Assembly: GCA_016217665.1 (NCBI GenBank)
Contig: JACRHF010000041.1
Coordinates: 1-52,271 of the forward strand
Direction of reading: 5' to 3'
DNA: 52,271 bases
From: Nitrospirota bacterium
GTDB taxonomy: Bacteria > Nitrospirota > 9FT-COMBO-42-15 > HDB-SIOI813
Part shown: one piece after another, positions 1 through 52,271 of the stretch
Position numbering within the stretch: the stretch's first letter is position 1
How the letters are laid out: every line of letters starts with the position of its first letter
The notes under the pieces: model-generated
What the model was told of the DNA's origin: nothing
What the model saw: the letters and a program-made list of their open reading frames with translations, nothing else
Databases searched by the model: none
Translations under genes and position numbers: made by a program

Positions 1-32
1 ACTTCTTCAGGATATTGGGGTAGCCAGCTATT

Positions 33-341
33 TTACATGGACTGAAAGGTGTTTGGAATTTGACTTTCATGTTTGCGGTCAGGCCCCTTTGAGGGGCCAG
101 CAAACAACAAGCCTCCGGCTTTGCCGGAGGTAGCTGACTTAAGCCCCCCCCTGCTGACATAGGGCATGGGGCTTTTCACCTGAATCTCTGCATCCCCTGC
201 AACGAGCTTACCGGCCTTGTCTGTCAATATCCCGTCTACAGAGACATGGCCGGACAGGATGATGCCGCCGGCCTGCTGCTGGGTCTCTGCAAGCCCTCGA
301 TCTACCAGGAGCCTGTCCAACCGGATCTTACCTGTCTTCAC
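33..341 (-). CDS. S4 RNA-binding domain protein. It resembles the N-terminal ~68 aa of a TlyA-type rRNA methyltransferase, but the methyltransferase domain is absent (possible gene remnant).
   Basis: N-terminus IRLDRLLVDRGLAETQQQAGGIILSGHVSVDG...PYVSRGGLK matches the TlyA S4 region and sits in the usual position after dxs. After GGLK the ORF runs through two hairpins (82-98, 112-130) and no longer looks like TlyA. Confidence 0.45.
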   Translation of the reverse strand: MKTGKIRLDRLLVDRGLAETQQQAGGIILSGHVSVDGILTDKAGKLVAGDAEIQVKSPMPYVSRGGLKSATSGKAGGLLFAGPSKGPDRKHESQIPNTFQSM

Positions 342-371
342 ATCCGAAACACCACGAACGCGTCCCCCTCA

Positions 372-2306
372 TCATCCCGGCTTGCCCCCTTTGATGACCA
401 GCGGAGGGACCGTCGGAATCGCGCCCGAAGACCCCGAATTCTTCACAAAGGCCCCGACCTCCCGCGCGATCCCTTCTGCATCAAGGCCATAGACACGCTG
501 CAATTCCCGGATCGAACCGTGTTCAACAAATTTGTCCGGAATCCCTATCCTCTTCATGCAGATACCTGTTATCCCACTTTTTTCCAACACCTCCAGCAGA
601 GCGCTTCCAAAGCCCCCTGACAGGACGCCGTCTTCCACCGTAACGATCCTGCCATACCGGGAGGCAAGATCTAAGATCATCGATTCATCCAGCGGTTTGG
701 CAAACCTTGCATTGATGACCGCCGCCTCTATCCCATCCCTCTGAAGGATCTCTGCGGCCTTCATGGACGGATAGACCATGCTCCCCAGGGCGACGATTGC
801 CACATCTTCCCCTTCCAGCAGGATCTCCCCCTTTCCGGTCTTTAGGGTCCTGAAGGGGGAGGAGAGATCGGCTCCGATACCGGCCCCCCGAGGATACCGG
901 ATCGCAGAAGGACCCGGGAGATGGATAGAGGTATAGAGCATGTGCCGGAGTTCAGCCTCATCTTTCGGCGCCATCAAGACGATGTTCGGGATGTGCCGGA
1001 GATAGCTGATATCGAACGCTCCATGATGAGTCGGTCCGTCCTCGCCGACAAGGCCTGCCCGGTCTATGGCGAATGTCACCGGGAGGTTCTGGAGGCATAC
1101 GTCATGTACGATCTGATCATAGGCCCGCTGAAGAAAGGTGGAGTAGATGGCTACCACCGGATGAAAACCGCCGGTTGCAAACCCTGCAGAGAACGTGACC
1201 CCATGCTGCTCGGCGATCCCCACATCATAGAACCTGTCCGGAAATCTTTTTGCAAAATCGCTCAGCCCGGTCCCCTCAGGCATGGCGGCTGAGATGGCTA
1301 CAATCCTCTCATCCTTCTCAGCAAGCCTGATCAGTGTCTGGCCGAATATCTTCGTGTAGGAGGGGAGGGGAGACTTGTTTAATGGAACCCCTGTCTTGAT
1401 ATCATAGGAGGAAACCCCATGAAAGGATGCGGGGTCGTTTTCGGCCGGGGGGTAGTCTTTACCCTTCTTCGTCACGACATGCACCAGCACCGGGCCGTGC
1501 AGTCTCTTGATGTTCTCTAAGGTCGGGAAGAGGTGATCAAACCTGTGGCCGTCAATAGGCCCGATATACCGGAAGCCCAGCTCCTCGAACAAAGTGCCCG
1601 GCCCCACCAGACCTTTAACAGACTCCTCAGCCTTTTTGGCGACCTTGAGCATGGGGGTACCGATTCGGGGGATATTTTTTATCAACTGTTCTGTCTCTCT
1701 CTTGACCCTGGTGTAAAACTCGCCCGTGATGATCTTGCTCAGGTAGGATGAGATGGCGCCGACATTTCTGGATATGGACATCTCATTATCGTTAAGGACC
1801 ACAATGATATCCTTCTTGAGGTCTCCGGTATGGTTGAGACCTTCGAAGACCATGCCGGCGGTCATGGCGCCGTCACCGATGACCACAATGACCTTTTCTT
1901 TTCTGCACTTCTTATCCCGTGCCTCTACCATCCCTAATGCGGATGAGAGGGATGTCCCGGAATGTCCTACGTTAAATGTGTCATAGGGGCTCTCGTCAGG
2001 TTTTGGAAAACCGCTGATCCCCCCGTATTGCCGGAGTGTGTGAAACGCCTCCCTCCGGCCGGTCAGAAGCTTGTGCACATAGGTCTGATGCCCGACATCC
2101 CATACAAACCGGTCATCAGGGGCATCGAATATGTAATGGAGGGCGATCGTTAATTCGACGATCCCGAGATTGGACGCGAGATGACCCCCTGTCTGTGACA
2201 CGACCCCGATAATCCTCTCCCGGATCTCTCCTGCCAGTACAGGGAGCTCTTCTATGGGGATCTTTTTCAGATCTGCGGGACTGTTAATGGTGTCTAAATA
2301 TTTCAA
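372..2306 (-). CDS. dxs: 1-deoxy-D-xylulose-5-phosphate synthase
   Basis: 644-aa ORF with [18 protein letters not shown] and the TPP motif [16 protein letters not shown]. The transketolase-like architecture is full length, and the xseB-ispA-dxs gene order is conserved. Confidence 0.95.
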
Positions 2307-2312
2307 CGTATT

Positions 2313-3236
2313 TCAACTTCTCCTCTCCACAATATATCCGGCGATCATCCTCAGGGGGTCTGCCCCCTCGTCAAATTCATGGAGCGCCTCTATGGCCTCA
2401 GCGACAAGCCCCTTTTCAAGGGCCCTTGACTCGTCTAAGCCAATCAATGCCGGATAGGTGTTCTTATTCCGCACAATATCTTTGCCTGTGGCCTTACCGG
2501 CCACTTCGATACTTCCTTCCACATCCAGGATGTCATCGGCAATCTGAAAGGCGAGCCCTACCTTTGCGGCGTAACGTGTCAGAGCCAGCAATTGCGCACC
2601 GTCAGCGCCGCCGGCGATTCCGCCGGCCCTCACAGATGCCTGTATGAGCGCCCCGGTCTTTTTGCCATGCAACTGTTCCAGTCTCTTGAGCCCGATCCCT
2701 TTTCCTTCAGATTCGATATCCATCTGCTGCCCGCCCACCATGCCGTAAGGACCGGAACCAAGACCGATTTCATGGATGATCTCCAATACCCTGTCCGGCG
2801 GTGTCGCCTGATAGAGGGCAGGATCAGAGAGGATGCTGAATGCCGTGGTCAAGAGGGCATCTCCGGCAAGGATGGCCGTTGCCTCTCCAAAGACCTTGTG
2901 GTTGGTCGGTTTCCCTCTCCGTAAATCGTCATCGTCCATGGCAGGGAGGTCATCATGGATGAGCGAATAGGTATGGATCATCTCGATAGCCACGGCAACC
3001 GGGATAACGGCCCCGGTCTCACCGCCAACCGCCCCGGCCGCGGCAATGGCAAGGATAGGCCGTATCCGCTTGCCTCCTGCAAAGAGGCTGTAGTGCATCG
3101 CCTGATAGAGGGTGCGGGGATATTGCTCAGGCCTGCCTAACAGCCTGAGGAGGTTCTCTTCGAGGAGGGTCCTCTTCTCGTCAAGATATAACATCAGGCT
3201 GGAATCAGTCTTCAGATCTCTTATCTTTGTTTTCAT
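2313..3236 (-). CDS. ispA: (2E,6E)-farnesyl/geranylgeranyl diphosphate synthase (polyprenyl synthetase)
   Basis: Two Asp-rich motifs are present: LIHDDLPAMDDDDLRRG and FQIADDILD. The start may instead be the internal Met at 3194, since 3236 overlaps xseB by 32 nt. Confidence 0.9.
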   Translation of the reverse strand: MKTKIRDLKTDSSLMLYLDEKRTLLEENLLRLLGRPEQYPRTLYQAMHYSLFAGGKRIRPILAIAAAGAVGGETGAVIPVAVAIEMIHTYSLIHDDLPAMDDDDLRRGKPTNHKVFGEATAILAGDALLTTAFSILSDPALYQATPPDRVLEIIHEIGLGSGPYGMVGGQQMDIESEGKGIGLKRLEQLHGKKTGALIQASVRAGGIAGGADGAQLLALTRYAAKVGLAFQIADDILDVEGSIEVAGKATGKDIVRNKNTYPALIGLDESRALEKGLVAEAIEALHEFDEGADPLRMIAGYIVERRS

Positions 3237-3468
3237 CCCCGGCGGTCTCAGGGAGAAAGGGCTTTAACACGGTTTTGCCCTTCTCCTTCATCAATATCTC
3301 TACCTTTTTTTCTGCCTCATCCAGCTTTGCCATGCATACCTGGGATAATCTTATCCCCTCTTCAAAGATTTTGAGCGAGTCTTCAAGGGAGAGGTCCCCC
3401 TTCTCGAGACCCTGGACAATCTCTTCAAGCCTTTCCATCGCCTTTTCAAATTTGATATCCTTTTCCAT
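3205..3468 (-). CDS. xseB: exodeoxyribonuclease VII small subunit
   Basis: 87 aa; FEKAMERLEEIVQGLEKGDLSLEDSLKIFEEGIRL is typical of XseB. It lies directly upstream of ispA. Confidence 0.9.
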   Translation of the reverse strand: MEKDIKFEKAMERLEEIVQGLEKGDLSLEDSLKIFEEGIRLSQVCMAKLDEAEKKVEILMKEKGKTVLKPFLPETAGDENKDKRSED

Positions 3469-3520
3469 AAGGCTGGTTTATTATCATACAGGTCGGGATA
3501 TGACGTCAAGTAGGTAATAG

Positions 3521-3588
3521 GTAGTGAAAAAGGGGACAGATTTATTTTACATTTTCTTGTAAAATAAATCTGTCCCCTTTTTCACTAC
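3521..3588. repeat. REP-type hairpin: two inverted GGGGACAGATTTATTTT units extended to perfect 30-bp arms with an 8-nt loop
   Basis: GTAGTGAAAAAGGGGACAGATTTATTTTAC / ATTTTCTT / GTAAAATAAATCTGTCCCCTTTTTCACTAC; I checked base by base that the arms are exact reverse complements. Confidence 0.9.
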
Positions 3589-4204
3589 CCGGGACAAGGT
3601 ATCCGCCGTACCACTGATCCTTAAATAGCTCCATAGGTTGGCCTGCAGGGTTTATGAGGCTGTTGTTGGAAAAGGAGAGGGGAGTCTTTCCAGAGGGCGT
3701 CTTAAATTTCAATGTGACCAGAGGGATGATGCCGGTGAGCGGCTCTGTCCCCCTCCCCCTTGAGGCCCCAATGATCAGGGTGTCCTCCTGCCCTTCTTTG
3801 AGGGTGACGAAGAGATGTTTCCATATTGGCGGACCTTCCTGGACCAAGGGAAGGTCCGGGGGAGAGAAGTCAATGGACTGGTCTTCCTTCCGCGCTACCT
3901 TGACGACAGACGGGTCTAACGTCACATCAAAGGCGGCGCCAAAGACAGGGGAGTCTGCATTCAGACGGACATCGATTGCAATCATATCCCCTGTACTCTT
4001 GCCCTCGTTCCGGCACAGATAGACACTGTTGGACGGCGGTGAGGAACAATTAGGCACATTAGGAGAGAAACCGGCCTGGGTAACTCTGGTTTCTGTTGTG
4101 CCTGAGCCCGAGCCGCACGAGGTGGTGACCAGGCTGACACAGACCGCCCAGGCAATCACTCCTATCTTTCTGGAAAGGCATTTATTTAGGATAGGTACGT
4201 TCAT
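3542..4204 (-). CDS. secreted/lipoprotein with a cohesin-like beta-sandwich domain
   Basis: N-terminal signal peptide ends in ...LVTTSCGSGSG. The segment IAIDVRLNADSPVFGAAFDVTLDPSVVKV...LIIGASRG...IPLVTLKFK resembles a cohesin domain. The last ~14 codons are encoded by the REP hairpin. Confidence 0.55.
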   Translation of the reverse strand: MNVPILNKCLSRKIGVIAWAVCVSLVTTSCGSGSGTTETRVTQAGFSPNVPNCSSPPSNSVYLCRNEGKSTGDMIAIDVRLNADSPVFGAAFDVTLDPSVVKVARKEDQSIDFSPPDLPLVQEGPPIWKHLFVTLKEGQEDTLIIGASRGRGTEPLTGIIPLVTLKFKTPSGKTPLSFSNNSLINPAGQPMELFKDQWYGGYLVPGSEKGDRFILQENVK

Positions 4205-4215
4205 GACACCTCTGT

Positions 4216-4371
4216 TCAGGGTCCGTTTGATTTTCCAAAGTTCTCTTGCAGGATGGATAGATCAGCGTCATTAATGATCCCGTCCCCATTAAGATCCGCA
4301 AGCGGATTCCATTCTGGCGAACCTGCTGTCGTACCAAAGACGATATCCAGTGCAATCAGGTCATACCCTCC
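4216..4371 (-). other. dockerin-like C-terminal segment of the 4356-5786 gene, lying in a different reading frame (-1 relative shift)
   Basis: Frame-B translation ...GGYDLIALDIVFGTTAGSPEWNPLADLNGDGIINDADLSILQENFGKS has EF-hand-like dockerin repeats. Joining the frames near GTGGAGGGTATGAC (about 4365-4372) gives a continuous ...VNRVEGYDLIAL... Confidence 0.55.
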
Positions 4372-5786
4372 ACGCGGTTTACTGAGCCGGGGGTGGCGAA
4401 GTCCACGTTGCCGGGGGGGGTAGCCAGAATGACCCACTGATACGCTGTGGAGGAGGCGATCCCCAGGGCATCGGTCACCCGAATCGTAAAGGAATAGATG
4501 CCCGGCTTTGTCGGAGTCCCTGAGACGGCCCCGGTCTGAGTATTCAGAGTAAGGCCTTCAGGGAGGCCCCCTGAAGTTGTGCCCCAGGTGTAAGGAGAAA
4601 TCCCGCCGGTTGCCGTAAAGGTCACCCCCGGACCGGGACTCCCCTGATAGAGATTGCCGACAGAGGTAGCGGCGATAGCAGGGGTTGGGTGGACCATGAT
4701 TGCCAGCGTCTTGGCCGCAGAGGCGCCATACACATCCCTGACCGTGACGGTGAAACTCCAGTTGCCGGCCGTGGAGGCGATGCCGAGGATCTCTCCCGTC
4801 GAGGAGATCAGGCTCAGACCCGGAGGAAGACCTGAGGTGCTCGTCCAGGTATAGGGCGTGGCCCCTCCCTCCGCCTGAAGGGTGGCGCTATAGACAGCCC
4901 CTGCCGTTGTCTCAGGCAATGAGGGCGTGGTCACAGAGACAGCTTGATTGACCGTGATAGAGAGGGTTTTCGTTGCAGCGGCCCCATTGACATCCTGGAC
5001 CTGCACTGTAAAATTAAATGTCCCCGGTGTGGTTGGCGTCCCGCTGATCACCCCTGTGCTCGTATTTAAGACAACACCCGGCGGCAGGCTGCCTGTCGTG
5101 ACACTCCATGAATAAGGGGTCTTGCCGCCGGCAGCAGTCACTGTCTGGCTGTAGGCAGCCCTGGCTGTTCCATTGTTTAGTGATGTGGTCGTCAGGGATA
5201 GCGCTGTATAGATGGTGATAGACAGGGCCTTCGTCGCTGTTGCCCCATTGGCATCCGTCACCTGCACTGTAAAGTTATTGGTGGCGGCAATAGTCGGCGT
5301 CCCGCTGATCGTCCCGTTTGAGCCGTTTAAGCTTAGTCCTACCGGAAGGCTCCCTGAAGTGATAGACCAGCTAAGCGGTGACTTGCCCCCGGAGGCCGCC
5401 AGCGTCTGGCTGTAGGCTAAGCTCACCGTCCCGTCTGATAACGAAGCCGTAGTGATTCCCAGGATGATCTTATTGACCTCATTGGAAAACTGACTCTCAT
5501 TCCCCAAAAGATCATAGGCGGTCACAACAAAGTAGTAGAGGGATCCACCGGCGAGATTGGGTACAATCGCAGTGATGACATTCCCCACGTCGATCGTAAT
5601 TCCATAGACCCCGGGGGAAGTCCCATAATAGATTCGATAGCCGCTGAGATCCGTAAGAGGTGACCCATCGGCATTGGTGGCCGGCGGGTCCCAGGAAAGT
5701 ATAGCCTGACCTGCGGAGGCCAGCGGGGTGAGTGCCCATCCTCCTATGAAGAGAAAGAGGATTAGAACCGTACTTCTGATCCACAT
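4356..5786 (-). CDS. secreted surface protein: signal peptide, FN3 domain and four putative-Ig (He_PIG-like) repeats. The reading frame breaks just before a dockerin-like C-terminus.
   Basis: FN3 region: LSWDPPATNADGSPLTDLSGYRIYYG...YYFVVTAYDLLGNESQFSNEV. Four ~90-aa repeats follow the pattern (S/T)L..G....AYS.T..A.GG..PY.W....G.LP.GL.L....G.ISGTPT..G...FTV.V.D. The ORF ends ...GNVDFATPGSVNRVEGMT*. Confidence 0.8.
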   Translation of the reverse strand: MWIRSTVLILFLFIGGWALTPLASAGQAILSWDPPATNADGSPLTDLSGYRIYYGTSPGVYGITIDVGNVITAIVPNLAGGSLYYFVVTAYDLLGNESQFSNEVNKIILGITTASLSDGTVSLAYSQTLAASGGKSPLSWSITSGSLPVGLSLNGSNGTISGTPTIAATNNFTVQVTDANGATATKALSITIYTALSLTTTSLNNGTARAAYSQTVTAAGGKTPYSWSVTTGSLPPGVVLNTSTGVISGTPTTPGTFNFTVQVQDVNGAAATKTLSITVNQAVSVTTPSLPETTAGAVYSATLQAEGGATPYTWTSTSGLPPGLSLISSTGEILGIASTAGNWSFTVTVRDVYGASAAKTLAIMVHPTPAIAATSVGNLYQGSPGPGVTFTATGGISPYTWGTTSGGLPEGLTLNTQTGAVSGTPTKPGIYSFTIRVTDALGIASSTAYQWVILATPPGNVDFATPGSVNRVEGMT

Positions 5787-5869
5787 CGTCTAATGCCCTG
5801 TCAGAGTTGATCTCAAAGATGATGAATATCTATTGTGTAAGATGTTGATGTTGGATAAAATTAAATGAT

Positions 5870-7039
5870 ATGGATGACAGTATAGGGGTAAAAGATATTT
5901 TACGCAACAAGATTTTATCATCCGGCAGAATTACCTTTGCAGAGTTTATGGAGACTGTCTTGTACCATGACCCCTACGGATACTATTCCTCTGAACGGAC
6001 AAGGATCGGAAGGCGCGGTGACTACTACACCTCCTCGTCAGTCCATCCTGTCTTCGGAGAACTGCTCTGCAATCAGATCAGAGAGATGTGGCCTATTGCA
6101 GGAGGCCGGGAGTTCACGATCGTGGAAATGGGCGCCGGAGATGGCTCTCTGTCGTGCGATATCTTAAGATGTGTGAAGAGGGGATATCCGGATCTCTTCA
6201 GGTCCCTGAGATATGTCATTATCGAAGAGAGCAGACGCATGAGAAAGACACAGAGACAGAATCTCACCGGAGAAGGGTTGCTGAATGACGGTGTGCAGTG
6301 GGCCGGCTACTCAGATCCCCTGTTTGATCGAGGAATAACCGGATGTTTTTTCTCGAATGAACTTGTGGATGCCTTTCCGGTCCATGTCGTAGAAAAGAGG
6401 GGAGGGGAGTTGCAGGAGGTCTTTGTGGATTATCAGGATAATGCCTTTACAGAGGTACTGGATTCGCCATCGACCCCGGAGATAAGCAGATACTTTGACC
6501 GCCTGGGGATCGTATTGGAAGAGGGACAGCGCGGTGAGGTTAATCTCAGGGCAATTGAATGGATAAGATGGGTTGCAAAGGCACTCAAGAAAGGGTTTGT
6601 GATTACGATTGATTACGGATATCCTGCAGAGGAGCTTTATGATCCCAATAAGAGGGCGGGCACGCTCCTGTGCTATCACAGGCACCGGGTTGTTGAAGAC
6701 CCTTTCATCAATATAGGGGAGCAGGATATGACCACCCATGTTGATTTTACAACGCTGACAATGACCGGAGAAGAGACGGGTCTTCTGACCGCAGGGTTTA
6801 CAGATCAGATGCACTTTCTATTCGGCCTGGGGATCATAGAGAGGATAGGGGCTATCGGATCAGAGGTCATTGAAACTGGGGAGCCTGGGCCGGAAAGAGA
6901 GGCAGAGGCATTAAAGGAGAAGCTCAGGATCAAGACCCTCATCATGCCGGAGCGGATGGGGAACATCTTTAAGGTGCTGATCCAGTACAAAGGCCTTTCA
7001 GAGAAACCGGAACTCAGCGGCCTTAAGAAGATTTTTTGA
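5870..7039 (+). CDS. MidA/NDUFAF7-family (DUF185) class I SAM-dependent methyltransferase
   Basis: FAEFMETVLYHDPYGYYS, GDYYTSSSVHPVFGEL and the SAM-binding loop IVEMGAGDGSL. Confidence 0.8.
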   Translation: MDDSIGVKDILRNKILSSGRITFAEFMETVLYHDPYGYYSSERTRIGRRGDYYTSSSVHPVFGELLCNQIREMWPIAGGREFTIVEMGAGDGSLSCDILRCVKRGYPDLFRSLRYVIIEESRRMRKTQRQNLTGEGLLNDGVQWAGYSDPLFDRGITGCFFSNELVDAFPVHVVEKRGGELQEVFVDYQDNAFTEVLDSPSTPEISRYFDRLGIVLEEGQRGEVNLRAIEWIRWVAKALKKGFVITIDYGYPAEELYDPNKRAGTLLCYHRHRVVEDPFINIGEQDMTTHVDFTTLTMTGEETGLLTAGFTDQMHFLFGLGIIERIGAIGSEVIETGEPGPEREAEALKEKLRIKTLIMPERMGNIFKVLIQYKGLSEKPELSGLKKIF

Positions 7040-7040
7040 G

Positions 7041-7970
7041 AAAAGGGGACAGATTTATTTTCCCAGTTTCTTTGGTCTCCCGTGTCCACGAAATGCAACC
7101 CATTTTCCGGTCGTTTGAGCAACCTCTTCAATAAATTGTTTACTTCCCGTTAATTGACCCCTTTGGACTGCCTGACGTATTATCTCCCATTCCTTTTGAG
7201 GAATAGATGCCCTCACCCACTCCCGATATTGCTCCTCACGCTCACGCTTTGTTAATCCCAATCGTTGATAACACGGATCTAAATCTATCCATTCAAGAGT
7301 TTCCGCTCCCACCTTGTGTCTATAGCTCGACCAGGGGTAGTCTTCAGGATTTTTGACTATTTCAGCTCTTACAGGATTAAGCTCAATATAGCGACAACAG
7401 GCCAAAAGGTATTCATCCGTCTGGATAGGGCTGGACTTATAGCGACCTTCCCATAATGTGCCCGTTCGTCCAACGATCTTGTTTGCATATCGGGTTTGCC
7501 GCCCGGCGACTCTCTTCATGAGTAATCCCAGATTTTCTACTTTTCTGCCAGGGGCTACAATCAGATGTACATGATTTGTCATAAGACAATAAGCATAAAC
7601 CTCACATCCTAAATCCTCCTTCCATTCCTTGAGGTCTTTGAGATAGTGGAGATAATCTTTCTTAGTGGAAAAGACTGCCTGTCTGTTGTGTCCCCGTTGA
7701 ATAATATGATGGGGATAACTGGGCAATACGACTCTCGATCCCCTCGGCATAAGACAATCCTCTATAAAAAAATAAATCTGACGTCTTTTTTCTATTAGGA
7801 GAAGCTAAAAGGATGCCAGAAGGTTTTATACAATTACTTGGGTAAGATGAGAAGAAAACGGTAAGGATAGATATGCCAATAGATGCGGATGCCCAGGAAG
7901 CAGGGCAGGTGTGTTTAAAAACGTGTGCATCATCAAATTATTGAGTAAAATAAATCTGTCCCCTTTTTTT
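7041..7970. mobile_element. REPtron: a rayT gene bracketed by oppositely oriented REP units
   Basis: The forward unit AAAAGGGGACAGATTTATTTT (7041-7061) overlaps the rayT stop. A degenerate reverse unit lies at 7769-7790, just upstream of the rayT start. An intact reverse unit AAAATAAATCTGTCCCCTTTT lies at 7947-7967. Confidence 0.75.
7055..7750 (-). CDS. rayT: REP-associated tyrosine transposase (RayT / IS200-like Y1 HUH transposase)
   Basis: PSYPHHIIQRGHNRQAVF, the HUH motif MTNHVHLIV, and the Tyr helix CCRYIELNPVRA. Confidence 0.85.
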   Translation of the reverse strand: MPRGSRVVLPSYPHHIIQRGHNRQAVFSTKKDYLHYLKDLKEWKEDLGCEVYAYCLMTNHVHLIVAPGRKVENLGLLMKRVAGRQTRYANKIVGRTGTLWEGRYKSSPIQTDEYLLACCRYIELNPVRAEIVKNPEDYPWSSYRHKVGAETLEWIDLDPCYQRLGLTKREREEQYREWVRASIPQKEWEIIRQAVQRGQLTGSKQFIEEVAQTTGKWVAFRGHGRPKKLGK

Positions 7971-8187
7971 GTTGCACAGAAAACAGGGCATTACCAGGCA
8001 TCAAGTGCACAAAGACATAGAGAATGCCCAATATGGTGCGAGTAATAACACACATATTCTTCATACTCAGGGGGTTGATAGTCAACACTTGTGACCCCCT
8101 ATGGGAAACAAATTGAGGGACATATAAAGAAAGATCTTTCTGCCTTAGACTTCCCGTAATAAATTATTACTATTAAAAACAATTGAT

Positions 8188-8616
8188 TTAGCGAACCCAC
8201 CCAGTGCCTGAACATCTTCTGCATTTTATACTTTTCGAGGCACTTTTTATTGCTCCGTAACCATTACAGGTCGGGCAAAGACCAGAGGCATATTTATGGG
8301 TTTTAGGCTTTAGTAATTTACTTGCTGGGATATCGGAGGTATTGTTTTTAGAAACCTCTTTCTCTGGAGTGTATTCTCCAAGATCAGAATGCTTCCTTGA
8401 CCGCATTAAGAATGCTGCCAGGCTCATGCGCAATTTGAAATCCGCAAATTCTACACGAGGCAAGTCAGTAATCCCTTTGTAGGCTAAAAGCCTCGATAGC
8501 TGTTCATCTGTCAGTACCGCGCATGCTGCAAAAGTTTTTAACGTTTCTTCTGGCAAAGTCATAAGTTTATGACGCTCAATATGTTGCCTGAGCCTTTCCA
8601 CCTGCTCTCCCGTCAA
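8188..8616 (-). CDS. hypothetical protein with a C-terminal DnaJ-type CxxCxGxG zinc-finger pair
   Basis: CPTCNGYG...CRRCSGTG at the C-terminus. The apparent start is TTG, overlapping the upstream stop (TTGA); an ATG alternative lies at 8562. The coding sequence is AT-rich. Confidence 0.5.
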   Translation of the reverse strand: MTGEQVERLRQHIERHKLMTLPEETLKTFAACAVLTDEQLSRLLAYKGITDLPRVEFADFKLRMSLAAFLMRSRKHSDLGEYTPEKEVSKNNTSDIPASKLLKPKTHKYASGLCPTCNGYGAIKSASKSIKCRRCSGTGWVR

Positions 8617-8930
8617 GTTTGTACCTTTGGCAAGTTCCGCAAGAACTTCCAGGCTGTCACCATTAGACTATTATGGTTATCCATCTCGATACCATTGTTG
8701 TTTTCGAGCGCGGCCAAATAATCAAGATCCGCAGGGGTTAGACTACTCCGGCTACCTTTATTAATATTTCCATCATTTCGGGTTCTATTTCTCCATGACT
8801 GAAAATCGACCAAGAACCAAAACATTGCAATACCAATGGCAATGACTATGCTTACTACTGCATTTACCCCTAAAATTTGCATAAGAAACCACGTCAGGAT
8901 GCCAGCAATGAGGGAGCTTAAAAGTCCCAT
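8613..8930 (-). CDS. small two-TM membrane protein, unknown function
   Basis: Hydrophobic segments LLSSLIAGILTWFLMQILGV and VVSIVIAIGIAMFWFLV. The gene is translationally coupled to the downstream gene. Confidence 0.5.
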   Translation of the reverse strand: MGLLSSLIAGILTWFLMQILGVNAVVSIVIAIGIAMFWFLVDFQSWRNRTRNDGNINKGSRSSLTPADLDYLAALENNNGIEMDNHNSLMVTAWKFLRNLPKVQT

Positions 8931-8948
8931 AAGAACAATACCTCAATT

Positions 8949-9470
8949 TCAGTTTTGATCCTTTATTTGTTCAAGCTGTTTTATATAATTTTCAGGAAGG
9001 TGCCAATATTTAGCTCCTTCGACAATCAAACTTTTATATTCTGAATTAGGAAGAGGGGGGTTCTCCTGCTTGTTGGCAATGTATATAGTAACAAGTAAAG
9101 GCTTTTCCATATCACCTTCAGCGAACACATGGTATTCGGTTCTAAGATAAGCGTTTTCTTCCAGCTGCCGTCCGGGTCTAAATCCCTCGCTTTTGTCCAA
9201 TTGGCCGATATCACGCTCATCTATCTGGTAGACAACTCCCCAGACGTCATGCCCTTTAGTCGGAATTACATCTGCAACACCACATCCACGGTTTTTGGAT
9301 TTTCTTGTAAATTCAAGACGATGGTCATTAAATTTCGCTTTGCAAACAAATCTTGCAGAAGGACAACGCTCTATCATTTGATTCAAGTCCAGATTAGATC
9401 CATAAGCAAAGTACAACATTAATCCTTCATTAGGAAAATCAAAAAAACTGAGCCTCATCCTACTCTCCAA
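8949..9470 (-). CDS. gamma-glutamylcyclotransferase (GGCT/AIG2-like) family protein
   Basis: LYFAYGSNL motif; HDVWGVVYQIDERDIGQLDKSEGF contains the catalytic-type Glu. The true start is more likely the Met at 9419 (MLYFAYGSNL). Confidence 0.7.
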   Translation of the reverse strand: MESRMRLSFFDFPNEGLMLYFAYGSNLDLNQMIERCPSARFVCKAKFNDHRLEFTRKSKNRGCGVADVIPTKGHDVWGVVYQIDERDIGQLDKSEGFRPGRQLEENAYLRTEYHVFAEGDMEKPLLVTIYIANKQENPPLPNSEYKSLIVEGAKYWHLPENYIKQLEQIKDQN

Positions 9471-9532
9471 AATCTAAGGCGTCAAGGAGGTTTTTTAGGG
9501 TTTTTGGGGTCTTTCAAGGGGTATGAAAGTAT

Positions 9533-9580
9533 AAAAGGGGACAGATTTATTTTACAGCAAAAATAAATCTGTCCCCTTTT
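9533..9580. repeat. REP hairpin: two inverted 21-nt units with a 6-nt loop
   Basis: AAAAGGGGACAGATTTATTTT / ACAGCA / AAAATAAATCTGTCCCCTTTT. Confidence 0.9.
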
Positions 9581-9593
9581 TTCTTTAGCGGCC

Positions 9594-10004
9594 TCAGGAA
9601 GATTTTTTGAAACCAGTAGCCGTGAGATAGGCCATCAGGGCCATCGTGGCGATCAGGGATAACGCGCCGATGGGGGCCAGATTGACCGCAGCCTCTAATC
9701 CAAGTCCGGTGAGGTAGAGCATCCCTGAGTGGAATATGGCGCCCACTAAGAGGAGGATACTGACTATTTTGGCCAGTCCGGCAGGGACCTCTAAATGGCA
9801 GAGGATATAGCCTATGACGATATTCAAGACCGACTCAAGATTCCCATGGGCATGCGCCGTGCCAAGCCACTCATGCTGTTCGCTTTCATGCCACTCTGGT
9901 CCGCCGCTCTTGGCCTTAAAGGCTAAGAATAATCCGAGCAGCAGGGTCGTGATAAAATAGGAAAAGCCAAAGACCATATTCTTTTTACCGATCTCATTTT
10001 TCAT
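9594..10004 (-). CDS. four-TM membrane protein with a His-rich loop, unknown function
   Basis: 136 aa. The loop PEWHESEQHEWLGTAHAHGNLES lies between hydrophobic helices. I do not recognise the family. Confidence 0.5.
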   Translation of the reverse strand: MKNEIGKKNMVFGFSYFITTLLLGLFLAFKAKSGGPEWHESEQHEWLGTAHAHGNLESVLNIVIGYILCHLEVPAGLAKIVSILLLVGAIFHSGMLYLTGLGLEAAVNLAPIGALSLIATMALMAYLTATGFKKSS

Positions 10005-10040
10005 CTGATTTACCCTCCACTTAATTCTTTGGGTTTTTCT

Positions 10041-10083
10041 GGGGACACCCTACTTAATTTTTAGAATTAAGTAGGGTGTCCCC
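10041..10083. repeat. perfect 19-bp-stem hairpin in a divergent intergenic region
   Basis: GGGGACACCCTACTTAATT / TTTAG / AATTAAGTAGGGTGTCCCC. It shares the GGGGACA start with the REP family. Confidence 0.8.
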
Positions 10084-10204
10084 AAAACTATGTCATAGAA
10101 AAAGAGAGATTGTCAACAACTTTTGTCAGTCCTGCGGAGGCTGTTTACAAAATAACTTGATTTTTATGCCCCTGTTTCGTTAATATTTTGGCTAACAGAA
10201 TATT

Positions 10205-10594
10205 ATGGAAGAGCATAACGAGACAATAAAGCCAACGAAGCCCCCGGACCGGAGGAACGATCTACGGGAACCTATCATTGTATTCAAGGTTGTGGAGGAT
10301 AACAATCAGGAGCACCTCTTTGGCTATGCCAAAAATATCAGCCGCAGCGGACTTTTTATTGCATCGATAAATCCCCGTGAGCCCGGGGAGCAGTTTTATA
10401 TCACCTTCCAGATCCCCAAGACAGGTATCCGGGCGCGGTGTCAGTGCGAGGTAGTTTGGATCCGGCGGTACAAGCAGGGGAGTACGTTAGAACCGGGTTA
10501 TGGAATCAGGTTTCTCAATCTGACCGACGATATTGCGTTGGCCATTGATAACTGGATCGCCAGGGAAACGCTCGAAATGCTCAATGATGAATAA
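10205..10594 (+). CDS. PilZ domain protein (c-di-GMP receptor type)
   Basis: RxxxR motif (RRNDLR) and the D/NxSxxG motif (NISRSGLF). Confidence 0.8.
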   Translation: MEEHNETIKPTKPPDRRNDLREPIIVFKVVEDNNQEHLFGYAKNISRSGLFIASINPREPGEQFYITFQIPKTGIRARCQCEVVWIRRYKQGSTLEPGYGIRFLNLTDDIALAIDNWIARETLEMLNDE

Positions 10595-11504
10595 GCCGCA
10601 AGGCATCCACCGAGTCAAGGGGTGTCTTTCCATCAGCCCCACGCCCGCCTATCAGGTATAGGGTATCTCCTATGGGGATCATGCCCATCACAATCCTCCC
10701 TGTCTCTAAGGGGGCAAGTTCCGTCCATTGGTTGCGGTCAGGGTCATAGCATGTAATCCTGTTCTCTATCCTGCCTCCGCTGTTTCCTCCTGCGAGATAC
10801 AACCTGTTATTGTGGATGCAGGCGCCTGCACCCGCTGCACGCCAGGGGAGTCTAAACCCTGCCTCGCTCCATCGATCCATCGGGGGATCATAGGATTCCA
10901 CGACGTCGAAATTTTTAAAGCCATCTTCCCGAAGTCCTGCGCCTCCGAGGACCAGTATCCTGTCACCGAGCAGAACGGCCGCAGAGGCAAAGCGCGGGGT
11001 CGGCACCGGGGCAATCTCTCTCCAGGTGTCAATAGCCGGATCAAAGGCCTCGCAGAAGGAAAACCCCGGGTCTGTCATGGGGCCTCCCTTTGTAGCATCT
11101 GGGTGGTGTCCTCCAAACACATACATACAGTGGCCCATGACGGCAGAGACCGGGTAATCATGGGGCCTCAGCATGTCAGATCCCTGAGACCAGGTATCTG
11201 TCTCAGGGTCATAGATCTCTACTCTTCTGAAGAACTCAAACCGTCCGTCCTCATGCCTGAGGCCGCCGCCCATGACGTATATCCTGTCATTAAGAATGGC
11301 TGCCACAGCCCCGGAGCGGGTGGTCGGCATGTCACTGCCTTTGTACCAAATGTCCTTTTCCGGGTCGTATATCCCGGTGCTGTTCAGGCTCTTAAAGTCT
11401 TTACCCCCGCCGCCAAAGACATAGACCTTGCCTTTATAACCTGCCATTGCGAAGTGAGACCGTGCTTCATGCATTGGGGACCTTTTGGACCAGCCTGATG
11501 CCAT
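10581..11504 (-). CDS. Kelch-repeat beta-propeller protein
   Basis: Six repeats contain YVFGG / YVMGGG / YVFGGH / LVLGGA / YLAGG / YLIGGRG, followed by W-containing strands. Confidence 0.8.
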   Translation of the reverse strand: MASGWSKRSPMHEARSHFAMAGYKGKVYVFGGGGKDFKSLNSTGIYDPEKDIWYKGSDMPTTRSGAVAAILNDRIYVMGGGLRHEDGRFEFFRRVEIYDPETDTWSQGSDMLRPHDYPVSAVMGHCMYVFGGHHPDATKGGPMTDPGFSFCEAFDPAIDTWREIAPVPTPRFASAAVLLGDRILVLGGAGLREDGFKNFDVVESYDPPMDRWSEAGFRLPWRAAGAGACIHNNRLYLAGGNSGGRIENRITCYDPDRNQWTELAPLETGRIVMGMIPIGDTLYLIGGRGADGKTPLDSVDALRLIHH

Positions 11505-11520
11505 CTCTTCCCTCTCTCTC

Positions 11521-12144
11521 CTATTCCGTCTTCTGCTTCTGCTTCTTATTATCGCGCGGCACCCCTCTTTTCAGGATATCTTCCTTCCCCATCTTGATCT
11601 GACCAAACGACTTGATCGCGATATAGTTATCTGCCCCTAAATACAGGGCTGGGGTCACACTCTTCAGGTCAGGCATCTTGTCCTTCTTGTCGAAGGCATT
11701 TCCTTTGTAATGGACCGCCAGGACTTCACCTACGATGAAGACATGATCCCCGGTCTTATATTGTTTGACAATCCTGCACTCATACGCGGCATAGGCATCT
11801 TTGAGCACAGGGGTCTTGATCACAGTAGAAGGGAGGGTCTTGATCCGGTAGGCAGAGAATTTATTGATCTCTTTGCCTGAGGTCCTTCCGACCGTTGCGA
11901 TAACCCCCACATTGTCAAAGGTCAGGAAGTTTGCCGTGAACTCACCGCTCTTTTTCAATAGTTGATAGGAATGCCGTTTGGGGGCGATGGCCACCCCAAA
12001 GAGCGGTGGGTCAAAGGAGAGCGCCGTATACCAGGCACAGGTCAGGGCGTCCAACTGGTCGCCGGCCTTAACAGCAACCACGACCGGGACCACAGGATAG
12101 TAGTGATAGAAACCTGCTTTCTCAACTGATCTCTCAACCTTCAT
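11521..12144 (-). CDS. flavin reductase family protein (FMN-binding split barrel)
   Basis: PVVVAVKAGDQLDALTCAWYTALSFDPPLFGVAIAPKRHSYQLLKKSGEFTANFL is typical of the Flavin_Reduct domain. Confidence 0.75.
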   Translation of the reverse strand: MKVERSVEKAGFYHYYPVVPVVVAVKAGDQLDALTCAWYTALSFDPPLFGVAIAPKRHSYQLLKKSGEFTANFLTFDNVGVIATVGRTSGKEINKFSAYRIKTLPSTVIKTPVLKDAYAAYECRIVKQYKTGDHVFIVGEVLAVHYKGNAFDKKDKMPDLKSVTPALYLGADNYIAIKSFGQIKMGKEDILKRGVPRDNKKQKQKTE

Positions 12145-12237
12145 CTTGCACCTCCCGTAGATTTTTGTTGTCGGTGGAAAGTTTAGCAGAGGCGGTGGAA
12201 AAAGTCATCAGACTTTAAATGCAGGTACAGGGCAAGA

Positions 12238-14118
12238 TTAACTCACGATCAGCACCGGAATATTCACCCGATGTCTGACCTTGTAAACCGTTTCCCCGAA
12301 AATCAGATCCTTGAGGCCCCTGTGTCCATGTGCCCCCATCACCAGCAGGTCTGCCTCAAACTCTTTTACAATCGCGGGAATGGCCTTGATGGGTTCTCCA
12401 TAACCCAGACGGTATTCCATCTGGTATCCTCTTTCCACCAGCCTGGAGGCATATGTCTTCAAATTTTCTTCATCCGCCGCTGTTTCATAATCCATGATTT
12501 CACTCCCTAACATCCTGGAACCGGCTGTTTCAACGATATGAATCAACAAGAATTTTGCATCCGTTTCCCCTTGCGGCAAGGCGTGGGCAATTGTCCTGCT
12601 GTCCATCTCTGAGAAATCGAGGGCCACGGCAATCCGTTTGTATCCGGACTTTGTAACGTCACCTAAGACTTGCGCATATTGATGGGGGACCGGCATCCTG
12701 AATTCCTTTCTCCTCTTCACAAATGGATAAATGGCAATGTAGACCAACAGGGCCGCAACGGCAAGGCAAACCGGAAGCAAGGTCATCTGATACAACCACA
12801 CATAATCTCCTGCATTGCCAAACCACCCTCCAAGCGTGTCCATCACCAGTTTGACATTCAATGTGATAATGATCCCGGCTGAGATCCATGCGGCAGATTT
12901 AACCCAATCATTAATCGCGAATTTGCCCATTTTATTTTCATCGCTGACAAAATGGATCAGCGGGATAACGGCAAAGCCCAATTGCAGGCTCAGGATCACC
13001 TGGCTCAGCACCAGCAGTTCGCCCACTTTTCCTTCGCCTAAAAAAATAATAGTGAGGAATGCGGGGATAATCGCAAGCAAACGGGTGATCAATCTTCTCA
13101 ACCAGGGCCGGATCCTCAGATTCAAATATCCCTCCATCACGATCTGACCGGCCAGGGTCCCTGTCACTGTAGAGCTTTGGCCTGATGCAATCAGAGCGAT
13201 TGCAAACAAGATCGGGGCAAGCGCTGTTCCTAACACATCTTTTAATAGATGATGCGCATCCTCGATGCCGGCCACTTTATAAAATCCGTGCTGGTGAAAG
13301 GCCGCGGCCGCAAGGATCAGGATAGACGCGTTCACCAAGAAGGCGATATTCAAGGCAATGGACGTATCCACCAAATTATATTTCAGCCCTGAACGGATGC
13401 TTTCTTCATCCTGCCTGATCTTCCGCGTCTGCACCAGGGCAGAGTGCAGATAAAGATTGTGCGGCATCACCGTGGCCCCGATGATCCCGATCGCAATGTA
13501 TAAGGCAGACGCATCCGGGATGTGGGGGACAAAGCCGGATGCGATCTCCGTGAGCTTAGGGCTGGAAAAAAATATCTCCGCGCAAAAGGCCATGCCGATG
13601 ATGGAGATCATCCCAAGGATAAAGACCTCCATCTTTCGCATCCCATAGCCTTGCAGGATCAGAAATAGGAAGGTATCCAGCACGGTGATGCAGACGCCGA
13701 TGATCATCGGAAGGCCAAAGAGCAGTTTCAGACCGATCGCCATTCCCAGCACCTCTGCAAGGTCCGTGGCGGCGATCGCTATCTCAGCCAATATCCAGAG
13801 AAAAAAATTGACAGGGGACGGATAAGTTTCCTTGGATGCCTGTGCCAGATCCCTTGCACCCGCTAATCCCAGGCGGGCGCTCAGGCTCTGTAGCAGCAAG
13901 GCCATCAGGTTGGACATCAGCAATACCCAGATCAGCGTGTAGCCGAATTGGCTTCCGCCGGCAATGTCCGTTGCCCAGTTGCCGGGGTCCATGTAACCGA
14001 CGCTGACCAGGTAGGCCGGTCCGAAAAATGCGAAAAGCCTCTTCCAGAAATTATGGTGAGCCGTCGTGTCAACGCTTTCATAAACCTCTTCGAGCGACTT
14101 TCTGCTTGCTTCTGTCAT
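12238..14118 (-). CDS. mntH: Nramp-family divalent metal:proton symporter fused to a C-terminal universal stress protein (USP) domain
   Basis: Nramp motifs GYMDPGNWATDIAGG and ATVMPHNLYLHSALV. The C-terminal ~140 aa, RIAVALDFS...LLIHIVET...LLVMGAHGHRGLKDLIFGETVYKVRHRVNIPVLIV, is a USP fold. Confidence 0.85.
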   Translation of the reverse strand: MTEASRKSLEEVYESVDTTAHHNFWKRLFAFFGPAYLVSVGYMDPGNWATDIAGGSQFGYTLIWVLLMSNLMALLLQSLSARLGLAGARDLAQASKETYPSPVNFFLWILAEIAIAATDLAEVLGMAIGLKLLFGLPMIIGVCITVLDTFLFLILQGYGMRKMEVFILGMISIIGMAFCAEIFFSSPKLTEIASGFVPHIPDASALYIAIGIIGATVMPHNLYLHSALVQTRKIRQDEESIRSGLKYNLVDTSIALNIAFLVNASILILAAAAFHQHGFYKVAGIEDAHHLLKDVLGTALAPILFAIALIASGQSSTVTGTLAGQIVMEGYLNLRIRPWLRRLITRLLAIIPAFLTIIFLGEGKVGELLVLSQVILSLQLGFAVIPLIHFVSDENKMGKFAINDWVKSAAWISAGIIITLNVKLVMDTLGGWFGNAGDYVWLYQMTLLPVCLAVAALLVYIAIYPFVKRRKEFRMPVPHQYAQVLGDVTKSGYKRIAVALDFSEMDSRTIAHALPQGETDAKFLLIHIVETAGSRMLGSEIMDYETAADEENLKTYASRLVERGYQMEYRLGYGEPIKAIPAIVKEFEADLLVMGAHGHRGLKDLIFGETVYKVRHRVNIPVLIVS

Positions 14119-14120
14119 GG

Positions 14121-14552
14121 TTATTTATTAACCAGCCTGGCCTGCAGTTTAATCTCTGTACCTGTCAGGGCTTTGGATACGGGGCAGGTCTTTTTTGTAA
14201 TCTCAGCCTTCTCCATGAAGGCTTGTTCCCCTATCCCAGGGACCTGGGCCTCGGTATCAAGGGCAATAGATGTAATCTTAAAGCCGTCTTCTAATTTCTC
14301 AATTTTAACCCTGGCTGTGGTGTGAATCCGTTTCGGCGGGTAACCTGACTCTGCGAGCCCATGGGCCAGGGCCATGGAGAAGCAGCCTGCTAGTGCTGCC
14401 CCGATCAGCTCCTCAGGATTGGTGCCCGTACCCTCCTCAAATCGTGAAGAAAAGGAGTAGGCCCCGTCAAAGGCGCCGCTCCCCAGTTTCATGCGGCCTT
14501 TGCCGTCTTTCAGATTTCCTTCCCACATAGCATCTGCGATGCGTACCGGCAT
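14121..14552 (-). CDS. osmC: OsmC-family peroxiredoxin
   Basis: MPVRIADAMWEGNLKDGKGRMKLGSGAFDGAYSFSSRFEEGTGTNPEELIGAALAGCFSMAL. A GGGAGGTG Shine-Dalgarno lies 6 nt before the ATG at 14552. The longer ORF starting at 14612 would read into a repeat element. Confidence 0.85.
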   Translation of the reverse strand: MPVRIADAMWEGNLKDGKGRMKLGSGAFDGAYSFSSRFEEGTGTNPEELIGAALAGCFSMALAHGLAESGYPPKRIHTTARVKIEKLEDGFKITSIALDTEAQVPGIGEQAFMEKAEITKKTCPVSKALTGTEIKLQARLVNK

Positions 14553-14571
14553 GATAATCACCTCCCTTTCT

Positions 14572-14697
14572 GACGGCTTCGTAAAAAGGCTATCTGCGGC
14601 GTTGCGCTGCATCCTTCGTCATTGCGGCGTACCTAAAAAGTACGCCTCATTCCTCAGGATTTGCGCGCCTTGCATATAGCCTTTTTACGAAGCCGTC
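14572..14697. repeat. 126-bp MITE-like palindromic element with perfect 22-bp terminal inverted repeats
   Basis: GACGGCTTCGTAAAAAGGCTAT ... ATAGCCTTTTTACGAAGCCGTC. There is an internal hairpin GGCGTAC-CTAAAAA-GTACGCC. Confidence 0.8.
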
Positions 14698-14859
14698 CGC
14701 TGTTGAGATTTTTTACGAGGCTATTTTACATCCAATATAACCCTTGTAGTGCACGATGTCCAGACAAAGAATCACACCCAAAAAGCCATTGACAGACGGC
14801 CATCCGTCCTGCTATTCTTTCTATATAAATTTTCCTTTTTTTGAGGAGAGGAGAACGAT

Positions 14860-15099
14860 ATGAGCAAGATCAGCGATGCCCTTTCATTGATCGATATCCT
14901 CAAAGAGGCCATCCGGAGAGAACACGATTCATACGATTATTATCACAAGGCGGCATCCGTCGCTGTGAAACCGGCTTCAAAGAAGATGTTTCTTCATCTG
15001 GCAGAGATGGAGAGGGGGCATGCCAGTGAGCTGACGAGGCATCTTATAGACCTCGAGGCCCAGAACCACATTGACAAGGCACTGACGTCAAGCTTTTAA
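14860..15099 (+). CDS. small ferritin-like / rubrerythrin-family half-domain protein
   Basis: 79 aa with a helical ExxH motif: LHLAEMERGHASEL. Confidence 0.55.
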   Translation: MSKISDALSLIDILKEAIRREHDSYDYYHKAASVAVKPASKKMFLHLAEMERGHASELTRHLIDLEAQNHIDKALTSSF

Positions 15100-15101
15100 G
15101 G

Positions 15102-15167
15102 AAAAGGGGACAGATTTATTTTTCGGCCGGCAATGCCGGAAAATGGAAAATAAATCTGTCCCCTTTT
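15102..15167. repeat. REP pair: inverted 21-nt units separated by 24 nt that contain their own small hairpin
   Basis: AAAAGGGGACAGATTTATTTT ... CCGGCAATGCCGG ... AAAATAAATCTGTCCCCTTTT. Confidence 0.9.
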
Positions 15168-15186
15168 CCTCCCTGAGGAGAAGAAG

Positions 15187-16155
15187 ATGGACATCTCAAA
15201 AAATGACCTCCTCCAATTGTACTATTACCTTAAATTAACCCGCCGTATAGAAGATCGTGTTACCGCACTCTATCGCCAGGGGAGGATCCTCGGAGGCGCA
15301 TGGACGAGCAACGGGATGGAGGCCATCTCCGTGGGCTATGCCTATGCCCTTGAGAAGGAGGATGTCATCGCCCCCTATTTCAGGGATATGGGGGCATTCC
15401 TCGTAAGAGGGATTACGCCTCAGAGGGTTATGGCGCAGTACCTTGGCAAGAAGACCGGGATCACAGGGGGGAAGGAGGGGAATGTCCATGCCGGGGATAT
15501 CCATCTTGGCGTCTTTGGCTTCCCCAGTCATCTGGCGGACAATTATCCTGTCGCCGTGGGTGCCGCCCTTTCCTTCAAGATCCGGGGAGAGAGGCGCGTG
15601 GCAGCGGCCTGCACCGGGGAGGGGGGCACCAGCCGTGGGGACTTCCACGAGGCATTAAATATGGCCTCAGTATGGAAGGTCCCTGTGGTATTCTTTTGCA
15701 ATAATAACCAGTACGCCTATTCCACCCCCTTCAGGATTCAGATGGCGGTCAAAGATGTTGCAGAGCGTGCAAAGGCCTATGCGATCCCTTCAGAGATCGT
15801 AGATGGCAATGATGTGGTGGCTGTGTACAGTGCTGCCAAAAACGCATACGACAGGGCCAGGAAGGGGGAGGGGCCGACATTTATCGAATGTAAGACGATG
15901 CGGATGCATGGACATTCAGAGCATGATGCGGCCAAGTATGTCCCACGGGAATTGCTTGAAGAGTGGAAAAAGAAGGACCCCATCATGAATATGGAGAGAT
16001 ACCTCCTCTCGAACAAGACGGCGACGGAGGAGGAACTGAAGGGGATTGACGAGCGCGTCACGAAAGAGGTTGATGAGGCGGAGGCATTTGCAGAGAAGAG
16101 CCCCCTACCGGAAGGAAGAGACGCCCTGGAAGGGGTTTATGCCACGCCGGTTTAG
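15187..16155 (+). CDS. 2-oxoacid (pyruvate / branched-chain / acetoin type) dehydrogenase E1 alpha subunit
   Basis: TPP-binding region GEGGTSRGDFHEALNMASVWKVPVVFFCNNNQYA. Substrate specificity cannot be read from the sequence. Confidence 0.85.
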   Translation: MDISKNDLLQLYYYLKLTRRIEDRVTALYRQGRILGGAWTSNGMEAISVGYAYALEKEDVIAPYFRDMGAFLVRGITPQRVMAQYLGKKTGITGGKEGNVHAGDIHLGVFGFPSHLADNYPVAVGAALSFKIRGERRVAAACTGEGGTSRGDFHEALNMASVWKVPVVFFCNNNQYAYSTPFRIQMAVKDVAERAKAYAIPSEIVDGNDVVAVYSAAKNAYDRARKGEGPTFIECKTMRMHGHSEHDAAKYVPRELLEEWKKKDPIMNMERYLLSNKTATEEELKGIDERVTKEVDEAEAFAEKSPLPEGRDALEGVYATPV

Positions 16156-16172
16156 GCGGGGGGGAGACAGGC

Positions 16173-16218
16173 AAATCCCCCTTAATCCCCCTTTACTAAA
16201 GGGGGAAATAGGGGGATT
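16173..16218. repeat. G/C-run palindromic element (intergenic copy), family AATCCCCCTTAATCCCCCTTTACTAAAGGGGGAAA.AGGGGGATT
   Basis: Nested stems: AATCCCCCT..AGGGGGATT (outer) and TCCCCCTTT ACT AAAGGGGGA (inner). Copies also occur at 18836-18914 and 31973-32019. Confidence 0.85.
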
Positions 16219-16248
16219 AGAGGTAAGAAGTTAGAGGATAGGAGTCAG

Positions 16249-17223
16249 ATGGCTGAAGTGACCTATTTAGAGGCGATCAAACAGGCGCTGGATGAGGAGA
16301 TGACGCGGGATAACAATGTGTTCATCTTAGGGGAGGATGTAGGATACTATGGCGGCGCCTTTCGTGTCACCGAGGGGTTCTATGAGAAGTATGGTCAGTG
16401 GAGGGTCCTTGATACCCCCCTTTCGGAGTCCGGGTTTACCGGGGCAGCCATTGGGGCCGCCCTGATGGGGATGAGGCCTGTCGTCGAGATGCAGTTTGCC
16501 GATTTTATCTCCTGCGCCTTTGACCAGATTGTGAGTGTTGCGGCGAAGAATAACTACCGCTGGGGAGGGAAGACCCCGATGGTGATCCGGGCGCCGTTCG
16601 GAGGTTTTGTCCATGGCGGGGCATTTCACTCCGCGTGTCCGGAGACCTGGTTCTTCAATGTGCCGGGGTTGAAGATGGTGGCCCCATCCGATCCTTACGA
16701 TGCAAAAGGCCTGCTCAAGGCCGCTATCCGTGACGATGACCCGGTCATATACTTTGAGCACAAGTTTCTCTATAGGCGGATAAAAGGTGAAGTACCGGAA
16801 GGAGATTATCTGGTCCCTCTGGGCAAGGCGAAAGTCGTCAGAGAAGGGAAGGACATCTCGGTGATTACCTACTCGGCGATGGTGCACACGGCCTTAGAGG
16901 CCGCTCAGGCCCTGGAAGGGGAGGGGATTAGTCTGGAGATCGTAGATCTTAGGACACTACTCCCCTTGGATAAAGAGGGGATCTATGCGTCTGTTAGAAA
17001 GACCAACAGGGTGATCATCCTGTATGAAACCCCGAGGACCGGGGGTGTGGGGGCAGAGGTCGCCGCATTGATCTCCGAGGAGATGTTTGGACATCTTGAC
17101 GGCCCCATCCTCAGGGTAAGCGCCCCGGATACCCCTGTCCCCTATAGCCCCCCCTTCGAGGAGTTCTATCTGCCCAAGGCAGAAGATGTGATCAAGGCCG
17201 CGCGGAAACTGGCGGCCTATTAA
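16249..17223 (+). CDS. 2-oxoacid dehydrogenase E1 beta subunit
   Basis: Transketolase-like pyrimidine-binding and C-terminal domains: GEDVGYYGGAFRVTEGF, LDTPLSESGFTGAAIGAAL. Confidence 0.88.
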   Translation: MAEVTYLEAIKQALDEEMTRDNNVFILGEDVGYYGGAFRVTEGFYEKYGQWRVLDTPLSESGFTGAAIGAALMGMRPVVEMQFADFISCAFDQIVSVAAKNNYRWGGKTPMVIRAPFGGFVHGGAFHSACPETWFFNVPGLKMVAPSDPYDAKGLLKAAIRDDDPVIYFEHKFLYRRIKGEVPEGDYLVPLGKAKVVREGKDISVITYSAMVHTALEAAQALEGEGISLEIVDLRTLLPLDKEGIYASVRKTNRVIILYETPRTGGVGAEVAALISEEMFGHLDGPILRVSAPDTPVPYSPPFEEFYLPKAEDVIKAARKLAAY

Positions 17224-17235
17224 TACGAACACAAT

Positions 17236-17350
17236 AAATGGCTTTATACGGCGTTGGACTCCTCGGAAAATCGCAGACATAATACAAAAGACGTACTACC
17301 AAAGTACGCCTGCCGGTTTTCCTCGTCGTCCGCCTTGTCTAAAGCCATTT
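17236..17350. repeat. 115-bp palindromic element related to the one at 14572-14697
   Basis: Ends are AAATGGCTTTA ... TAAAGCCATTT. It shares the internal strings CGGCGTTG, AAGTACGCCT and CGCCTTG with the 14.6-kb copy. Confidence 0.6.
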
Positions 17351-17411
17351 CTTGCGTTCGTGGAAGTCACTTTTCCTACCCCAACTCCCTCTCTGAGGGA
17401 GGGGGAGTGAC

Positions 17412-18695
17412 ATGGAGGGAAGACCGATGCCCAAAGAAGTCATCATGCCGCAGATGGGAGAGAGTGTCGTGGAAGGGACGATACTCAAATGGCTGATCCA
17501 GGAAGGCCAGCGGGTTGAAAAGGATCAGTCGCTGGTCGAGATTAGTACGGATAAGGTAGATACCGAGATCCCTTCTCCGGTCTCAGGTCTGGTCACGAAG
17601 ATCCTGCACCATGCGGATGAGACGGTCCCTGTGGGCACGGTCATCGTTCTCATCGAAGAAGGGATAGAGGGGGTGAAGGTTCCCCAGGTCCCAGAGACCC
17701 TGCCGGCCGGATTGCCCCCTAAGAAACCGCGTGAGGAGGGAGTGGAGCAAAGGCCAGGTCTTGAGAAGAGATACTCCCCCCTTGTCAGGCGATTGGCCAA
17801 GGAATATGGCGTTGGTTTAGAGAAGGGTGATTTAGAGAGGGTTCGGGGGACAGGGACAGGAGGGAGGATCACCAAAGAGGACCTCCTCGGGTATATTGAG
17901 GCGACTCAGAAGACGACCCTCTCTGCCCGGCCAAAGATTGTTGAGACAAAAGAGGCAGAAGGATTAAAGGAAGAGGTCATCCCGGTCAGCTCGAAGCGAA
18001 AGATCATTGCCGAGCGGATGGTCCAGAGCAAGAGGACAGCCCCCCATGTGACCAGCACATTCGAGGTGGATATGGGCCGTGTGGCACGCTACCGGGATGC
18101 CAACAAGGATGCCCTTCTCAAAGGCCAGGGGGTACACCTCACCTATCTCCCCTTTATTCTCTCGGCTGCTGCATCCGCCCTGAAGGAGTATCCCCTCCTG
18201 AACTCCTCCTGGTCTGAAGACGGGACCGTGGTTAAAAGATATGTCCATATCGGGATTGCGGTTTCCATCGAGGATGGGCTTATCGTCCCTGTGATCAGGG
18301 ATGCGGACCGCAAGGGCCTGTTAGAGCTGGCTAAAGAAAGCCAGGACCTGGCAAAGAGGGCGCGGGAAAAGAAGCTCAAGGTGAATGAAGTCCAGGGCGG
18401 GACCTTTACAATCACGAATTACGGCATCGGGGGGAGCCTCTTTGGGACCCCGATTATACTCCAGCCGCAGACAGGCATCCTGGGGATCGGGGCTATCTGT
18501 AAGAGGGCCGTGGTGATTGAAGATGCCATTGCCATAAGGCCGATGGTCTATCTCAGCCTTTCTTTCGACCATCGCGTGATTGACGGCGCCCAGGCGGACC
18601 AGTTCCTCTCCAGGATCAGGGAGATCCTGGAGGGGTGGGGAGAAAAAGGTGAGAAGGTGTCAGGTACTGAATCTGGGTTTGGTGGAATATGGTAA
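17412..18695 (+). CDS. dihydrolipoamide acyltransferase (E2): lipoyl domain, E3/E1-binding domain and catalytic domain
   Basis: Lipoyl-Lys context EISTDKVDTEIPSP, PSBD SPLVRRLAKEYGV, and catalytic SFDHRVIDGA. The ATG at 17427 is an alternative start. Confidence 0.9.
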   Translation: MEGRPMPKEVIMPQMGESVVEGTILKWLIQEGQRVEKDQSLVEISTDKVDTEIPSPVSGLVTKILHHADETVPVGTVIVLIEEGIEGVKVPQVPETLPAGLPPKKPREEGVEQRPGLEKRYSPLVRRLAKEYGVGLEKGDLERVRGTGTGGRITKEDLLGYIEATQKTTLSARPKIVETKEAEGLKEEVIPVSSKRKIIAERMVQSKRTAPHVTSTFEVDMGRVARYRDANKDALLKGQGVHLTYLPFILSAAASALKEYPLLNSSWSEDGTVVKRYVHIGIAVSIEDGLIVPVIRDADRKGLLELAKESQDLAKRAREKKLKVNEVQGGTFTITNYGIGGSLFGTPIILQPQTGILGIGAICKRAVVIEDAIAIRPMVYLSLSFDHRVIDGAQADQFLSRIREILEGWGEKGEKVSGTESGFGGIW

Positions 18696-19422
18696 GGCCT
18701 GGGAGTTTCAGAGAGACCTCTTTCGGGCAAGGTCTCAGAATGAAATCATAGACACCTTCCTGATCCTCCAGCATCCCCCGACCTATACATTCGGCCGGTG
18801 CAGTCAGGGAGGGCGATCCATATTATCCGAGGAAAAAATCCCCCTTAATCCCCCTTTATTAAAGGGGGAAAGTTCTCTCACCCCCCCCTTTAGAAAAGGG
18901 GGGATGGGGGGATTTGATCGAAGCCTTTCGGGTGAAGATATTGAACATGCTGACATCTATTGGGTAGACAGGGGCGGAGGTGCAACATATCATGGTCCCG
19001 GCCAGATCGTCGGATATCCTATTATTGGACTGAAAGACTATACCACAGATCTCCATGCCTACCTCCGGATGCTGGAAGAGGTGATGATGGGGACGTTGAA
19101 AGGTTTTCAGATAGAGTCGCAGAGGTTGAAGGGTTATACCGGCGTATGGGTGGAGGGTGAGAAGATCGGCTCTATCGGTGTCAGGGTCATCAGGGGCGTG
19201 ACGATGCACGGCTTCTCATTGAATGTGAATAACGATCTTGCCCCCTTTGATAAGATCGTTCCGTGCAATATCCGGGGTGTCAGGATGACCTCCATGTCGC
19301 GGATACTCAGGAGTGAACTCATCATGTCAGAGGTGGAGGAGGGTGTGACAGATCACTTCGCCAGGGTCTTTGATGTGAAAATGGAGCGGGTCTCAAATCC
19401 TTTGCAACCCTGTCTGGTATGA
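18649..19422 (+). CDS. lipB: lipoyl(octanoyl) transferase carrying an in-frame repeat-element insertion
   Basis: LGLVEYGKAWEFQ, LILQHPPTYTFGR, VDRGGGATYHGPGQIVGYPI, GVWVEGEKIGSIGVRV, HGFSLNVN. The GTG start at 18649 with a GGAG upstream is inferred; the ORF is open from 18580. Confidence 0.8.
   Translation: MRRCQVLNLGLVEYGKAWEFQRDLFRARSQNEIIDTFLILQHPPTYTFGRCSQGGRSILSEEKIPLNPPLLKGESSLTPPFRKGGMGGFDRSLSGEDIEHADIYWVDRGGGATYHGPGQIVGYPIIGLKDYTTDLHAYLRMLEEVMMGTLKGFQIESQRLKGYTGVWVEGEKIGSIGVRVIRGVTMHGFSLNVNNDLAPFDKIVPCNIRGVRMTSMSRILRSELIMSEVEEGVTDHFARVFDVKMERVSNPLQPCLV
18836..18914. repeat. G/C-run palindromic element, composite two-hairpin copy inside lipB
   Basis: AAATCCCCCTTAATCCCCCTTTATTAAAGGGGGAAAG..CCCCCCCCTTTAGAAAAGGGGGGATGGGGGGATTT, translated as IPLNPPLLKGESSLTPPFRKGGMGGF. 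Confidence 0.85.
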
Positions 19423-19478
19423 TGGTAGAATTTGGTTCATAAAAATAGGCGCATGGGAATTAGAATTATGTCAATCAT

Positions 19479-19549
19479 GTCATCCTGAACTTGTTTCAGG
19501 ATCTCAAACGTAGCAAGGTTAGGAGATCCCGAAACGAGTTCGGGATGAC
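19479..19549. repeat. double-hairpin palindromic repeat: two inverted 25-nt units, each itself a hairpin
   Basis: GTCATCCTGAACTTGTTTCAGGATC ... GATCCCGAAACGAGTTCGGGATGAC. The second unit is the reverse complement of the first apart from 3 mismatches. Confidence 0.75.
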
Positions 19550-19611
19550 AATGGGGCATGACGGGGAGACGGTATTTTCGGATGAAAATAAACCAGGAGG
19601 GCCAGAAGAAA

Positions 19612-20199
19612 ATGATGAGGAAATGGAAATGGTATCTTGTCTTTGTGCTGATGCTTTCAAGTCTGTCAGGCTGTGGTTATAACAAAATGCAGGCCAATGA
19701 AGAGGGGGTCAAGGCGGCATGGGGTGATGTGGAGGCCTCCTATCAGAGGCGGAATGACCTCATCCCGAATCTGGTCGAGGTGGTTAAGGGATACGCGGCC
19801 CATGAGAAGGAGACCTTAGAGGCGGTCACTGAAGCGCGGGCAAAGGTCGGCACCATCCAGATGTCAAAGGACCTCCTGAGCGACCCCCAGGCATTCACCC
19901 GGTTTCAGGAGGCGCAGTCTGCCATGACCAGCGCCCTCTCAAGGCTGATGGTCGTAGTGGAGAGATATCCTGATCTTAAGGCCAATCAGAATTTCCAGGA
20001 CCTTCAGCACCAGTTAGAGGGGACTGAGAACAGGATCAATGTTGCGCGGACGCGCTATAACAAGGCGGTGGAGGTCTATAACACCTCCCTCAGGATATTC
20101 CCCAATGTGCTCACCAATAAATTCTTGCTCCACCTGACCCCGAGGGAGCCGTTCAAGGCCGAGGCAGGAGCTGAGAAGGCGCCCCAGGTGAAGTTTTGA
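19612..20199 (+). CDS. lemA: LemA family lipoprotein
   Basis: Signal/lipobox LMLSSLSGC; [17 protein letters not shown]; [25 protein letters not shown]. An AGGAGGG Shine-Dalgarno precedes the ATG at 19612. Confidence 0.85.
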
Positions 20200-21122
20200 G
20201 ATTGCTTCGCACCCTTTGGGTGCTCGCAATGACTCTTCTCCTTTTTCCTCTGGCTGCTTATGCCCTTGATGTCCCGCAGCTCAAGGGGCGTGTGAATGAC
20301 TACGCAGACATGATATCCGCCTCTGCAGAGGCAAGGCTTGAAGAGGAACTTAAGTCCTTTGAACAGTCTGATTCGACTCAGATCGTCATCCTGACCATCC
20401 CGTCCCTGGAGGGGGAGGTGATTGAAGACTTTGGGATCAGGGTTGCTGATGCCTGGAAGATCGGACAGGCAGGGAAGGACAACGGCGTTATCCTGATCGC
20501 GTCAAAGGAGGACAGGGAGATGCGGATCGAGGTGGGGCGCGGTCTTGAAGGGAGACTAACAGACCTGATGGCAGGGAGGATTATTGACTTAGTCATGAAG
20601 CCCCGTTTTAAACGGGGGGATTTTGACGGAGGTTTCATCGCAGGGGTCTCGGCATTGATCGATGCCAGCCGTGGAGAGTTTCAAGCAGTTCAGGGTGATG
20701 GGGGGACAGATTTTAAATCTGTCCCCTCTTCGCGGAGGGAGATCTCCCCCTTCTTTTCCTTTCTCATCTTCTGGGGGATCTTTTTAATCGCCCTTGGGGC
20801 AATCTCACGTATCCTGAGCAGTATCGCCGGGGCCATCGGACTTCCTGTACTGATCCACCTGACGATCTTCCCCTTAGGACTTGTCTCCTTCATCATCCTT
20901 GCCGTTATCGGGATGGGGATCGGGTTTCTTTTCCCCCTGCTGTCACCGGCCGGAGGCTCTCCGGGTTCTCATCGAAGGGGAGGCGTCTTTCCAGGCGGGC
21001 CAGGCGGGCCAGGCGGGGGCTTCTATGGGACAGGCAGGGGGGATTTTGGCAGCGGTGGTTTTGGTGGTTTCGGCGGCGGGGGCGGAGGCTTTGGAGGGGG
21101 CGGCGCCTCAGGGAAATGGTGA
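20196..21122 (+). CDS. TPM-domain (YgcG-like) membrane protein with a Gly-rich tail
   Basis: TPM region [39 protein letters not shown]; three TM segments; C-terminal [17 protein letters not shown]. Confidence 0.8.
20702..20726. repeat. REP-derived 25-bp perfect palindrome inside the TPM gene
   Basis: GGGGACAGATTT T AAATCTGTCCCC, read in frame as GTDFKSVP. Confidence 0.85.
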
Positions 21123-21763
21123 TGGGATATCCTGTGAAGGCAGAGGAGTTCTTTACTGAAGAAGAGATGGCGAGGATAACAGAGACCACCCGCTCTGTCG
21201 AATTGCGCACCATCGGGGAGGTGGCGGTCATGGTCGTTGACAGCAGTGACCGCTACAGCGAGGCAGAGGTGATTGGCGGCGTACTTGCCGGAGGCCTCTT
21301 GTCCCTCATCGTCTCAATATTGTTTTTCCACGCCTCCCTATGGGCGTATATCCCTCTGAGCTTTTTATTCTTTCTCCCGGCATGGATTTTCTTTAAGAAG
21401 ATCCCTCCGGCCAGGATGATGTTCATCGGGTTAAAGAGGAGAGAGGAAACAGTCAGGGAGAGGGCCGTGAGGGCCTTCTATGAAAAAGGGCTTTATAAGA
21501 CCAGAAAGAATACCGGGGTCCTTTTTTTCCTATCCCTGTTAGAACACAAGGTCTGGGTTCTTGCCGACAGGGGGATCTATGAAAAGATCGATCAGGAGAC
21601 GCTGAACCGGTTTGCAAAGAACGTCTCCCAGGGGGTCAGGGACAGCAGGGCCTGTGATTCCCTTTGTCAGGCCGTCAAAGAGGCCGGTGAATTGCTTGCC
21701 AGACACTTTCCCATAACACCAGGCGACACAGATGAGCTCTCCAATGAGGTGATGGTGGAGTAA
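21116..21763 (+). CDS. TPM-domain (TLP18.3/Psb32-like) membrane protein
   Basis: EEEMARITETTRSVELRTIGEVAVMVVDSS followed by two TM segments. It overlaps the upstream stop, and LemA-TPM-TPM is a conserved gene order. Confidence 0.75.
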   Translation: MVMGYPVKAEEFFTEEEMARITETTRSVELRTIGEVAVMVVDSSDRYSEAEVIGGVLAGGLLSLIVSILFFHASLWAYIPLSFLFFLPAWIFFKKIPPARMMFIGLKRREETVRERAVRAFYEKGLYKTRKNTGVLFFLSLLEHKVWVLADRGIYEKIDQETLNRFAKNVSQGVRDSRACDSLCQAVKEAGELLARHFPITPGDTDELSNEVMVE

Positions 21764-21764
21764 C

Positions 21765-21794
21765 CCCCCTCAGATCCTACGGAACCTGAGGGGG
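21765..21794 (+). terminator. possible terminator hairpin after the LemA-TPM-TPM operon
   Basis: CCCCCTCAG / 12-nt loop / CTGAGGGGG. There is no T-tract, so this call is weak. Confidence 0.3.
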
Positions 21795-21975
21795 ATTGGG
21801 GGGTGGGCATGAATCCTATCTTGTGAGTCCTATTATATTTACCCAAGATTAAAAGAAGATTAAGAAAAACCGTCAAATTTTGGTTAATCATCTATTTTGT
21901 GATAAGATGATCACATTCTGTCAATCCATCCAAATAATAGTTAATGAGCGAACTTGATGAAGCTACGGACATCTC

Positions 21976-24669
21976 ATGACTAAAAAAGAAGCCAAAAGAC
22001 CAAAAAAGAAGGGCCTCAGGAAAAAGATCATTATAACCATCCTGGTCATAGGGGTATTTCCTTTGGTATTTGGCATCTATCTCTCCTATCTCGAGGCAAT
22101 AGATGCACTGACAAAGAGCATAGGGACTAACTTTGCGGCCATGGCAAAGGAGACGGCAAACAAGCTGGAGATCATCCTGGAGGAGGAGTTAAGCGAGGCA
22201 ACGGCTATTTCACTGATGCCTGATATTACAGAGGTTATTGAAAGCTCAAATCTCCATTACAGGGGCCAGGGAGAAAAAAATATCCGGAAGGGAATCCAGA
22301 CACGAAGAGAGCGATGGAGCCGTGCCGCAGGAGAGGACCCTTTCATAAAAGATATCGTGAATAATAAGGCATCTCTCTATTTAAAAAGCCTTCCCCACTA
22401 TGTAGAGGAATATATCGCTATCCTCGTGATGGATGAGAGGGGCGCCTTAGTCGCGGCGACAGACAGGGGGTATGATTACTATCAGGGGGATCAGAAATGG
22501 TGGCAGGCCATCCATCAGGACCGTGAAAAGGGGGTCTTTATCAGCGATATCAACTACGATAAGGGAAAAAGACATTACCTGCTGGAGATCGCCTTTCCTG
22601 TTTACACCAAGGGAAGAGGCCATAAACAGGGAATAGGGGCCCTCCATATCCTATATAAGGCAGAGAAGATATTCACGATTGTCGGAGATGTCAGGATAGG
22701 CAGGACCGGACACGCAAACCTTGTGTCCGGGAATGGCGAAATTATTATCTGCCCCATCTTCCCTCCCAGGAGCCATAGTATCAATGAAAAGCTGATCAGG
22801 GAAATAGTGAGTCGGATCTCCGGTTGGGGCATTGCAGAGGATGATGGCCATGGCGGAAGAGATTCTATCGTTGGCTTCTACCCGCTCAGATTAAGTAATC
22901 AGTTGGTGAGGGAGAGTTTTTCCGGGAATAGCTGGTATGTGTTTATACGCCAACACCCCACGGAGACCTATGCCCCTATCCAGAGACTTCTCACCAAGGT
23001 GTCTTTCATGGTATTTTCCCTGATTGGGGTGCTGACACTTATGGGATTTTATGCATCAAAGAGGATCGTGGAACCCATCCTCCTCTTAAAAAAGGAGTCA
23101 GAACTGATCGGGGAAGGGAATCTGGATCACCGAGTGGAGGTCCGCACAGGGGATGAAATAGAGTCCCTGGCAGAAGAATTTAATTCCATGGCGGAAAGGC
23201 TTAAGACTTATCATACACAGCTTAAAACAGAGAGTTATAAATTAGAGCGTATCCTCCTTTCTGCCGGTGAAGGGATCGTGGTTGCAGATAATGAAAACAG
23301 GGTGGTGATGATAAACCCTGTGGCGGAGAATATCCTTGGGGTCACGATACAGGAGGTCAAGGGGAAATCCATATTCCCCTGTCACAAGAATCCCGAAAGG
23401 GTGCAACAGTTGCTCCAATTAGAGGGGGCCTTACCTGTTCAGATTACCATACCCGTTGGGTCGAAGATCGTGGAAATCAATGTGACCTTAATAAAATCGG
23501 ATGAAGAGATGATAGGCTCCATGATGATAATGCGGGACGTTACCCTTGTCAAATATATGGAAGAGGAATTAAGAAAACATAGTGAGCAATTAGAGAATCT
23601 CGTCTATCGGAGGACAAAGGAAATTAACGCGACGAAGAAGTATCTTGAAAATCTTCTTGAAAATGCGAATGATGTGATCTATACCCTCAACAGGGATGGA
23701 ATGTTTACCTATGTGAATCAAAAAGTAGAGATGTGGGGGTATGAGAAGGAGGAACTGGTTGGGCAACGTTTCCATGCCCTTTTAGTCACTGAGGAGGCCG
23801 TGGATAAGGGGGCTGTGGAAATGGCGGAAATAAAACCTACCAATGAGATAAGGATAAGGAATAAAAAGGGGGAGGTGAGGGACCTCCTGGTCAGGACATC
23901 CCCGCTGAAAGGGGATGAAGGGGCGGTCATCGGTGTCCTCGGGATAGCCACCGACATTACAGACAGAAAGAGGCTGGAAGAGCAGATGATGAGGACAGAA
24001 AAACTGTCGGCGATTGGCCAGCTCTCCATGGGGGTTGCCCATGAGATCAACAATCCCTTATCCGGGATGATGAACTGCGTCAGGACATTAACAGAGGAGG
24101 GGGAAGATGAATCCCTCAGGAAGAGATATCTGGTCCTTCTGGAGAAAGGGTTAGACAGGATAGAGTCTATTGTAAGGCAGCTTCTGGGATTTGCCAAGGA
24201 GTACAAGTTTGAATTTACCCCTTGTGAGATTGATGACCTGATCATGGACACCATCCGGCTGATAGATCATAAGATAAAGAGAGGGGATATCCGCCTTCAA
24301 CTGAATCTCAATTGTAAGGAAAAAAAGCATCTCCTCCCTGGAAATCATATCCAGCAGGTTATTCTGAATATCATAATCAATGCCATTCACGCCATGCCGC
24401 AAGGGGGTATCCTTACCATAGAGACTTATGAGGGCCATAAAAACCTGATTGTGAAGATCTCCGACACCGGGATTGGAATTCCCAGAGAAAACATAAGACG
24501 GATATTTGATCCCTTTTTCACCACGAAGGATGTCGGTGTAGGAACCGGCCTTGGTTTATCGTTGAGTTATGGTATCATTAAAAAACTCGGGGGTGAGATA
24601 GACGTAGAGAGTAAAGTGGGCAAGGGGTCCACATTTAAAGTGGTGATTCCCCATAAGCAGGGAGAATAA
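21976..24669 (+). CDS. sensor histidine kinase: TM, Cache-like periplasmic domain, TM, HAMP, two PAS domains, HisKA and HATPase
   Basis: H-box AHEINNPLS, N-box LNIIINAIHAM, G1 DTGIGI, G2 GTGLGLS. The PAS domains show the PAC-like ends RDVT and TDITDRK. Confidence 0.9.
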   Translation: MTKKEAKRPKKKGLRKKIIITILVIGVFPLVFGIYLSYLEAIDALTKSIGTNFAAMAKETANKLEIILEEELSEATAISLMPDITEVIESSNLHYRGQGEKNIRKGIQTRRERWSRAAGEDPFIKDIVNNKASLYLKSLPHYVEEYIAILVMDERGALVAATDRGYDYYQGDQKWWQAIHQDREKGVFISDINYDKGKRHYLLEIAFPVYTKGRGHKQGIGALHILYKAEKIFTIVGDVRIGRTGHANLVSGNGEIIICPIFPPRSHSINEKLIREIVSRISGWGIAEDDGHGGRDSIVGFYPLRLSNQLVRESFSGNSWYVFIRQHPTETYAPIQRLLTKVSFMVFSLIGVLTLMGFYASKRIVEPILLLKKESELIGEGNLDHRVEVRTGDEIESLAEEFNSMAERLKTYHTQLKTESYKLERILLSAGEGIVVADNENRVVMINPVAENILGVTIQEVKGKSIFPCHKNPERVQQLLQLEGALPVQITIPVGSKIVEINVTLIKSDEEMIGSMMIMRDVTLVKYMEEELRKHSEQLENLVYRRTKEINATKKYLENLLENANDVIYTLNRDGMFTYVNQKVEMWGYEKEELVGQRFHALLVTEEAVDKGAVEMAEIKPTNEIRIRNKKGEVRDLLVRTSPLKGDEGAVIGVLGIATDITDRKRLEEQMMRTEKLSAIGQLSMGVAHEINNPLSGMMNCVRTLTEEGEDESLRKRYLVLLEKGLDRIESIVRQLLGFAKEYKFEFTPCEIDDLIMDTIRLIDHKIKRGDIRLQLNLNCKEKKHLLPGNHIQQVILNIIINAIHAMPQGGILTIETYEGHKNLIVKISDTGIGIPRENIRRIFDPFFTTKDVGVGTGLGLSLSYGIIKKLGGEIDVESKVGKGSTFKVVIPHKQGE

Positions 24670-24677
24670 AGAAAAGA

Positions 24678-26051
24678 ATGGAAGACGGAATTTACAGGCC
24701 TGAGATCTTGCTGGTAGAAGATGATGAGATTATGCGGGTGACCGTCTCAGATCATCTGAGGAAAAAAGGGTGGACTGTGACCGTGGCAGAGGATGGGGTG
24801 ATCGGGATGGAGCAGTTGAAAAAGAAGGATTTTGACATCGTGATCTGCGATATCCGGCTGCCCAAAAAAAACGGCATGGAATTGCTCAGGGAGGCCAAAG
24901 AGACCTCATCCCAGGCTGAGTTTATTATGATGACTGCCCATGGCACCATCGGCGATGCTGTTGAGGCGATGAGGCTTGGGGCCAGAGATTACATCACAAA
25001 ACCTTTCCACGTAGATGAACTGGTCATCCGTGTTAAAAAGATCATTGAGCATCATGTTCTGCTTGCAAAGTATGAATTGCTCAAGGAGAGCGTAGAGGAA
25101 AGGTACTCTTATCAAAATATCATAGGAAGAAGCAAAAAGATGCAAGCGATTTTCAATGTGATTGAGAAGGTGAGCAGGATAGATACCAATGTGATCATCC
25201 TTGGTGAGAGCGGGACAGGTAAGGGGCTTGTCGCCAATGTAATCCACATGATGAGCAGCAGGAGAGACAGGCCCTTTGTCAAGGTGAATTGTGCTGCCCT
25301 GCCCGGGACCCTGTTGGAGTCAGAACTGTTCGGGCATGAGAAGGGGGCCTTTACAGGCGCCATCAGGAAAAAGAGCGGGAAATTTGAATTAGCCGACAGG
25401 GGCACCATATTTTTTGATGAGATAGGAGATATCCCTCCCTTTGTCCAGGCAAAGCTGCTCAGAGTTCTCCAGGAACATGAATTTGAACGGGTGGGAGGGG
25501 AAGAGACCATCAAGGTAGATGTCCGTCTCGTCTCCGCTACCAAGGAAGATTTAGAGAATCTGGTCGCCAATGGGAAGTTCAGGGAGGACCTCTATTTTCG
25601 TCTGAAGGTGATCTCAATCCATCTCCCCCCTCTGAGAGAGCGGAAAGAGGACATCCCCTTTCTGGTAGAGGAATTCCTAAAGAGGTTCAATAAAAAATTA
25701 AAGAAAAATCTTACCCTGTCCAATGAGGCCGTAAAGTGCCTGATGTCTTATGACTATCCTGGAAATGTCCGGGAGCTGGAGAATATTATAGAAAGGACAG
25801 CCGCCATGACAGACAGTGATGTCATCATGCCTAAGGATATCCTTCACTCTTTTGACAAGAATATCCGGATCTACTCTGATAAAGAAGAGGAGAATCTGAC
25901 TCTCAAAGAATTGCTGACCCGGATAGAAAGGGAACATCTGATAAAAGTCCTTGCAGAAACGGACGGGAACAAGGTAGAAGCGGCGAGGATCTTAGGGATC
26001 AGTAGAAAAAATCTTTGGGAGAAACTCAAGGTGTATCACTTGTTAAAGTAA
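24678..26051 (+). CDS. sigma54-dependent response regulator (REC, AAA+, Fis-type HTH; NtrC family)
   Basis: REC phospho-acceptor context DIVICDIRLP, Walker A GESGTGKG, sigma54-contact loop EKGAFTGA, Walker B FFDEIG, and HTH AARILGISRKNLWEKLK. Confidence 0.92.
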   Translation: MEDGIYRPEILLVEDDEIMRVTVSDHLRKKGWTVTVAEDGVIGMEQLKKKDFDIVICDIRLPKKNGMELLREAKETSSQAEFIMMTAHGTIGDAVEAMRLGARDYITKPFHVDELVIRVKKIIEHHVLLAKYELLKESVEERYSYQNIIGRSKKMQAIFNVIEKVSRIDTNVIILGESGTGKGLVANVIHMMSSRRDRPFVKVNCAALPGTLLESELFGHEKGAFTGAIRKKSGKFELADRGTIFFDEIGDIPPFVQAKLLRVLQEHEFERVGGEETIKVDVRLVSATKEDLENLVANGKFREDLYFRLKVISIHLPPLRERKEDIPFLVEEFLKRFNKKLKKNLTLSNEAVKCLMSYDYPGNVRELENIIERTAAMTDSDVIMPKDILHSFDKNIRIYSDKEEENLTLKELLTRIEREHLIKVLAETDGNKVEAARILGISRKNLWEKLKVYHLLK

Positions 26052-26057
26052 CACCGC

Positions 26058-26077
26058 CAGTTACCGCCCGGTAACTG
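26058..26077. promoter_or_regulatory. candidate enhancer (UAS) palindrome CAGTTACC-N4-GGTAACTG
   Basis: A perfect 8-bp inverted repeat centred about 106 bp upstream of the GG of the sigma54-type promoter at 26173. A near-identical palindrome lies at 29173-29190. Confidence 0.45.
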
Positions 26078-26172
26078 AGTGGTCATGCCTGTGTATCTCT
26101 TCAAATCCCTCTCATTCTTTTTTTCCTTTAAACCTTAACAGGTTACGAAGTTCTTCTTACGAATAAAACTAC

Positions 26173-26188
26173 TGGTATTCCTTTTGCT
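26173..26188 (+). promoter_or_regulatory. sigma54 (-24/-12) promoter for the cytochrome c-nirK-porin operon
   Basis: TGGTAT-TCCTT-TTGCT has the exact GG-N10-GC spacing of the TGGCAC-N5-TTGCW consensus. It lies ~53 nt upstream of the ATG at 26241, directly downstream of a sigma54 activator gene. Confidence 0.6.
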
Positions 26189-26240
26189 TAATAAAGAGTT
26201 TTGTAACTCGAATTCAATTTTACAGAAAGGAGGTGAGGTT

Positions 26241-26738
26241 ATGATCACGAAAACATGGACAAGAAGGGCATTCATAACAGCCCTGGTCGCCATCCCTTTA
26301 TTCTTCCTGATACTCCAGTATGTTGATATCACACCGGTATATTCCGCAGATGAACAGGCGTTAAAACCGAGGGTCCCTGCAGATAAACTGGCAGAAGTGC
26401 AGTCTTTAAAGAGTCCGATAGTGGCGAGCGAAAAGACCATTTCAACAGGCAAGGCCATCTTCCATGGAAAAGGGGTATGTGTTAACTGCCATGGCGAGGC
26501 AGGTAATGGGAAGGGTCCGATCGCAAACTCATTTGATCATCATCCGAGGGATTTCACGGATACGGATGATATTGGCTGGCAGAAGGCAAGGACAGATGGC
26601 GAGATATTCTGGGCCATTTCCAAGGGGACAGAATATGGCATGATTCCGTATGAGGATATGCTGAGTGAGGACGAGAGGTGGGCGCTTGTGGCCTATATCA
26701 GGAGTTTAGAAAATTCTGTAGTCGCGAATCATAAATAA
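26241..26738 (+). CDS. class I c-type cytochrome (monohaem), probable electron donor to NirK
   Basis: Signal anchor, then the haem motif CVNCH with the distal Met region [13 protein letters not shown] strong AGGAGGTG Shine-Dalgarno precedes the ATG at 26241. Confidence 0.8.
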
Positions 26739-26761
26739 GCCTTAATAAGGGAGGGTGGGTT

Positions 26762-27772
26762 ATGGCTAAGAAATATTTTTTTGGAGTGATGCTCCTGATC
26801 GGGGCAATGATTATCGGTACTCCTACGGGGAGTGATGCCGCAGATGAGGTTGCAAAACTGACGACAGCTCCTGAAGTGCCGCCGGCAATTACACGGCCTG
26901 GAGGGGCTAATGTCACTGTAGAACTGGAGACGACTGAAGTGAAAGGGCAATTGGCAGATGGCGTGGAATATACGTACTGGACATTTGGCGGAACAGTTCC
27001 AGGTCCAATGATCCGCGTTAAGGTGGGAGATAATATTACTTTCACCCTAAAGAACAGTGATGCAAGCAAAAATCCGCACTCGATAGATTTGCATGCTGTA
27101 ACAGGTCCTGGCGGCGGCGCTAAGGCCACCCTGACACTTCCGGGTGGGAAAACAGGGTTTTTCTTCAAGGCGCTGAATCCTGGTTTATATGTCTACCATT
27201 GTGCCGCTCCCCATATCCCGACCCATATTGCGAACGGGATGTACGGCCTCATCCTGGTAGATCCGGAAAAAGGTCTTCCCAAGGTAGACAAGGAATACTA
27301 TATCGTCCAGGGAGATTTCTATACGACCGGCAATACAGGTGAGAAAGGTGCGCAGGGTTTCTCTGTAGAGAAGGCAAGGGCAGAACAACCTACCTATGTT
27401 AAGTTTAATCCCATGGCTACCCCGGGTAATTTGAAGGCTAAAGTTGGGGAGAAGGTACGTCTCTATGTAGGCAATGGCGGCCCTAACCTTACATCGGCCT
27501 TTCATGTTATTGGGGAGATCTTTGACACGGTATATCAACTGGGCGCTGTAGGTTCTGACCCTGCCAAGAATGTCCAGACCACACTCATTCCACCGGGTGG
27601 TGCGGCGATTGTTGACTTCAAAGTGGATGTTCCAGGCAACTATATCCTTGTTGACCATGCCATCTTCCGGGCCATTGACAAGGGCGCTGTAGGGATCCTT
27701 GAGGTTGCAGGGCCCGATGTGCCGAATGTTTTCAAACCTCTCAAGACCGGGGGAGCTGATGCCGGGCATTAA
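26762..27772 (+). CDS. nirK: copper-containing nitrite reductase
   Basis: Type-1/type-2 Cu ligand pattern: HSIDLH (with the catalytic Asp), [18 protein letters not shown] (H-C...H...M), [10 protein letters not shown] (catalytic His) and LVDHAIF (third T2Cu His). A signal peptide is present. Confidence 0.85.
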
Positions 27773-27799
27773 TAGAGCAGGAATGTGAGGTAAAGGCAA

Positions 27800-29074
27800 A
27801 TGAAGCGAAAAAGATTATGGCTAATTCTGTTAACGATATTCGTTGTGGCAGGGTTGGTTAGTATCAGTTATGCCGAGGTGAAGTTAGGCGGAGAGCTGCG
27901 GGTACGGGGTGTTATGGTGGACAACAGTGACACGACCACTGCTGGCGCTAAGAAAGATGGAGGGTATTTTGAGCAGAGGACCCGGCTCAATGCAGATGCC
28001 TCGGTGGATGAGAATGCAAAGATCGTCATCCAGATTCAGGACAGCAGGAAGTGGGGAGAGAAAAAAGCTACTGGTGATAATACACTTGTAACTGGTCAGG
28101 ATGCCGAGGCCTTGGACCTTGCTCAGGGCTATGTGGAGATCGGAAAACTCTTCGATCAGCCGCTCTCAGTACGGTTGGGTCGCCAGGCCATGGCTTACGG
28201 CGAACACAGGCTTATCGGCACACTGGAGTGGAGCAACAATGCCAGGAGGTTTGACGCGCTGAAGTTTATCTACAAGCATGATGTCGTTGATGTGGATGTA
28301 TGGACGGCTAAGGTAGCAGAGAGTGGAGAAGACTGGGGGAACGATGATAATTTGAATGGCGTCTATGTGACTCTGAAGAGTATCCCCAAAAATGCTGTAG
28401 ATCTCTATCTGCTCCAGAAGATAGCAGGTGCTACTAACCTTAACTTCTATACTATCGGAGCCAGGGTAAAGGGTGGCGTTGAGAACGTCAACGTGGACTA
28501 TACAGCAGAGGTTGCCGTACAGACAGGTGATGCCAGCACTAATGTAGATAAAGGGGCTTCAGCCTATGCCATCAGGGCAGGTTATACAGTACCTAATGTT
28601 AAGGGATTAAGGGCAGGCGTAGAGTATGATGCCGCAACAGGGGACAAGTGTGTCACCTTTACTGGTACTACGTGTACCGACTCTGGCACTAAGAATGAGG
28701 CATTTGACAATCTCTATCCAACCAATCATTACCTCTATGGCTTTACAGATGATGTGAACTGGACCAATACGAATGCCTGGTCTCTCAATGTTAGCTTAAA
28801 GCCTATGGATAAGGTTAATCTCGCCGTTGAGTACTGGAACTATAAGACTGATCAGGAAAATTCAGCGGGTAAAGATGACAATGGAACGGAGATAAATGGG
28901 AAGCTTAATTATGAGCTGAGCAAGAATATTACATGTGAAGCGGCCTATGCGCTACGGGATGCTGGTGATTCAGCAGGACCAGCAAAAGCTTACGATAGCA
29001 GTACCTTTGGGAATATCCCGGCGGATAAAAGCGCATCCTTCGGTTATTTTTTGATTAATGTGAAGTTTAACTAA
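27800..29074 (+). CDS. outer-membrane beta-barrel porin, alginate-export-like family
   Basis: Signal peptide; LSVRLGRQAMAYGEHRLIGTLEWSNNARRFDALKF is characteristic of the family; the C-terminal residue is aromatic (KFN). Confidence 0.7.
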   Translation: MKRKRLWLILLTIFVVAGLVSISYAEVKLGGELRVRGVMVDNSDTTTAGAKKDGGYFEQRTRLNADASVDENAKIVIQIQDSRKWGEKKATGDNTLVTGQDAEALDLAQGYVEIGKLFDQPLSVRLGRQAMAYGEHRLIGTLEWSNNARRFDALKFIYKHDVVDVDVWTAKVAESGEDWGNDDNLNGVYVTLKSIPKNAVDLYLLQKIAGATNLNFYTIGARVKGGVENVNVDYTAEVAVQTGDASTNVDKGASAYAIRAGYTVPNVKGLRAGVEYDAATGDKCVTFTGTTCTDSGTKNEAFDNLYPTNHYLYGFTDDVNWTNTNAWSLNVSLKPMDKVNLAVEYWNYKTDQENSAGKDDNGTEINGKLNYELSKNITCEAAYALRDAGDSAGPAKAYDSSTFGNIPADKSASFGYFLINVKFN

Positions 29075-29133
29075 GTTGCCAAAAGACTCTACCTGGGCCT
29101 ATCTCTCATGGGTACGGTGAGCTTCTAATAGAA

Positions 29134-29158
29134 GGGGAAAGGGGCTTCCCCTTTCCCC
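29134..29158 (+). terminator. terminator-like GC hairpin after the porin gene
   Basis: GGGGAAAGGGG CTT CCCCTTTCCCC, an 11-bp stem. There is no clear T-run. Confidence 0.5.
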
Positions 29159-29172
29159 GCTTGGCACTGATC

Positions 29173-29190
29173 AGTTACCAGGCGGTAACT
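29173..29190. promoter_or_regulatory. second copy of the candidate UAS palindrome AGTTACC-N4-GGTAACT
   Basis: A 7-bp perfect inverted repeat, followed by direct GTAACTTCTT repeats at about 29185 and 29209. It is centred about 130 bp upstream of the TGGTAT element at 29310. Confidence 0.45.
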
Positions 29191-29309
29191 TCTTAAGTAA
29201 CCATACAGTAACTTCTTGCTCTATAAGAGAGATGTATTAAATGATGTACTCTTTTATTTTTCTCTTATGTATTGCCAGGTTATAAAGCTGATTTTCAATA
29301 TACATCTTT

Positions 29310-29325
29310 TGGTATCTGTCTTGAA
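29310..29325 (+). promoter_or_regulatory. possible sigma54-type promoter for the HCO-like/cyoE/sco/NOR-like operon
   Basis: TGGTAT-CTGTC-TTGAA has the same -24 hexamer as the 26173 promoter with correct spacing, but the -12 element is GA instead of GC. It lies ~61 nt upstream of the ATG at 29386. Confidence 0.35.
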
Positions 29326-29385
29326 TAAGTAATGACTACCTCGAGATCGTGATTCTAACCACAGAATGGAATAGAGGATAGATTT

Positions 29386-30810
29386 ATGATGCTAAAAGAG
29401 ATTGATGAAAGAACCGGCACTTTGTTATATGGATGGCTATTACTTGCCATCTCTTCTCTCGTATTTGCAGGGGTTTTTGCCTTTTTGATAGCCATGTCAA
29501 GGACCCCTCTGATTCAGGATTTTTTCTGGATAAAGGATTTTTTTCATAAAGGTCTTGTAGGCCATGTGATCCTGGCTTTTGTAATCTGGTTCCTCTCTTT
29601 TATGGGTGTGCTCTCGATAGTCTCTGCAGGATTAATTAGAAAAGGGAACTCCGGATTCAAGATGGGGTGGATAGGCCTTTTTAGTTCTTCAATAGGTACG
29701 TTTATGATAATAATCTCCACCCTCTCCGGATGGGGTTCTCCAAGACTTGCCAATTACATCCCTGTCTTGACCCATCCCATGTTTTATTTAGGGCTATTTC
29801 TTTTTGCTGCCGGCATATTTCTCCTTCTACTTGATATCCTACCAAATATCTTTAAGGACATTAACGAAAATGGGTCATCACTGATTGCCCATGGTATGGC
29901 CATAGCCGGGTTAACGGTCTTAATCGCCTTTATATGCTTTGGACTTGCATACTATTTTCTCCCCTCGCCGCAAATAGAAGGAGTTAATTTTGAGCTCCTC
30001 TTCTGGGGGGGGGGACATATACTTCAATTTACTAATACCATTTCGATGGTCGTTGTGTGGATTTTTTTGCTTCATTTAACCCTGGGGATTTTTCCCCTGC
30101 GGGAAGGCCTCATAAGAGTCCTTTTATGGGCCTATCTCTTATGTGTCCTTCCCGCCCCTCTTTACTTTTTCATTTATGACATCTCCACCCCGGAATATAA
30201 AAACAGCTTTACCCGTCTTATGGAATTTGGCATCGGTCCTCCAACAGGGATCATTATTATATCTATTATAGCGGCAATCATAAGACAGAGGATTCAGAAT
30301 AGAGAAAAACTCCCCTGGGGAAATCCCATGTTCTCTTCACTTGCCTTGTCTGTCTTAGTCTTTACACTGGGCGGGGTTATCTCCATGACCATAAGGGGTA
30401 GTAATGTGAAGATACCGGCCCACTATCATAGCGTAATAGGTGCAGTGACCCTTGCCTTTATGGGCATTACCTATCATCTCCTATCTTTGATAGACAGAGA
30501 GATCTATATGAAAAAGATTGGCAGGATTCAGCCTTATTTGTATGGTATGGGTGTATTAATATTTTCCCTGGGGCTCTTCTGGGCAGGTTCACACGGGGTT
30601 CCAAGAAAGACTGCCGGGGTTGCACAGAATCTTGATTCATACGGTAAGCTTGCTGGAATGGGTCTTATGGGACTCGGAGGGATTATTGCAATACTGGGAG
30701 GCGCAACCTTTGTCATTAATGCCATTTTCTCACTGTTAAAACGTAGAAAGACAGAAAATGTTGGGGCAGAAGAGGAGACTTATGGTAAAGAATATTCTGT
30801 CAATATTTAA
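29386..30810 (+). CDS. heme-copper oxidase subunit-I homologue lacking two of the three CuB histidines (paralogue A)
   Basis: 12-TM protein with the helix-II His (GLVGHVILAF), helix-VI LFWGGGHILQF and helix-X AHYHSVIG. Where B-family enzymes have HH, it has PLYFFIYDISTPEY. It is a paralogue of 44095-45492. Confidence 0.75.
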   Translation: MMLKEIDERTGTLLYGWLLLAISSLVFAGVFAFLIAMSRTPLIQDFFWIKDFFHKGLVGHVILAFVIWFLSFMGVLSIVSAGLIRKGNSGFKMGWIGLFSSSIGTFMIIISTLSGWGSPRLANYIPVLTHPMFYLGLFLFAAGIFLLLLDILPNIFKDINENGSSLIAHGMAIAGLTVLIAFICFGLAYYFLPSPQIEGVNFELLFWGGGHILQFTNTISMVVVWIFLLHLTLGIFPLREGLIRVLLWAYLLCVLPAPLYFFIYDISTPEYKNSFTRLMEFGIGPPTGIIIISIIAAIIRQRIQNREKLPWGNPMFSSLALSVLVFTLGGVISMTIRGSNVKIPAHYHSVIGAVTLAFMGITYHLLSLIDREIYMKKIGRIQPYLYGMGVLIFSLGLFWAGSHGVPRKTAGVAQNLDSYGKLAGMGLMGLGGIIAILGGATFVINAIFSLLKRRKTENVGAEEETYGKEYSVNI

Positions 30811-31639
30811 GATCAGGATAGGGATGCTGATCTCTTTCAGTGCTGTGGCAGGATATATTGTTGCTGAAAAGGGGACACCTTCTTTCCCCAGGATTTTCCT
30901 TCTTGCTGTGTTGACCCTTATGGCATCAGCCGGCGCAGGCGCTTACAATCAATACTACGACAGAGACATAGACGCGGTTATGAAAAGAACGGATAACCGC
31001 CCGTTACCATTGGGGGGAATCCGCTTAACTCATGGTGTAGCTTTTGCAGGAATCTTCCTCATCTTCCTGTCAGTTATCGGTGCCTTTTTCACTTTAAATT
31101 ACGTAGTATCACTGCATCTGTTTCTCGGTGCCTTTGTCTATGCAGTTATATACACAGTGTGGCTTAAGAGGCGAAGCTGGATCAATATAATAATCGGCGG
31201 GTTATCCGGCAGTTTTGCCGTACTTGCCGGAGGGGCGTCAGCGAACCCGGGGTTTTGTCTGCCTCCGATACTCCTTGCTGTTGTCTTATTTTTCTGGACT
31301 CCATCTCACTTCTGGAGTTTTGCTATAGTCCATAAAGAGGATTATCAAAAGGTCGGCATCCCAATGCTCCCTGTTATCCTCGATAATCATAAAAGCGCTT
31401 TATTGATACTATTAAACACCTTGTTCCTGTTTATCTCCTCACTGTTTCTTCTCTTTTTCGGCCATCTCGGTTTAATTTACGGTGTAATCGCCGTGTGTAC
31501 AGGAGTCTTTTTTATTGGAAGAAATCTTCAGCTCCTGATAAACCCAACAAAAGAAATCGCGTGGAAGAATTTTAAGGCATCTATAATCTATTTATCAATA
31601 ATCTTCATCGCTGTGATAGTAGACGTCAGTCTGAGCTAA
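30782..31639 (+). CDS. cyoE: protoheme IX farnesyltransferase (heme O synthase)
   Basis: UbiA-family motif NQYYDRDIDAVMKRTDNRPLP. A GAGGAG Shine-Dalgarno precedes the ATG at 30782. Confidence 0.88.
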   Translation: MVKNILSIFKIRIGMLISFSAVAGYIVAEKGTPSFPRIFLLAVLTLMASAGAGAYNQYYDRDIDAVMKRTDNRPLPLGGIRLTHGVAFAGIFLIFLSVIGAFFTLNYVVSLHLFLGAFVYAVIYTVWLKRRSWINIIIGGLSGSFAVLAGGASANPGFCLPPILLAVVLFFWTPSHFWSFAIVHKEDYQKVGIPMLPVILDNHKSALLILLNTLFLFISSLFLLFFGHLGLIYGVIAVCTGVFFIGRNLQLLINPTKEIAWKNFKASIIYLSIIFIAVIVDVSLS

Positions 31640-31641
31640 AG

Positions 31642-32553
31642 ATGATAAAAGGAATAAAAGGAATAAAAGGAATAATATTATCTATCCTGATCGTCTATTT
31701 TTATTTCACTACGATTACCCCTACCTTTTCCTCCGCCTTTGCCTCACAGCCTGAAGATTCAGAGGCGATCAGAGCAATGATGGCTGCTGAACAGTCAGTA
31801 GGGAAACAGATAGTGGATTATGTTTTTACAGACCAGGATGGAAACAGGTTTCATTTAAAGGATCTGTATAACAAACCTCTCATTATCAGTTTTGTCTACA
31901 CAAATTGTCCCCATACCTGTTCAACGATTACAGCAAGCCTGGCCGCTGCAGTAAAAGAAATCGAGAATCCACAACCCCCCCTTAATCCCCCTTTACTAAA
32001 GGGGGAAAGAGGGGGATTTGATGTTATGACCATAGGATTTGATTATGAGAGAGATACACCAGAGAGGATGCTGGAGTTTGGCAAGAGATTTACTAATGAC
32101 TTTAGCCACTGGAAGTTTGTAACTGCAGATAGAGATACCATCGAAAGATTCTCAAGGGATATTGGATTTTATTACACCAAAAGAGGGAATGATTTTAGTC
32201 ATTTAAATATGATCTCTATGATAGCAGGTGGGAAAGTATATCAACATATTTACGGGGTCAATATTAAGAGCAGTGATATTGTTACTCCATTAAATGAACT
32301 ATTGACAAAGAGAAGCGAAGGAAAAAGGCTGGCAAATCCTATAGGCTGGCGGGACAGGCTGATAACCATGTGTTCTTTGTACGATGAGTCTACTCAGACT
32401 TACAGGATCAATTACTACTATATAATCAGATTCTTTTTAGAACTTATGTCTCTCGCTGCTATCTTTTTCTTCATGTGGAAGAGGGAGGTCTATTCCCTTT
32501 ATACCCGTGTGATGATGACAATGGTAAGGATAAAAAGGAGAGGATATGCGTAA
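31642..32553 (+). CDS. SCO1/SenC copper chaperone with an in-frame repeat insertion and a C-terminal TM extension
   Basis: Thioredoxin-like CPHTC motif and conserved His (FSHLN). The insert is PQPPLNPPLLKGERGGFD. The N-terminus carries IKGIKGIKG from a 9-bp x3 tandem repeat (31645-31671). Confidence 0.8.
   Translation: MIKGIKGIKGIILSILIVYFYFTTITPTFSSAFASQPEDSEAIRAMMAAEQSVGKQIVDYVFTDQDGNRFHLKDLYNKPLIISFVYTNCPHTCSTITASLAAAVKEIENPQPPLNPPLLKGERGGFDVMTIGFDYERDTPERMLEFGKRFTNDFSHWKFVTADRDTIERFSRDIGFYYTKRGNDFSHLNMISMIAGGKVYQHIYGVNIKSSDIVTPLNELLTKRSEGKRLANPIGWRDRLITMCSLYDESTQTYRINYYYIIRFFLELMSLAAIFFFMWKREVYSLYTRVMMTMVRIKRRGYA
31973..32019. repeat. G/C-run palindromic element inside the SCO1 gene
   Basis: AACCCCCCCTTAATCCCCCTTTACTAAAGGGGGAAAGAGGGGGATTT, read in the same frame (PLNPPLLKGE) as the lipB copy. 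Confidence 0.85.
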
Positions 32554-32585
32554 TTAAAAACCCTTTGGAAGGAGGTGAAAAGATA

Positions 32586-32750
32586 ATGCCTGAAGAAAAA
32601 AAGATTTCCGGGTGGCAGGTTTTAATGGATGATATTTCTATGCTGTTTCTACTGGGGGTGGTAATTCCAACAGTGCTTTATGTTATATGGGGAGTTATGG
32701 AGTATGCATTTGCTCCGACATTTTCTCTTCCACCAGGTCCCACACCCTAA
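32586..32750 (+). CDS. small single-TM protein in the position of ba3-type subunit IIa
   Basis: 54 aa, MPEEKKISGWQVLMDDISMLFLLGVVIPTVLYVIWGV. An AGGAGGTG Shine-Dalgarno lies 7 nt upstream. The longer track ORF (from 32475) overlaps the end of SCO1. Confidence 0.55.
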   Translation: MPEEKKISGWQVLMDDISMLFLLGVVIPTVLYVIWGVMEYAFAPTFSLPPGPTP

Positions 32751-32781
32751 TCATTTAATTTAATCTAAATGGAGGAAAATT

Positions 32782-33306
32782 ATGCCGATAACATCTCCTG
32801 AAAAATACTGGTGGAAACCAGCAGATAAGGAAGAAAAAATATGGATTTCCATCGCATTATTATGGTGCCTTGTGCTGACGATCATGATGCCCCTTATGCA
32901 TCTAATAGGTACTCAGAACCCTTCAGTCAATCCGATGAAGATCAGACCACAGGATTACAGGACAGTGAGTGAGGCATTTATAGAAAAATATAAGGTTGGA
33001 GAAGAGCAGGGTATTCCTGTTGTTGAACCACCTGATGGCGCAGATGTGTACCTTAGGGCGCAGATGTGGACATGGACTCCTATACTGAAACTCAAGAAGG
33101 GTGTAAATTATAAGTTCCATATATCGTCAGTGGACCTGATGCATGGATTTTCACTGATGCCGCTTGTTATGAATTTTCAGGTAGTGCCAGGCCATGACAA
33201 TATATTAAACATGACGCCTACATCAGCCGGGACATTCCATATCATCTGTAATGAGTTTTGTGGGATAGGCCACCATACAATGGTAGGTAAAATAATCGTG
33301 AGTTAG
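32782..33306 (+). CDS. B-family-type HCO subunit II (single TM plus cupredoxin with a CuA site)
   Basis: VDLMHGF and CNEFCGIGHHTM give the H...C-x3-C-x3-H-x2-M CuA ligands. Size and layout resemble ba3 subunit II. Confidence 0.85.
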   Translation: MPITSPEKYWWKPADKEEKIWISIALLWCLVLTIMMPLMHLIGTQNPSVNPMKIRPQDYRTVSEAFIEKYKVGEEQGIPVVEPPDGADVYLRAQMWTWTPILKLKKGVNYKFHISSVDLMHGFSLMPLVMNFQVVPGHDNILNMTPTSAGTFHIICNEFCGIGHHTMVGKIIVS

Positions 33307-33369
33307 GGGAGGAACTGCCTCTTTCTGTGCAGCATTCTCTAACACTTTTGGAAAAGGGGGGTAGAAAAG

Positions 33370-34905
33370 ATGGCAAGTGAATTAGTGTTTAGAACCTGTC
33401 CCATTACAGGGAAAAAGGTTTATGCAGTCACTCAAAACCTGATATGGATAAATGCAGTAACAGCAGTAGTGTTTATCCTTGTAGGCGGGATAATGGCATT
33501 TCTGGTTGGGATGACACGCTGGCCTGCAGTCCATCTGCTGCCTGCTGACCTGTTTTATAGATTCCTGACAGCCCATGGACTGAATATGCTCATATTCTGG
33601 ATCATATTCTTTGAGATAGCAGGTCTATATTTCGGATCTTCAGTTTTGCTTAATTCAAGACTTGCGGCGCCAAAGGTTGCATGGCTGGCATATATCCTGA
33701 TGCTTGTTGGGGCAGTTCTGGTTGATATCATGGTATTCACCGGTAAGGCAGACGTAATGTTCAGCTCTTATGTCCCGTTGCAGGCTGATCCGAAATACTA
33801 CCTTGGGATTATCCTTTTTGCTGTCGGCGCCCTGATAGGATGCGGCATCTTTTTTGGGACATTGGCAATAGCCAAGGCAGAAAAGACCTATGAGGGGTCT
33901 GTTCCTCTGGTCACTTTTGGTTTAGCTGCGGCTGCCATCATTGCTGTTTTCACCCTCGCATGTGGCGCCATAATTTATATACCGACATTCCTGTGGTCTC
34001 TTGGGCTGATAACAAACTTAGACCCGGGTGTATACAGGTTAATCTTCTGGGGAATGGGCCATTCGTCTCAACAGATAAACGTAACAGCAATGGTCTCTAT
34101 ATGGTATCTCTTAGGAGCGTTGACTGTTGGGGCAAAGCCTGTTAATGAGAAGATATGCAGAAGCGCATTTTTCCTTTATATCTTGTTTATCAATCTTGCT
34201 TCAGAGCATCACCTTCTGACAGACCCTACTTTAAGTCCGTACCATAAGATGGTAAATACCTCTTACTTCATGTATCTGGCGGTGCTTGCCAGTATGATCC
34301 ATGCCCTGGCAATCCCAATGATGGTTGAGGTTGCCCAGCGGAAGAAGGGATTTACAAAAGGACTATTTGAATGGCTCACAAAGGCGCCATGGGGCGAACC
34401 TGGTTTTCCAGCCATGATCTTTTCCCTCTTCATATTCGGTTTTATAGGTGGTATCACAGGTGTGGTCTATGGTACAGAACAGCTCTCCATAAAGAGTCAT
34501 AACACATGGGCTATGACTGGTCATTTCCACGCTACTGTTGTAGGTGGAACCACCCTTGCCTTTATGGGCCTTACCTATTATGTGATTCCCCTCATCTTCA
34601 GGCGGGAGCTTATCGGGAAAAAACTGGCTGTCGTCCAGCCGTATATCTTTGGCATTGGAATAATTCTGATTGCATTAGGTATGGGAGGCGCTGGAACACT
34701 GGGTTCACCAAGAAGACACTGGGATATTACCTTTGCTCAGTCAGTTATTCCATTCTCATTTGACCCTGCTGTAATATTTTTTACAACAATAGCTGCCATA
34801 GGTGTATTAACCGCAGTGACAGGCGGGGCCATGTATGTTGGTGTGTCTGTGCTTTCAGTTTTCTTTGGCAGGAAGATGGCCGCCAATGAGGCCAAACTAT
34901 TATAG
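33370..34905 (+). CDS. B-family-like HCO subunit I lacking the His-Tyr cross-link tyrosine (candidate NO reductase or atypical oxidase)
   Basis: Helix VI reads FWGMGHSSQQINV (Gln where ba3 has Tyr). The CuB pair is retained (ASEHHLLTDPTLSPYHKM). Helix X reads TGHFHATVVGG. Confidence 0.8.
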   Translation: MASELVFRTCPITGKKVYAVTQNLIWINAVTAVVFILVGGIMAFLVGMTRWPAVHLLPADLFYRFLTAHGLNMLIFWIIFFEIAGLYFGSSVLLNSRLAAPKVAWLAYILMLVGAVLVDIMVFTGKADVMFSSYVPLQADPKYYLGIILFAVGALIGCGIFFGTLAIAKAEKTYEGSVPLVTFGLAAAAIIAVFTLACGAIIYIPTFLWSLGLITNLDPGVYRLIFWGMGHSSQQINVTAMVSIWYLLGALTVGAKPVNEKICRSAFFLYILFINLASEHHLLTDPTLSPYHKMVNTSYFMYLAVLASMIHALAIPMMVEVAQRKKGFTKGLFEWLTKAPWGEPGFPAMIFSLFIFGFIGGITGVVYGTEQLSIKSHNTWAMTGHFHATVVGGTTLAFMGLTYYVIPLIFRRELIGKKLAVVQPYIFGIGIILIALGMGGAGTLGSPRRHWDITFAQSVIPFSFDPAVIFFTTIAAIGVLTAVTGGAMYVGVSVLSVFFGRKMAANEAKLL

Positions 34906-34964
34906 GTACAGGCAATAGGGTTTCATAAATGATGAGATTGGAAAATTAATAGAGGAGGTTTGTT

Positions 34965-35099
34965 ATGGAAGAAAAACATGAGGATGACTTTCCAGCGCCA
35001 GGCACCTTTGTCATTATTATGATCTTTTTAGCTATGTTTGTTTTGTTCTATTTCTTAAACTGGAAGTGGTTGTCCATGGTCTGGAATATTGGAAAATGA
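34965..35099 (+). CDS. 44-aa single-TM peptide resembling ba3 subunit IIa (not in the ORF track)
   Basis: MEEKHEDDFPAPGTFVIIMIFLAMFVLFYFLNWKWLSMVWNIGK. An AGGAGG Shine-Dalgarno at 34953-34958 lies 6 nt upstream. From memory, the Thermus subunit IIa also begins MEEK. Confidence 0.55.
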   Translation: MEEKHEDDFPAPGTFVIIMIFLAMFVLFYFLNWKWLSMVWNIGK

Positions 35100-35140
35100 G
35101 GGGTATACCCTCGGGGCGCATATAGATAGTTTCTGAATGG

Positions 35141-35186
35141 GCAGTAATTTTATCATGATGCTATGATAAAATTACTGCTTTTTTTT
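35141..35186 (+). terminator. strong rho-independent terminator
   Basis: GCAGTAATTTTATCAT / GATGCT / ATGATAAAATTACTGC (16-bp stem), followed by T8. Confidence 0.85.
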
Positions 35187-35350
35187 CGAACAAGTTCCTT
35201 CCCCCCTTGTTTTAACACCTGATATGATGATTGTCATAGCTTTAAATGGCCGACTGAATTACCATGTTATTAGAGATAGAAGATAACAAATGAAATACCT
35301 ACAAAGCAATTGATGATGTCGTTTAAAGAACCTTAGAGGAGAATCGGCTT

Positions 35351-37465
35351 ATGGGTTCTTTAGGAAGAAGAATCGTACATACTATTGATGGTTGGACAGA
35401 TCGTATCATCCCGCCTAAATATAATCCATTATACTGGCTGGGCACACTATGTTTCGTTTCCCTGATGCTGATACTTATAACCGGTAGTTACCTGTTTTTA
35501 TTTTATAAGACCGGCGCCCCTTACGAATCAGTTCAGTACCTTACTGTCAACCAATGGTATATTGGCGGCTATTTGCGGAGTATACACCGCTATGCCTCTG
35601 ACGGGTTAATTTTGTTCATGACGCTTCACCTCGTGCGTGAGTTTCTTCTCGGCAGATACCGTCAGTGGAGATGGTTATCCTGGGTTTCAGGTGCTGCCCT
35701 CCTGGTTGCCTGTCTTATCCTTGGAATTATGGGATACTGGCTGGTTTGGGATGGACGGGCCCAGTTAATTGCCCAGAAGACCGCCCAATTACTTAATGAT
35801 ATCCCAATATTTGTTGAGCCACCTTCACGCTCATTTTTAAGTGGTGATACCATCAGCAAGATGTTGTTCTTTGTCCTCCTTCTGGGACATATAGGCATAT
35901 CACTGATAGGTATCAGCGCTTTAGTATTTATACATACATCGAGAAATGCCAGGCCAGTGCTTAAACCTCCGCGCGCAATTTCTGTTGCACTAGTGATTGT
36001 GCTCTCTGCATTATCCTTCATTGTCCCGGCTACTAATGCCCCAATGGCTGATCTGGCTAAGCTGCCAATTAATATTCCTTTTGATTGGTTCTTTTTATTT
36101 GTGTATCCATTAACCTCTGCCCTGTCGAAGCGGGCCTTCTGGTTCACATCCGCCAGCGGCGCCTTATTACTTTTTACAGCGCCATGGATTGGAAGATTCA
36201 GAAAGCCTCCGGCAGCACAGGTAATTCTGGAGAAGTGTGTCGGTTGTGAGCAATGCAATAAAGACTGTCCCTATGAAGCCATCAGAATGGTCCCCAGAAA
36301 AGACGGGAGGCCATATCTCCTGCAGGCAGAGGTGCTGGTTAACAGGTGTGCAAGTTGCGGTATCTGTGTCGGCTCATGTGATTCTAAAGCGGCTGACCTT
36401 CCTGACAGGACATTGGAGCAAACAGAAAAGGAGATAACCAGACTTTTAAATCTGCCGCAAAAGCAGGGTAGTGGGCCAAAGATACTGGGTCTGGTATGTG
36501 AAAAGAACATCAGGCTGGATAAGTTTATAAATGCAGAAAACAAAAGTCTTAAAGGGATGCCAAATGTTTTCGTTATTACATTCGTCTGTTCCGGTATGAT
36601 TCATCACTCCACGATTGAATATGCCCTTGCATCAGGTGCAGAGGGTGTATTTGTAAGCGGCTGTCAGATAGAGGAATGTTACTACCGTGAAGGTTCCAGG
36701 TGGTCGCATGCAAGGTTGATGGGAGAGAGGGCGCCTGTTGTCTTACCATTGAAAGGCACAACAAGCGACTACTCACGAATCCGTTCATACCGGCTATCTC
36801 CTCTCCGGGCCAAAGACCTCATAAATAAGATAGGTCTCTTTCAAAAAGAACTTGAGCAGAAAACTTCTGTCAGGGCCTACAGGCCTATAGAGACTATGAT
36901 ACCCGGGGAAGGGACATACAAGAAAGTGGCGGCACTTTGCATTATTCCACTGCTTTTGCTGCCTGCCTTCCTCATCTCCTTTCTGTCCACAAAACCAACA
37001 TACCCTTTCTATAGCAAAGACAACGCGTTAATAAAATTTACCTTCCAGCATTCTGGTAAACAGGAGGATTGTAAGGAAATAACTGAGAAAGAAACAGAGA
37101 GTAAACTTAAACATATGAGGAAGACAAACTCCCCTTATTCCCGCATGAGGATGGATTGTGCGAGAAAGAGGCTTCCCAGTTATGTAGAGTTAGATTTAGA
37201 CAGGAGAAATATATTATCCAGGGTCTATCACCCTACAGGCCTGAGCGGTGACGGGTCCACATTTGCCTATGAGGAAATACCTATAGCCCCAGGGACACAT
37301 GAAGTCACGGTCAGAATGAGGGATACCAAAGATGTCAGCAATTTTGACTATAACTTTGAAAAGAAAATAAACCTTGAAGCAGGACAAGTCGCTGTCATTG
37401 ATTTTGACAGTGATAACAATAAATTTCACATCATGGGGCAGAGTGAGGAGGAAAAAGGTGAATAA
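35351..37465 (+). CDS. fusion protein: dihaem cytochrome b6-like membrane domain, 2x[4Fe-4S] ferredoxin domain, MvhD/FlpD-like domain, an extra TM and a ~170-aa C-terminal domain
   Basis: Haem His pairs IHRYASDGLILFMTLH and GHIGISLIGISALVFIH. A PEWY-like PFDWFFLFVYP. CVGCEQCNKDCP and CASCGICVGSCD. FlpD-like VCSGMIHHSTIEYALASGAEGVFVSGCQIEECYYREGS. Confidence 0.8.
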   Translation: MGSLGRRIVHTIDGWTDRIIPPKYNPLYWLGTLCFVSLMLILITGSYLFLFYKTGAPYESVQYLTVNQWYIGGYLRSIHRYASDGLILFMTLHLVREFLLGRYRQWRWLSWVSGAALLVACLILGIMGYWLVWDGRAQLIAQKTAQLLNDIPIFVEPPSRSFLSGDTISKMLFFVLLLGHIGISLIGISALVFIHTSRNARPVLKPPRAISVALVIVLSALSFIVPATNAPMADLAKLPINIPFDWFFLFVYPLTSALSKRAFWFTSASGALLLFTAPWIGRFRKPPAAQVILEKCVGCEQCNKDCPYEAIRMVPRKDGRPYLLQAEVLVNRCASCGICVGSCDSKAADLPDRTLEQTEKEITRLLNLPQKQGSGPKILGLVCEKNIRLDKFINAENKSLKGMPNVFVITFVCSGMIHHSTIEYALASGAEGVFVSGCQIEECYYREGSRWSHARLMGERAPVVLPLKGTTSDYSRIRSYRLSPLRAKDLINKIGLFQKELEQKTSVRAYRPIETMIPGEGTYKKVAALCIIPLLLLPAFLISFLSTKPTYPFYSKDNALIKFTFQHSGKQEDCKEITEKETESKLKHMRKTNSPYSRMRMDCARKRLPSYVELDLDRRNILSRVYHPTGLSGDGSTFAYEEIPIAPGTHEVTVRMRDTKDVSNFDYNFEKKINLEAGQVAVIDFDSDNNKFHIMGQSEEEKGE

Positions 37466-38771
37466 TGTATCAGACCATAGGGTATTACTGACGAGGGATA
37501 TCCCTATGAGTGACTTCCCCTCTTTGGAAACAATCTTTATAGACATGTATGTTGCAAAGAATGGTTATAAGGCAGCGACTAAAGCCCTTCAGGAGATGAA
37601 GCCAGGAGATATTATCGAGGAAGTAAAGAAGTCTGGATTGCGTGGTCGTGGCGGCGGTGGATTCCCAACAGGAAAAAAATGGGAAATGGTGGCCGGAGCA
37701 GCAGGAGAGGAAAAGCATGTCTGCTGCAATGCCGCCGAGGGGGAACAGGAAACATTTAAAGACCGGTGTCTTATACGTTCAAACCCGCATCAATTAATTG
37801 AAGGAATCATTATTGCCTCCTATGCAGTCGGTGCCCATGTGTCTTATTTATATGTCAATGAAAACTATCGTGAAGAGATTACGTTGCTTGAGAAGGCGCT
37901 AAAAGAGGCTCAGGGAAAAGGGTATATCGGTAAAAAAATTCTGGGAACAGATTTCTCACTGGATATTCATATTCAGAAGTGTCCTGATCAATATGTTGCT
38001 GGCGAAGAAACGGCAATGATAGAGGTCATAGAAGGCAGGGCGGCCAAGCCATGGCAAAAGCCCCCTTATTATCCTGCTAACAGGGGCATCTATGGAAATC
38101 CGACCCTTGTAAATAATACAGGAACCTTGTCAAACATACCTCATATTGTCCTTAAAGGCGGCGATTGGTTTTCTCAAGTCGGCTCTCGACAGAACCCAGG
38201 AACAATGCTTTTTACCCTCACCGGTGATATAAACAGACCTGGTATATATGAGTTGCCACTGGGAACCACACTTAGCAAACTTATCAGCAATTGTGGTAAT
38301 GGTTTAAAGGATGGGAGAAGATTTAAGGCAGCCTTTCTGCCGGGTAATTCCCCTCTCACAGAATCACATCTTGAAATCCGCCTTGACTTTGAATCATTAA
38401 AAGAGGCCGGCTCAGGGCTCGGTTGTGCTGCTGTCACTGTCCTGGGGGATGGAACCTGTGCAGTAGCTACAACACTGAAATTTTCCAGGTTTTTTATGAA
38501 TGAGTCATGCGGACAATGCCCCCCCTGCCAGATGGGAACTGCCAATATGGCCATACTGCTTCAGAAAATTGAAGATGGTCATGGAAAAATAGAAGACCTT
38601 GCCGCCATTGAAAACATATGCAGCCTTTCAAAGGGGCAGGGCTACTGTCAGCTTCTATCAGGGGCTGTCTTTGTTGTTGAAGGTGCAATCAGACACTTCA
38701 GAAAGGAGTTTGAGGCCCACATCCATGAAAAGAGATGTCCTCTGCAAAGCAGTTCCGGCAATACGTTATAA
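37458..38771 (+). CDS. NuoF-like NAD(P)H-binding FMN / [4Fe-4S] flavoprotein
   Basis: GLRGRGGGGFPTGKKW (FMN/NADH site), GEETAMIEVIEG, and N3-type cluster ESCGQCPPCQMG...C. The GTG at 37458 has a GAGGAGG Shine-Dalgarno and overlaps the upstream stop (GTGAATAA). Confidence 0.8.
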   Translation: MNNVSDHRVLLTRDIPMSDFPSLETIFIDMYVAKNGYKAATKALQEMKPGDIIEEVKKSGLRGRGGGGFPTGKKWEMVAGAAGEEKHVCCNAAEGEQETFKDRCLIRSNPHQLIEGIIIASYAVGAHVSYLYVNENYREEITLLEKALKEAQGKGYIGKKILGTDFSLDIHIQKCPDQYVAGEETAMIEVIEGRAAKPWQKPPYYPANRGIYGNPTLVNNTGTLSNIPHIVLKGGDWFSQVGSRQNPGTMLFTLTGDINRPGIYELPLGTTLSKLISNCGNGLKDGRRFKAAFLPGNSPLTESHLEIRLDFESLKEAGSGLGCAAVTVLGDGTCAVATTLKFSRFFMNESCGQCPPCQMGTANMAILLQKIEDGHGKIEDLAAIENICSLSKGQGYCQLLSGAVFVVEGAIRHFRKEFEAHIHEKRCPLQSSSGNTL

Positions 38772-38783
38772 AATCTACTTAGA

Positions 38784-40274
38784 TTGAAGAAATTATCCCT
38801 CTATATTGAAGACTGGGCCAACAGGTGTTTCTCGCCCCGATTCAATCCCTTCTATTACCTTGGAGCAATATCCACCCTCTTTTTCATTATCCTGTTAATA
38901 AGTGGTATATACCTGTTTATATTTTACAGGACCAACAGCCCTTATCAGATAGTCCAGGATTTAACTGAAAAACAATGGTATCTGGGTGGCATTATGAGGA
39001 GTATTCATAGATATGCCTCTGATGGCCTGATAATCTCCCTCCTCCTGCATACCCTGCGTGAATATGTTAACGGTAGATACAGTCACTACAGATGGCTGGC
39101 CTGGGTCTCCGGCGTTATACTTTTTATTATCAGTTTGATATTAGGTATTTCAGGCTACTGGCTGGTATGGGACCAAAGGGCCCAGTTAATTGCCCTGAAG
39201 ACATCAGAACTGTTAAATGATGTGCCCCTTTTTATTGAACCTCCATCCAGGTCTTTTCTCAGCAATGAGTCCCTCAGTGGAATGCTCTTTTTCCTTTTGC
39301 ATTTTTTGCATTCAGCTTTACCGTTTGCCATGCTGATACTCATAGGCATACACATCATGAGATGTTCACGCCCGGTACTCAAGACACCTAAGGTTATAAC
39401 GATTGCTGTAATAATCATGCTGCTTATGGTATCTGTTATTAAGCCTGCCACCAGCGCCAAACCTGCAGACCTGAATAGATTACCCCTAACCCCCCCGTTT
39501 GATTGGTTCTTCTTTTTCATATACCCGGTGAAGTCTATTCTTTCAAAACCCATCTTCTGGTCGATGACTACAGGTGTAATCATGATACTCTTTATAATAC
39601 CCTGGATTAAAAGGCATAGGCCGCCTGTTGCACAGGTTGTATTAGAAAACTGCACAGGCTGTGACCAGTGTAATAAGGATTGTCCCTATGGGGCCATCCG
39701 TTTACAGCCCCGCACAGACAGGTTAGCCTATAAAATGGAGGCTGTTATTATGCCTGAGAGATGTGCTGCCTGCGGTATATGTGTAGGAGCCTGCGATTTT
39801 AATGCCGTCAATCTCCCTGGTATGAATGATGTACAGATTAAGGAAGATATAATCAATCTTTTATCTGGCATTCAACGGATAGACAAAAAACCAAAGATAC
39901 TGCTGTGGGTCTGCAAACAAAGCATAAGATTTAATGGTACATTGGATATCATAAAAAGGATGACAAATGTTAAAATTATATCATTGCCCTGTATTGGCAT
40001 GATTCAATCTGAGATGATAGAGGCAGGATTTAATGCCGGCGCAGACGGTATTTTTATCTGCAGTTGCGTGATGGGTGATTGTCAGTACCGTAAAGGCAAC
40101 ATCTGGCTGCAGGAAAGGCTGAGAGACAAAAGACCGCCGCTACTGAATAAAAGAGTTGACCGACGTAGAATCAGGGAATACTGGATGTCGCCTGTCCATA
40201 CTACAAGACTTGTTGCAGAAATAGATCTCTTTGAAGAGGAGCTTAGTGCCTATCATATATCCGGATCTACTTAA
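38784..40274 (+). CDS. paralogous cytochrome b6-like / 2x[4Fe-4S] / MvhD-like fusion (shorter; no C-terminal extension)
   Basis: IHRYASDGLIISLLLH, LHSALPFAMLILIGIH, PFDWFFFFIYP, CTGCDQCNKDCP, CAACGICVGACD, PCIGMIQSEMIEAGFNAGADGIFICSCVMGDCQYRKGN. The apparent start is TTG with no obvious Shine-Dalgarno. Confidence 0.75.
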   Translation: MKKLSLYIEDWANRCFSPRFNPFYYLGAISTLFFIILLISGIYLFIFYRTNSPYQIVQDLTEKQWYLGGIMRSIHRYASDGLIISLLLHTLREYVNGRYSHYRWLAWVSGVILFIISLILGISGYWLVWDQRAQLIALKTSELLNDVPLFIEPPSRSFLSNESLSGMLFFLLHFLHSALPFAMLILIGIHIMRCSRPVLKTPKVITIAVIIMLLMVSVIKPATSAKPADLNRLPLTPPFDWFFFFIYPVKSILSKPIFWSMTTGVIMILFIIPWIKRHRPPVAQVVLENCTGCDQCNKDCPYGAIRLQPRTDRLAYKMEAVIMPERCAACGICVGACDFNAVNLPGMNDVQIKEDIINLLSGIQRIDKKPKILLWVCKQSIRFNGTLDIIKRMTNVKIISLPCIGMIQSEMIEAGFNAGADGIFICSCVMGDCQYRKGNIWLQERLRDKRPPLLNKRVDRRRIREYWMSPVHTTRLVAEIDLFEEELSAYHISGST

Positions 40275-40740
40275 CAATCTCTCCACCTGAATTTATCCAG
40301 GCGGCTACACCCCCATCAAGGTTTTTAATTTTACTGAAACCGAGATTTGAAAGAACATCACTGATCTTTTTTGACCTTTCGCCATTCTCGCAATAGATAA
40401 CAATCTCCTTACCCTTGTCTTTGTTCAAAGCCCTGTCCATATTTTTGAGGCTTGTAAATGGAAGATTAACAGCCCCTTTCAGGTGGCCGTTTTTAAAATC
40501 TTCGCTCGTCCTTGAATCAACAATGATAAGCTCGTTATTCTGGCTCATCAGGTTCACAAGGTCTTTGGATGAGATTGTTTCATATTCATATCTGGGTTCC
40601 TTGCTTCGCCATATATCCGATGTTTTGAATAAAAAGTTTATAATTCCGAAGAGCATAATGAGAATAAAGATGGCCGCATATTGAAGGTATATCTTTTTTT
40701 TTCTATCCATTCTTAAAATCTCCTCTGTTAATTTAGCCAT
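40267..40740 (-). CDS. membrane-anchored single-domain rhodanese (sulfurtransferase)
   Basis: N-terminal TM; active-site loop IVIYCENGERS. It overlaps the upstream gene end convergently by 8 nt. Confidence 0.8.
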   Translation of the reverse strand: MAKLTEEILRMDRKKKIYLQYAAIFILIMLFGIINFLFKTSDIWRSKEPRYEYETISSKDLVNLMSQNNELIIVDSRTSEDFKNGHLKGAVNLPFTSLKNMDRALNKDKGKEIVIYCENGERSKKISDVLSNLGFSKIKNLDGGVAAWINSGGEIVK

Positions 40741-40885
40741 GAAAGCAATTTCATTTAATCGATCTTTCAGAGATTACTACAATTATAGAATTTAAACAAG
40801 CGAAATAGATTTCCATTGACACCAAAATGCCTTTTGGTTACGCTATCCTCCGGACACCAAATTCCCTATCCTATACCTCTGGAAG

Positions 40886-43807
40886 ATGAAGGCAGTGATG
40901 AGTCGTACGCGAAGTCAGGAACTTGTCAACGGGTCGCTGGTGAGGCATTGGGCCATCTGGTCCCTGATCTGGCTTACCATCTTTCCCCTGATGGGGCTCT
41001 TGGTCTCGATCAAATTTCACGAGCCTGACTTCCTCGGAGGTATCCCGTGGCTAACCTTTGGAAGGATGCGTCCTATCCATGTGAATGGGGTCATCTTCGG
41101 TGCATTTTCTACCAGTTTTTTCGCCTTGCTCTACTACTTTGTTCCCAGACTCTGTGGGGCCCGGATGTACAAAGAGGAGTGGGGATGGTGGCTGCTGTGG
41201 CTGTGGAACGCATTTCTTATCCTGGGTTCCATCTCCTTTATGATGGGATACAACTCGGGTGTAGAGGCCGCGGAGTATCGGTGGCCGCTTAACATCCTGC
41301 GTTTTGCCGTGTTGTCTCTGATTGCAATTCAGGTCCTGGGGACCATCTTACGCAGAACAGAAAAGCGATTCTACGTGGCCATGTGGTATACCACTGCCGC
41401 CGTCATCTGGACCCTGATGAATCTGATTCTGGGTAATGTCCTGCTCCCTTATGCCCAGGCCTTCACAGGGGTCAACAGTGCGGCTATGCACGGATTGTAT
41501 ATCCATTACATTGTAGGTCTGTGGCTCACACCGGGCGGGCTGGCAATCATCTATTATTTTCTCCCCCTGAGTGCAAAGAACCCGCTTTACAGCCACCGGC
41601 TTTCCCTTCTGGGTTTCTGGTCTCTGGCCTTCTTCTACCCCTTTGTTGGAATCCACCATTATCTCTACAGCCCGATTCCAATCATGTCGCAAACGCTCTC
41701 GATCGTCACCAGCATGCTCTTGATCATCCCGGTCTGGACGGTGACAGTGAATTTCTTCGGGACGATGAAGGGCCGTTGGGGAGCTGTCCTGGGAGGAGGG
41801 GGGGGTGATAACTACGCCGCCAAGTTCTTCATGCTGGGGGCCGTGTATTACCTGCTCGGTTGTTTTCAAGGTTCCACCGAGGCCCTTCGCCGGATCCAGC
41901 AACTGACCCATTTTAATGATTTCGTGATCGGCCACTCTCACCTCACTGTCTTTGGAACCATGGTCGTGTGGGCCATCGGCGGGCTTTATTATGTGTGGCC
42001 CAGGGTTACCGGAAGGGAATTATGGAGTGACCGGTTGGCAAGCTGGCATCTATGGTTGACCATCACGGGATTTAGTGTGATGACGATCGTCCTTACGACG
42101 ATGGGATTTGTCCAGGGTTCGATGCTGGAGTACCAGGCCAATTTTGTTGATACGGTTAAAGAGATGCAGGGCTGGTGGATTGCCCGGACCCTTTCCGGGG
42201 CCGTAATGGATATCGGGTTCATCCTGATGATGATCAATTGTTACAAGACGGTGCAGAAGGGAAAGGTCTTAAAGGGTGAAGTCCCTGAGGGTCCCCTTTG
42301 GGAGGAGGAAACCCCTGTTCGCACAACAGTCAGGGGACGTTGGATGGAGACCCCCTCTACAGTCTTCCTGGCGGCAGGGTTGGGTTTCTTCTTTCTGGCT
42401 GTCTTTGTTCAGGGAATCATTCCCTGGTTGATACCTGAGACCCGCGCGACCACGGTAGCAGATTCCGTGACCAGGAAGCAGATCCAGGTGGCCGACTACA
42501 CCCCTCTCGAACTTCGGGGGAGAAGGGTCTACATCCGGGAGGGATGCTGGTACTGTCATTCTCAATATACCCGCGCGGTTACGGGAGAATCCTTCCGGTG
42601 GGGACCGGTCTCCCAGGCGGGGGAATATGTCCATGATCTCCCTCATCTTTTCGGCACCCGGCGAATCGGCCCGGATCTGACACGCGTCGGGTGTAAATAT
42701 GGAGACGATTGGCATATTGCCCATCACTGGAACCCCCGTCAGATCGTCCCGGATTCGATTATGCCCTCGTTCCCCTGGCTGTTTGAGCCTTATAGGGGGG
42801 ATGCCCCGCCGCAGATGAACGAAGATGGAAAGGCCCTGGTGGCCTATATTCAACGATTGGGAACCTCCATTGGTGATTGGCGGGAGGGATTCACTCCAAC
42901 CCGGCTCTCCTCAGGGGGAGCGCTCAATCTGGACCCGGACGAAAGGGAGGAACTGATCTCACGGGGCAAAGCGGTCTTTGAACGGCGGTGTGCCGGCTGC
43001 CACGGCAATAAAGGGGATGGAAACGGGCCGGCGGCCCGCTTTTTGGACCCTAAACCCCGGGACTTCACCCGTGGCCTATTCAAATTCCGGTCCACGCCAG
43101 GCAAGGACTCTCTCCCCACAGATGCCGATCTCTTCATCACGGTCACTCATGGCCTGTGGGGGACCGCCATGCCACCCTGGCAGGACATCCCGGAGTCTGA
43201 GCGGTTTGCCGTGATCCAGTATATCAAGACCTTCTCTGACCGTTGGCAAAAGGAACCGGTGGATATCCCCATCCCTGTTCCGATAGAGCCCCTGGTCACA
43301 AAGGCCTCGATCGAGAACGGAGAGGCCCTCTTCCACGGCAAGGCCATCTGTTTCATGTGCCATGGGCCGGCCGGAAAAGGGGACGGTCTTCTGGCCGGGG
43401 GGCTCAAAGACACATGGGGTCATCCCATACGACCGGCTGATTTCACCCTCTCGGCTGGGGTCCATGGAGGTGTCAAGCTGGGTCATGATGGAGAACACAT
43501 CTTTAAGACGGTAATGACCGGTGTAGGGGCGACCCCCATGATCCCCTTCCAGGATCAGCTCACCCCGGAACAGGTGTGGGATGTCGTTCACTATGTCCAA
43601 TCCATCCGCATCCAGGCCCATGCATCTGAGTTGATTGCTGCAGGACTGAATACAAAGGATCGTGAAGAGGCGCTGTCCCGGATCTGGGCCTCGCTATCGG
43701 ATGCCGCGGCTCATAAACGCATTGATCAGGAAGTGATACAGATGCAGCTATCCCATCTCAGGGAGAAGGGGATTCACATAGCGGAGGGGAATACCCCGGG
43801 GAGGTGA
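40886..43807 (+). CDS. ccoNOP: cbb3-type oxidase with CcoN, CcoO and a dihaem cytochrome c (CcoP-like) fused in one 973-aa polypeptide
   Basis: CcoN part: RPIHVNGVIFG, YIHYIVGLWLT, VGIHHYLYSP, VIGHSHLTVFG. CcoO part: YIREGCWYCHSQYTR...GTRRIGPDLTRVG. Two further haem sites: CAGCHGNKGDG and CFMCHGPAGKGDG. Confidence 0.85.
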   Translation: MKAVMSRTRSQELVNGSLVRHWAIWSLIWLTIFPLMGLLVSIKFHEPDFLGGIPWLTFGRMRPIHVNGVIFGAFSTSFFALLYYFVPRLCGARMYKEEWGWWLLWLWNAFLILGSISFMMGYNSGVEAAEYRWPLNILRFAVLSLIAIQVLGTILRRTEKRFYVAMWYTTAAVIWTLMNLILGNVLLPYAQAFTGVNSAAMHGLYIHYIVGLWLTPGGLAIIYYFLPLSAKNPLYSHRLSLLGFWSLAFFYPFVGIHHYLYSPIPIMSQTLSIVTSMLLIIPVWTVTVNFFGTMKGRWGAVLGGGGGDNYAAKFFMLGAVYYLLGCFQGSTEALRRIQQLTHFNDFVIGHSHLTVFGTMVVWAIGGLYYVWPRVTGRELWSDRLASWHLWLTITGFSVMTIVLTTMGFVQGSMLEYQANFVDTVKEMQGWWIARTLSGAVMDIGFILMMINCYKTVQKGKVLKGEVPEGPLWEEETPVRTTVRGRWMETPSTVFLAAGLGFFFLAVFVQGIIPWLIPETRATTVADSVTRKQIQVADYTPLELRGRRVYIREGCWYCHSQYTRAVTGESFRWGPVSQAGEYVHDLPHLFGTRRIGPDLTRVGCKYGDDWHIAHHWNPRQIVPDSIMPSFPWLFEPYRGDAPPQMNEDGKALVAYIQRLGTSIGDWREGFTPTRLSSGGALNLDPDEREELISRGKAVFERRCAGCHGNKGDGNGPAARFLDPKPRDFTRGLFKFRSTPGKDSLPTDADLFITVTHGLWGTAMPPWQDIPESERFAVIQYIKTFSDRWQKEPVDIPIPVPIEPLVTKASIENGEALFHGKAICFMCHGPAGKGDGLLAGGLKDTWGHPIRPADFTLSAGVHGGVKLGHDGEHIFKTVMTGVGATPMIPFQDQLTPEQVWDVVHYVQSIRIQAHASELIAAGLNTKDREEALSRIWASLSDAAAHKRIDQEVIQMQLSHLREKGIHIAEGNTPGR

Positions 43808-43810
43808 TCT

Positions 43811-44020
43811 ATGGATGAAGATAAGCAGAAGACTGAAGATTCTTTGCACCCGCGCAAGGCCCCGGCCGACAGGAAACAGGACCCTGAAAGGGTTTATCTT
43901 TACAGGGATGCCGGTATTCAGGTTCGGACTGGGACCATCCCACTGTGGCTCAAGATCGTGGCGATTGGTTTGATGATCTGGGGAGTCTATTACACGATCC
44001 GTTACTGGAACACACCGTAG
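43811..44020 (+). CDS. small membrane protein resembling the N-terminal anchor of CcoP (FixP_N-like)
   Basis: YRDAGIQVRTGTIPLWLKIVAIGLMIWGVYYTIRYW compares with the DGI.E.dN.LP.WW + TM pattern of FixP_N. It starts 4 nt after the ccoNOP stop. Confidence 0.55.
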   Translation: MDEDKQKTEDSLHPRKAPADRKQDPERVYLYRDAGIQVRTGTIPLWLKIVAIGLMIWGVYYTIRYWNTP

Positions 44021-44094
44021 CTTTAAACATCTCCGTTTAACTCACGATTAGCGCCGGGCTGTCCGCTGTCGGGACTTTTTACACAGCTGATTAC

Positions 44095-45492
44095 TCACCT
44101 CTTGTTTCGGAGGAGTGAGGCGAGGGAATTTACAATAAACAGGATTCCCCCGAGGATGGCTATGCCGCCGCCGATGCCTACGAGGATCATCCCTGCCATT
44201 TTTGCGGCATTGTCCAGCTGCTGTGCCGCGCCAAAGGTCTTGCGGGCCACACCATGGGCGCCTGCCCAGTAGAGGCCGAGGACAAAGAGGGCTTGACCCG
44301 TTCCATAGATATAGGGCTGAATAGCCGCGAGCCTCCGGCTATAGGTCTCCCTTTCCAACAGAGAGAGGAGATGGTTTGTCAGCCCCATGAATGCAAGGGT
44401 GACCCCTCCGATAGCGCCGTGGTAGTGGGAAGGTATCTTTGTGTTATATCCGTATATCTTAAACGATATCAGGCCCCCGAGTCCAAAGAGGATCATTGAA
44501 ATAACCAGCGAAGAGAACTCAGGCCTGTTCCAGGGGAGACCTTTGAACCTCCTTGAGGCGATAAGGGCCAGGATGGCCATGGAAAAAATAGCGGTAGAGG
44601 GTCCGAGTCCGTACTCCATAAGGCCGGTGAAGAACCGGATGTATTCAGGGCTGGAAGTATCAAAGAAGAGGTATATGAACGGTGCCGGGAGAATAAATAT
44701 CAGATAAAGCAGATAGAGCCCCTTCGAATAGCTGTCCCTCATCGGGAACTTTTTAAAGACAAGGCTTGTAAGAAAAAGCCACACGGTCATCATGGTAATG
44801 GTATTGGTAAACTGGAGCACATGCCCCCCGCCCCAGAAGAGGAGTTCCAGATTAAGCGGCATCTTTTGGGATGGCGCCACAACCTGGAAGTAGTATGACA
44901 GCCCAAAGCAGGCGGCTGCGCTGAGGCCGGCTGTCCCTGAGATCGCCATCCCGAAGGTCAGCAAGGGGAGACGGCCCTCATAGCTCTTCTCCTGCCATGC
45001 CTTCCCAATGGTTAAGAAGGTATTGATCAGGGTCAGGATGATCCCTGAGGCCAGTAACAGGAGTCCTGTATAAAAGAGGGGGTGTGTCAAGACAGGGATG
45101 TAATTGATGAACTGCGGGTCGCCTGTGCCGGAAGCCGCGGCAATAATGACAAGCAGGGCGCCGGCAACCGAGAAGAGGAGCCCGCCCCAGCCTAACGTCT
45201 TATTAAACAGTGTGGTGTTTAGAAGAACAGTGCTGGTCCATGTCCATAAGAGCCCCTCAAATGCCAGGAACCAGATGCTAAAGGATAAGGTGACATGTCC
45301 CACTAAGGCGACGCGTATATAATCCGGCCGGGGGAGGAGGCTATGGACAAAGGGGGTTCTTGCCGCGACGATCATGAATGCAAATATCCCGGCAAACATC
45401 AGTGAGGCGACGGCAAAGGTTAGCCAGCCGTAGAGCAGTTTCCGCGTACCTTCATCCAGACTGTTTTTATCAGCATTCATCCTGATCATCAT
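44095..45492 (-). CDS. heme-copper oxidase subunit-I homologue lacking two of the three CuB histidines (paralogue B)
   Basis: Colinear with 29386-30810: LLYGWL, ALVGHVTLSF, NYIPVLTHP, ELLFWGGGHVLQFTNTI, PAPFIYLFFDTSSPEY (no HH), KIPSHYHGAIGGVTLAFMG, IQPYIYG. Confidence 0.75.
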   Translation of the reverse strand: MMIRMNADKNSLDEGTRKLLYGWLTFAVASLMFAGIFAFMIVAARTPFVHSLLPRPDYIRVALVGHVTLSFSIWFLAFEGLLWTWTSTVLLNTTLFNKTLGWGGLLFSVAGALLVIIAAASGTGDPQFINYIPVLTHPLFYTGLLLLASGIILTLINTFLTIGKAWQEKSYEGRLPLLTFGMAISGTAGLSAAACFGLSYYFQVVAPSQKMPLNLELLFWGGGHVLQFTNTITMMTVWLFLTSLVFKKFPMRDSYSKGLYLLYLIFILPAPFIYLFFDTSSPEYIRFFTGLMEYGLGPSTAIFSMAILALIASRRFKGLPWNRPEFSSLVISMILFGLGGLISFKIYGYNTKIPSHYHGAIGGVTLAFMGLTNHLLSLLERETYSRRLAAIQPYIYGTGQALFVLGLYWAGAHGVARKTFGAAQQLDNAAKMAGMILVGIGGGIAILGGILFIVNSLASLLRNKR

Positions 45493-45505
45493 TGTATAAA
45501 AAAAA

Positions 45506-45518
45506 GACTTGACAAGTC
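45506..45518. promoter_or_regulatory. candidate Rrf2-type operator GACTTG-A-CAAGTC
   Basis: The GACT-N5-AGTC core, as in IscR-type Rrf2 sites, lies in the 119-bp divergent region between the HCO paralogue B and the Rrf2 gene. Confidence 0.4.
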
Positions 45519-45611
45519 AATTTAAATAGGATAAATATAGTCCTGTTTGAATCAGGATTGATTTAGTCTTGTTTCTCTTTCAGGCTGCGAACCCATGGAA
45601 AGGAGTTGTGA

Positions 45612-46067
45612 ATGTTCAGACTGAGCAGGGCCGCAGAGTATGGCGTGAGGGGGATCCTTTATCTTGCCAGCAACTATTCTGAAGACAAGGTCTCTGTGAT
45701 CGAAGAGATATCAAAGGCGCAGGATGTCCCGTTGCCTTATATGGCGAAGCTGTTTCAGACATTGGCCAGGAAGGGGTTTGTTAAGTCGTTCAAAGGGCAG
45801 AAGGGTGGGTTTGTCCTTACCAGGCATCCGAAAGAGATCAGCCTGTTGGAGGTGATAGAGGCGATGGAAGGACCTATCTTCTTAAATGTCTGTCTTTTTC
45901 ATGAGGGTTATTGTCCAAGAGATAAGGTGTGTTCTGTCCATGAGGTATGGGCAGAGGCGCAGAAAAGGCTTGTAGATTATCTAAGGGGGTGTAACTTTGC
46001 AGAGATGGCAATCTCGGCAGCAAAGAAAACAAAAGCGTTTAATCAAAAGAAAGGAGGGCCAAAATGA
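45612..46067 (+). CDS. Rrf2-family Fe-S cluster transcriptional regulator (NsrR/IscR-like)
   Basis: N-terminal wHTH (RAAEYGVRGILYLA...ISKAQDVPLPYMAKLFQTLARKGFV) and cluster ligands CLFHEGYCPRDKVCSVH. Confidence 0.85.
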   Translation: MFRLSRAAEYGVRGILYLASNYSEDKVSVIEEISKAQDVPLPYMAKLFQTLARKGFVKSFKGQKGGFVLTRHPKEISLLEVIEAMEGPIFLNVCLFHEGYCPRDKVCSVHEVWAEAQKRLVDYLRGCNFAEMAISAAKKTKAFNQKKGGPK

Positions 46068-46094
46068 ACACTCTTAACCTCAGAAAGGAGGAGA

Positions 46095-46874
46095 ATGACC
46101 ATGAACGAATATGCAGTAGAACATGAGATCTCAGGCCATGAGCCGCATTGGGAGACAAGCCCTTGGCCCCTGGTGCTGAGTATGGCAATGCTGTTCGTCT
46201 TTCCCTTTGCCTTTTCCCTCTATTTTGTATACGGCAAGCCGATCATGGCGATCCTGTCATTAGGGATCGGCATCCCATTGACAGTACTGTCTGTGGCAGG
46301 CTGGATCAGCGAAGGGGTGGGACAGACGCGGGAACCTGGTTATAGCGTCAAGGCGATGCCCTTCTTCATCGTGGCAGAGGCGTTTATCTTTGTCGCCTTT
46401 TTTGTGGGCTACTGGGTGATGCGGCTGAGCGCCTCATCCTGGCCGCCGGCCGGGACGCCGGAGATCGCGCTCACGGTTCCCATCATTATGACCATTGTCC
46501 TGGTATCCTCCAGTTTTACGATCCATCTCAGTGAGCAAAAGATGGAACATGGCGACAGGGGCGGATTCCTGATGTGGCTCATTGTCACGATCATCCTCGG
46601 CACACTCTTTCTCGGTCTCTCCATGAATGAATATTCCCATCTCTTTGCCGAAGGCTTTAATTTTAAGACCAATGCCTACAGCACAGCCTTCTTTTCCATC
46701 ACAGGCTTCCATGCCTCTCATGTATTTGTCGGGATAGCGATGTTCATCTGCATCCTGATACCGGCGCTGATGGGGAAGATGAGCAAGAGCTTTGTGAAAT
46801 CGGCATCCATGTATTGGCACTTTGTGGATATTATCTGGTTTTTTGTAGTGACTCAGGTCTATTTTTGGTCATGA
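46095..46874 (+). CDS. ctaE: A-type cytochrome c oxidase subunit III
   Basis: 7-TM protein; FFSITGFHASHVFVG and YWHFVDIIWFFV are typical of Cox3. Confidence 0.85.
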   Translation: MTMNEYAVEHEISGHEPHWETSPWPLVLSMAMLFVFPFAFSLYFVYGKPIMAILSLGIGIPLTVLSVAGWISEGVGQTREPGYSVKAMPFFIVAEAFIFVAFFVGYWVMRLSASSWPPAGTPEIALTVPIIMTIVLVSSSFTIHLSEQKMEHGDRGGFLMWLIVTIILGTLFLGLSMNEYSHLFAEGFNFKTNAYSTAFFSITGFHASHVFVGIAMFICILIPALMGKMSKSFVKSASMYWHFVDIIWFFVVTQVYFWS

Positions 46875-46900
46875 TCTGAGGAGATGTAGGGGGGAAGGGC

Positions 46901-47722
46901 GTGAGAAAGTTAGCGATCGTTATCTCCTGGATACTCCTATTAATAACTCCGCAGGCCGCATCCGCTGAGTATGGGGTCATCCCGGAATCTGCGATGGATC
47001 CCTCGGTTGTAAAAATAGATGAGGAAAAATACTTGGGTACCCGGCTCTCAGGGGACTATATCTTAATCGATGAGAGCGGGAAAGAGTTTCAACTGAGGGA
47101 TATCACAGGAAGACCTGTCATTCTTCTCCTCTCCTATTTTTCTTGCAATGGTCTTTGCCCGACGGCCAATCAGGGGTTGAAGGACGCCCTTTCAGCCCTA
47201 AACAGGCTTAAGATCGGAGAAGATTTCAGGGTACTGACGCTCTCCTTTGATAAAAAGGACGACGCCCAGAGTATCCGGATGTTTTCCGAAATGGCCGGCC
47301 TGAAAGGATGGTCTGGTAAGGGTTGGAAGGTCGCTATCCTGAAAGATGGAGAGGATATTGAAAGACTGACCAGGGACGTGGGTTTCAAATTCTTCTGGTC
47401 ATCGAGGGATAAGATGTTTCTTCACCCCAATGTCTTCATCTTCCTGTCGCCCGAGGGGAGGGTCGTGAGATACCTCTATGGCACACCCCCCAAGACAAGG
47501 GATCTGGAGCTTGCCCTCACTGAGGCGGCTGAGGGGAAGGCCGCTGGCTCAGGAATCATCGACTTTGTCAGTATGGCCTGTTATAGTTTTAACTTCAAGG
47601 AGGGGAGATATACCGTCAACATCCCCATCTTCATTGGACTCGGTTCCCTGCTGTTGGGGATCTCCTCCATCGTGGTACCCATTGTAGTCTTAAGAAGAAG
47701 AAGAAAGGAGGCAGGGTCATGA
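46901..47722 (+). CDS. SCO1/SenC copper chaperone with a C-terminal TM extension
   Basis: CNGLC motif and conserved His (FLHPN). GTG start. The C-terminal CYSFNFKEGRYTVN + TM parallels the other SCO copy. Confidence 0.8.
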   Translation: MRKLAIVISWILLLITPQAASAEYGVIPESAMDPSVVKIDEEKYLGTRLSGDYILIDESGKEFQLRDITGRPVILLLSYFSCNGLCPTANQGLKDALSALNRLKIGEDFRVLTLSFDKKDDAQSIRMFSEMAGLKGWSGKGWKVAILKDGEDIERLTRDVGFKFFWSSRDKMFLHPNVFIFLSPEGRVVRYLYGTPPKTRDLELALTEAAEGKAAGSGIIDFVSMACYSFNFKEGRYTVNIPIFIGLGSLLLGISSIVVPIVVLRRRRKEAGS

Positions 47723-48390
47723 ATGAGGCATTTGCGTACGCAGAGAGGGGGGCTCCGGGACAGATCCCGGATGTCCCAGGCGGCTGGGATCACCTTTTTG
47801 GTGAGATGTTGATTGACATCACAATCATAGGGATCCTCTTTACCGTCATAACCGTGTACCTTTTGATAAGGTACAGACGCAGAGAGCAGGGGCAGGAGGG
47901 GAACCCTCCGAGGCTCACGACAGCCGCGGCTATAGGATGGGCCATTATCCCCGCATTTATCTTTATGGCGGATGACTTTTATCTTGCGGCAGAGGGCTGG
48001 ACCCTCTTTAACGAATACAGGAGGGTGCCTGAGAATGCCTATGAGGTGAAGGTCGAGGGCTCCATGTGGAGCTGGCACTTTATATATCCGGAAGGGGTTG
48101 AGAGCTTCGGTGAATTGCGGGTCCCTGCGGGGACGCCGGTCGTGGTCCGGATGACCAGTAAGGATGTGGTGCACAGCTTCTTCATCCCGGACTTTAGGGT
48201 CAAGCAGGATATGATGCCCGGCAGGATGACCTATCTGTGGTTTTATCCCAAAGCGCCTGGCGAACACCTGATCACCTGTGCAGAGTATTGCGGTCTGATG
48301 CACTCCGGGATGAAGGGGATGATAAAGGTCGTATCGCAGGATGAGTTTAACAACTGGATCGAGACAGAGAAGAAAAACAATAATACATAG
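47719..48390 (+). CDS. ctaC: A-type cytochrome c oxidase subunit II (CuA; no fused cytochrome c)
   Basis: Two TM segments, DVVHSFFIPDF and CAEYCGLMHSGM. Confidence 0.9.
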   Translation: MNEAFAYAERGAPGQIPDVPGGWDHLFGEMLIDITIIGILFTVITVYLLIRYRRREQGQEGNPPRLTTAAAIGWAIIPAFIFMADDFYLAAEGWTLFNEYRRVPENAYEVKVEGSMWSWHFIYPEGVESFGELRVPAGTPVVVRMTSKDVVHSFFIPDFRVKQDMMPGRMTYLWFYPKAPGEHLITCAEYCGLMHSGMKGMIKVVSQDEFNNWIETEKKNNNT

Positions 48391-48405
48391 AAGGGGGGTA
48401 GAACC

Positions 48406-50025
48406 ATGTATGCAACAGAAGAAGCATTGAGGCACAAGCCAGGTTTTGGCCAGACCCTCAGGGAATGGATCTTTACAATAGATCATAAGAGGATCGGCAT
48501 CCTCTATCTGATAGGTTCACTCGCTGCCTTTGCCGTTGCAGGTCTGATGGCCCTGCTGATCAGGATAGAGCTTGGATCTCTGGGGCCGACATTAACGTCC
48601 AATCCGGGGACGTACAATGTCTGGCTCTATTTTCATGGTGCGGCCATGATCCTTGCCTTTCAAATCCCGGCGCTGACCGGTTTCTTAGCCAACTATCTGG
48701 TGCCCCTGATGATCGGCGCCAGGGACATGGCCTTTCCAAGGCTCAATGCCCTGAGCCTCTGGCTCTACTGGGCAGGGATCATCCTGGCCCTGCTCACCTT
48801 TGTCATCCCGGATCCGCCCGATGTCATGTGGACAGGTTATCCCCCCTATTCGCTCAAGACTGGGGGGAATACCGCATTCTATGTCTTTACCGTACACCTG
48901 ATGGGCTTCTCATCCATCGTCGGCGGGATCAATCTGCTGACCACGATATTTTATATGCGCGCCCCGGGACTGAAGCTGAACAAGCTGAACATCTTTGTCT
49001 GGAGCACGATGGGGGCATTTGTCTTGCAGCTGGTTTTCATCCCGGTCCTGGCTGCTGCGGTTACTACGCTCCTCTTTGACAAGTATCTTGGCACCCACTT
49101 CTACGATCCGGCAAACGGCGGGGATGTCCTCTTATATCAGAACCTCTTCTGGTTCTACTCGCATCCGGCAGTCTACGTCATCCTCCTTCCTACCATCGGG
49201 ATGATCTTCGATATCGTGGCGACCTTTGCCAAGAACCGGGTCTTTAATTATAATATGGTCGTCTATGGCGGGATCGGCGGGGTGGTCCTCATGAGCGGCG
49301 AGGTCTGGATCCACCATCTCTTTACATCCGGGATGCCGGACTGGATCAGGATCGGTATGATGATCAGCACCCTCCTGATCAGTATCCCGGTGGGTCTCCT
49401 GATGATAGGCCTCTTAGGCACCCTGTACCGGGGGGCCATTCAGTACACCACACCCATGCTCTATGCCGTCGGTTTTATATTTCTCTTCCTGATCGGGGGA
49501 CTGACAGGGATCCCCAACGCCATGACCGCCATTGACCTCTACATCCACGATACCCATTTCGTTGTGGCCCATTTTCATTATGTAATGGCCGTGGCCACTA
49601 CGTTCGCCATCTTTGGAAGCGTCTATTACCTCTTCCCCAAGATGACCGGCAGGATGTACAGTGAGACCTTAGGGAAGATCGGATTTTTTATCCTGTTTGC
49701 CGGGGTCAACATTACATTTTTCACCATGTTTATTGTTGGATTCAAGGGGATGCCGCGGAGATACTATGACTACCAGCAGTTTCCGCAATTAGAAGGGCTG
49801 CATCACATTATCACGATAGGCGCCTATATTATAGGGATCGCTGCGCTCCTGATCCTCATCTCATGGATCCATGGGTTGATTGCAGGGAAGAAGGCCCCGG
49901 ATAATCCCTGGGGATCCAAATCCTTAGAGTGGACTACCAGCACACCGCCCCCGCCGGGCAACTTCCGGGAACTGCCCATTTTAACAGAGGAGTGGCATCC
50001 CTATGGATATGGGCGGTCAAAATAG
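48406..50025 (+). CDS. ctaD: A2-type cytochrome c oxidase subunit I
   Basis: FWFYSHPAVYVILLP (the YS motif instead of the helix-VI Glu marks A2 type), HHLFTSG and HFHYVMAV. Confidence 0.92.
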   Translation: MYATEEALRHKPGFGQTLREWIFTIDHKRIGILYLIGSLAAFAVAGLMALLIRIELGSLGPTLTSNPGTYNVWLYFHGAAMILAFQIPALTGFLANYLVPLMIGARDMAFPRLNALSLWLYWAGIILALLTFVIPDPPDVMWTGYPPYSLKTGGNTAFYVFTVHLMGFSSIVGGINLLTTIFYMRAPGLKLNKLNIFVWSTMGAFVLQLVFIPVLAAAVTTLLFDKYLGTHFYDPANGGDVLLYQNLFWFYSHPAVYVILLPTIGMIFDIVATFAKNRVFNYNMVVYGGIGGVVLMSGEVWIHHLFTSGMPDWIRIGMMISTLLISIPVGLLMIGLLGTLYRGAIQYTTPMLYAVGFIFLFLIGGLTGIPNAMTAIDLYIHDTHFVVAHFHYVMAVATTFAIFGSVYYLFPKMTGRMYSETLGKIGFFILFAGVNITFFTMFIVGFKGMPRRYYDYQQFPQLEGLHHIITIGAYIIGIAALLILISWIHGLIAGKKAPDNPWGSKSLEWTTSTPPPPGNFRELPILTEEWHPYGYGRSK

Positions 50026-50049
50026 CCGTAAAGGTAATACCTCGGTGGA

Positions 50050-50213
50050 GGGGGGGACGTTTTCCCTTCGCTCCTGGCCTTCGCAGTTGACCTATCTAAG
50101 GACTCGCAGGCGGGGAAGCCTTCCAGCCTCTAACGGGCTGGCTTTCCTCCACCTGCTCGCCTTGATAGGTGCCCAACTGCTTCGGCAAGTCGCTCAGGGA
50201 AAACGTCCCCCCC
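50050..50213. repeat. 164-bp imperfect palindrome with perfect 18-bp terminal inverted repeats
   Basis: GGGGGGGACGTTTTCCCT ... AGGGAAAACGTCCCCCCC, with a central hairpin CCAGCC-TCTAACG-GGCTGG. It lies between ctaD and ctaA. Confidence 0.8.
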
Positions 50214-50249
50214 TTCACAGTTGGGTTATCCGTAAAGGAGGGATAGACA

Positions 50250-51182
50250 ATGAAGAACGATAATGCAAGGTCCTTAAGCCTCAGCACAATGATAGATACC
50301 ACAAAGGTCAACACGATCCTGGGGGTTACGATTCTATTCCTGTATTTCCTGATGGTCATGGGGACGTTTGTCACCTCGACAGGGTCCGGGCTTGCCTGTC
50401 CTGACTGGCCCCTCTGTTATGGTTCTGTCACCCCGCCATTAAAGTTAAGCATCTGGTTTGAGTGGGGGCACAGACTCCTCGGCGGCATCACAGGGTTATT
50501 GATCGTCACCTCGACACTCCTTGTCTGGCGCCGGTATAGAGGGATCCCCCGTCTTCTGACAGGGATTGTAGTGGGACTGCTGTTAACGGCTGTCTTCATC
50601 GGAGGGGTTACCGTCCTGATCGAGGCGCCCTACCTTGACAGCCTTATCAGGATTGCGATCGTCTCCTCTCACTTGATCATAGCGACCCTCGTCCTGATTT
50701 CCCTCCTCTTTATCCTGAGAAGGATTGCGGAAGAGAGGCATGTCGGCGAAAGGGGATATCATTTTCTCCTCTTCTGTGCAGTCTATTTCCAGGTCATCCT
50801 TGGGATATTGGTCCGCTATTCAAAGGCCTCGCTGGCCTGTCCGGACTTCCCGCTTTGTCAGGGGAAGGTCATCCCGTCGTTTTCCAATTATGCCGTAGCC
50901 CTCCATTTTTCTCACCGGATTCTCGCGTTGACAGTCGTTCTCTTAACGACGATACTTCTTGTCAGGGCTATTCAGAAAAGAAGCGGGGTTGAGACTTCAT
51001 TCATTACCTTTACCCTTGTCCTCCTTCAGGCTCTATTTGGTATCCTGATCGTCTTAACCGGGATGTTTTTGCCCCTGATCATCATGCACGGGGCTACAGG
51101 CTTTCTCCTCTTAGGCTGGCTTGCCTATCAGGCGGCACCTTTTCTGCTCCGGAATATCGTTTGGAAGGGGGGTGCCTTATGA
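50250..51182 (+). CDS. ctaA: heme A synthase
   Basis: Duplicated CPDWPLCYG / CPDFPLCQG motifs and conserved His residues (WGHRLLG, HFSHRILA). Confidence 0.9.
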   Translation: MKNDNARSLSLSTMIDTTKVNTILGVTILFLYFLMVMGTFVTSTGSGLACPDWPLCYGSVTPPLKLSIWFEWGHRLLGGITGLLIVTSTLLVWRRYRGIPRLLTGIVVGLLLTAVFIGGVTVLIEAPYLDSLIRIAIVSSHLIIATLVLISLLFILRRIAEERHVGERGYHFLLFCAVYFQVILGILVRYSKASLACPDFPLCQGKVIPSFSNYAVALHFSHRILALTVVLLTTILLVRAIQKRSGVETSFITFTLVLLQALFGILIVLTGMFLPLIIMHGATGFLLLGWLAYQAAPFLLRNIVWKGGAL

Positions 51183-52066
51183 AAGGCTATGCATTAGAGA
51201 GCGCTGTTTCAAAAAGGTCTCTGATTGGCGACTACCTCCTCCTTGCCAAGCCGGGTATCGTCTCTCTGGTCCTGATGTCAGCCCTGACAGGCCTCTGCAT
51301 TGGCAGCCGGGGCCTGCCCGATGCGGAGTTGACCTTGTGGGTCATGTTAGGGGTGGGGCTGGCGACCGCGGGTTCAGCGGTCTTGAATAACTTTTTTGAC
51401 AGGGACATTGATTGCTTAATGGAGAGGACGCGTGCCAGGACTTTGGCCCTTGAGGCGGTCTCACCCGGAAATGCCGTTATGTTGGGGAGTCTGTTGACCG
51501 GATCAGGAATCCTGATCCTTGGGGTTGCGGTGAATCCGCCTTCGGCCATCCTGACGGCTTTTGCGGCATTGGGATATGTCGGCCTCTACACCATCTTCTT
51601 GAAAAGGAGGACCCCTTTTGCCAACCAGGTTGGTGGGATTGCAGGGGCCCTGCCGCCTCTCATAGGCTATGCGGCTGTAACGCAGCATATTGATGTTAGG
51701 GGAATGATCCTCTTCGGGATCGTTGCGGTCTGGCAGCAGCCGCATGCCCTGAGTATTGCCCTCAAGTATAAGGAGGAGTACCGAAGGGCATGTATACCGG
51801 TAGTGCCGGTGGCGAAAGGCGTTCGTTCCACCAAGACGCGAATTGTCATCTATACGGCCCTCCTGCTTCCGGCGAGCATCCTTCCCTATCTTTATGGGAT
51901 GGCCGGTCTGTTATACGCGGCTGTTTCTATCACGTTGGGCATCTTTTATTTGGTCATTGCAGGGAGGTTTATGCTATCGAAGAAAGAGTGTGATATGTTT
52001 CTCTTCTTCTATTCTCTCGTATATATTACAATGATATTTGCGGCAATGATTTTAAACATGACATAA
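51179..52066 (+). CDS. ctaB: protoheme IX farnesyltransferase (heme O synthase), second copy
   Basis: NNFFDRDIDCLMERTRARTL. The ATG at 51179 overlaps the ctaA stop (ATGA); the track ORF opens at a TTG at 51161. Confidence 0.88.
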   Translation: MKGYALESAVSKRSLIGDYLLLAKPGIVSLVLMSALTGLCIGSRGLPDAELTLWVMLGVGLATAGSAVLNNFFDRDIDCLMERTRARTLALEAVSPGNAVMLGSLLTGSGILILGVAVNPPSAILTAFAALGYVGLYTIFLKRRTPFANQVGGIAGALPPLIGYAAVTQHIDVRGMILFGIVAVWQQPHALSIALKYKEEYRRACIPVVPVAKGVRSTKTRIVIYTALLLPASILPYLYGMAGLLYAAVSITLGIFYLVIAGRFMLSKKECDMFLFFYSLVYITMIFAAMILNMT

Positions 52067-52271
52067 GATTCTCTTCCCCCTGAAGGGATTCTTCCTCGGA
52101 TTGAGTTGGGTATCATCATACCCTCCCCTTCAAGGCTGGTCTTTACCCACACTTAACGCCGTGGGTATCAGGGGCCGCCCTTGGGAGGGAGCAGGGCATA
52201 AGGATAGAACTTACGTATTAGAGGAAGCGGTAGATGTTTAAAAATAGCATACATATCTACAGCGGTGTCCA

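Follow-up and report, generated by a model that had tools for sequence, protein, structure and literature searches.

A predicted NtrC-type enhancer and sigma-54 switch at the nirK and eNOR-type operons of a groundwater Nitrospirota bacterium

In the classical view, nirK and nor genes are controlled by FNR/CRP-type factors (NnrR/DNR), by NsrR and by NorR. Another kind of regulator is the NrfS-NrfR pair (DVU0621/0622) of Desulfovibrio vulgaris, a sigma-54-dependent two-component system. Under nitrite stress, NrfR turns on a nitrite reductase operon, upstream of which it occupies 16-bp sites (PMC6456213, PMC3333781, PMC4641369). In Pseudomonas, the subsites of CbrB, TGTTAC (forward) and GTAACA (reverse), arranged as one forward and two reverse, were dissected experimentally (PMC6296734). 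The paper that defined eNOR (PMC11214002) is silent on regulation, and the word stem 'regulat' is absent from it.

The locus described here comes from a groundwater Nitrospirota MAG (assembly of 1.71 Mb, 77% complete); the window, that is, the whole stretch analysed, is 52,271 nucleotides long. All its genes discussed below lie on the plus strand. A sensor histidine kinase gene (21976-24669; dCache_1, HAMP, two PAS, HisKA and HATPase_c by Pfam) is followed after 8 nt by the gene of an NtrC-type sigma-54 activator (24678-26051). The latter protein consists of a REC domain, an AAA+ domain and a Fis-type HTH ending ILGISRKNLWEKLK (Pfam Response_reg, Sigma54_activat, AAA_lid_14 and HTH_8). With GAFTGA at residue 223, the Walker A/B motifs GESGTGKG and DEIGD and the receiver aspartate in DIRLP all intact, it has the motifs expected of a competent response-regulator bEBP of the NtrC type. 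Its score against the NCBIfam ntrC model was 442.7, under the cut-off of 558.6. Kinase orthologs in G003, G001 and L133 share 69-91% identity, and in L228 a kinase of the same architecture adjoins the activator ortholog.

Downstream lies operon 1 (26241-29074), with genes for a cytochrome c (26241-26738), NirK (26762-27772; TIGR02376 match above cut-off) and an Alginate_exp-type porin (27800-29074). Operon 2 (29386-34905; Pfam) encodes a COX1-like paralogue (29386-30810), a UbiA/heme O synthase (30758-31639), SCO (31642-32553), COX2 (32782-33306) and COX1 (33370-34905), and possibly extends into cytochrome b-FeS/NuoF genes (35351-40274). It is putatively assigned to the eNOR type as defined in PMC11214002, and the same gene set is carried by four related loci (L225-L228). 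It is proposed, with a probability of roughly 0.78, that the kinase/activator pair forms a two-component switch that would co-induce the nirK and eNOR operons via arrays of GTTAC/GTAAC half-sites and two sigma-54 promoters.

Half-site arrays and promoter elements

An earlier note on this DNA had claimed a palindrome and a TGGTAT-type element ahead of each operon. All four lie exactly where it had placed them, and the flanking genes (kinase/activator, cytochrome c-nirK-porin and an HCO-like cluster) were confirmed by Pfam and TIGR02376. It had taken each palindrome as the operator unit; both are present, and the unit was refined to an array of three to four half-sites to which each belongs. In UAS1 (26048-26077), the half-sites are GTAAC at 26048, which overlaps the activator stop codon, GTTAC at 26060 and GTAAC at 26071, and palindrome 1, CAGTTACC-GCCC-GGTAACTG (26058-26077), lies inside. 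UAS2 (29173-29212) has GTTAC at 29174 and GTAAC at 29185, 29197 and 29208, and includes palindrome 2, AGTTACC-AGGC-GGTAACT (29173-29190). Counted from the first G of the -24 GG to the start of each half-site, region 1 has its half-sites at -126, -114 and -103, and region 2 at -137, -126, -114 and -103, the shared positions being in identical register.

A genome search for GTTACC-N4-GGTAAC, which the earlier note had suggested, returned two exact matches in the 1.71 Mb, both in the window and both at these operons (about 0.1 expected by arithmetic). Arrays of at least three GTTAC/GTAAC half-sites at 11-12 bp pitch are likewise limited to UAS1 and UAS2 genome-wide, the mean of 20 shuffles being 0.1.

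The promoter element P1 (26173-26188, plus strand) reads TGGTAT-N5-TTGCT, with GG at 26174 and GC at 26186. This -24/-12 element, with its GG-N10-GC spacing, makes P1 a predicted sigma-54 promoter with a start at about 26198-26201. P2 (29310-29325, plus strand), TGGTAT-N5-TTGAA, has the correct GG, TTG and spacing, and its -12 has A in place of C (GG-N10-GA); its predicted start is at about 29335-29338. The two are the only exact matches to TGGTAT-N5-TTG in the window, and P2 is the only intergenic TTGA-type match genome-wide. Canonical -24/-12 matches numbered 10 in the genome against 1-11 in shuffles, which is no significant enrichment, so only the intergenic location of the matches is informative; seven of the 10 fall outside long ORFs. 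Sigma-70-like sites were found neither in the P1 intergenic region nor in the region of P2.

An enhancer of a bEBP is recognised by repeated or dyad sites some 80-200 bp ahead of a -24/-12 element that are inherited together with the regulator. UAS1 and UAS2 show these features and are predicted enhancers. The spacer between UAS1 and P1 (26078-26172; 64% AT, a T7 tract at 26118 and the conserved block CCTTTAAACCTTAACAGGTTA) is a candidate bending region. No convincing match to the IHF consensus was seen between UAS and promoter. The genome encodes four IHF/HU-family genes. Upstream of the kinase gene, no autoregulatory sites were seen.

From this arrangement, we infer that the activator binds the arrays, that transcription depends on sigma-54 and begins near the predicted positions, and that the two operons are co-induced. 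The phosphorylated activator would assemble on half-sites one helical turn apart at UAS1 and UAS2, in arrays whose centres lie some 130-155 bp ahead of the predicted starts. The AT-rich, T-tract spacer would then loop and let it remodel sigma-54 RNA polymerase at P1, serving cytochrome c-nirK-porin, and at P2, serving the eNOR-type NO-reductase cluster. With both promoters under one activator, nitrite reduction and NO removal would be induced together. The candidate signals are nitrite, NO, nitrate and oxygen/redox, which may be perceived via the periplasmic dCache or the cytoplasmic PAS domains.

Conservation with the regulator lineage

The combination of array and -24/-12 element recurs in every one of the nine related contigs found, its register exact and its spacers free to vary. 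The P1 type, R-F-R at -126/-114/-103 with TGGTA(T/C)-N5-TTGC, is present in eight loci (window, L130, L131, L132, G003, L226, L227 and L228). The P2 type, F-R-R(-R) at -137/-126/-114/(-103) with TGG(T/C)A(T/C)-N5-TTG(A/T), is present in six (window, L130, L225, G003, L226 and L228); the UAS2 register -137/-126/-114/-103 is kept in L130, L225, L226 and L228, and partly in G003. In the orthologs of palindrome 1, the half-sites are invariant and the spacer is GCCC, GCCT, ATCT or ATCC. The cytochrome c gene is absent from L130 and L132, with the same promoter kept. Between the window and G003, all 20 motif positions of region 1 are conserved, against 58% of the other intergenic positions. The footprint of region 2 is weak (27/29 versus 77%), this region being very similar among close relatives, and the support for P2 comes mainly from L226 and L228.

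In rearranged loci, the kinase-activator pair stands directly before the eNOR cluster, without nirK, and the register is still held. The order is bEBP-P1-eNOR in L227 and kinase-bEBP-P1-small ORF-P2-eNOR in L228, where the bEBP is 73% identical and its recognition helix identical. In about 150 paralogous activator loci (about 1.8 Mb), no GTTAC-N6-GTAAC was found, and a second cytochrome c-nirK copy of G003, away from the regulator, has neither UAS nor -24/-12 element. Palindrome counts in the relatives' whole genomes (1-3 each) do not exceed a reversed-pattern control; the signal is therefore one of position, not of number. The earlier note's idea that the palindrome is the enhancer of the adjacent activator gains support from the conserved register, the specificity for the regulator lineage and the competent activator motifs, which make it a probable reading.

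Similarly, sites were observed at canonical sigma-54 promoters of nitrate reductase genes. The narK-usp-narGHJ genes of G004, G007 and G009 have a TGGCAC/T-N5-TTGC element with two palindromes ahead of it, one at -194/-183 and the other at -96/-85. Comparable nar genes of G005, G006, G008 and G036 stand behind a TGGCAT-N5-TTGC promoter, which has a palindrome or half-sites in a distal position and GTTAC half-sites of one orientation in a proximal one. Sister genera thus appear to use a related kinase/activator system for nitrate reductase. In G022, a 51%-identical relative, palindromes at -150/-139 lie before two promoters, one of which has TTGA at -12 and precedes an ArrA-like gene. The regulators associated with the motif have the recognition helix ISRK(N/T/S)LWEK, from which paralogs differ. 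The regulators of G011, G020 and G028 (63-65% identical) have the same helix, and no site was seen near them even at one mismatch. An exclusive clade of motif-bearing regulators was rejected, as the nirK-type, nar-type and G022 regulators group with 18 motif-less paralogs in a supported clade.

The rpoN gene and the alternative readings

The presence of rpoN had been named by the earlier note as a check on its proposal. Profile searches with PF04552 and PF04963 did not find the gene here, nor did they find it in the genus's other MAG. It was found in 29 of 31 relatives, including all 24 of high quality. The whole syntenic 15-kb block lptB-rpoN-rapZ-ubiX-pilMNOPQ of G003/G004 is missing from the 77%-complete MAG, and because of this, gene loss is not preferred as the best reading. 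The missing block mitigates the objection and does not remove it. The MAG carries seven bEBP genes, and sigma-54 is plausibly in use.

Few positions of sigma-54 promoters are as conserved as the near-invariant C of the -12 GC, and P2 is without it. It could therefore be supposed that only P1 works, that P2 with its TTGA (29310-29325) does not function, and that the eNOR cluster is served by read-through from P1 or by an unrecognised promoter. A GC-rich hairpin, GGGGAAAGGGG-CTT-CCCCTTTCCCC (29134-29158, -22.1 kcal/mol), follows the porin gene and may be the 3'-end or a partial terminator of operon 1; it is terminator-like on the minus strand only, and on the plus strand there is no T-run. Since it lacks a U-tract, read-through into eNOR is plausible, and the conservation of region 2 among close relatives is little above background. 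Against this, six loci retain the -24 TGG and the -12 TTG(A/T) with N5 spacers and flanks that differ (for example, TGGTACCCATTTTGA in L228 and TGGCATCTGTTTTGT in L226), and the P2-type elements of these two loci each have their own UAS in the same register. In L228, moreover, P2 is present with no upstream nirK operon as a source of read-through, and the G022 locus has an independent palindrome/TTGA promoter whose register equals that of its TTGC promoter. No sigma-70-like site offers itself in the P2 region, and PMC6456213 quotes a predicted sigma-54 promoter of D. vulgaris with TTGT at -12. An inactive P2 is therefore considered unlikely. As for the earlier note's worry that the GA variant might be dead, a non-C base is conserved at this position across the six loci compared (A in five, T in one, never C), and P2 may be active. 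The lack of a C at -12 is a conserved trait of the eNOR promoter.

It can also be argued that the arrays are operators of another factor, such as an OmpR/PhoB-type response regulator on direct repeats, with the adjacent activator acting elsewhere. Three of the four UAS2 half-sites are direct repeats at 11-12 bp pitch, some proximal nar-type sites are F-F direct repeats, and a D. vulgaris PhoB box quoted in PMC6456213 is AGGTTACAGCATAGTTAC. In at least 15 loci, however, the sites accompany this regulator lineage, often beginning no more than tens of bp from the regulator's stop codon, and their distance upstream of a -24/-12 element is always 85-195 bp. Promoters of the -24/-12 type obligatorily require a bEBP, which makes a reader of another kind less likely. 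The unlinked nirK copy of G003 has no sites, and CbrB provides the precedent of an NtrC-type bEBP that reads GTTAC subsites in mixed orientation (PMC6296734). This alternative is thus quite improbable.

That the palindromes are mere RNA hairpins, either terminators or 3'-end stabilisers of the upstream operons, is most improbable: palindrome 1 does begin 7 nt past the activator stop codon and folds with its flanks into a 13-bp stem (-20.6 kcal/mol, z -3.7) whose extended form is also possible in the aligned L130-L132, but neither palindrome is followed by a U-tract or called as a plus-strand terminator, palindrome 2 is a weak, non-significant hairpin (z -1.2) with the separate strong one just upstream, the nar-type palindromes have non-complementary spacers and no fold (z 0.0), and what is conserved is the actual 5-nt word, which occurs in either orientation and keeps a fixed register to the -24/-12 element, with no compensatory arm changes. 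Palindrome 1 was rejected as an intrinsic (Rho-independent) terminator, its stem being present and its tail AGTGGTCATGCC having no T-run; a dual role as hairpin and operator is possible for it.

The enhancer-driven switch, if correct, would provide a specific model of how uncultured groundwater Nitrospirota regulate their nitrite and NO reduction, with an operator word, two promoter types in fixed register and a candidate sensor. Such a model would help to predict when N2O is made by these organisms in aquifers. As a natural variant, the conserved promoter that lacks the -12 C would be convenient for studying the sigma-54 -12 'lock'. A bolder extension, tentative and rather doubtful, is that the switch belongs as one branch to a Nitrospirota family of Cache kinases and bEBPs which, with the GTTAC/GTAAC operator unchanged, has been re-wired to the respiratory oxyanion reductase of each genus (nar, nirK plus eNOR, or arr), that the periplasmic dCache of this branch senses nitrite or nitrate directly, and that the C-less -12 is a design feature giving the NO reductase another threshold than the nitrite reductase. 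If true, eNOR expression might, for instance, be leakier or differently activator-dependent, so that NO never accumulates.

Comparison with known systems

The G022 locus, with a PstS-family periplasmic binding protein, kinases, a bEBP and a sigma-54-type promoter before an ArrA-like molybdoenzyme, presumably resembles the AioX-AioS-AioR/ArxXSR arsenic oxyanion systems, a likeness by gene content. It applies to the 51%-identical relative and not to the window.

NorR of E. coli and Ralstonia eutropha is, like the window activator, a sigma-54 activator dedicated to NO-reducing or detoxifying enzymes. However, NorR works as a single component and senses NO through its GAF domain, whereas the window activator has a phospho-receiver domain and a separate kinase. 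Membership of the NorR family was rejected: the N-terminus is a receiver and not a GAF domain with non-haem iron, and the NCBIfam NorR score of 337.9, from the AAA+/HTH part only (residues 137-448), is under the cut-off of 476.

The target of NrfR is the cytochrome c nitrite reductase nrfHA (ammonifying/detoxifying), while those of the window are copper NirK and eNOR. The NrfR operator resembles that of LurR, GTCCGCTTTTTCAGAC, in contrast to GTTAC-N6-GTAAC here. An assignment to the NrfR (DVU0621) type was therefore rejected, as the locus has neither the LurR-like 16-bp operator (GTCC...N...AGAC) nor an nrfHA target; it is by operator and targets alone that the two are set apart.

By its operator words, CbrA-CbrB comes close, being an NtrC-family system with the same half-site core in mixed orientation at sigma-54 promoters. 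CbrB differs in subsite spacing, flanking bases, targets (carbon-catabolite sRNAs and others), phylum and sensor.

The enteric archetype is NtrB-NtrC at glnAp2, where, as here, a REC-AAA+(GAFTGA)-Fis-type HTH regulator is encoded beside its kinase and a GG-N10-GC promoter is preceded, at 100-150 bp, by multiple adjacent sites; the likeness would imply oligomerisation at the enhancer and DNA looping. The NtrC operator is of the TGCACC-N5-GGTGCA type, unlike the GTTAC/GTAAC half-sites. Sensing goes through the cytoplasmic NtrB/PII pathway there and would go through periplasmic dCache plus PAS here, and NtrC serves nitrogen assimilation, whereas the window system is directed at respiratory nirK and eNOR. 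Thus, the switch is probably of the ordinary NtrC-type enhancer/sigma-54 kind, and its application to nirK and eNOR in this group is a new, well-supported computational prediction.

Half-site arrays in the window and at orthologous loci

The earlier note placed two palindromes, CAGTTACC-GCCC-GGTAACTG (26058-26077) and AGTTACC-AGGC-GGTAACT (29173-29190), ahead of two sigma-54-type elements, P1 (TGGTAT-N5-TTGCT, 26173-26188) and P2 (TGGTAT-N5-TTGAA, 29310-29325). All four coordinates are exact in the sequence, and the gene surroundings it described agree with the domain matches. A kinase (dCache_1-HAMP-PAS-PAS-HisKA-HATPase, 21976-24669) is followed by an NtrC-type activator (24678-26051), whose GAFTGA, Walker A/B and receiver Asp motifs are intact. 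Operon 1, behind P1, encodes a cytochrome c, NirK (TIGR02376, score above cut-off) and an Alginate_exp porin. Operon 2, behind P2, is a putative eNOR-type NO-reductase cluster; it comprises a COX1-like gene, UbiA, SCO, COX2 and COX1, and was re-checked by domain content and against the eNOR paper (PMC11214002). G/C-run hairpins are also present directly past stop codons at 21764-21805 (CCCCCCTCAG...CTGAGGGGG) and 29134-29158 (GGGGAAAGGGG-CTT-CCCCTTTCCCC).

The two reported palindromes are the only GTTACC-N4-GGTAAC matches in the window and, equally, in the whole 1.71 Mb assembly, where about 0.1 is expected by an arithmetic estimate. Likewise, the only exact TGGTAT-N5-TTG matches in the window are P1 and P2. 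Both palindromes are embedded in larger half-site arrays. Counted from the first G of the -24 GG, region 1 carries GTAAC at -126, GTTAC at -114 and GTAAC at -103, and region 2 carries GTTAC at -137 and GTAAC at -126, -114 and -103. The half-site register is identical. Three-half-site arrays of 11-12 bp pitch are found nowhere else in the assembly, and in 20 shuffled versions they averaged 0.1. Two further features recur in both regions, a T-tract some 55 bp before the GG and, at about 30 bp before it, a CAGGTTA block.

Genomes and metagenomes yielded true activator orthologues with 73-94% identity, and the elements are in register at every recovered locus. P1-type loci, with GTAAC-GTTAC-GTAAC at -126/-114/-103 and TGGTA(T/C)-N5-TTGC, number eight (the window, L130, L131, L132, G003, L226, L227 and L228). 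P2-type loci, with GTTAC-GTAAC-GTAAC(-GTAAC) at -137/-126/-114/(-103) and TGG(T/C)A(T/C)-N5-TTG(A/T), number six (the window, L130, L225, G003, L226 and L228). The palindrome spacer is free to vary (GCCC, GCCT, ATCT, ATCC and TATCGA, among others), as is the N5 promoter spacer. The relatives are groundwater Nitrospirota MAGs, and G003 among them is 'Nitrospirae bacterium nzgw272'. Between the window and G003, motif positions of region 1 are identical at 20/20 against 58% in the rest of the intergenic region, and those of region 2 at 27/29 against 77% elsewhere.

The elements persist although the neighbouring gene order shifts. The cytochrome c gene is missing from L130 and L132; in L227, the activator-adjacent P1 directly precedes eNOR; L226 has the order P1-nirK-porin-P2-eNOR; and L228, which has no nirK, runs kinase-activator-P1-small ORF-P2-eNOR. 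In L130 (1481-1713) and L132 (1834-2069), the closest metagenomic relatives, the same array and P1 lead straight into nirK via an unrelated 5' leader. The small ORF of L228 (3117-3356) encodes 79 Ser/Lys/Glu-rich residues and is the sole gene between P1 and the second array with P2, and ORFs of 41 and about 50 aa recur within the eNOR clusters of L226-L228. In G003 (L045, G003:C31, ~1578-2580), an ORF with an IS256-family transposase-like end abuts the second array, the outermost left half-site has ATTAC in place of GTTAC, and the hairpin region near the porin is about 1 kb farther off; the edge of the predicted enhancer seems to have taken an insertion.

Specificity and the hairpin alternative

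No GTTAC-N6-GTAAC was found in about 150 paralogous loci of NtrC-type sigma-54 activators, or bEBPs (40-50% identity, ~1.8 Mb in total). G003 possesses a second cytochrome c-nirK pair away from the regulator (L224, G003:C88:11444-15430; NirK 77% identity), and it has neither array nor -24/-12 element, with a sigma-70-like TTGCAA...TG-TATAAT instead. Two nitrite reductase copies under different predicted regulation share one genome. Across the whole genomes of relatives, the 10-base palindrome is no more frequent than background; therefore, the signal lies in its placement. The register kept at all orthologue loci, together with the paralogue controls, supports the claim that the palindrome is the predicted enhancer site of the adjacent activator.

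A rival reading takes the palindromes for RNA hairpins or terminators only, and the RNA of palindrome 1 with its flanks does fold, the stem being 13 bp long (-20.6 kcal/mol, z -3.7). Nevertheless, it has no U-tract behind it and receives no terminator call, palindrome 2 folds only weakly (z -1.2) and has a separate strong hairpin immediately upstream (29134-29158), and the related palindromes before nar genes do not fold (z 0.0). The common feature is a DNA word, in either orientation, and the rival reading is very improbable. Palindrome 1 may, in addition, serve as the 3'-end hairpin of the kinase-activator transcript.

Sigma-54 and the proposed switch

Domains of rpoN were not found in the 77%-complete MAG nor in the genus's other member; they are present in 29/31 relatives, including 24/24 of the high-quality ones. 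In G003 and G004, rpoN has conserved neighbours, with which it forms a block of fumarate hydratase subunits, lptB, rpoN, rapZ, ubiX and pilMNOPQ. For the ~15 ORFs of this block, no orthologues were found in the MAG, the matches being 24-34% paralogues only. Since the whole block is without orthologues, the absence of rpoN points to an assembly or binning gap. In comparison with L220 (G003:C57) and L221 (G004:C6), the missing conserved block spans at least 15 kb, and it is likely gone from the genus's other MAG as well.

Genome-wide, canonical TGG(C/T)A(C/T)-N5-TTGC(A/T) matches fall outside ORFs of >=100 aa in 7/10 cases, and 6/7 TTGA-type matches lie inside long ORFs, the sole exception being 29310. 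The MAG also encodes seven full bEBPs. These, the placement of the matches and the intact activator motifs are counted as evidence that sigma-54 would be in use.

The -12 base of the eNOR-type promoters is A in five loci and T in one; in P1-type promoters it is always C. The N5 spacer and flanks of the P2-type have diverged (L228, TGGTACCCATTTTGA; L226, TGGCATCTGTTTTGT), and because A/T is kept while they diverge, the absent C is no accident of this genome. The -12 region helps hold the sigma-54 closed complex locked, so one may speculate that the conserved C-less -12 tunes the eNOR promoter differently from that of nirK. A predicted D. vulgaris sigma-54 promoter with TTGT at -12 is quoted in PMC6456213.

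Computational throughout, the kinase/activator switch at P1 and P2 is a strong prediction. No half-sites were found upstream of the kinase-activator operon, which would thus presumably not need its own activator for expression. The receiver would be phosphorylated in response to a signal sensed by the dCache or PAS domains, and the activator would oligomerise on the half-site arrays, whose centres lie at about -130 to -155. Looping of the AT-rich spacer may follow, with either intrinsic bending or one of the four encoded IHF/HU-family proteins as an aid, and ATP-dependent opening at P1 and P2 as the last step. Since the inter-operon hairpin has no U-tract, part of the operon 1 transcription may also run on into operon 2.

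Related regulators and known systems

Sister genera of the same family encode a kinase with the domain layout of the one in the window (38% identity, full length) together with an activator (~49%), and 3' of them stand GTTAC half-sites followed by a canonical sigma-54 promoter. Three genomes (G004, L036; G007, L040; G009, L038) have two GTTAC-N6-GTAAC palindromes, at -194/-183 and -96/-85, before TGGCA(C/T)-N5-TTGC. Four others (G005, G006, G008 and G036) have a distal palindrome or half-sites, the proximal sites being same-orientation GTTAC repeats. L037, L039, L041 and L042 are likewise nar-type loci, with GTTAC half-sites and a canonical sigma-54 promoter before narK-usp-narGHJ. The nar-type downstream genes are narK, a USP gene, a small periplasmic protein and narG/narH/narJ, with NarG and NarH scores above equivalog cut-offs. 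narG was not found in the MAG, G001 or G003, nor nirK in G004, G006 or G007. As the two genes occupy complementary sets among the genomes searched, the regulator type would track whichever reductase is present.

G022, a complete genome, encodes a 51% activator relative, with palindromes exactly -150/-139 from two promoters (L035, G022:C1:1106000-1124000; locus positions 9174 and 14982). Behind the first (TTGC) come a PstS-family binding protein, two kinases and an MCP, and behind the second (TGGCAT-N5-TTGA) a TAT-exported ArrA-like molybdoenzyme; the TTGC/TTGA pairing is the same as in the window. We take this layout to be like AioXSR/ArxXSR.

All motif-associated regulators have in common the recognition helix ISRK(N/T/S)LWEK, in which paralogues differ. 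In a quick ML tree, they fall within one supported clade but form no exclusive subclade; therefore, a single origin is not claimed. Regulators of another family (L033 in G020, L034 in G011, L032 in G028; 63-65% identical) have the same helix, and no GTTAC sites were found in the 8-14 kb around them. They are placed 3' of a cNMP-binding protein and two kinases. A large separate Nitrospirota bEBP clade (L054, L059, L062, L064, L070, L075, L136 and others) has the helix ISRKVLWKK and a canonical TGGCAT-N5-TTGC about 103-125 bp past the stop codon of the bEBP gene. An order of activator first and target second may be general in the phylum.

In the literature, no description was found of nirK, eNOR or nar being controlled by sigma-54 or a two-component system in Nitrospirota. 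In architecture, the switch matches NtrC/glnAp2. By function, its nearest counterpart is NrfSR of D. vulgaris, a two-component system that activates nrfHA with sigma-54 under nitrite stress, through a LurR-type operator (PMC6456213, PMC3333781, PMC4641369). NorR has an NO-reductase target in common with the window but is a GAF one-component sensor. For the GTTAC/GTAAC operator, the best precedent is CbrB of Pseudomonas, an experimentally dissected bEBP with TGTTAC/GTAACA subsites, one forward and two reverse (PMC6296734). The kind of switch is familiar, and what is new are its targets and its defined operator.

Follow-up and report, generated by a model that had tools for sequence, protein, structure and literature searches.

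A widespread branch of the haem–copper oxidase superfamily with conserved haem ligands and without the CuB site

What can a homologue of the catalytic subunit of haem–copper oxidases (HCOs) do when most of the CuB site is missing? A gene in a 52,271-nucleotide stretch of Nitrospirota DNA, the whole of which is called here the window, prompts the question. Its product, X_A, had been described by a sequence-only reading as a 474-residue homologue of subunit I with 12 transmembrane helices, and the open reading frame and the positions of the motifs then quoted (VGHVILAF starting at residue 58, FWGGGHILQF at 206, PLYFFIYD at 258 and AHYHSVIG at 345) agree with this description. X_A scores 92 bits with the Pfam COX1 profile (PF00115, cut-off 34.8 bits), compared with 202 bits for the HCO encoded downstream (NB; Table 1), and no Pfam domain other than COX1 was detected in it. 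In a phmmer search of the PDB it matched Thermus ba3 subunit I (E about 1e-9). The AlphaFold2 model (pLDDT 88, pTM 0.89) has 12 long helices and superimposes on ba3 subunit I with a foldseek TM score of 0.80; ba3 is the best PDB match in both sequence and structure, and RdNOR is also among the structure matches. X_A is a member of the HCO superfamily and, as modelled, has the homologous 12-helix subunit-I fold.

Table 1. Features of the window considered in the text (residue numbers refer to X_A unless another protein is named)
Feature	Coordinates	Strand	Basis or remarks
Sensor kinase (dCache-HAMP-PAS-PAS-HisKA) and sigma54-dependent response regulator	21976..26051	+	Pfam
Second palindrome (26060-26075) and sigma54-like element (26173-26187), upstream of the cyt c-NirK-porin operon	26060..26187	+	
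Palindrome GTTACCAGGCGGTAAC upstream of X_A, putative enhancer-binding site	29174..29189	+	pattern search
Sigma54-like -24/-12 element TGGTATCTGTCTTGA before X_A	29310..29324	+	pattern TGGTAT-N5-TTG[AC]
X_A, CuB-less HCO subunit-I homologue, 474 aa, 12 helices	29386..30810	+	ORF, Pfam COX1, AlphaFold2, family conservation
His60 codon, helix II, predicted axial ligand of the low-spin haem	29563..29565	+	aligns with ba3 His72; 382/382 aligned members
His211-Ile-Leu-Gln214-Phe215 codons, helix VI	30016..30030	+	alignments, 386 members
Tyr260-Phe261 codons, helix VII, sites of both missing CuB His	30163..30168	+	alignment
His346-Tyr347-His348 codons, helix X: second-haem ligand, family-specific Tyr, low-spin-haem ligand (predicted)	30421..30429	+	alignments
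Haem O synthase CyoE/CtaB, overlaps the end of X_A	30758..31639	+	Pfam UbiA; TIGR01473, 270 bits, above cut-off
SCO1/SenC copper chaperone	31642..32553	+	Pfam SCO1-SenC
CuA-type subunit II of the downstream HCO	32782..33306	+	Pfam COX2; CuA motif CNEFCGIGHHTM in translation
NB, Tyr-less NOR-like B-type HCO subunit I, three-His site intact	33370..34905	+	Pfam COX1, 202 bits
Cytochrome b/2x[4Fe-4S]/FlpD fusion (704 aa), NuoF-like protein (465 aa), second cytochrome b/Fe-S/FlpD fusion (496 aa)	35351..40274	+	Pfam
X_B, 465-aa paralogue of X_A	44095..45492	-	His66, His224, Gln227, Ile273-Tyr274, His356-Tyr-His358
Rrf2-family regulator with three-Cys motif, divergent from X_B, heads the A-type cta operon	45612..46067	+	rrf2_super, 116 bits
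A-type oxidase cluster ctaE-sco-coxII-coxI-ctaA-ctaB beside X_B	46095..52066	+	translations

The predicted haem ligands of X_A and its homologues (the X family) are close to invariant. Besides His60, they comprise His346 (386 of 386 members) and His348 (384 of 386), aligned with ba3 His384 and His386. The near-invariant Arg407 and Lys408 (386 members), aligned with ba3 Arg449 and Arg450, presumably share their haem-propionate role. Tyr347 is present in 385 of the 386 members, and all other HCOs compared have Phe at this position. Of the CuB ligands, X_A has retained a single histidine, His211, found in 385 of 386 members; Gln214 follows in 384 of 386. The helix-VI tyrosine, reported missing by the sequence-only reading, is indeed gone: the position of ba3 Tyr237, part of the cross-linked His-Tyr of the B family, is Phe215 in X_A, Phe in 300 of the 386 members and otherwise hydrophobic (Leu, Val or Ile).

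The helix-VII His pair was said to be replaced by aromatic residues, and three alignment methods concur. With MAFFT and hmmalign, Tyr260 and Phe261 align with His280 and His281 of NB and with His282 and His283 of ba3; phmmer shifts the register by one residue and places the two ba3 histidines on Phe261 and Phe262. We rejected the possibility of another alignment restoring two histidines, as residues 231-345 of X_A contain no His and the three methods differ by at most one residue. Throughout the family the pair reads [ILFVY][YF] (Ile273/Tyr274 in X_B), and positions 260, 261 and 264 are mostly Ile, Leu, Phe or Tyr. The question whether homologues always lack the pair can be answered for 98% of 386 members, in which it is missing, but 8 members keep one of the two histidines and one keeps both (His occurs at position 260 in 1/386 and at position 261 in 8/386). 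His is found at position 264 in 35 of the 386, and Asp265 is common. The overall motif pattern holds in alignments of 122, 75 and 386 homologues. K-channel residues (ba3 Tyr244, Tyr248, Ser309, Thr312 and Thr315) are unconserved, an alignment-dependent result: Thr312 is replaced by Phe in 100 of 122 members and Thr315 mostly by Ala, Tyr244 varies and Tyr248 lies opposite a gap. Judged from these alignments, X keeps a bis-His low-spin haem site and the proximal His of a second haem, and its CuB/FeB site is erased. Since only one of the three CuB/FeB histidines is left, X is no conventional oxidase or NO reductase (NOR), as had been proposed. A further family-specific residue, Glu203, lies two helical turns from His211.

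Loss of catalytic residues could also mark a non-functional remnant of a duplicated oxidase gene. However, dN/dS values between pairs of X homologues range from 0.05 to 0.29, some ten positions do not vary between phyla, and X_A has an intact paralogue in the window. This second copy, X_B, already noticed as sharing the pattern, is 50% identical to X_A (E 4e-138) and has the same motifs. These observations rule out a pseudogene, which had been considered unlikely from the outset, and the substitution rates indicate that X is under purifying selection. The family extends over at least 591 species genomes from six or more phyla and comprises about 700 clusters at 50% identity. A tblastn search of a plasmid collection gave no X match and thus no annotated plasmid copy. 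In a neighbour-joining tree X is monophyletic and sister to the family of NB, characterized by the motif GHSSQQIN; identity is about 26% to this sister family, about 20% to ba3 and about 16% to A-type enzymes. By these sequence relationships X is a distinct CuB-free branch of the superfamily, from the same stock as the neighbouring Tyr-less NOR-like B-type enzyme.

Neither X_A nor X_B matched any NCBIfam family at E<=0.001, and no CuB-less subunit-I family is described in the openly searchable full-text literature; within the searches made, we thus found neither a curated model nor a published description. The closest wording there, ‘degenerate B family oxidase’, refers to the Tyr-less enzyme of the NB type. 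In public records, homologues are named ‘cbb3-type cytochrome c oxidase subunit I’, ‘B(O/a)3-type chain I’ or hypothetical. Because X genes are annotated under the first of these names, metabolic predictions from genomes count too many terminal oxidases and NORs.

How far X departs from characterized systems is best seen from its nearest relatives. With Thermus thermophilus ba3 (1EHK/3S8F), X has in common a core of 12 helices, both histidines of the low-spin haem, the proximal His of the active-site haem, Trp229, the first of the CuB histidines and two basic residues at the haem propionates, the second of them Lys where ba3 has Arg. Unlike ba3, X has hydrophobic or aromatic residues in place of His282, His283 and Tyr237, Tyr in place of Phe385 and no conserved K channel; ba3 also has a subunit II, whereas X in the window is without an adjacent dedicated one. 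NB is closer. It has the GHSSQQIN motif, common to all 24 neighbour homologues compared. The GHxxQ..N signature of helix VI recurs in X, and roughly a dozen residues are exclusive to the two families. NB-type enzymes and X usually occur in one operon with haem O synthase and SenC/SCO. The differences are that NB keeps all three metal histidines (His280-His281 lie within SEHHLLTD), has Gln-Gln where X has Gln-Phe, and diverges at Glu203, Tyr347 and Lys408. The ‘degenerate B family / ba3-a1’ oxidase of Magnetospirilli is an NB-type Tyr-less enzyme (PMC6431628), and NB is 57% identical to the Magnetospirillum operon enzyme. Provisionally, from gene order and literature statements, NB probably belongs to the sNOR family of PMC11214002.

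NORs of the cNOR/qNOR type resemble X in the two-haem subunit-I fold of NorB and in lacking both the cross-link Tyr and a cytoplasmic proton channel. In NorB the Glu ligand of FeB sits at His+4 in helix VI. The FeB site of three His and one Glu has no counterpart in X, where His+4 is Phe215 and two His are gone; moreover, X is allied to the B family and not to the C family of NorB. Protons of cNOR and qNOR come from the periplasm (PMC11214002). Other Tyr-less, B-related families (eNOR, sNOR, bNOR, nNOR and gNOR), compared here by description, have three metal ligands where X has one (PMC11214002). According to the same survey, no HCO family except gNOR departs from full conservation of the active-site histidines; in gNOR Asp replaces one of them to give a His-His-Asp site (PMC11214002). 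The rule of three histidines with one exception, stated in the sequence-only reading, is indeed on record. Like X, gNOR is a B-family-related HCO with a replaced active-site His; again by description, it exchanges one His for a ligand Asp, whereas X exchanges two for non-ligands. The three histidines have been treated as a defining constant of the superfamily. Against the single family with one substitution in this most recent survey, X stands as a broad, conserved family that has lost two.

The surroundings of X_A in the window confirm the operon proposed earlier: X_A is followed by haem O synthase, SCO1, a CuA subunit II and the Tyr-less HCO. The cytochrome b/Fe-S/FlpD and NuoF-like genes further downstream, a trio that recurs in other Nitrospirota loci, are likely the electron-supply module of the cluster. 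A palindrome shared with the NirK operon had been noted; GTTACC-N4-GGTAAC has exactly two copies in the window, upstream of X_A and of the cyt c/NirK operon, against 0.04 expected. The pattern TGGTAT-N5-TTG[AC] likewise has exactly two occurrences, and we infer that these are sigma54 promoters; the copy before X_A stands 136 nt past the palindrome, with about 60 nt left to the start of the gene. From their position and the shared sites, the adjacent sensor kinase and sigma54-dependent response regulator likely control both operons. Co-regulation of X_A with NirK within the window is well supported by these sequence elements, as the two operons share the palindrome and the sigma54-like promoter and the sigma54 response regulator is adjacent. 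Inspected by eye, the sequences before X_A and X_B show no more than weak half-site resemblances to an NsrR-type box, and the Rrf2 protein next to X_B scores below the cut-offs of the IscR and NsrR NCBIfam models.

The link to NirK that had been favoured on these grounds therefore stands locally, through the palindrome and the sigma54-like element, but not family-wide: a NirK homologue occurs in 0/73 related genome loci, which refutes NirK as a conserved partner. The conserved partners of X are haem O synthase, SCO, cytochrome b/Fe-S/FlpD proteins and another HCO operon, which may be of the NOR-like B type or of the A type. No partner recurs more constantly than haem O synthase, present in 27 of the 31 loci whose flanks are complete and encoded directly 3' of X in 21 of 73 loci; SCO is found in 20 of the 31. 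Cytochrome b/Fe-S/FlpD homologues accompany X in 33 of 80 loci and CtaA genes in 18 of 80. As in the case of X_B, alpha- and gammaproteobacterial loci have X beside ctaE-sco-coxII-coxI clusters.

The absence of a subunit II, also remarked upon earlier, is again true of the window, which has no CuA gene dedicated to X_A or X_B, but not of the family. No CuA gene directly follows X in 73 close loci. In Paramagnetospirillum magnetotacticum, however, the X stop codon is overlapped by the gene for a cupredoxin of 159 aa whose CuA motif is complete, and in Magnetospirillum a CuA subunit gene belonging to X comes after it. Three X-CuA fusions were read directly (P0148, P0171 and P0217), and three more (P0390, P0391 and P0415) are deduced from length and 95-98% query coverage. 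One operon consists of DUF420 (to which CtaM, an oxidase assembly factor, belongs), X::CuA and haem O synthase, and no further COX1 gene was found within 8 kb upstream or within 2.6 kb downstream, where the contig ends.

Our preferred, though tentative, reading is that X may be a redox enzyme that works with haem alone, without CuB. It would probably use haem O, be fed from the periplasmic side and act on NO or O2. Of the two haems it would bind, the second is most likely haem O, made by the neighbouring and sometimes fused synthase. In cyoABCDE-type operons the haem O synthase serves the enzyme that uses haem O; the linkage of X mirrors this arrangement, which supports haem O use. X keeps both predicted haem sites and, in some lineages, its own CuA electron entry. 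Different partners could take turns as electron donors at the periplasmic face: Magnetospirillum-type and fused members would use their own CuA subunit, others cytochrome b/Fe-S proteins, and X in the window a shared subunit II or a cytochrome c. The low-spin haem could then pass the electrons on to a pocket that contains haem alone and has His211 and Gln214 in its lining. A small oxidant would be bound and reduced there; NO and O2 are the likeliest candidates, with peroxide as another. Gln214 is common to X and the NOR-like sister family only, which argues that a ligand-binding pocket has been kept and that X is not a mere haem holder. Protons may come from the periplasmic side, possibly via Glu203, in which case the reaction would not conserve energy. 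For X_A we envisage an accessory or protective role during nitrite/NO turnover, which fits its place as the first gene of a putatively sigma54-controlled operon co-regulated with NirK. If X is an enzyme, it shows the haem-only capacity of the HCO scaffold and offers a natural “CuB knock-out” for the role of CuB/FeB in O2 and NO chemistry; it would also be an unrecognized nitrogen-oxide or oxygen player in nitrifiers, denitrifiers, sulfur oxidizers and magnetotactic bacteria.

Several observations stand against this proposal. Most X members, both in the window included, have no dedicated subunit II. Ferrous haem-NO usually reacts no further unless a second metal is present, and reduction of O2 to water takes four electrons. 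The distal His could also ligate the haem and so create a six-coordinate electron-transfer centre. Finally, X is placed like an assembly factor, in two HCO operon types, together with SCO, CtaB, CtaA and DUF420, and P0122 is a natural X-CyoE fusion. One subclade even lies between CcsA and a TPR/thioredoxin-like gene in cytochrome c maturation clusters, where X is optional.

The same placement suggests a role in haem handling or assembly, the main rival, which we regard as possible but doubtful. X would take haem O from CyoE/CtaB and pass it to newly made subunit I of the oxidase or NOR encoded nearby, with the haem held between His346 and His211 in the former high-spin site and kept reduced by the low-spin haem b. 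Such logic could be likened to that of CtaA-CtaB, Surf1, CcmF and the NifEN scaffold. CtaA/Cox15 and CcmF combine a stable haem b with a second His-lined site for haem in transit, and their genes lie beside or are fused with those of pathway partners, as known from CtaA-CtaB fusions and from the partnership of CcmF with CcmH and CcmI (thioredoxin-like and TPR). The fusions and neighbours of X are analogous, but the analogy is purely functional: CtaA/Cox15 (PF02628) and the CcmF/CcsA WWD family have no sequence or fold kinship with X. Association with haem O synthase, up to fusion, and with the operons of two unrelated HCO types agrees with such a role, as do the X::TPR proteins P0140, P0259 and P0263, encoded directly after CcsA in 3/3 cases examined, and P0189, an X-thioredoxin-like fusion. 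A metagenome scan added further X or X-TPR loci after ResB-CcsA, beside thioredoxin-like and CcmI-like genes. A handler could also dispense with proton channels and CuB, so the loss of both fits.

Yet a translationally coupled CuA subunit in Magnetospirillum and the CuA fusions are hard to square with a chaperone, and the DUF420 - X::CuA - CyoE operons have no client HCO nearby. The haem site in the HCO fold is deeply buried, which makes release difficult, and the Gln214 shared with the catalytic sister family suggests that a reaction pocket is retained. CtaA and X occur in the same loci, so X does not replace CtaA. The presence of ResB/CcsA in multihaem clusters can be explained by the 11-haem cytochrome c that these clusters also encode, and X is optional there. 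A related version, unlikely in our view, makes X a haem O maturation scaffold derived from a duplicated catalytic subunit, by analogy with NifEN, and no small-molecule enzyme, with one sub-branch recruited to cytochrome c maturation. A low-spin haem fed by CuA or cytochrome b would keep haem O reduced, or even modify it. If X does handle haem O, this fills a gap in our picture of haem supply to B-type and NOR-type enzymes, which lack Surf1.

The diversity of redox partners, fused or adjacent (CuA, cytochrome b as in the fusion P0130, the 11-haem cytochrome c), and the frequency of cytochrome b/Fe-S/FlpD genes are also what an electron-transfer or adapter subunit might show. Here His211 would be the sixth ligand of the second haem, and X a two-haem cytochrome relaying electrons laterally at the periplasmic level between cytochrome b/Fe-S modules, CuA domains or multihaem cytochromes and terminal enzymes or the quinone pool. 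With WGGGH in place of bulkier residues before His211, helix VI might approach the haem, and the unconserved proton channel is compatible with such a function. However, the distance between the CuB His and the haem iron in HCO structures is too great for ligation, and His211 could bind the iron only if the helix shifted. Neither the haem O synthase linkage nor the invariant Gln214, one turn below His211, is explained, and the stand-alone DUF420 - X::CuA - CyoE operons have no obvious electron sink. We therefore find this role distinctly unlikely.

Very unlikely, in our estimate, is an alternative non-haem metal site, formed by His211 with Gln, Tyr, Glu or Asp ligands, that would make X an unconventional NOR or oxidase. 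The nine of 386 members with one or both helix-VII histidines, the His264 and Asp265 variants, and the gNOR precedent of His replaced by Asp (PMC11214002) point in this direction. So do the CbbQ/NorQ-type AAA+ genes that follow X in four Nitrospirota loci, but no VWA/NorD partner was found beside these NorQ-like genes. Beyond His211 and Gln214 there is no family-wide candidate ligand, and the distance of Glu203 from His211 also counts against it.

Sensors often pair a haem with a distal His. Two-component systems adjoin some X genes, and Rrf2 genes flank X in 5 of 80 loci besides the one in the window. X could accordingly be imagined as a membrane sensor of NO or O2 signalling to these regulators. 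But X has no output domain, its fusions are with redox and biogenesis modules and not with signalling ones, and a CuA subunit of its own implies electron flow. Taken together with the remnant discussed above, a sensor is scarcely to be expected. The shortlist of enzyme, sensor or assembly factor drawn up from the sequence is still right, with the difference that the new evidence favours an enzyme or haem-handling role over a sensor.

The preferred enzyme reading also draws support from the denitrification context of X loci in Gammaproteobacteria. Gene clusters c12, c15, c20 and c24 at X loci are of the haem d1-biosynthesis type (NirF/N-, NirDLGH-, NirE- and NirJ-like) and cluster c37 is NosR-like, all as judged by eye, and cluster c13 is a hemerythrin confirmed by Pfam.

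X_A has the fold and the haem ligands of a haem-copper oxidoreductase (HCO) subunit I, and its CuB site is erased. A sequence-only reading had proposed this from a set of motifs, all of which are present in the translation: His60 in VGHVILAF, His211 in FWGGGHILQF, and His346 and His348 in AHYHSVIG. Residues 258-265 are PLYFFIYD, where the neighbouring HCO, a Tyr-less, NOR-like B-type subunit I (NB, as are its homologues elsewhere), has SEHHLLTD. Pfam finds a single domain in X_A, COX1, at 92 bits, compared with 202 bits for the neighbour. A phmmer search against all PDB chains returned HCO subunits I only, with the Thermus B-family oxidase ba3 on top (E ~1e-9), and aligned ba3 His282/His283 with X_A Phe261/Phe262 and ba3 Tyr237 with Phe215. 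MAFFT and hmmalign place the His-His pair on Tyr260/Phe261, a one-residue uncertainty in the helix-VII register; whichever register holds, residues 231-345 contain no histidine. The AlphaFold2 model, for which 36 homologues served as input, is confident (pLDDT 88, pTM 0.89). It consists of twelve long helices, and the structures closest to it are ba3 subunit I chains (TM 0.80). Together with the window paralogue X_B, the motifs, alignments and fold confirm that this is a CuB-less subunit-I homologue, and the structural inference was right. That X harbours a non-canonical metal site instead seems to us very improbable.

Features discussed in the text (window positions unless another locus is named)
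Feature	Position	Strand	Description
Low-GC respiratory block	22001-42000		kinase/regulator - NirK - X_A - NOR-like HCO - cytb/FeS; GC 42-48% vs 50-57% in flanks
Palindrome + sigma54-like element, copy 1	26060-26187		palindrome at 26060; upstream of cyt c - NirK - porin operon
Palindrome + sigma54-like element, copy 2	29174-29324		palindrome at 29174; upstream of X_A
X_A	29386-30810	+	ORF, 474 aa
Small ORF	32475-32750	+	91 aa
NB subunit I	33370-34905		Tyr-less, NOR-like B-type HCO
Cytochrome b fusion	35351-37465		704 aa; ..GLSGDG.. domain at C-terminus
Cytochrome b/FeS/FlpD-NuoF-like trio	35351-40274	+	two cytochrome b + two [4Fe-4S] + FlpD/MvhD fusions, either side of NuoF-like FMN/NADH subunit
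CcoN-CcoO-CcoP fusion	40886-43807	+	one ORF, 973 aa, cbb3-type
X_B	44095-45492	-	465 aa; 50% identity to X_A, equivalent residue pattern
..GLSGDG.. protein, Magnetospirillum locus L087	9368-9871		167 aa, before X

The two paralogues represent a large family, X. A word-indexed search of 5.8 billion proteins yielded full-length relatives in the hundreds, about 465 aa long and called "cbb3-type cytochrome c oxidase subunit I" where named. Among 1.84 billion representatives clustered at 50% identity, a profile search matched 722 clusters with E<=1e-30 and, at the looser threshold of E<=1e-10, 1311. Scanning one genome per GTDB species placed X in at least 591 species. The matches listed include Deltaproteobacteria/Thermodesulfobacteriota, Nitrospinota, Nitrospirota, SAR324 and Gamma-, Beta- and Alphaproteobacteria; among isolates are Terasakiella, Telmatospirillum and several Magnetospirillum/Paramagnetospirillum species. 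In 386 members aligned to the family profile (X_A numbering), conservation is almost complete: His60 is present in all 382 members aligned there, His346 in 386/386, Trp207, His211 and Tyr347 each in 385, Gln214, His348 and Lys408 each in 384, and Arg407 in 383. Helix-VII positions 260-261 are [I/L/F/V/Y][Y/F]. Whether homologues always lack the His-His pair had been posed as a check on the original observation, and the loss proved near-universal: position 260 is His in one protein of the 386 (P0162, which keeps His-His) and position 261 in eight. Pairs of X genes from different genomes have dN/dS values of 0.05-0.29. Therefore, the CuB-less state is ancient, selected and nearly universal in X, and this selection excludes a pseudogene. 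Judged from the few His-retaining sequences, the ancestor of X may have had a full CuB-type site.

Within the HCO superfamily, X is closest to NB. The tree, constructed by neighbour-joining only, comprises ba3, the window's cbb3 subunit and three larger sets: 75 X proteins, 25 B-like subunits encoded nearby and 12 A-type subunits. In it, X is monophyletic and sister to the NB family. Its identity is about 26% to NB, 20% to ba3 and 16% to A-type subunits. Every NB member has GH[SPTA]SQQIN in helix VI, with no Tyr, and an intact His-His pair. Gln at helix-VI His+3 and about a dozen other positions are common to X and NB alone, while Val58, Val61, Phe69, Asn123, Glu203, Phe206, Phe215, Tyr347 and Lys408 are invariants peculiar to X. 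The Tyr-less "degenerate B family oxidase" described in a Magnetospirillum operon by Degli Esposti et al. 2019 (PMC6431628) is an NB-type enzyme, sharing the motif and 57% identity with the window's NB. NCBIfam has no model for X, and none of the searchable literature was found to report another subunit I that is devoid of CuB. X is an unannotated and apparently undescribed variant within a known superfamily.

Haem O synthase is the gene most regularly found near X. We called ORFs at 80 genome loci; those resembling the window's proteins took their labels, and the remainder were clustered. Four orders recur: coxII - NB - X - cyoE - sco; NB - cyoE - sco - cytb/FeS - cytb/FeS - X; ctaE - sco - coxII - coxI(A-type) - (ctaB/DUF420) - X; and X - cyoE by themselves. 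Among 31 loci with at least 8 kb of flank on each side of X, 27 have haem O synthase, 20 have SCO and 22 have another HCO subunit I; in six of the nine lacking the latter, X adjoins haem O synthase. These counts show a link between X and haem O synthase. CtaA-type genes occur at 18 of the 80 loci. In Gammaproteobacteria, the X cluster adjoins genes that, read by eye, are of the haem d1-biosynthesis type (NirF/N-, NirDLGH-, NirE- and NirJ-like) or NosR-like, as well as a Pfam-confirmed hemerythrin. At four Nitrospirota loci (L016, L022, L026, L028), the genes after X encode a CbbQ/NorQ-type AAA+ ATPase, another SCO and a 120-aa protein rich in Cys, with no VWA/NorD partner seen. Upstream of X or NB operons at eight loci (L004, L012, L014, L015, L017, L021, L025, L032) lies a 137-aa four-helix fragment whose only match is to positions 1-145 of the COX1 model; at most of these loci it adjoins a 75-aa NifU-like gene, the pair being divergent from the X/NB operon.

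Fusions among the profile hits and their relatives, and adjacent genes, show that X has redox partners. X is fused to a preceding cytochrome b in P0130. In P0148, P0171 and P0217 (sequences read directly) it is extended by one more helix and a cupredoxin that bears the full CuA motif, and so, judging from length and coverage, it is in P0390, P0391 and P0415. The P0148 locus reads DUF420 - X::CuA - haem O synthase and contains no further COX1 gene, either in the 8 kb before these genes or in the 2.6 kb of contig after them; that of the His-His-retaining P0162 is DUF420 - X - 154-aa gene. The operon of Paramagnetospirillum magnetotacticum MS-1 runs 53 aa - coxII - NB - haem O synthase - SCO - cytb/FeS/FlpD - 167 aa - X - 159-aa protein. 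The stop codon of X lies within the gene for the 159-aa protein, which is a paralogue of NB's subunit II and has a complete CuA motif (CAEYCGLGHTKM). Directly after X, no CuA gene of this kind occurs in the 73 loci closest to the window. The CuA fusions and the MS-1 gene indicate that X serves, in some lineages, as subunit I of a dedicated complex of two subunits that is fed through CuA.

X presumably carries two haems, of which the second is probably haem O, and is presumably redox-active. The mechanism that we consider most likely, albeit tentatively, is that of a haem-only reductase fed from the periplasm. Electrons would enter from the periplasmic face, and a small oxidant (NO, O2 or peroxide) would be reduced at the haem alone, with His211/Gln214 as the distal pair of the pocket. 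Such an enzyme would not be energy-conserving because it has no cytoplasmic proton path; the residues of the ba3 K channel are not conserved in X. The strongest rival, although distinctly less probable, is that X handles haem O or assists assembly. This would fit the natural fusion with haem O synthase (P0122), the presence of X in two kinds of HCO operon with SCO, CtaA and DUF420, and its CcsA/TPR/thioredoxin contexts. However, dedicated CuA subunits and stand-alone X::CuA operons argue against it. A cytochrome that purely relays electrons is a still weaker candidate, and a sensor is unlikely.

Some of the contexts that fit haem handling belong to a TPR sub-branch. X carries a helix and a TPR domain in P0140, P0259 and P0263, and all three of these X::TPR proteins lie directly downstream of CcsA. 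In P0189, X carries a helix and a thioredoxin-like CAPC domain. A scan of metagenomes (loci L092-L171) brought up a recurring cluster in the order 11-haem cytochrome c (780-1180 aa) - ResB - CcsA - [X or X::TPR] - TPR - thioredoxin-like; some of the loci also have a CcmI-like gene beyond these. About one in four of the loci has X, and the others lack it. In such clusters X may help haem handling, or it may pair with the multihaem cytochrome as its redox partner in the membrane, surrounded by the maturation genes of that cytochrome by happenstance.

In the window, X_A appears to be regulated together with NirK. The palindrome GTTACC-N4-GGTAAC occurs exactly twice (0.04 expected), as does a sigma54-like -24/-12 element, TGGTAT-N5-TTG[C/A], which follows the first palindrome at 113 nt and the second at 136 nt. 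Immediately upstream, Pfam identifies a dCache/PAS sensor kinase and a sigma54-dependent response regulator. We infer that the cyt c-NirK-porin and X_A operons form one small regulon, and the shared sites support a local tie of X_A to nitrite and NO metabolism. The nitrogen-oxide link suggested in the sequence-only reading is thus supported at the window locus, whereas across the family it finds no support: none of 73 related genome loci has a NirK homologue. X_B, for its part, is divergent from an Rrf2-family regulator at the head of an A-type cta operon, and five other loci have Rrf2 genes beside X.

Several further features of the region deserve mention. The low-GC respiratory block may have been acquired horizontally. 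The CcoN-CcoO-CcoP fusion (NCBIfam PRK14485, ccoN, ccoO, ccoP) has also been reported in Nitrospina gracilis (PMC3578206), which hints that the window comes from an organism resembling Nitrospinota. The cytb/FeS/FlpD-NuoF-like trio, which in Nitrospirota loci, too, lies beside X and the NOR-like enzyme, and whose cytochrome b domain is the one fused to X in P0130, may provide a path across the membrane that links NAD(P)H in the cytoplasm to haems on the periplasmic side. The ..GLSGDG.. domain, about 100 residues without a Pfam match, ends a cytochrome b fusion in the window and is a separate protein in Magnetospirillum. Finally, the 91-aa ORF just ahead of the CuA subunit gene has one predicted hydrophobic helix and no family match, and a 53-aa ORF takes the equivalent position in Magnetospirillum; by analogy with the 46-aa peptide reported for Bacillus CuA-NOR, its product may be a small extra subunit.

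What the first reader, a model, noticed from the sequence alone, without database searches (positions are those of the whole stretch)
32586..35099. B-family-like heme-copper enzyme with CuA but Gln in place of the cross-linked Tyr: candidate NO reductase next to NirK
**Seen in sequence.** Subunit II has a complete CuA site (H...CNEFCGIGHHTM). Subunit I retains all six metal-ligand histidines. Helix VI reads GHSSQQINV where ba3-type oxidases have GHPIVYFW (ba3 sequence recalled from memory). The catalytic His-Tyr cross-link Tyr therefore aligns with Gln, and the pocket gains Ser/Gln/Asn. Two short single-TM ORFs flank the pair: 32586-32750, and the 44-aa MEEK... peptide at 34965-35099, which is not in the ORF track. 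They resemble ba3 subunit IIa.

**Established knowledge.** Several B-family-related HCO clades that lack the Tyr have been proposed, and in at least one case shown, to be NO reductases. The Bacillus CuA-NOR shows that CuA-dependent NORs exist.

**Inference.** This enzyme is more likely an NO reductase than an O2 reductase. With NirK 5 kb upstream, it would complete nitrite -> NO -> N2O.
Basis: partly seen in the sequence, partly recalled or inferred. Interest (0 to 1): 0.65.

Follow-up and report, generated by a model that had tools for sequence, protein, structure and literature searches.

The report
eNOR-type nitric oxide reductase operon
This gene pair encodes a member of the already described eNOR family of nitric oxide reductases, which are relatives of ba3-type oxidases whose catalytic tyrosine is replaced by glutamine; it sits in the usual eNOR operon near a copper nitrite reductase, so it is a correct but ordinary finding.

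Summary
Subunit II (32782-33306) has a complete CuA site. Subunit I (33370-34905) keeps all six metal-ligand histidines, and Gln235 sits where ba3 oxidase has the cross-linked Tyr237. Both flanking single-helix ORFs are real, conserved genes.

The interpretation (NO reductase rather than O2 reductase) is supported, but it is not new. Gln at the Tyr site is the published diagnostic of the eNOR family. The Rhodothermus marinus eNOR was purified and reduces NO but not O2.

- GH-x-x-Q-Q-x-N is invariant in 81/81 sequences from many phyla.
- The window protein falls in the Gln clade (98% NJ bootstrap). It is 41-86% identical to that clade's members in the tree and 25-28% identical to canonical B-family oxidases.
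- K-channel-like residues are conserved (subunit II Glu18; subunit I Tyr246, Ser308, His311).
- The operon (small TM, II, I, 13th helix, heme o synthase, SCO1, cyt b-FeS proteins) matches published eNOR operons.
- The closest genome relative has NirK directly upstream.

The downstream 44-aa ORF is a detached C-terminal helix of subunit I, not a IIa analogue.

Verdict: new member of a known kind, low interest. Side observations are a His-poor HCO-like paralogue and the cyt b-FeS-NuoF module.

The parts
33370..34905 (+). eNOR subunit I (511 aa, 12 predicted TM helices). His ligands are H69, H231, H280, H281, H385, H387. Gln235 replaces the cross-linked Tyr. Family signature is GHSSQQIN (residues 230-237).
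34072..34074 (+). Codon of Gln235, the diagnostic eNOR residue at the ba3 Tyr237 position.
   Evidence: (Q in 81/81)
32782..33306 (+). eNOR subunit II: one TM helix plus a cupredoxin domain with a complete CuA site (H121, C156, C160, H164, M167). Glu18 aligns with the ba3 K-channel entrance Glu15.
32586..32750 (+). Conserved 54-aa single-TM peptide upstream of subunit II. By position it is a possible analogue of ba3 subunit IIa; this was not testable by sequence.
34965..35099 (+). 44-aa single-TM peptide, the detached C-terminal helix of subunit I. It is fused to subunit I in 61 of 75 related loci and separate in 14.
35139..35180 (+). 19-bp-stem hairpin followed by a T-run, the likely terminator of the eNOR operon.
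   Evidence: consensus scan only
31642..32553 (+). SCO1/SenC copper chaperone, a conserved member of eNOR operons.
   Evidence: (50/80 loci)
30758..31639 (+). Heme o synthase (CtaB/CyoE), a conserved member of eNOR operons.
   Evidence: 43/80 loci; TIGR01473, 270.6 bits against a cut-off of 210.3
29386..30810 (+). HCO-like paralogue (474 aa) lacking the helix-VII His-His pair. It is the first gene of the apparent operon and overlaps the ctaB start. Function unknown; it may be an accessory or scaffold protein.
26762..27772 (+). Copper-containing nitrite reductase NirK, the likely NO source.
   Evidence: TIGR02376, 333.8 bits against a cut-off of 296.3; adjacent to eNOR in L001
26184..26738 (+). 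Mono-heme c-type cytochrome (probable start 26241), a candidate electron donor to NirK and to CuA.
35351..40274 (+). Cyt b-[4Fe-4S]-FlpD fusion protein (35351-37465), NuoF-like flavoprotein (37374-38771) and a second cyt b-FeS-FlpD protein (38784-40274). This module accompanies eNOR across phyla.
   Evidence: (65/80 loci)

Best explanation
Genes 32586-35099 encode a four-polypeptide eNOR-type nitric oxide reductase, a heme-copper-superfamily enzyme derived from B-family (ba3-like) oxidases.

**Proposed mechanism**
- Electrons enter from a periplasmic carrier through the binuclear CuA centre of subunit II. The c-type cytochrome encoded next to nirK is a candidate carrier.
- They pass to the low-spin heme (His69/His387), and then to the high-spin heme (His385) and the three-His non-heme metal site (His231, His280, His281).
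- There, two NO molecules are reduced to N2O.
- NO reduction needs only two electrons, so the redox-active His-Tyr cofactor is dispensable. Gln235 replaces it, with Gln234 and Asn237 also lining the pocket.
- Protons probably arrive from the cytoplasm through a K-channel-like path (subunit II Glu18; subunit I Tyr246, Ser308, His311). That would make the reaction electrogenic.
- Heme o synthase and SCO1 in the same operon supply the prenylated heme and the copper. CtaA lies 15 kb downstream.
- NirK, 5 kb upstream, supplies NO, so the locus encodes nitrite -> NO -> N2O.

**Shown here:** the sequence features, the family placement and the conserved synteny.

**Inferred from the characterised R. 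marinus enzyme and from ba3:** the activity, the heme type, the identity of the non-heme metal and the proton uptake.
For: - Gln235 aligns with ba3 Tyr237, and all six His ligands are present.
- The CuA ligands and the Glu15 equivalent are present in subunit II.
- Literature: Gln at this site defines eNOR. R. marinus eNOR reduces NO and not O2, carries heme As, and has K-channel-like residues including the Ser309 equivalent; many eNOR operons carry ctaA.
- H69, H231, Q234, Q235, N237, Y246, Y270, H280, H281, S308, E320, H385 and H387 are invariant in 81/81 sequences. H311 is present in 80/81.
- The Gln clade is recovered in 98% of 200 NJ bootstraps and contains the window protein. Identity is 41-86% within the clade and 25-28% to canonical B-family oxidases including ba3.
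- There is no Tyr at the C-family -6 position (Leu/Ile in 81/81). The window's own CcoN has Tyr there.
- The AF2 model (pTM 0.81) best matches ba3 and the Aquifex B-type oxidase, with TM-scores of 0.80-0.86.
- The operon order (small TM, II, I, TM13, ctaB, sco1, cyt b-FeS) recurs in most of 80 loci. It matches the Ferrigenium straubiae eNOR operon, whose products were found in the proteome under denitrifying conditions.
- NirK is a bona fide equivalog hit. It is directly adjacent to the operon in the 87%-identical locus L001.
Against: - No activity, heme or metal data exist for this protein or any close (>60% identical) relative.
- I could not obtain the R. marinus (Rmar_0161) sequence. Co-clustering with the characterised enzyme therefore rests on the published Gln criterion, shared operon structure and host range, not on a direct alignment.
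- The measured turnover of R. marinus eNOR is low (0.68 NO per s at 25 C), so a different physiological substrate cannot be strictly excluded.
- No nosZ or nitrate reductase is in the window, so the wider pathway is unknown.
Confidence: 0.85

Rival explanations
1. It is a B-family-type terminal O2 reductase that works without the His-Tyr cofactor, or that uses another residue as the fourth electron donor.
For: The closest solved structures are ba3-type O2 reductases. The nearest non-Gln relatives keep Tyr in the motif GH[ST][LA]QY[VI]N at 35-46% identity, so the ancestor was probably an O2 reductase. The organism is clearly aerobic or microaerobic, with A-family and cbb3 oxidases and CtaA in the window.
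Against: Gln is invariant at the Tyr site in 81/81 sequences. No Tyr sits at the C-family alternative position. The only purified family member showed no O2 reduction with several donors. The window already encodes two canonical O2 reductases.
Confidence: 0.04
2. The enzyme does reduce NO, but its role is NO detoxification or homeostasis in an aerobe that carries NirK, not energy-conserving denitrification.
For: No nar, nap or nos genes are in the 52-kb window. The window does hold two O2 reductase clusters. Related loci carry ScdA_N and DUF1858 genes, domains I recall from memory as typical of NO-stress (RIC-type) proteins, next to the operon. The Ferrigenium preprint also raises a detoxification role.
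Against: Conserved K-channel-like residues and the tight association with a cyt b-FeS/NuoF module look like a bioenergetic rather than a purely protective design. eNOR was highly expressed under denitrifying conditions in Ferrigenium. This rival concerns physiology, not the enzyme's chemistry.
Confidence: 0.25
3. It catalyses a different reaction on an N- or O-species (for example NO dismutation, N2O reduction or peroxide reduction), and the Gln pocket reflects that chemistry.
For: Other Tyr-less HCO clades have been proposed as NO dismutases or N2O reductases. The reported NO turnover of eNOR is modest.
Against: Those proposals concern qNOR- and cNOR-related clades, not B-family-derived ones. 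N2O production from NO was measured directly for R. marinus eNOR. The active-site motif is identical across the clade.
Confidence: 0.04

Closest known systems
eNOR family (Hemp & Gennis 2008; Murali et al. 2024, PMC11214002): Rhodothermus marinus Rmar_0161, the Magnetospirillum 'cytochrome a1-like' protein, the Ferrigenium straubiae eNOR operon
   Same: Gln at the cross-link Tyr site; three-His metal site; CuA subunit II; K-channel-like residues including the Ser309 equivalent; B-family ancestry; operon with heme o synthase, sco1 and cyt b-FeS proteins; routine mis-annotation as cytochrome c oxidase.
   Different: The 13th helix of subunit I is a separate 44-aa gene, as in 14 of 75 related loci. 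Glu279 precedes the HH pair where Ala is usual, in 10 of 81 sequences. ctaA is not in the operon but 15 kb away. An HCO-like paralogue leads the operon. The host is an uncultured bacterium; the closest relatives (85-92% identical) come from groundwater metagenomes, and two of them carry Thermodesulfovibrionia or Nitrospinota labels.
B-family O2 reductase, cytochrome ba3 of Thermus thermophilus (1EHK, 1XME)
   Same: Overall fold (TM-score 0.80); six His ligands; CuA subunit II with a single TM helix; an extra single-TM peptide; a single K-type channel with Glu15(II), Tyr248 and Ser309 equivalents.
   Different: Tyr237 -> Gln235, Thr312 -> His311, Tyr244 -> Val242, Ser261 -> Asn259. Helix VI reads GHSSQQIN instead of GHPIVYFW. 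Identity is only 25-28%. Membership fails on the defining Tyr.
Tyr-retaining clade or grade with the motif GH[ST][LA]QY[VI]N (representatives P0243, P0244, P0245, P0261)
   Same: These are the nearest non-eNOR relatives (35-46% identity). They share the Q-x-x-N part of the helix VI motif and the HH pair.
   Different: They keep Tyr at the cross-link position, so they are presumably O2 reductases. They do not form a single clade in the NJ bootstraps (0%). Together with the Gln clade they are recovered as one group in 79%. Uncharacterised as far as I could find.
bNOR (qCuANOR of Bacillus azotoformans) and sNOR
   Same: B-family-derived, Tyr-less NO reductases with a cupredoxin subunit. bNOR is electrogenic.
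   Different: Their active-site residue is Asn, not Gln. sNOR lacks the Ser309 equivalent, which is invariant here. Not members of the same family.

Membership tests
eNOR | Gln at the position of the cross-linked active-site Tyr (helix VI, His+4) | tested here: met
   Gln235 lies over ba3 Tyr237. Q is present in 81/81 family sequences. The criterion is stated in PMC8756737.
eNOR | No Tyr migrated to another position that could form the cross-link | tested here: inconclusive
   By sequence this is met: the C-family -6 position is Leu/Ile in 81/81, and the window's own CcoN has Tyr251 there as a control. Invariant Tyr270 lies at -10 and aligns with ba3 Phe272.
eNOR | All six heme and non-heme-metal His ligands retained | tested here: met
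   H69, H231, H280, H281, H385, H387.
eNOR | CuA-containing cupredoxin subunit II encoded next to subunit I | tested here: met
   H121, C156, C160, H164 and M167 align with the ba3 CuA ligands. These positions (H121 in HGF, CNEfCGiGHH, M167) are at least 90% conserved across the 81-sequence subunit II alignment.
eNOR | One conserved K-channel-like proton path resembling that of the B family (including the Ser309 equivalent) | tested here: met
   Ser308, Tyr246 and His311 are invariant or nearly so. Glu18 of subunit II lies over ba3 Glu15. Function of the path was not tested.
eNOR | Phylogenetic placement in the B-family-derived Gln clade | tested here: met
   NJ tree with 200 bootstraps: Gln clade 98%, window protein inside it. 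This is a crude distance method.
eNOR | Direct clustering with the biochemically characterised R. marinus enzyme (Rmar_0161) or a hit to the authors' curated eNOR HMM | not testable with these tools
   The sequence and the HMM were not obtainable. The paper's supplements are not held, and R. marinus was not among the 80 best genome loci.
eNOR | NO reductase activity without O2 reductase activity; heme As in both heme sites | not testable with these tools
   Biochemical properties reported for R. marinus eNOR only.
eNOR | Operon context with heme o/heme a synthesis and copper chaperone genes | tested here: met
   ctaB and sco1 lie directly upstream and are conserved in 43 and 50 of 80 loci. ctaA is at 50250-51182. 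The context matches the Ferrigenium operon.
B-family O2 reductase (ba3 type) | Cross-linked His-Tyr cofactor (Tyr at His+4 in helix VI) | tested here: not met
   Gln235 at that position.
sNOR / bNOR | Asn at the active-site position | tested here: not met
   Gln, not Asn.
gNOR | One metal-ligand His replaced by Asp; subunit II without CuA ligands | tested here: not met
   All three His are present and CuA is complete; criteria.
cNOR / qNOR / nNOR | Glu as fourth FeB ligand at the active site; cytochrome c or fused quinol-type partner (cNOR/qNOR) | tested here: not met
   Gln at the diagnostic site, a CuA partner, and closest relatives in the B family rather than the C family.

The most novel reading that the evidence does not exclude
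The operon may encode more than the two-subunit eNOR described so far. Two additions are possible. First, the HCO-like paralogue that leads the operon could be a dedicated eNOR accessory protein, either handling or scaffolding prenylated heme or acting as an alternative heme-only catalytic subunit. It keeps the heme ligands and one metal-site His, has lost the His-His pair, and repeatedly sits directly upstream of heme o synthase. Second, the cyt b-FeS-FlpD plus NuoF-like module found beside eNOR in about 80% of loci could couple NO reduction to quinol:NAD+ (reverse) electron flow in a supercomplex.
Probability: 0.2. Interest if true: 0.6.

Novelty: new member of a known kind. Interest (0 to 1): 0.25.

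Why it matters
eNOR genes are still routinely annotated as cytochrome c oxidase. [quoted passage not shown] Recognising them changes the predicted nitrogen metabolism of the host: with NirK, this uncultured bacterium becomes a potential N2O producer under microoxic conditions. Its closest relatives are groundwater metagenome sequences labelled Thermodesulfovibrionia or Nitrospinota. This adds a data point rather than a concept, because the family, its diagnostic residue, its activity and its operon are published. The operon-level companions (the HCO-like paralogue and the cyt b-FeS/NuoF module) are the only parts where new biology might still be found.

Tried and rejected
- **Linking to the characterised enzyme.** The PNAS supplements are not held. 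The single genome scan returned only the 80 closest loci, with no Rhodothermus, Magnetospirillum or Ferrigenium among them. The link therefore rests on published criteria.
- **Small peptides against the PDB at E <= 10.** No hits, so the subunit IIa resemblance cannot be tested by sequence.
- **Long-form eNOR (P0100) against the PDB.** This was meant to show whether the C-terminal helix aligns with ba3 helix XIII. The alignment stops at residue 482, so the result is undetermined.
- **Exact-sequence lookup of the window protein.** Not on record.
- **Sigma-54 promoter scan.** The total count is at chance level (21 found against 21.85 expected). Only the position of the 26173-26188 site is suggestive.
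- **First bootstrap script.** It timed out and was redone with a faster distance routine.
- **Literature search for 'eNOR' plus 'Nitrospin'.** The one other hit I opened (the Black Sea paper) matched only on 'enormous'; the only eNOR paper listed mentions Nitrospinae solely in connection with a cytochrome domain, not eNOR. No report of eNOR in Nitrospinota was found.
- **Structural model.** It gave fold confirmation only.
- **Families considered and rejected.** sNOR/bNOR (Asn), gNOR (Asp, no CuA) and nNOR/cNOR/qNOR (Glu) were rejected on their defining residues.
Full report
**1. What is in the sequence**

The + strand between 24.7 and 40.3 kb carries a dense respiratory cluster:

| Coordinates | Product |
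|---|---|
| 21976-24669 | Sensor kinase |
| 24678-26051 | Sigma-54-type response regulator |
| 26184-26738 | Mono-heme cytochrome c |
| 26762-27772 | NirK (TIGR02376, 333.8 bits against a cut-off of 296.3) |
| 27800-29074 | Alginate-export-like outer-membrane porin |
| 29386-30810 | 474-aa HCO-like protein |
| 30758-31639 | Heme o synthase |
| 31642-32553 | SCO1 |
| 32586-32750 | 54-aa single-TM peptide |
| 32782-33306 | Subunit II |
| 33370-34905 | Subunit I |
| 34965-35099 | 44-aa single-TM peptide |
| 35351-37465, 38784-40274 | Two cyt b-[4Fe-4S]-FlpD fusion proteins |
| 37374-38771 | NuoF-like flavoprotein, between the two fusion proteins |

Hairpins with T-runs lie at 29134-29158 and 35139-35180. 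They suggest one transcription unit running from the HCO-like gene to the 44-aa ORF. All four eNOR genes have GGAGG-type ribosome-binding sites.

**2. Check of the observation**

- Subunit I is a full-length PF00115 protein.
- Its best solved relatives are T. thermophilus ba3 (E about 1e-39) and the Aquifex B-type oxidase.
- The alignment places GHSSQQINV over GHPIVYFWL. His231 therefore corresponds to His233 and Gln235 to Tyr237. The HH pair (280/281) and the helix II and helix X histidines (69, 385, 387) also align.
- Subunit II aligns with ba3 subunit II. All CuA ligands are present, and Glu18 lies over the K-channel entrance Glu15.

**3. The small ORFs**

- The upstream peptide has homologues in 56 of 80 related loci.
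- The downstream peptide has homologues in 75 of 80 loci. In 61 of these the homologous segment (…PGTxxLVxxFFxxFVLYYFVNWKYL…) is the C-terminal extension of a 560-600-aa subunit I. In 14 it is a separate ORF, as here.
- The separate-ORF cases are mostly MAGs labelled Nitrospirota, Nitrospinota, Deltaproteobacteria or Chloroflexota.
- The 44-aa ORF is thus a detached last helix of subunit I.
- B-family subunit I has 13 helices (from memory), so this would be helix XIII. Sequence alignment could not confirm that.
- The upstream peptide occupies the gene position expected for a IIa-like helix, but no sequence similarity to any PDB chain exists.

**4. Family assignment**

Published work gives an explicit diagnostic. 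PMC8756737 Table A4 lists oxygen reductases with Y at this site, cNOR/qNOR with E, sNOR with N, and eNOR with Q plus one proton channel. The same paper selected eNOR ingroup sequences by this Gln.

Murali et al. 2024 describe eNOR as follows:
- derived from the B family and partnered with a CuA subunit;
- carrying K-channel-like residues, including the Ser309 equivalent;
- containing heme As, often with ctaA in the operon;
- in the case of the purified R. marinus enzyme, an NO reductase with no O2 reductase activity.

The window protein meets every sequence-level criterion. Across the window protein plus 80 species-representative genomes, H69, H231, Q234, Q235, N237, Y246, Y270, H280, H281, S308, E320, H385 and H387 are invariant, and H311 is present in 80/81. 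[quoted passage not shown]

**5.

A search of 1.84 billion cluster representatives supplied full-length relatives at decreasing identity. An NJ tree with 200 bootstraps gave these results:
- The Gln clade is recovered in 98% of replicates and contains the window protein. The window protein pairs with a Nitrospinota-labelled sequence (P0006) in 100%.
- The nearest neighbours form a Tyr-retaining grade with the motif GH[ST][LA]QY[VI]N, at 35-46% identity.
- Canonical GHP[LIV]VYFW B-family oxidases, including ba3, are at 25-28% identity.

So subunit I does not fall inside a clade of O2 reductases.

For the second test, the C-family alternative Tyr lies six residues before the HH pair. The window's own fused cbb3 CcoN shows it (FFYPFVGIHH). 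The eNOR set has Leu/Ile there in 81/81 sequences. The only invariant helix VII Tyr (Tyr270) is ten residues before His280 and aligns with ba3 Phe272. I infer it is too deep in the membrane to reach His231, but I could not measure this.

The AF2 model (pLDDT 75, pTM 0.81) matches ba3 and 7DEG with TM-scores of 0.80-0.86. Only B- and A-family oxidases were among the listed fold matches, so no eNOR structure appears to have been solved.

**6. Context**

The order small TM, II, I, (helix XIII), ctaB, sco1, cyt b-FeS-FlpD recurs across phyla. Counts among the 80 loci are cyt b-FeS 65, sco1 50 and ctaB 43, and many loci are truncated.

It matches the Ferrigenium straubiae eNOR operon described in a 2026 preprint. 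There the cyt b-FeS(-FAD-NADH) proteins are proposed to form a quinol:NAD+ oxidoreductase, and the products were detected in the proteome under denitrifying conditions.

The closest relatives are:
- a groundwater-metagenome protein at 92% identity;
- a Hainich groundwater MAG labelled Thermodesulfovibrionia at 87% (L001);
- a Nitrospinota-labelled MAG at 85%.

L001 has cyt c and NirK immediately upstream of the small peptide. This ties nirK to the operon more tightly than the 5-kb spacing in the window suggests.

The window also encodes a fused cbb3 oxidase, an A-family oxidase cluster, CtaA and a second CtaB. This fits the published view that eNOR hosts denitrify under microoxic conditions, because heme a synthesis needs O2.

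**7. Mechanism**

The mechanism is inferred from ba3 and from R. marinus eNOR. Electrons flow from a periplasmic cytochrome c to CuA, then to the low-spin heme, then to the high-spin heme and three-His metal site, where 2 NO + 2 e- + 2 H+ give N2O + H2O. Protons are taken from the cytoplasm through Glu18(II), Tyr246, Ser308 and His311, which would conserve energy by charge separation. The identity of the non-heme metal (Fe or Cu) is unknown.

**8. Verdict**

The novelty is low: this is a new, mis-annotatable member of the known eNOR family, with minor variations (a split helix XIII, Glu279 before the HH pair, and an HCO-like paralogue leading the operon).

The side observations below are the more open questions. 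Even there, a similar His-poor HCO ('OccS') and the cyt b-FeS module have already been noted in preprints.

Noticed in passing
window 29386-30810 (+) and 44095-45492 (-); also L002, L008, L022, L042, L043, L057, L069, L075, L080, L082-L084: These are two paralogous (50% identical) full-length HCO-like proteins. They keep the helix II His, a helix VI 'E..FWGGGHxLQFxN' His and the helix X 'PxHYH'. The helix VII His-His pair is replaced by 'PAPxxYF' in all 20 aligned members, so they cannot form a three-His metal site. They form a clade with 100% bootstrap support, have no NCBIfam hit, and are named 'cbb3-type oxidase subunit I' by PGAP. They recur directly upstream of heme o synthase or after the cyt b-FeS genes of eNOR operons. 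They resemble the description of 'OccS' in 'Ca. Dechloromonas occultata' (bioRxiv 695007) and may be the Ferrigenium 'eNOR scaffold protein'; neither link was tested.
   Followed up: partly
window 35351-40274 (+): Two cyt b(PetB-like)-2x[4Fe-4S]-FlpD fusion proteins flank a NuoF-like FMN/NADH flavoprotein. A cyt b-FeS homologue lies beside eNOR in 65 of 80 loci from many phyla, so it is far more general than the 'rather unusual' feature described for Ferrigenium. That preprint proposes a quinol:NAD+ oxidoreductase.
   Followed up: partly
window 40886-43807 (+): A single 973-aa ORF fuses CcoN, CcoO (FixO) and two cytochrome c domains (CcoP-like), giving a fully fused cbb3-type oxidase. Its CcoN part has the expected helix VII Tyr.
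   Followed up: no
window 45612-46067 (+), next to 44095-45492 (-): An Rrf2-family regulator is divergently placed from the second HCO-like gene. Its hits to IscR, NsrR and RirA are all below their cut-offs. Weak (23-33% identical) Rrf2-like matches also precede eNOR subunit II in about 12 loci, mostly from Gemmatimonadota, where an NO- or Fe-S-sensing regulator is a possibility.
   Followed up: no
window 26173-26188 (+): A -24/-12-like element, TGGTATTCCTTTTGCT, lies about 50 nt upstream of the probable cytochrome c start, right after the sigma-54-type response regulator gene. The motif count in the whole window is at chance level, so only its position is suggestive.
   Followed up: partly
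representatives P0243, P0244, P0245, P0261; P0308, P0317, P0323, P0367, P0379: Two further uncharacterised B-related groups appeared. One is a Tyr-retaining grade with the motif GH[ST][LA]QY[VI]N, next to eNOR. The other is a clade (100% bootstrap) whose helix VII reads 'LYH' (first His of the pair lost) and whose helix VI reads 'FHxxHYxP'.
   Followed up: partly
window 33370-33420 (subunit I residues 7-17) and residue 279: An invariant N-terminal motif, FRTCPxTG (Arg8, Cys10, Thr13 and Gly14 invariant in the 21-sequence alignment), is predicted as a small beta-hairpin before helix I and is absent from the ba3 alignment. Separately, Glu279 directly precedes the HH pair only in the subclade nearest the window (10 of 81 sequences; Ala elsewhere).
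   Followed up: no
L081 1-2700, L083 4000-6800, L084 40-3900 (not in the window): A recurrent divergent cluster sits beside eNOR or HCO-like genes in related contigs. It comprises NifU, a small ferredoxin, a roughly 135-aa protein hitting PF00115, cupin or DUF1858, ScdA_N and an Mrp/ParA-type Fe-S assembly protein. ScdA_N is, as far as I recall, the N-terminal domain of the RIC/YtfE iron-centre repair proteins, which would suggest a link to NO stress.
   Followed up: no
window 7055-7750 (-) and 8000-10000: An IS200-like (Y1) transposase gene lies next to a GC dip (0.43 against about 0.52 in the flanks), possibly a small inserted element.
   Followed up: no

Follow-up and report, generated by a model that had tools for sequence, protein, structure and literature searches.

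Two cytochrome b/FeS/MvhD fusion genes flanking a NuoF-like gene: probable part of an electron-transfer add-on to eNOR-type NO reductase clusters

A stretch of 52,271 nucleotides from a Nitrospirota bacterium (the window) was analysed around two genes for cytochrome b/FeS/MvhD fusion proteins, designated P1 and P2. The genes and features discussed below were located as follows.

26762-27772, plus strand: NirK-type copper nitrite reductase (Pfam Cu-oxidase_3/_2)
29386-30810, plus strand: divergent haem-copper-oxidase (HCO) subunit-I-like protein, without the HH pair of CuB ligands (Pfam COX1, E 4e-26, and motif comparison)
30758-31639, plus strand: haem o synthase, CtaB/CyoE (NCBIfam TIGR01473, 270 bits, above cut-off)
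31642-32553, plus strand: SCO1/SenC copper chaperone (Pfam SCO1-SenC)
32782-33306, plus strand: putative eNOR subunit II, a cupredoxin with the complete CuA motif CNEFCGIGHHTM (Pfam COX2; motif from translation)
33370-34905, plus strand: putative eNOR subunit I, a B-family-related haem-copper enzyme (alignment to Thermus thermophilus ba3)
35139-35180, plus strand: terminator-like hairpin, 19-bp stem and T-run, between eNOR I and P1
35351-37465, plus strand: P1 (704 aa), cytochrome b/FeS/MvhD fusion
35351-36205, plus strand: P1 cytochrome b core
36215-36400, plus strand: P1 two [4Fe-4S] motifs
36482-36853, plus strand: P1 FlpD/MvhD domain
36920-36991, plus strand: P1 seventh TM helix
37025-37432, plus strand: P1 beta-sandwich, predicted periplasmic
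37458-38771, plus strand: NuoF-like FMN/NAD(H) flavoprotein with four N3 [4Fe-4S] cysteines
38784-40274, plus strand: P2 (496 aa), without the periplasmic tail
38784-39623, plus strand: P2 cytochrome b core
39630-39806, plus strand: P2 two [4Fe-4S] motifs
39900-40247, plus strand: P2 FlpD/MvhD domain
40267-40740, minus strand: TM-anchored rhodanese, convergent with P2
44095-45492, minus strand: second divergent HCO subunit-I-like gene, of a family often found downstream of the fusion gene elsewhere
50250-51182, strand not given: CtaA

The coordinates and Pfam matches confirmed the arrangement given in a preliminary description of this DNA, in which P1 and P2 bracket the NuoF-like gene. The mechanical ORF of the latter begins at 37374, and the GTG at 37458, preceded 6 nt 5′ by GAGGAGG, is its likelier start; the overlap with P1 noted earlier was read directly as 8 nt (GTGAATAA, the GTG lying over the P1 stop), and an overlap of this length recurs in locus L088. 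The terminator previously placed before the unit (35141-35186) was recovered as the hairpin listed above, within a 445-nt gap between eNOR I and P1, and the unit ends, as had been stated, convergently with the rhodanese gene, which is kept in all NuoF-bearing loci. NirK is the NO source and stands at the head of the island; it also lies upstream of the corresponding cluster in L088 and L008. The gene order around eNOR is rearranged in the window, with the genes still adjacent. When Pfam was run on almost every non-nested ORF of 120 aa or more and a motif scan was made, no Rieske, NuoE or HdrA protein was found in the window, in line with the preliminary description, and no other nuo gene was present there. 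Likewise, no Rieske domain appeared in the Pfam lists of L001, L088 and L090, and neither HdrA nor a hydrogenase is encoded in the window or at the related loci that were inspected.

Both fusion proteins matched Cytochrome_B/Cytochrom_B_N_2 (Pfam, E 6e-14 to 6e-19), cytochrome b6 was the best solved relative (E 6e-20), and Foldseek with an AF2 model of P1 (pLDDT 81.8, pTM 0.79) returned bc1 cytochrome b as the best matches over about 300 aligned columns; alignment, Pfam and Foldseek thus agree on the cytochrome b/b6-type core proposed earlier. All four haem histidines, in helices B and D, align on the b6 haem ligands and are invariant in sets of 16 and 69 homologues. The two bis-His pairs of the preliminary description therefore stand, but in helix D the spacing is 15 in P1 and 14 in P2. 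With a profile built from the membrane core's C-terminal half, which also matches b6f subunit IV, the (P/L)DWF motif was aligned on bovine KPEWYF, as its earlier reading as a PEWY-like Qo variant implies. The D and W of this motif and the WD of the cd loop are invariant, and a Qo-like pocket is conserved on the periplasmic side in both copies. The haem cn cysteine of b6f is replaced by tyrosine (FYCLGG in b6 versus FYYLGA in the query). In the P1 model, the six core helices are followed by the seventh TM helix and by a beta-sandwich (residues 559-694) without conserved redox ligands, which agrees with the extra helix and the C-terminal domain across the membrane described before; the FeS and MvhD domains are predicted to be cytoplasmic and the P1 tail periplasmic.

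P1 and P2 also matched Fer4 dicluster families and, above cut-off, FlpD (Pfam, E 3e-13 and 6e-18), and the eight Fer4 cysteines together with four cysteines of the FlpD domain are invariant among homologues, so that the two [4Fe-4S] motifs and the MvhD/FlpD-like domain assigned to each paralogue were upheld. The middle gene matched Complex1_51K (5e-43), SLBB and NADH_4Fe-4S (1e-24), and GRGGGGFPTG and CxxCxxC...C were present in its alignment with HydB/Nqo1, in keeping with the FMN/NAD(H) and N3 motifs reported for it; Fer4, FlpD, Complex1_51K and NADH_4Fe-4S were among the families anticipated earlier. The NuoF-like protein scored 458, below the NCBIfam equivalog cut-off of 558, carries Ala for the canonical NADE Asp, and belongs to a clade of its own that shares 51-55% identity with canonical Nitrospirota NuoF.

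Few NO reductase families are as abundant in metagenomes as eNOR. Subunit I in the window has all six metal histidines and, in the alignment to T. thermophilus ba3, Gln at the position of the cross-linked Tyr, within a motif common to the whole subunit I family (GH[SP]SQQINV); in subunit II, the CuA motif is accompanied by the upstream His. Gln at this position is the eNOR signature (PMC8756737 Table A4), and on these residues the two subunits are assigned as a putative NO reductase. sNOR (norSY-senC-orf1 of ammonia oxidisers) was considered and rejected, since it requires Tyr to Asn. NO reductase activity has been demonstrated for the Rhodothermus marinus eNOR only; a modified haem a is present in the purified enzyme, and CtaA is encoded in many eNOR operons (PMC11214002).

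The fusion proteins belong to a widespread membrane protein family, named BFD here, with genes in more than 590 species. Synteny was counted independently of ORF calling at 53 related loci with sufficient flanking DNA. The fusion gene was adjoined by eNOR I in 50 and by eNOR II in 50 of these loci, and SCO1 stood beside it in 49; the periplasmic tail domain was found at 51, an FNR fusion at nine and NuoF at two. BFD nearly always comes straight after eNOR II, eNOR I, (CtaB) and SCO1, with 17 nt between SCO1 and the fusion gene in L088, and a matching operon was found on a Defluviimonas plasmid and two further contigs. NuoF was present at 5 of 82 loci and on two contigs added later, all from Nitrospirota or Nitrospinota, and the order P1-NuoF-P2 recurs in L005-L008, L088/L089 and L090. 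Co-conservation of the three genes, which the preliminary description had made a test of its proposal, thus holds within the Nitrospirota/Nitrospinota clade but not across the family, where eNOR I rather than NuoF is the conserved neighbour. About 35 NuoF clusters form a clade of their own and sit on contigs that match fusion-carrying contigs in length. In Gallionellaceae, the same cytochrome b core was independently fused to ferredoxin and FNR. A neighbour-joining tree gave two independent cytochrome b gene duplications, each recruitment of an NAD(P)H module (separate NuoF or fused ferredoxin-FNR) being accompanied by one, and P1 and P2 arose by duplication within their own lineage. In most of the family, the cluster contains no NAD(P)H module. 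BFD genes occur commonly in lineages of Fe-, S- and N-lithotrophs, and many carriers belong to heterotroph lineages. eNOR homologues without the fusion occur in Thermus and Thermomicrobium, so eNOR does not depend on BFD.

Judged from these comparisons, the trio is probably part of a widespread eNOR-cluster add-on that would wire membrane NO reduction to cytoplasmic NAD(P)H. In the reading preferred here, to which a probability of roughly 0.45 is given, BFD is an accessory electron-transfer subunit of the eNOR-type NO reductase, linked to NAD(P)(H). P1 and P2 would form a cytochrome b heterodimer with NuoF docked on their MvhD domains, and the wire would consist of NAD(P)H, FMN, N3, [2Fe-2S], two [4Fe-4S], haem bn, haem bp and the periplasmic face, which may abut a quinone site and the eNOR CuA subunit. 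Electron flow from inside to outside, with NO reduction supplied by NAD(P)H or some other reductant of the cytoplasm, is proposed tentatively, at somewhat short of even odds; it would resemble NOX enzymes, Fre-MsrQ or the NAD(P)H-driven NO detoxification by Hmp, and quinol might serve as an alternative entry point. This reading is supported by the synteny, the eNOR signature, the cytochrome b fold with its histidines and PEWY-aligned motif, the predicted topology, the resemblance of Fer4 plus FlpD to the HdrA2 C-terminus (the electron-input end of Hdr), the two duplications, the distinct NuoF clade and the detection of Ferrigenium fusion proteins in the proteome under denitrifying Fe(II) oxidation (bioRxiv 10.64898/2026.01.22.701106); the independent fusion in Gallionellaceae argues that the link to NAD(P)(H) is real. 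It is weakened by the absence of NAD(P)H modules from the cluster at most BFD loci, by the fusion-less eNOR homologues of Thermus and Thermomicrobium, by the hairpin and gap before P1 in the window, by the strictness of a Qo-like motif that would be superfluous in a plain NAD(P)H-to-CuA wire, and by the cost to lithoautotrophs of spending NAD(P)H on NO.

That strict motif would find a use in quinol bifurcation by a Rieske-less, Q-cycle-like BFD-eNOR supercomplex, in which NO reduction would pay for NAD(P)H. The first electron of quinol would pass from the Qo-like site to eNOR CuA, the only periplasmic redox centre encoded by the operon, and on to NO, and the low-potential electron through haems b, FeS, MvhD and NuoF (or FNR) to NAD(P)+ or ferredoxin. 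Besides the invariant Qo-like motif and cd-loop WD, the frequency of the family in Fe-, S- and N-lithotroph lineages accords with this scheme, and with an NO/N2O potential of about +1.18 V its overall energetics are favourable. Nevertheless it is considered unlikely: the low-potential electron must reach -320 mV and, in addition, move across the membrane against its potential, nothing like the mobile head of the Rieske protein or another such gating element can be recognised, oxidation of NAD(P)H is the normal role of ferredoxin-FNR modules of this class, and many carriers are heterotroph lineages. Essentially this mechanism was put forward in the Ferrigenium preprint (bioRxiv 10.64898/2026.01.22.701106).

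Quite improbable is the proposal of the preliminary description that P1-NuoF-P2 is a free-standing NAD(P)H:quinone oxidoreductase or quinol:NAD(P)+ device, independent of the oxidases. Its full set of cofactor motifs, the hairpin 5′ of P1 and the co-conservation of the genes inside their clade would suit such a module, but the family is tied to eNOR far more often than to NuoF, and in close relatives P1 lies inside the eNOR operon, immediately after SCO1. The conserved partner is the eNOR set (32782-34905) with haem o synthase and SCO1. Moreover, from redox-loop energetics and the predicted topology, quinone reduction by NADH on the periplasmic side would dissipate the proton-motive force, and quinol-to-NAD+ reverse transport would run against both the membrane potential and the redox gradient. 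Least probable of all is a role in cofactor maturation, with BFD acting on the haem O of CtaB in the manner of a haem A synthase that needs no oxygen (the FeS/FNR module of BFD replacing the ferredoxin and ferredoxin reductase of Cox15) or as an eNOR assembly aid, because, despite the neighbouring CtaB and SCO1, the modified haem a of purified eNOR, and the absence of CtaA from most BFD loci set beside a CtaA-CtaB fusion in the BFD-less Thermomicrobium operon, the fold is of the bc type with a quinone-site motif and unlike that of CtaA, the window itself contains a CtaA gene at another site, as does Ferrigenium, and such a reaction is without precedent.

The accessory-subunit reading suggests a candidate, testable electron route to eNOR for N2O production, through a cytochrome b partner dedicated to this enzyme, which hundreds of species possess; a specific route is suggested by the coupling of this partner, twice independently, to NAD(P)H modules. 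If the flow is outward, the complex would be a membrane-bound NO reductase powered by NAD(P)H. If bifurcation were true, lithoautotrophs would have a new NAD(P)H source: low-potential reductant would be obtained from NO reduction in iron, nitrite, manganese or sulfur lithoautotrophs, classical reverse electron transport would be bypassed, and BFD would provide the first demonstrated case of a bc-type cytochrome b functioning in the absence of a Rieske protein. Annotation is also affected, BFD genes being labelled at present 'hydrogenase iron-sulfur subunit' or 'FAD-binding oxidoreductase'.

Among known systems, the cytochromes b of bc1/b6f share with P1 and P2 the fold of helices A-F, the four haem histidines, the PEWY-aligned ef-loop motif and the cd-loop WD. 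Unlike them, P1 and P2 have no Rieske, c1 or f partner encoded, lack helices G and H and the haem cn Cys, carry the FeS/MvhD chain at the usual protein end, and are encoded with an NO reductase. The R. marinus eNOR, assayed with ascorbate/TMPD as donor, shares the Tyr-to-Gln exchange, the CuA site and the B-family ancestry with subunits I and II but was described without a cytochrome b partner (PMC11214002). A close parallel is the eNOR operon of Ferrigenium straubiae, which comprises eNOR II, eNOR I, haem o synthase, SCO1 and two cytochrome b fusion genes, termed 'rather unusual' in the May 2026 preprint (bioRxiv 10.64898/2026.01.22.701106). As in the window, cytochrome b fusions lie downstream of eNOR, CtaB and SCO1, one of the two is NAD(P)H-linked, and the F. 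straubiae protein P0158 is a direct homologue; there, however, a 2Fe-2S ferredoxin and FNR are fused, whereas here a separate NuoF lies between two Fer4 plus MvhD paralogues. The preliminary description knew of no characterised enzyme of this architecture, and it remains correct that no member is biochemically characterised, although the Ferrigenium version has been described in that preprint. The Fer4 dicluster and MvhD domains of P1 and P2 match the HdrA2 C-terminus and solved MvhD chains, but are fused to a membrane cytochrome and have no HdrA flavin domain, HdrBC or hydrogenase. NuoF of complex I shares the FMN loop, the NADH site and the four N3 cysteines with the protein encoded here, which is accompanied by neither NuoE nor a nuo operon. 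NOX/FRE, Fre-MsrQ, HdrED and DsrMK have folds (FRD or NarI type) unrelated to the bc type and are analogues rather than members of the family; in them, electrons pass from a cytoplasmic flavin or FeS module through two b haems to the far side or to a quinone site, as is proposed here.

Direct reading of the DNA placed three plus-strand open reading frames and a convergent rhodanese gene where the preliminary description had located them:

35351-37465 (+), P1, 704 aa, cytochrome b/Fer4/FlpD (MvhD) fusion
37458-38771 (+), NuoF
38784-40274 (+), P2, 496 aa, cytochrome b/Fer4/FlpD (MvhD) fusion
40267-40740 (-), rhodanese with an N-terminal TM helix, convergent with P2 with an 8-nt overlap

The proposed P1/NuoF overlap, GTGAATAA, was read directly, with GAGGAGG on its 5' side, and the terminator proposed upstream of P1 corresponded to a hairpin at 35139-35180. 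Genes for Rieske, NuoE and HdrA, described as missing, were looked for in the window and none was found. The expected Pfam families were recovered, namely Cytochrome_B/Cytochrom_B_N_2, Fer4 dicluster families and FlpD on P1 and P2, and Complex1_51K, SLBB and NADH_4Fe-4S on the middle gene. With NCBIfam profiles, the N-terminal half of P1/P2 matched cytochrome b6 and ExtP, and the cytoplasmic half resembled the last ~200 residues of HdrA2, which correspond to its C-terminal ferredoxin domain and fused MvhD.

The top solved-structure match was cytochrome b6 (E 6e-20), and the His pairs claimed as haem ligands aligned on both helix-B and both helix-D ligands of that protein, whereas the haem cn-binding Cys of b6f was replaced by Tyr. 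Residues invariant among 16, and then 69, homologues were the four His, the eight Cys of the Fer4 motifs, four Cys of the FlpD domain, and Asp and Trp of PFDWF. The suggested Qo-like motif was likewise supported, since a profile of residues 100-282 placed (P/L)DWF on bovine KPEWYF; the same profile also matched b6f subunit IV. In the AlphaFold2 model of P1 (pLDDT 81.8, pTM 0.79), a core of six helices is followed by the FeS and FlpD domains, after which come a seventh TM helix and, at the C-terminus, a beta-sandwich; Foldseek aligned bc1 cytochrome b to this model over about 300 columns. The helix-D haem His (residues 180/195 in P1, 176/190 in P2) are spaced by 15 in P1-type proteins, like b6f, and by 14 in P2 and most other family members, like bc1. 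P2 carries neither the seventh helix nor the periplasmic beta-sandwich, and its nearest relatives (86-91% identity) are likewise short (455-521 aa); in the P2 orthologues 3' of NuoF both elements are present (682-719 aa).

The periplasmic tail domain gave no Pfam or NCBIfam match, only generic Ig/CBM-like sandwiches in Foldseek, and no conserved metal-ligand pattern, so a redox role was abandoned; the tail is a generic beta-sandwich and its role is probably structural. Next after the tail gene, 'Deltaproteobacteria'-type loci encode a methyl-accepting chemotaxis protein of ~730 aa whose sensor domain is Tll0287-like (10437-12635 in the related locus L001; also L010, L011, L012 and L017).

Word-indexed search retrieved over 3,500 relatives sharing the fused architecture from Nitrospinota, Nitrospirota and 'Deltaproteobacteria' MAGs, and in an exhaustive HMMER search at E <= 1e-30 the matches came to 414 clusters (50% identity). 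A scan with one genome per species gave at least 593 matches and added Gallionella, Zetaproteobacteria, Acidiferrobacter, Sulfuricaulis, Rhodospirillales, Magnetococcus and Rokubacteria. Synteny was counted by tblastn on the DNA of 53 non-redundant loci, each with 5 kb or more of upstream DNA; this replaced longest-ORF calls, by which eNOR was undercounted (38/49 loci) because antisense shadow ORFs displaced real genes in high-GC loci. Relatives of two window genes upstream of P1 were each found near the fusion gene in 50 of the 53 loci:

32782-33306, COX2-like, subunit II
33370-34905, COX1-like, subunit I

SCO1 was found in 49, the P1 tail domain, either fused or encoded by the following gene, in 51, haem o synthase in 33 and a second, divergent oxidase-like gene in 24. 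The typical order is subunit II, subunit I, (CtaB), SCO1, fusion and tail, and it is identical on a plasmid of Defluviimonas, the one cultured fusion carrier obtained in the plasmid search. On a ~3-Mb contig, COX1 and SCO1 precede the fusion gene and NuoF is absent nearby.

Aligned to Thermus ba3, subunit I keeps all six metal His and has Gln at the position of the cross-linked Tyr237, within a motif, GH[SP]SQQINV, that is unchanged across the loci; subunit II has a complete CuA motif. As Gln marks eNOR, Asn sNOR and bNOR, and Asp gNOR (PMC8756737), the neighbouring oxidase is by its sequence an eNOR. An sNOR, as in the 'norSY-senC-orf1' naming of ammonia oxidisers, was rejected because the Tyr position is occupied by Gln and not Asn. 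For the R. marinus eNOR, NO reductase activity is proven; the assays used artificial donors, and the report on it makes no mention of a cytochrome b partner (PMC11214002). The eNOR-like operons of Thermus and Thermomicrobium have no fusion gene, which makes the fusion an accessory within a large subclade of eNOR and not a universal subunit.

The proposed co-conservation of the three genes held in part: the order P1-NuoF-P2-rhodanese recurs in related loci L005-L008, L088/L089 and L090, but NuoF lies near the fusion gene in only 2 of the 53 loci (5/82 over all loci). In L088, 17 nt separate SCO1 from the fusion gene start, and the 8-nt P1/NuoF overlap is identical to that of the window. The rhodanese gene is equally placed in every NuoF-type locus (L005-L008, L088, L090). 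This NuoF, with FMN loop and N3 Cys intact, falls in a separate clade (about 35 clusters, >=63% identity), canonical Nitrospirota NuoF being 51-55% identical, and contigs of the clade agree in size with fusion-carrying contigs. The clade reads CNAAEGE(P/Q)(G/E) in place of canonical CNADEGDPG, the Asp of NADE being Ala in most members.

In Gallionellaceae, the gene beside SCO1 carries Fer2, FAD_binding_6 and NAD_binding_1 on the same cytochrome b core (5746-7686 in L080; also L028, L030, L037, L046, L060 and L067), and a second, Fer4-FlpD paralogue lies nearby; the ferredoxin-FNR fusion was counted in 9 of the 53 loci. The added ferredoxin is of the plant-type 2Fe-2S class and the added FAD/NAD(P) domain is FNR-like; in databases the fusion appears as 'FAD-binding oxidoreductase' or 'NAD(P)H-flavin reductase'. 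In a neighbour-joining tree the two duplications of the cytochrome b gene were independent, so that on two occasions the gain of a second copy was accompanied by that of an NAD(P)H module. This pattern suggests that the cytochrome b is a heterodimer with a single NAD(P)(H) port. The link to NAD(P)H is genuine, though confined to certain lineages.

Other genes of the window were as follows:

7055-7750 (-), IS200-like transposase, inside a low-GC stretch (about 6000-10000, GC dropping from about 0.55 to 0.43)
27800-29074, Alginate_exp-type outer-membrane porin
29386-30810 (+), divergent HCO subunit-I-like protein
40886-43807, cbb3-type oxidase as one 973-aa polypeptide fusing CcoN, CcoO (FixO) and a di-haem CcoP-like part
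44095-45492 (-), divergent HCO subunit-I-like protein
45612-46067, Rrf2-family regulator, between the divergent oxidase-like gene and the aa3-type oxidase cluster
46095-52066, aa3-type oxidase cluster (COX3, SCO1, COX2, COX1, CtaA, CtaB)

In several phyla the porin gene is again found just 5' of the eNOR cluster (also L001, L008, L010 and L090). In the divergent HCO family (about 465 aa; also L080 8145-9623 and L088 11674-13068), the His of helix II, the HxH haem ligands and, of the CuB ligands, the first His (FWGGGH) are retained, and the HH pair of CuB ligands is missing; its gene adjoins the cytochrome b fusion in 24/53 loci, and in L088 the genes after it encode a CbbQ/NorQ-like AAA+ protein and another SCO1. 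The NO-sensing NsrR proteins are Rrf2-family regulators, and an Rrf2 gene also lies 3' of the Thermus eNOR-like operon (L087).

Literature searches for MvhD/cytochrome b fusions, or for the locus tags NE0686 and Noc_1847, returned nothing useful, and no characterised member of the family was found. The single earlier mention found is a preprint of May 2026 on Ferrigenium, in which two cytochrome b genes are called 'rather unusual' and the proteins are reported in a proteome (bioRxiv 10.64898/2026.01.22.701106). What is new is how widespread the family is, how nearly obligate its association with eNOR is, that a variant with NuoF exists, and that NAD(P)H modules were recruited convergently.

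Electrons could pass along a wire comprising NAD(P)H, FMN, N3, [2Fe-2S], two [4Fe-4S], haem bn, haem bp and the periplasmic face, which would contact a quinone site and CuA. Outward flow, with NAD(P)H used for NO reduction, is tentatively favoured (probability about 0.4), because it would be downhill and because FNR-ferredoxin modules of the class found in the Gallionellaceae fusion normally oxidise NAD(P)H. A Qo-type bifurcation with CuA as high-potential and NAD(P)+ as low-potential acceptor, the proposal published for Ferrigenium (bioRxiv 10.64898/2026.01.22.701106), would account for the conserved Qo-like motif and is considered rather unlikely. The stand-alone NAD(P)H:quinone or reverse-transport module of the preliminary description is weakened, NuoF being rare and eNOR near-constant; moreover, from established redox-loop principles, the redox gap and the membrane potential would both oppose plain quinol-to-NAD+ transfer from a periplasmic quinone site, and NADH-to-quinone transfer over that path would waste proton-motive force. 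A role of the fusion in haem maturation is a minor rival. The favoured outward flow from NAD(P)H to NO would be comparable to that in NOX, Fre-MsrQ and Hmp.
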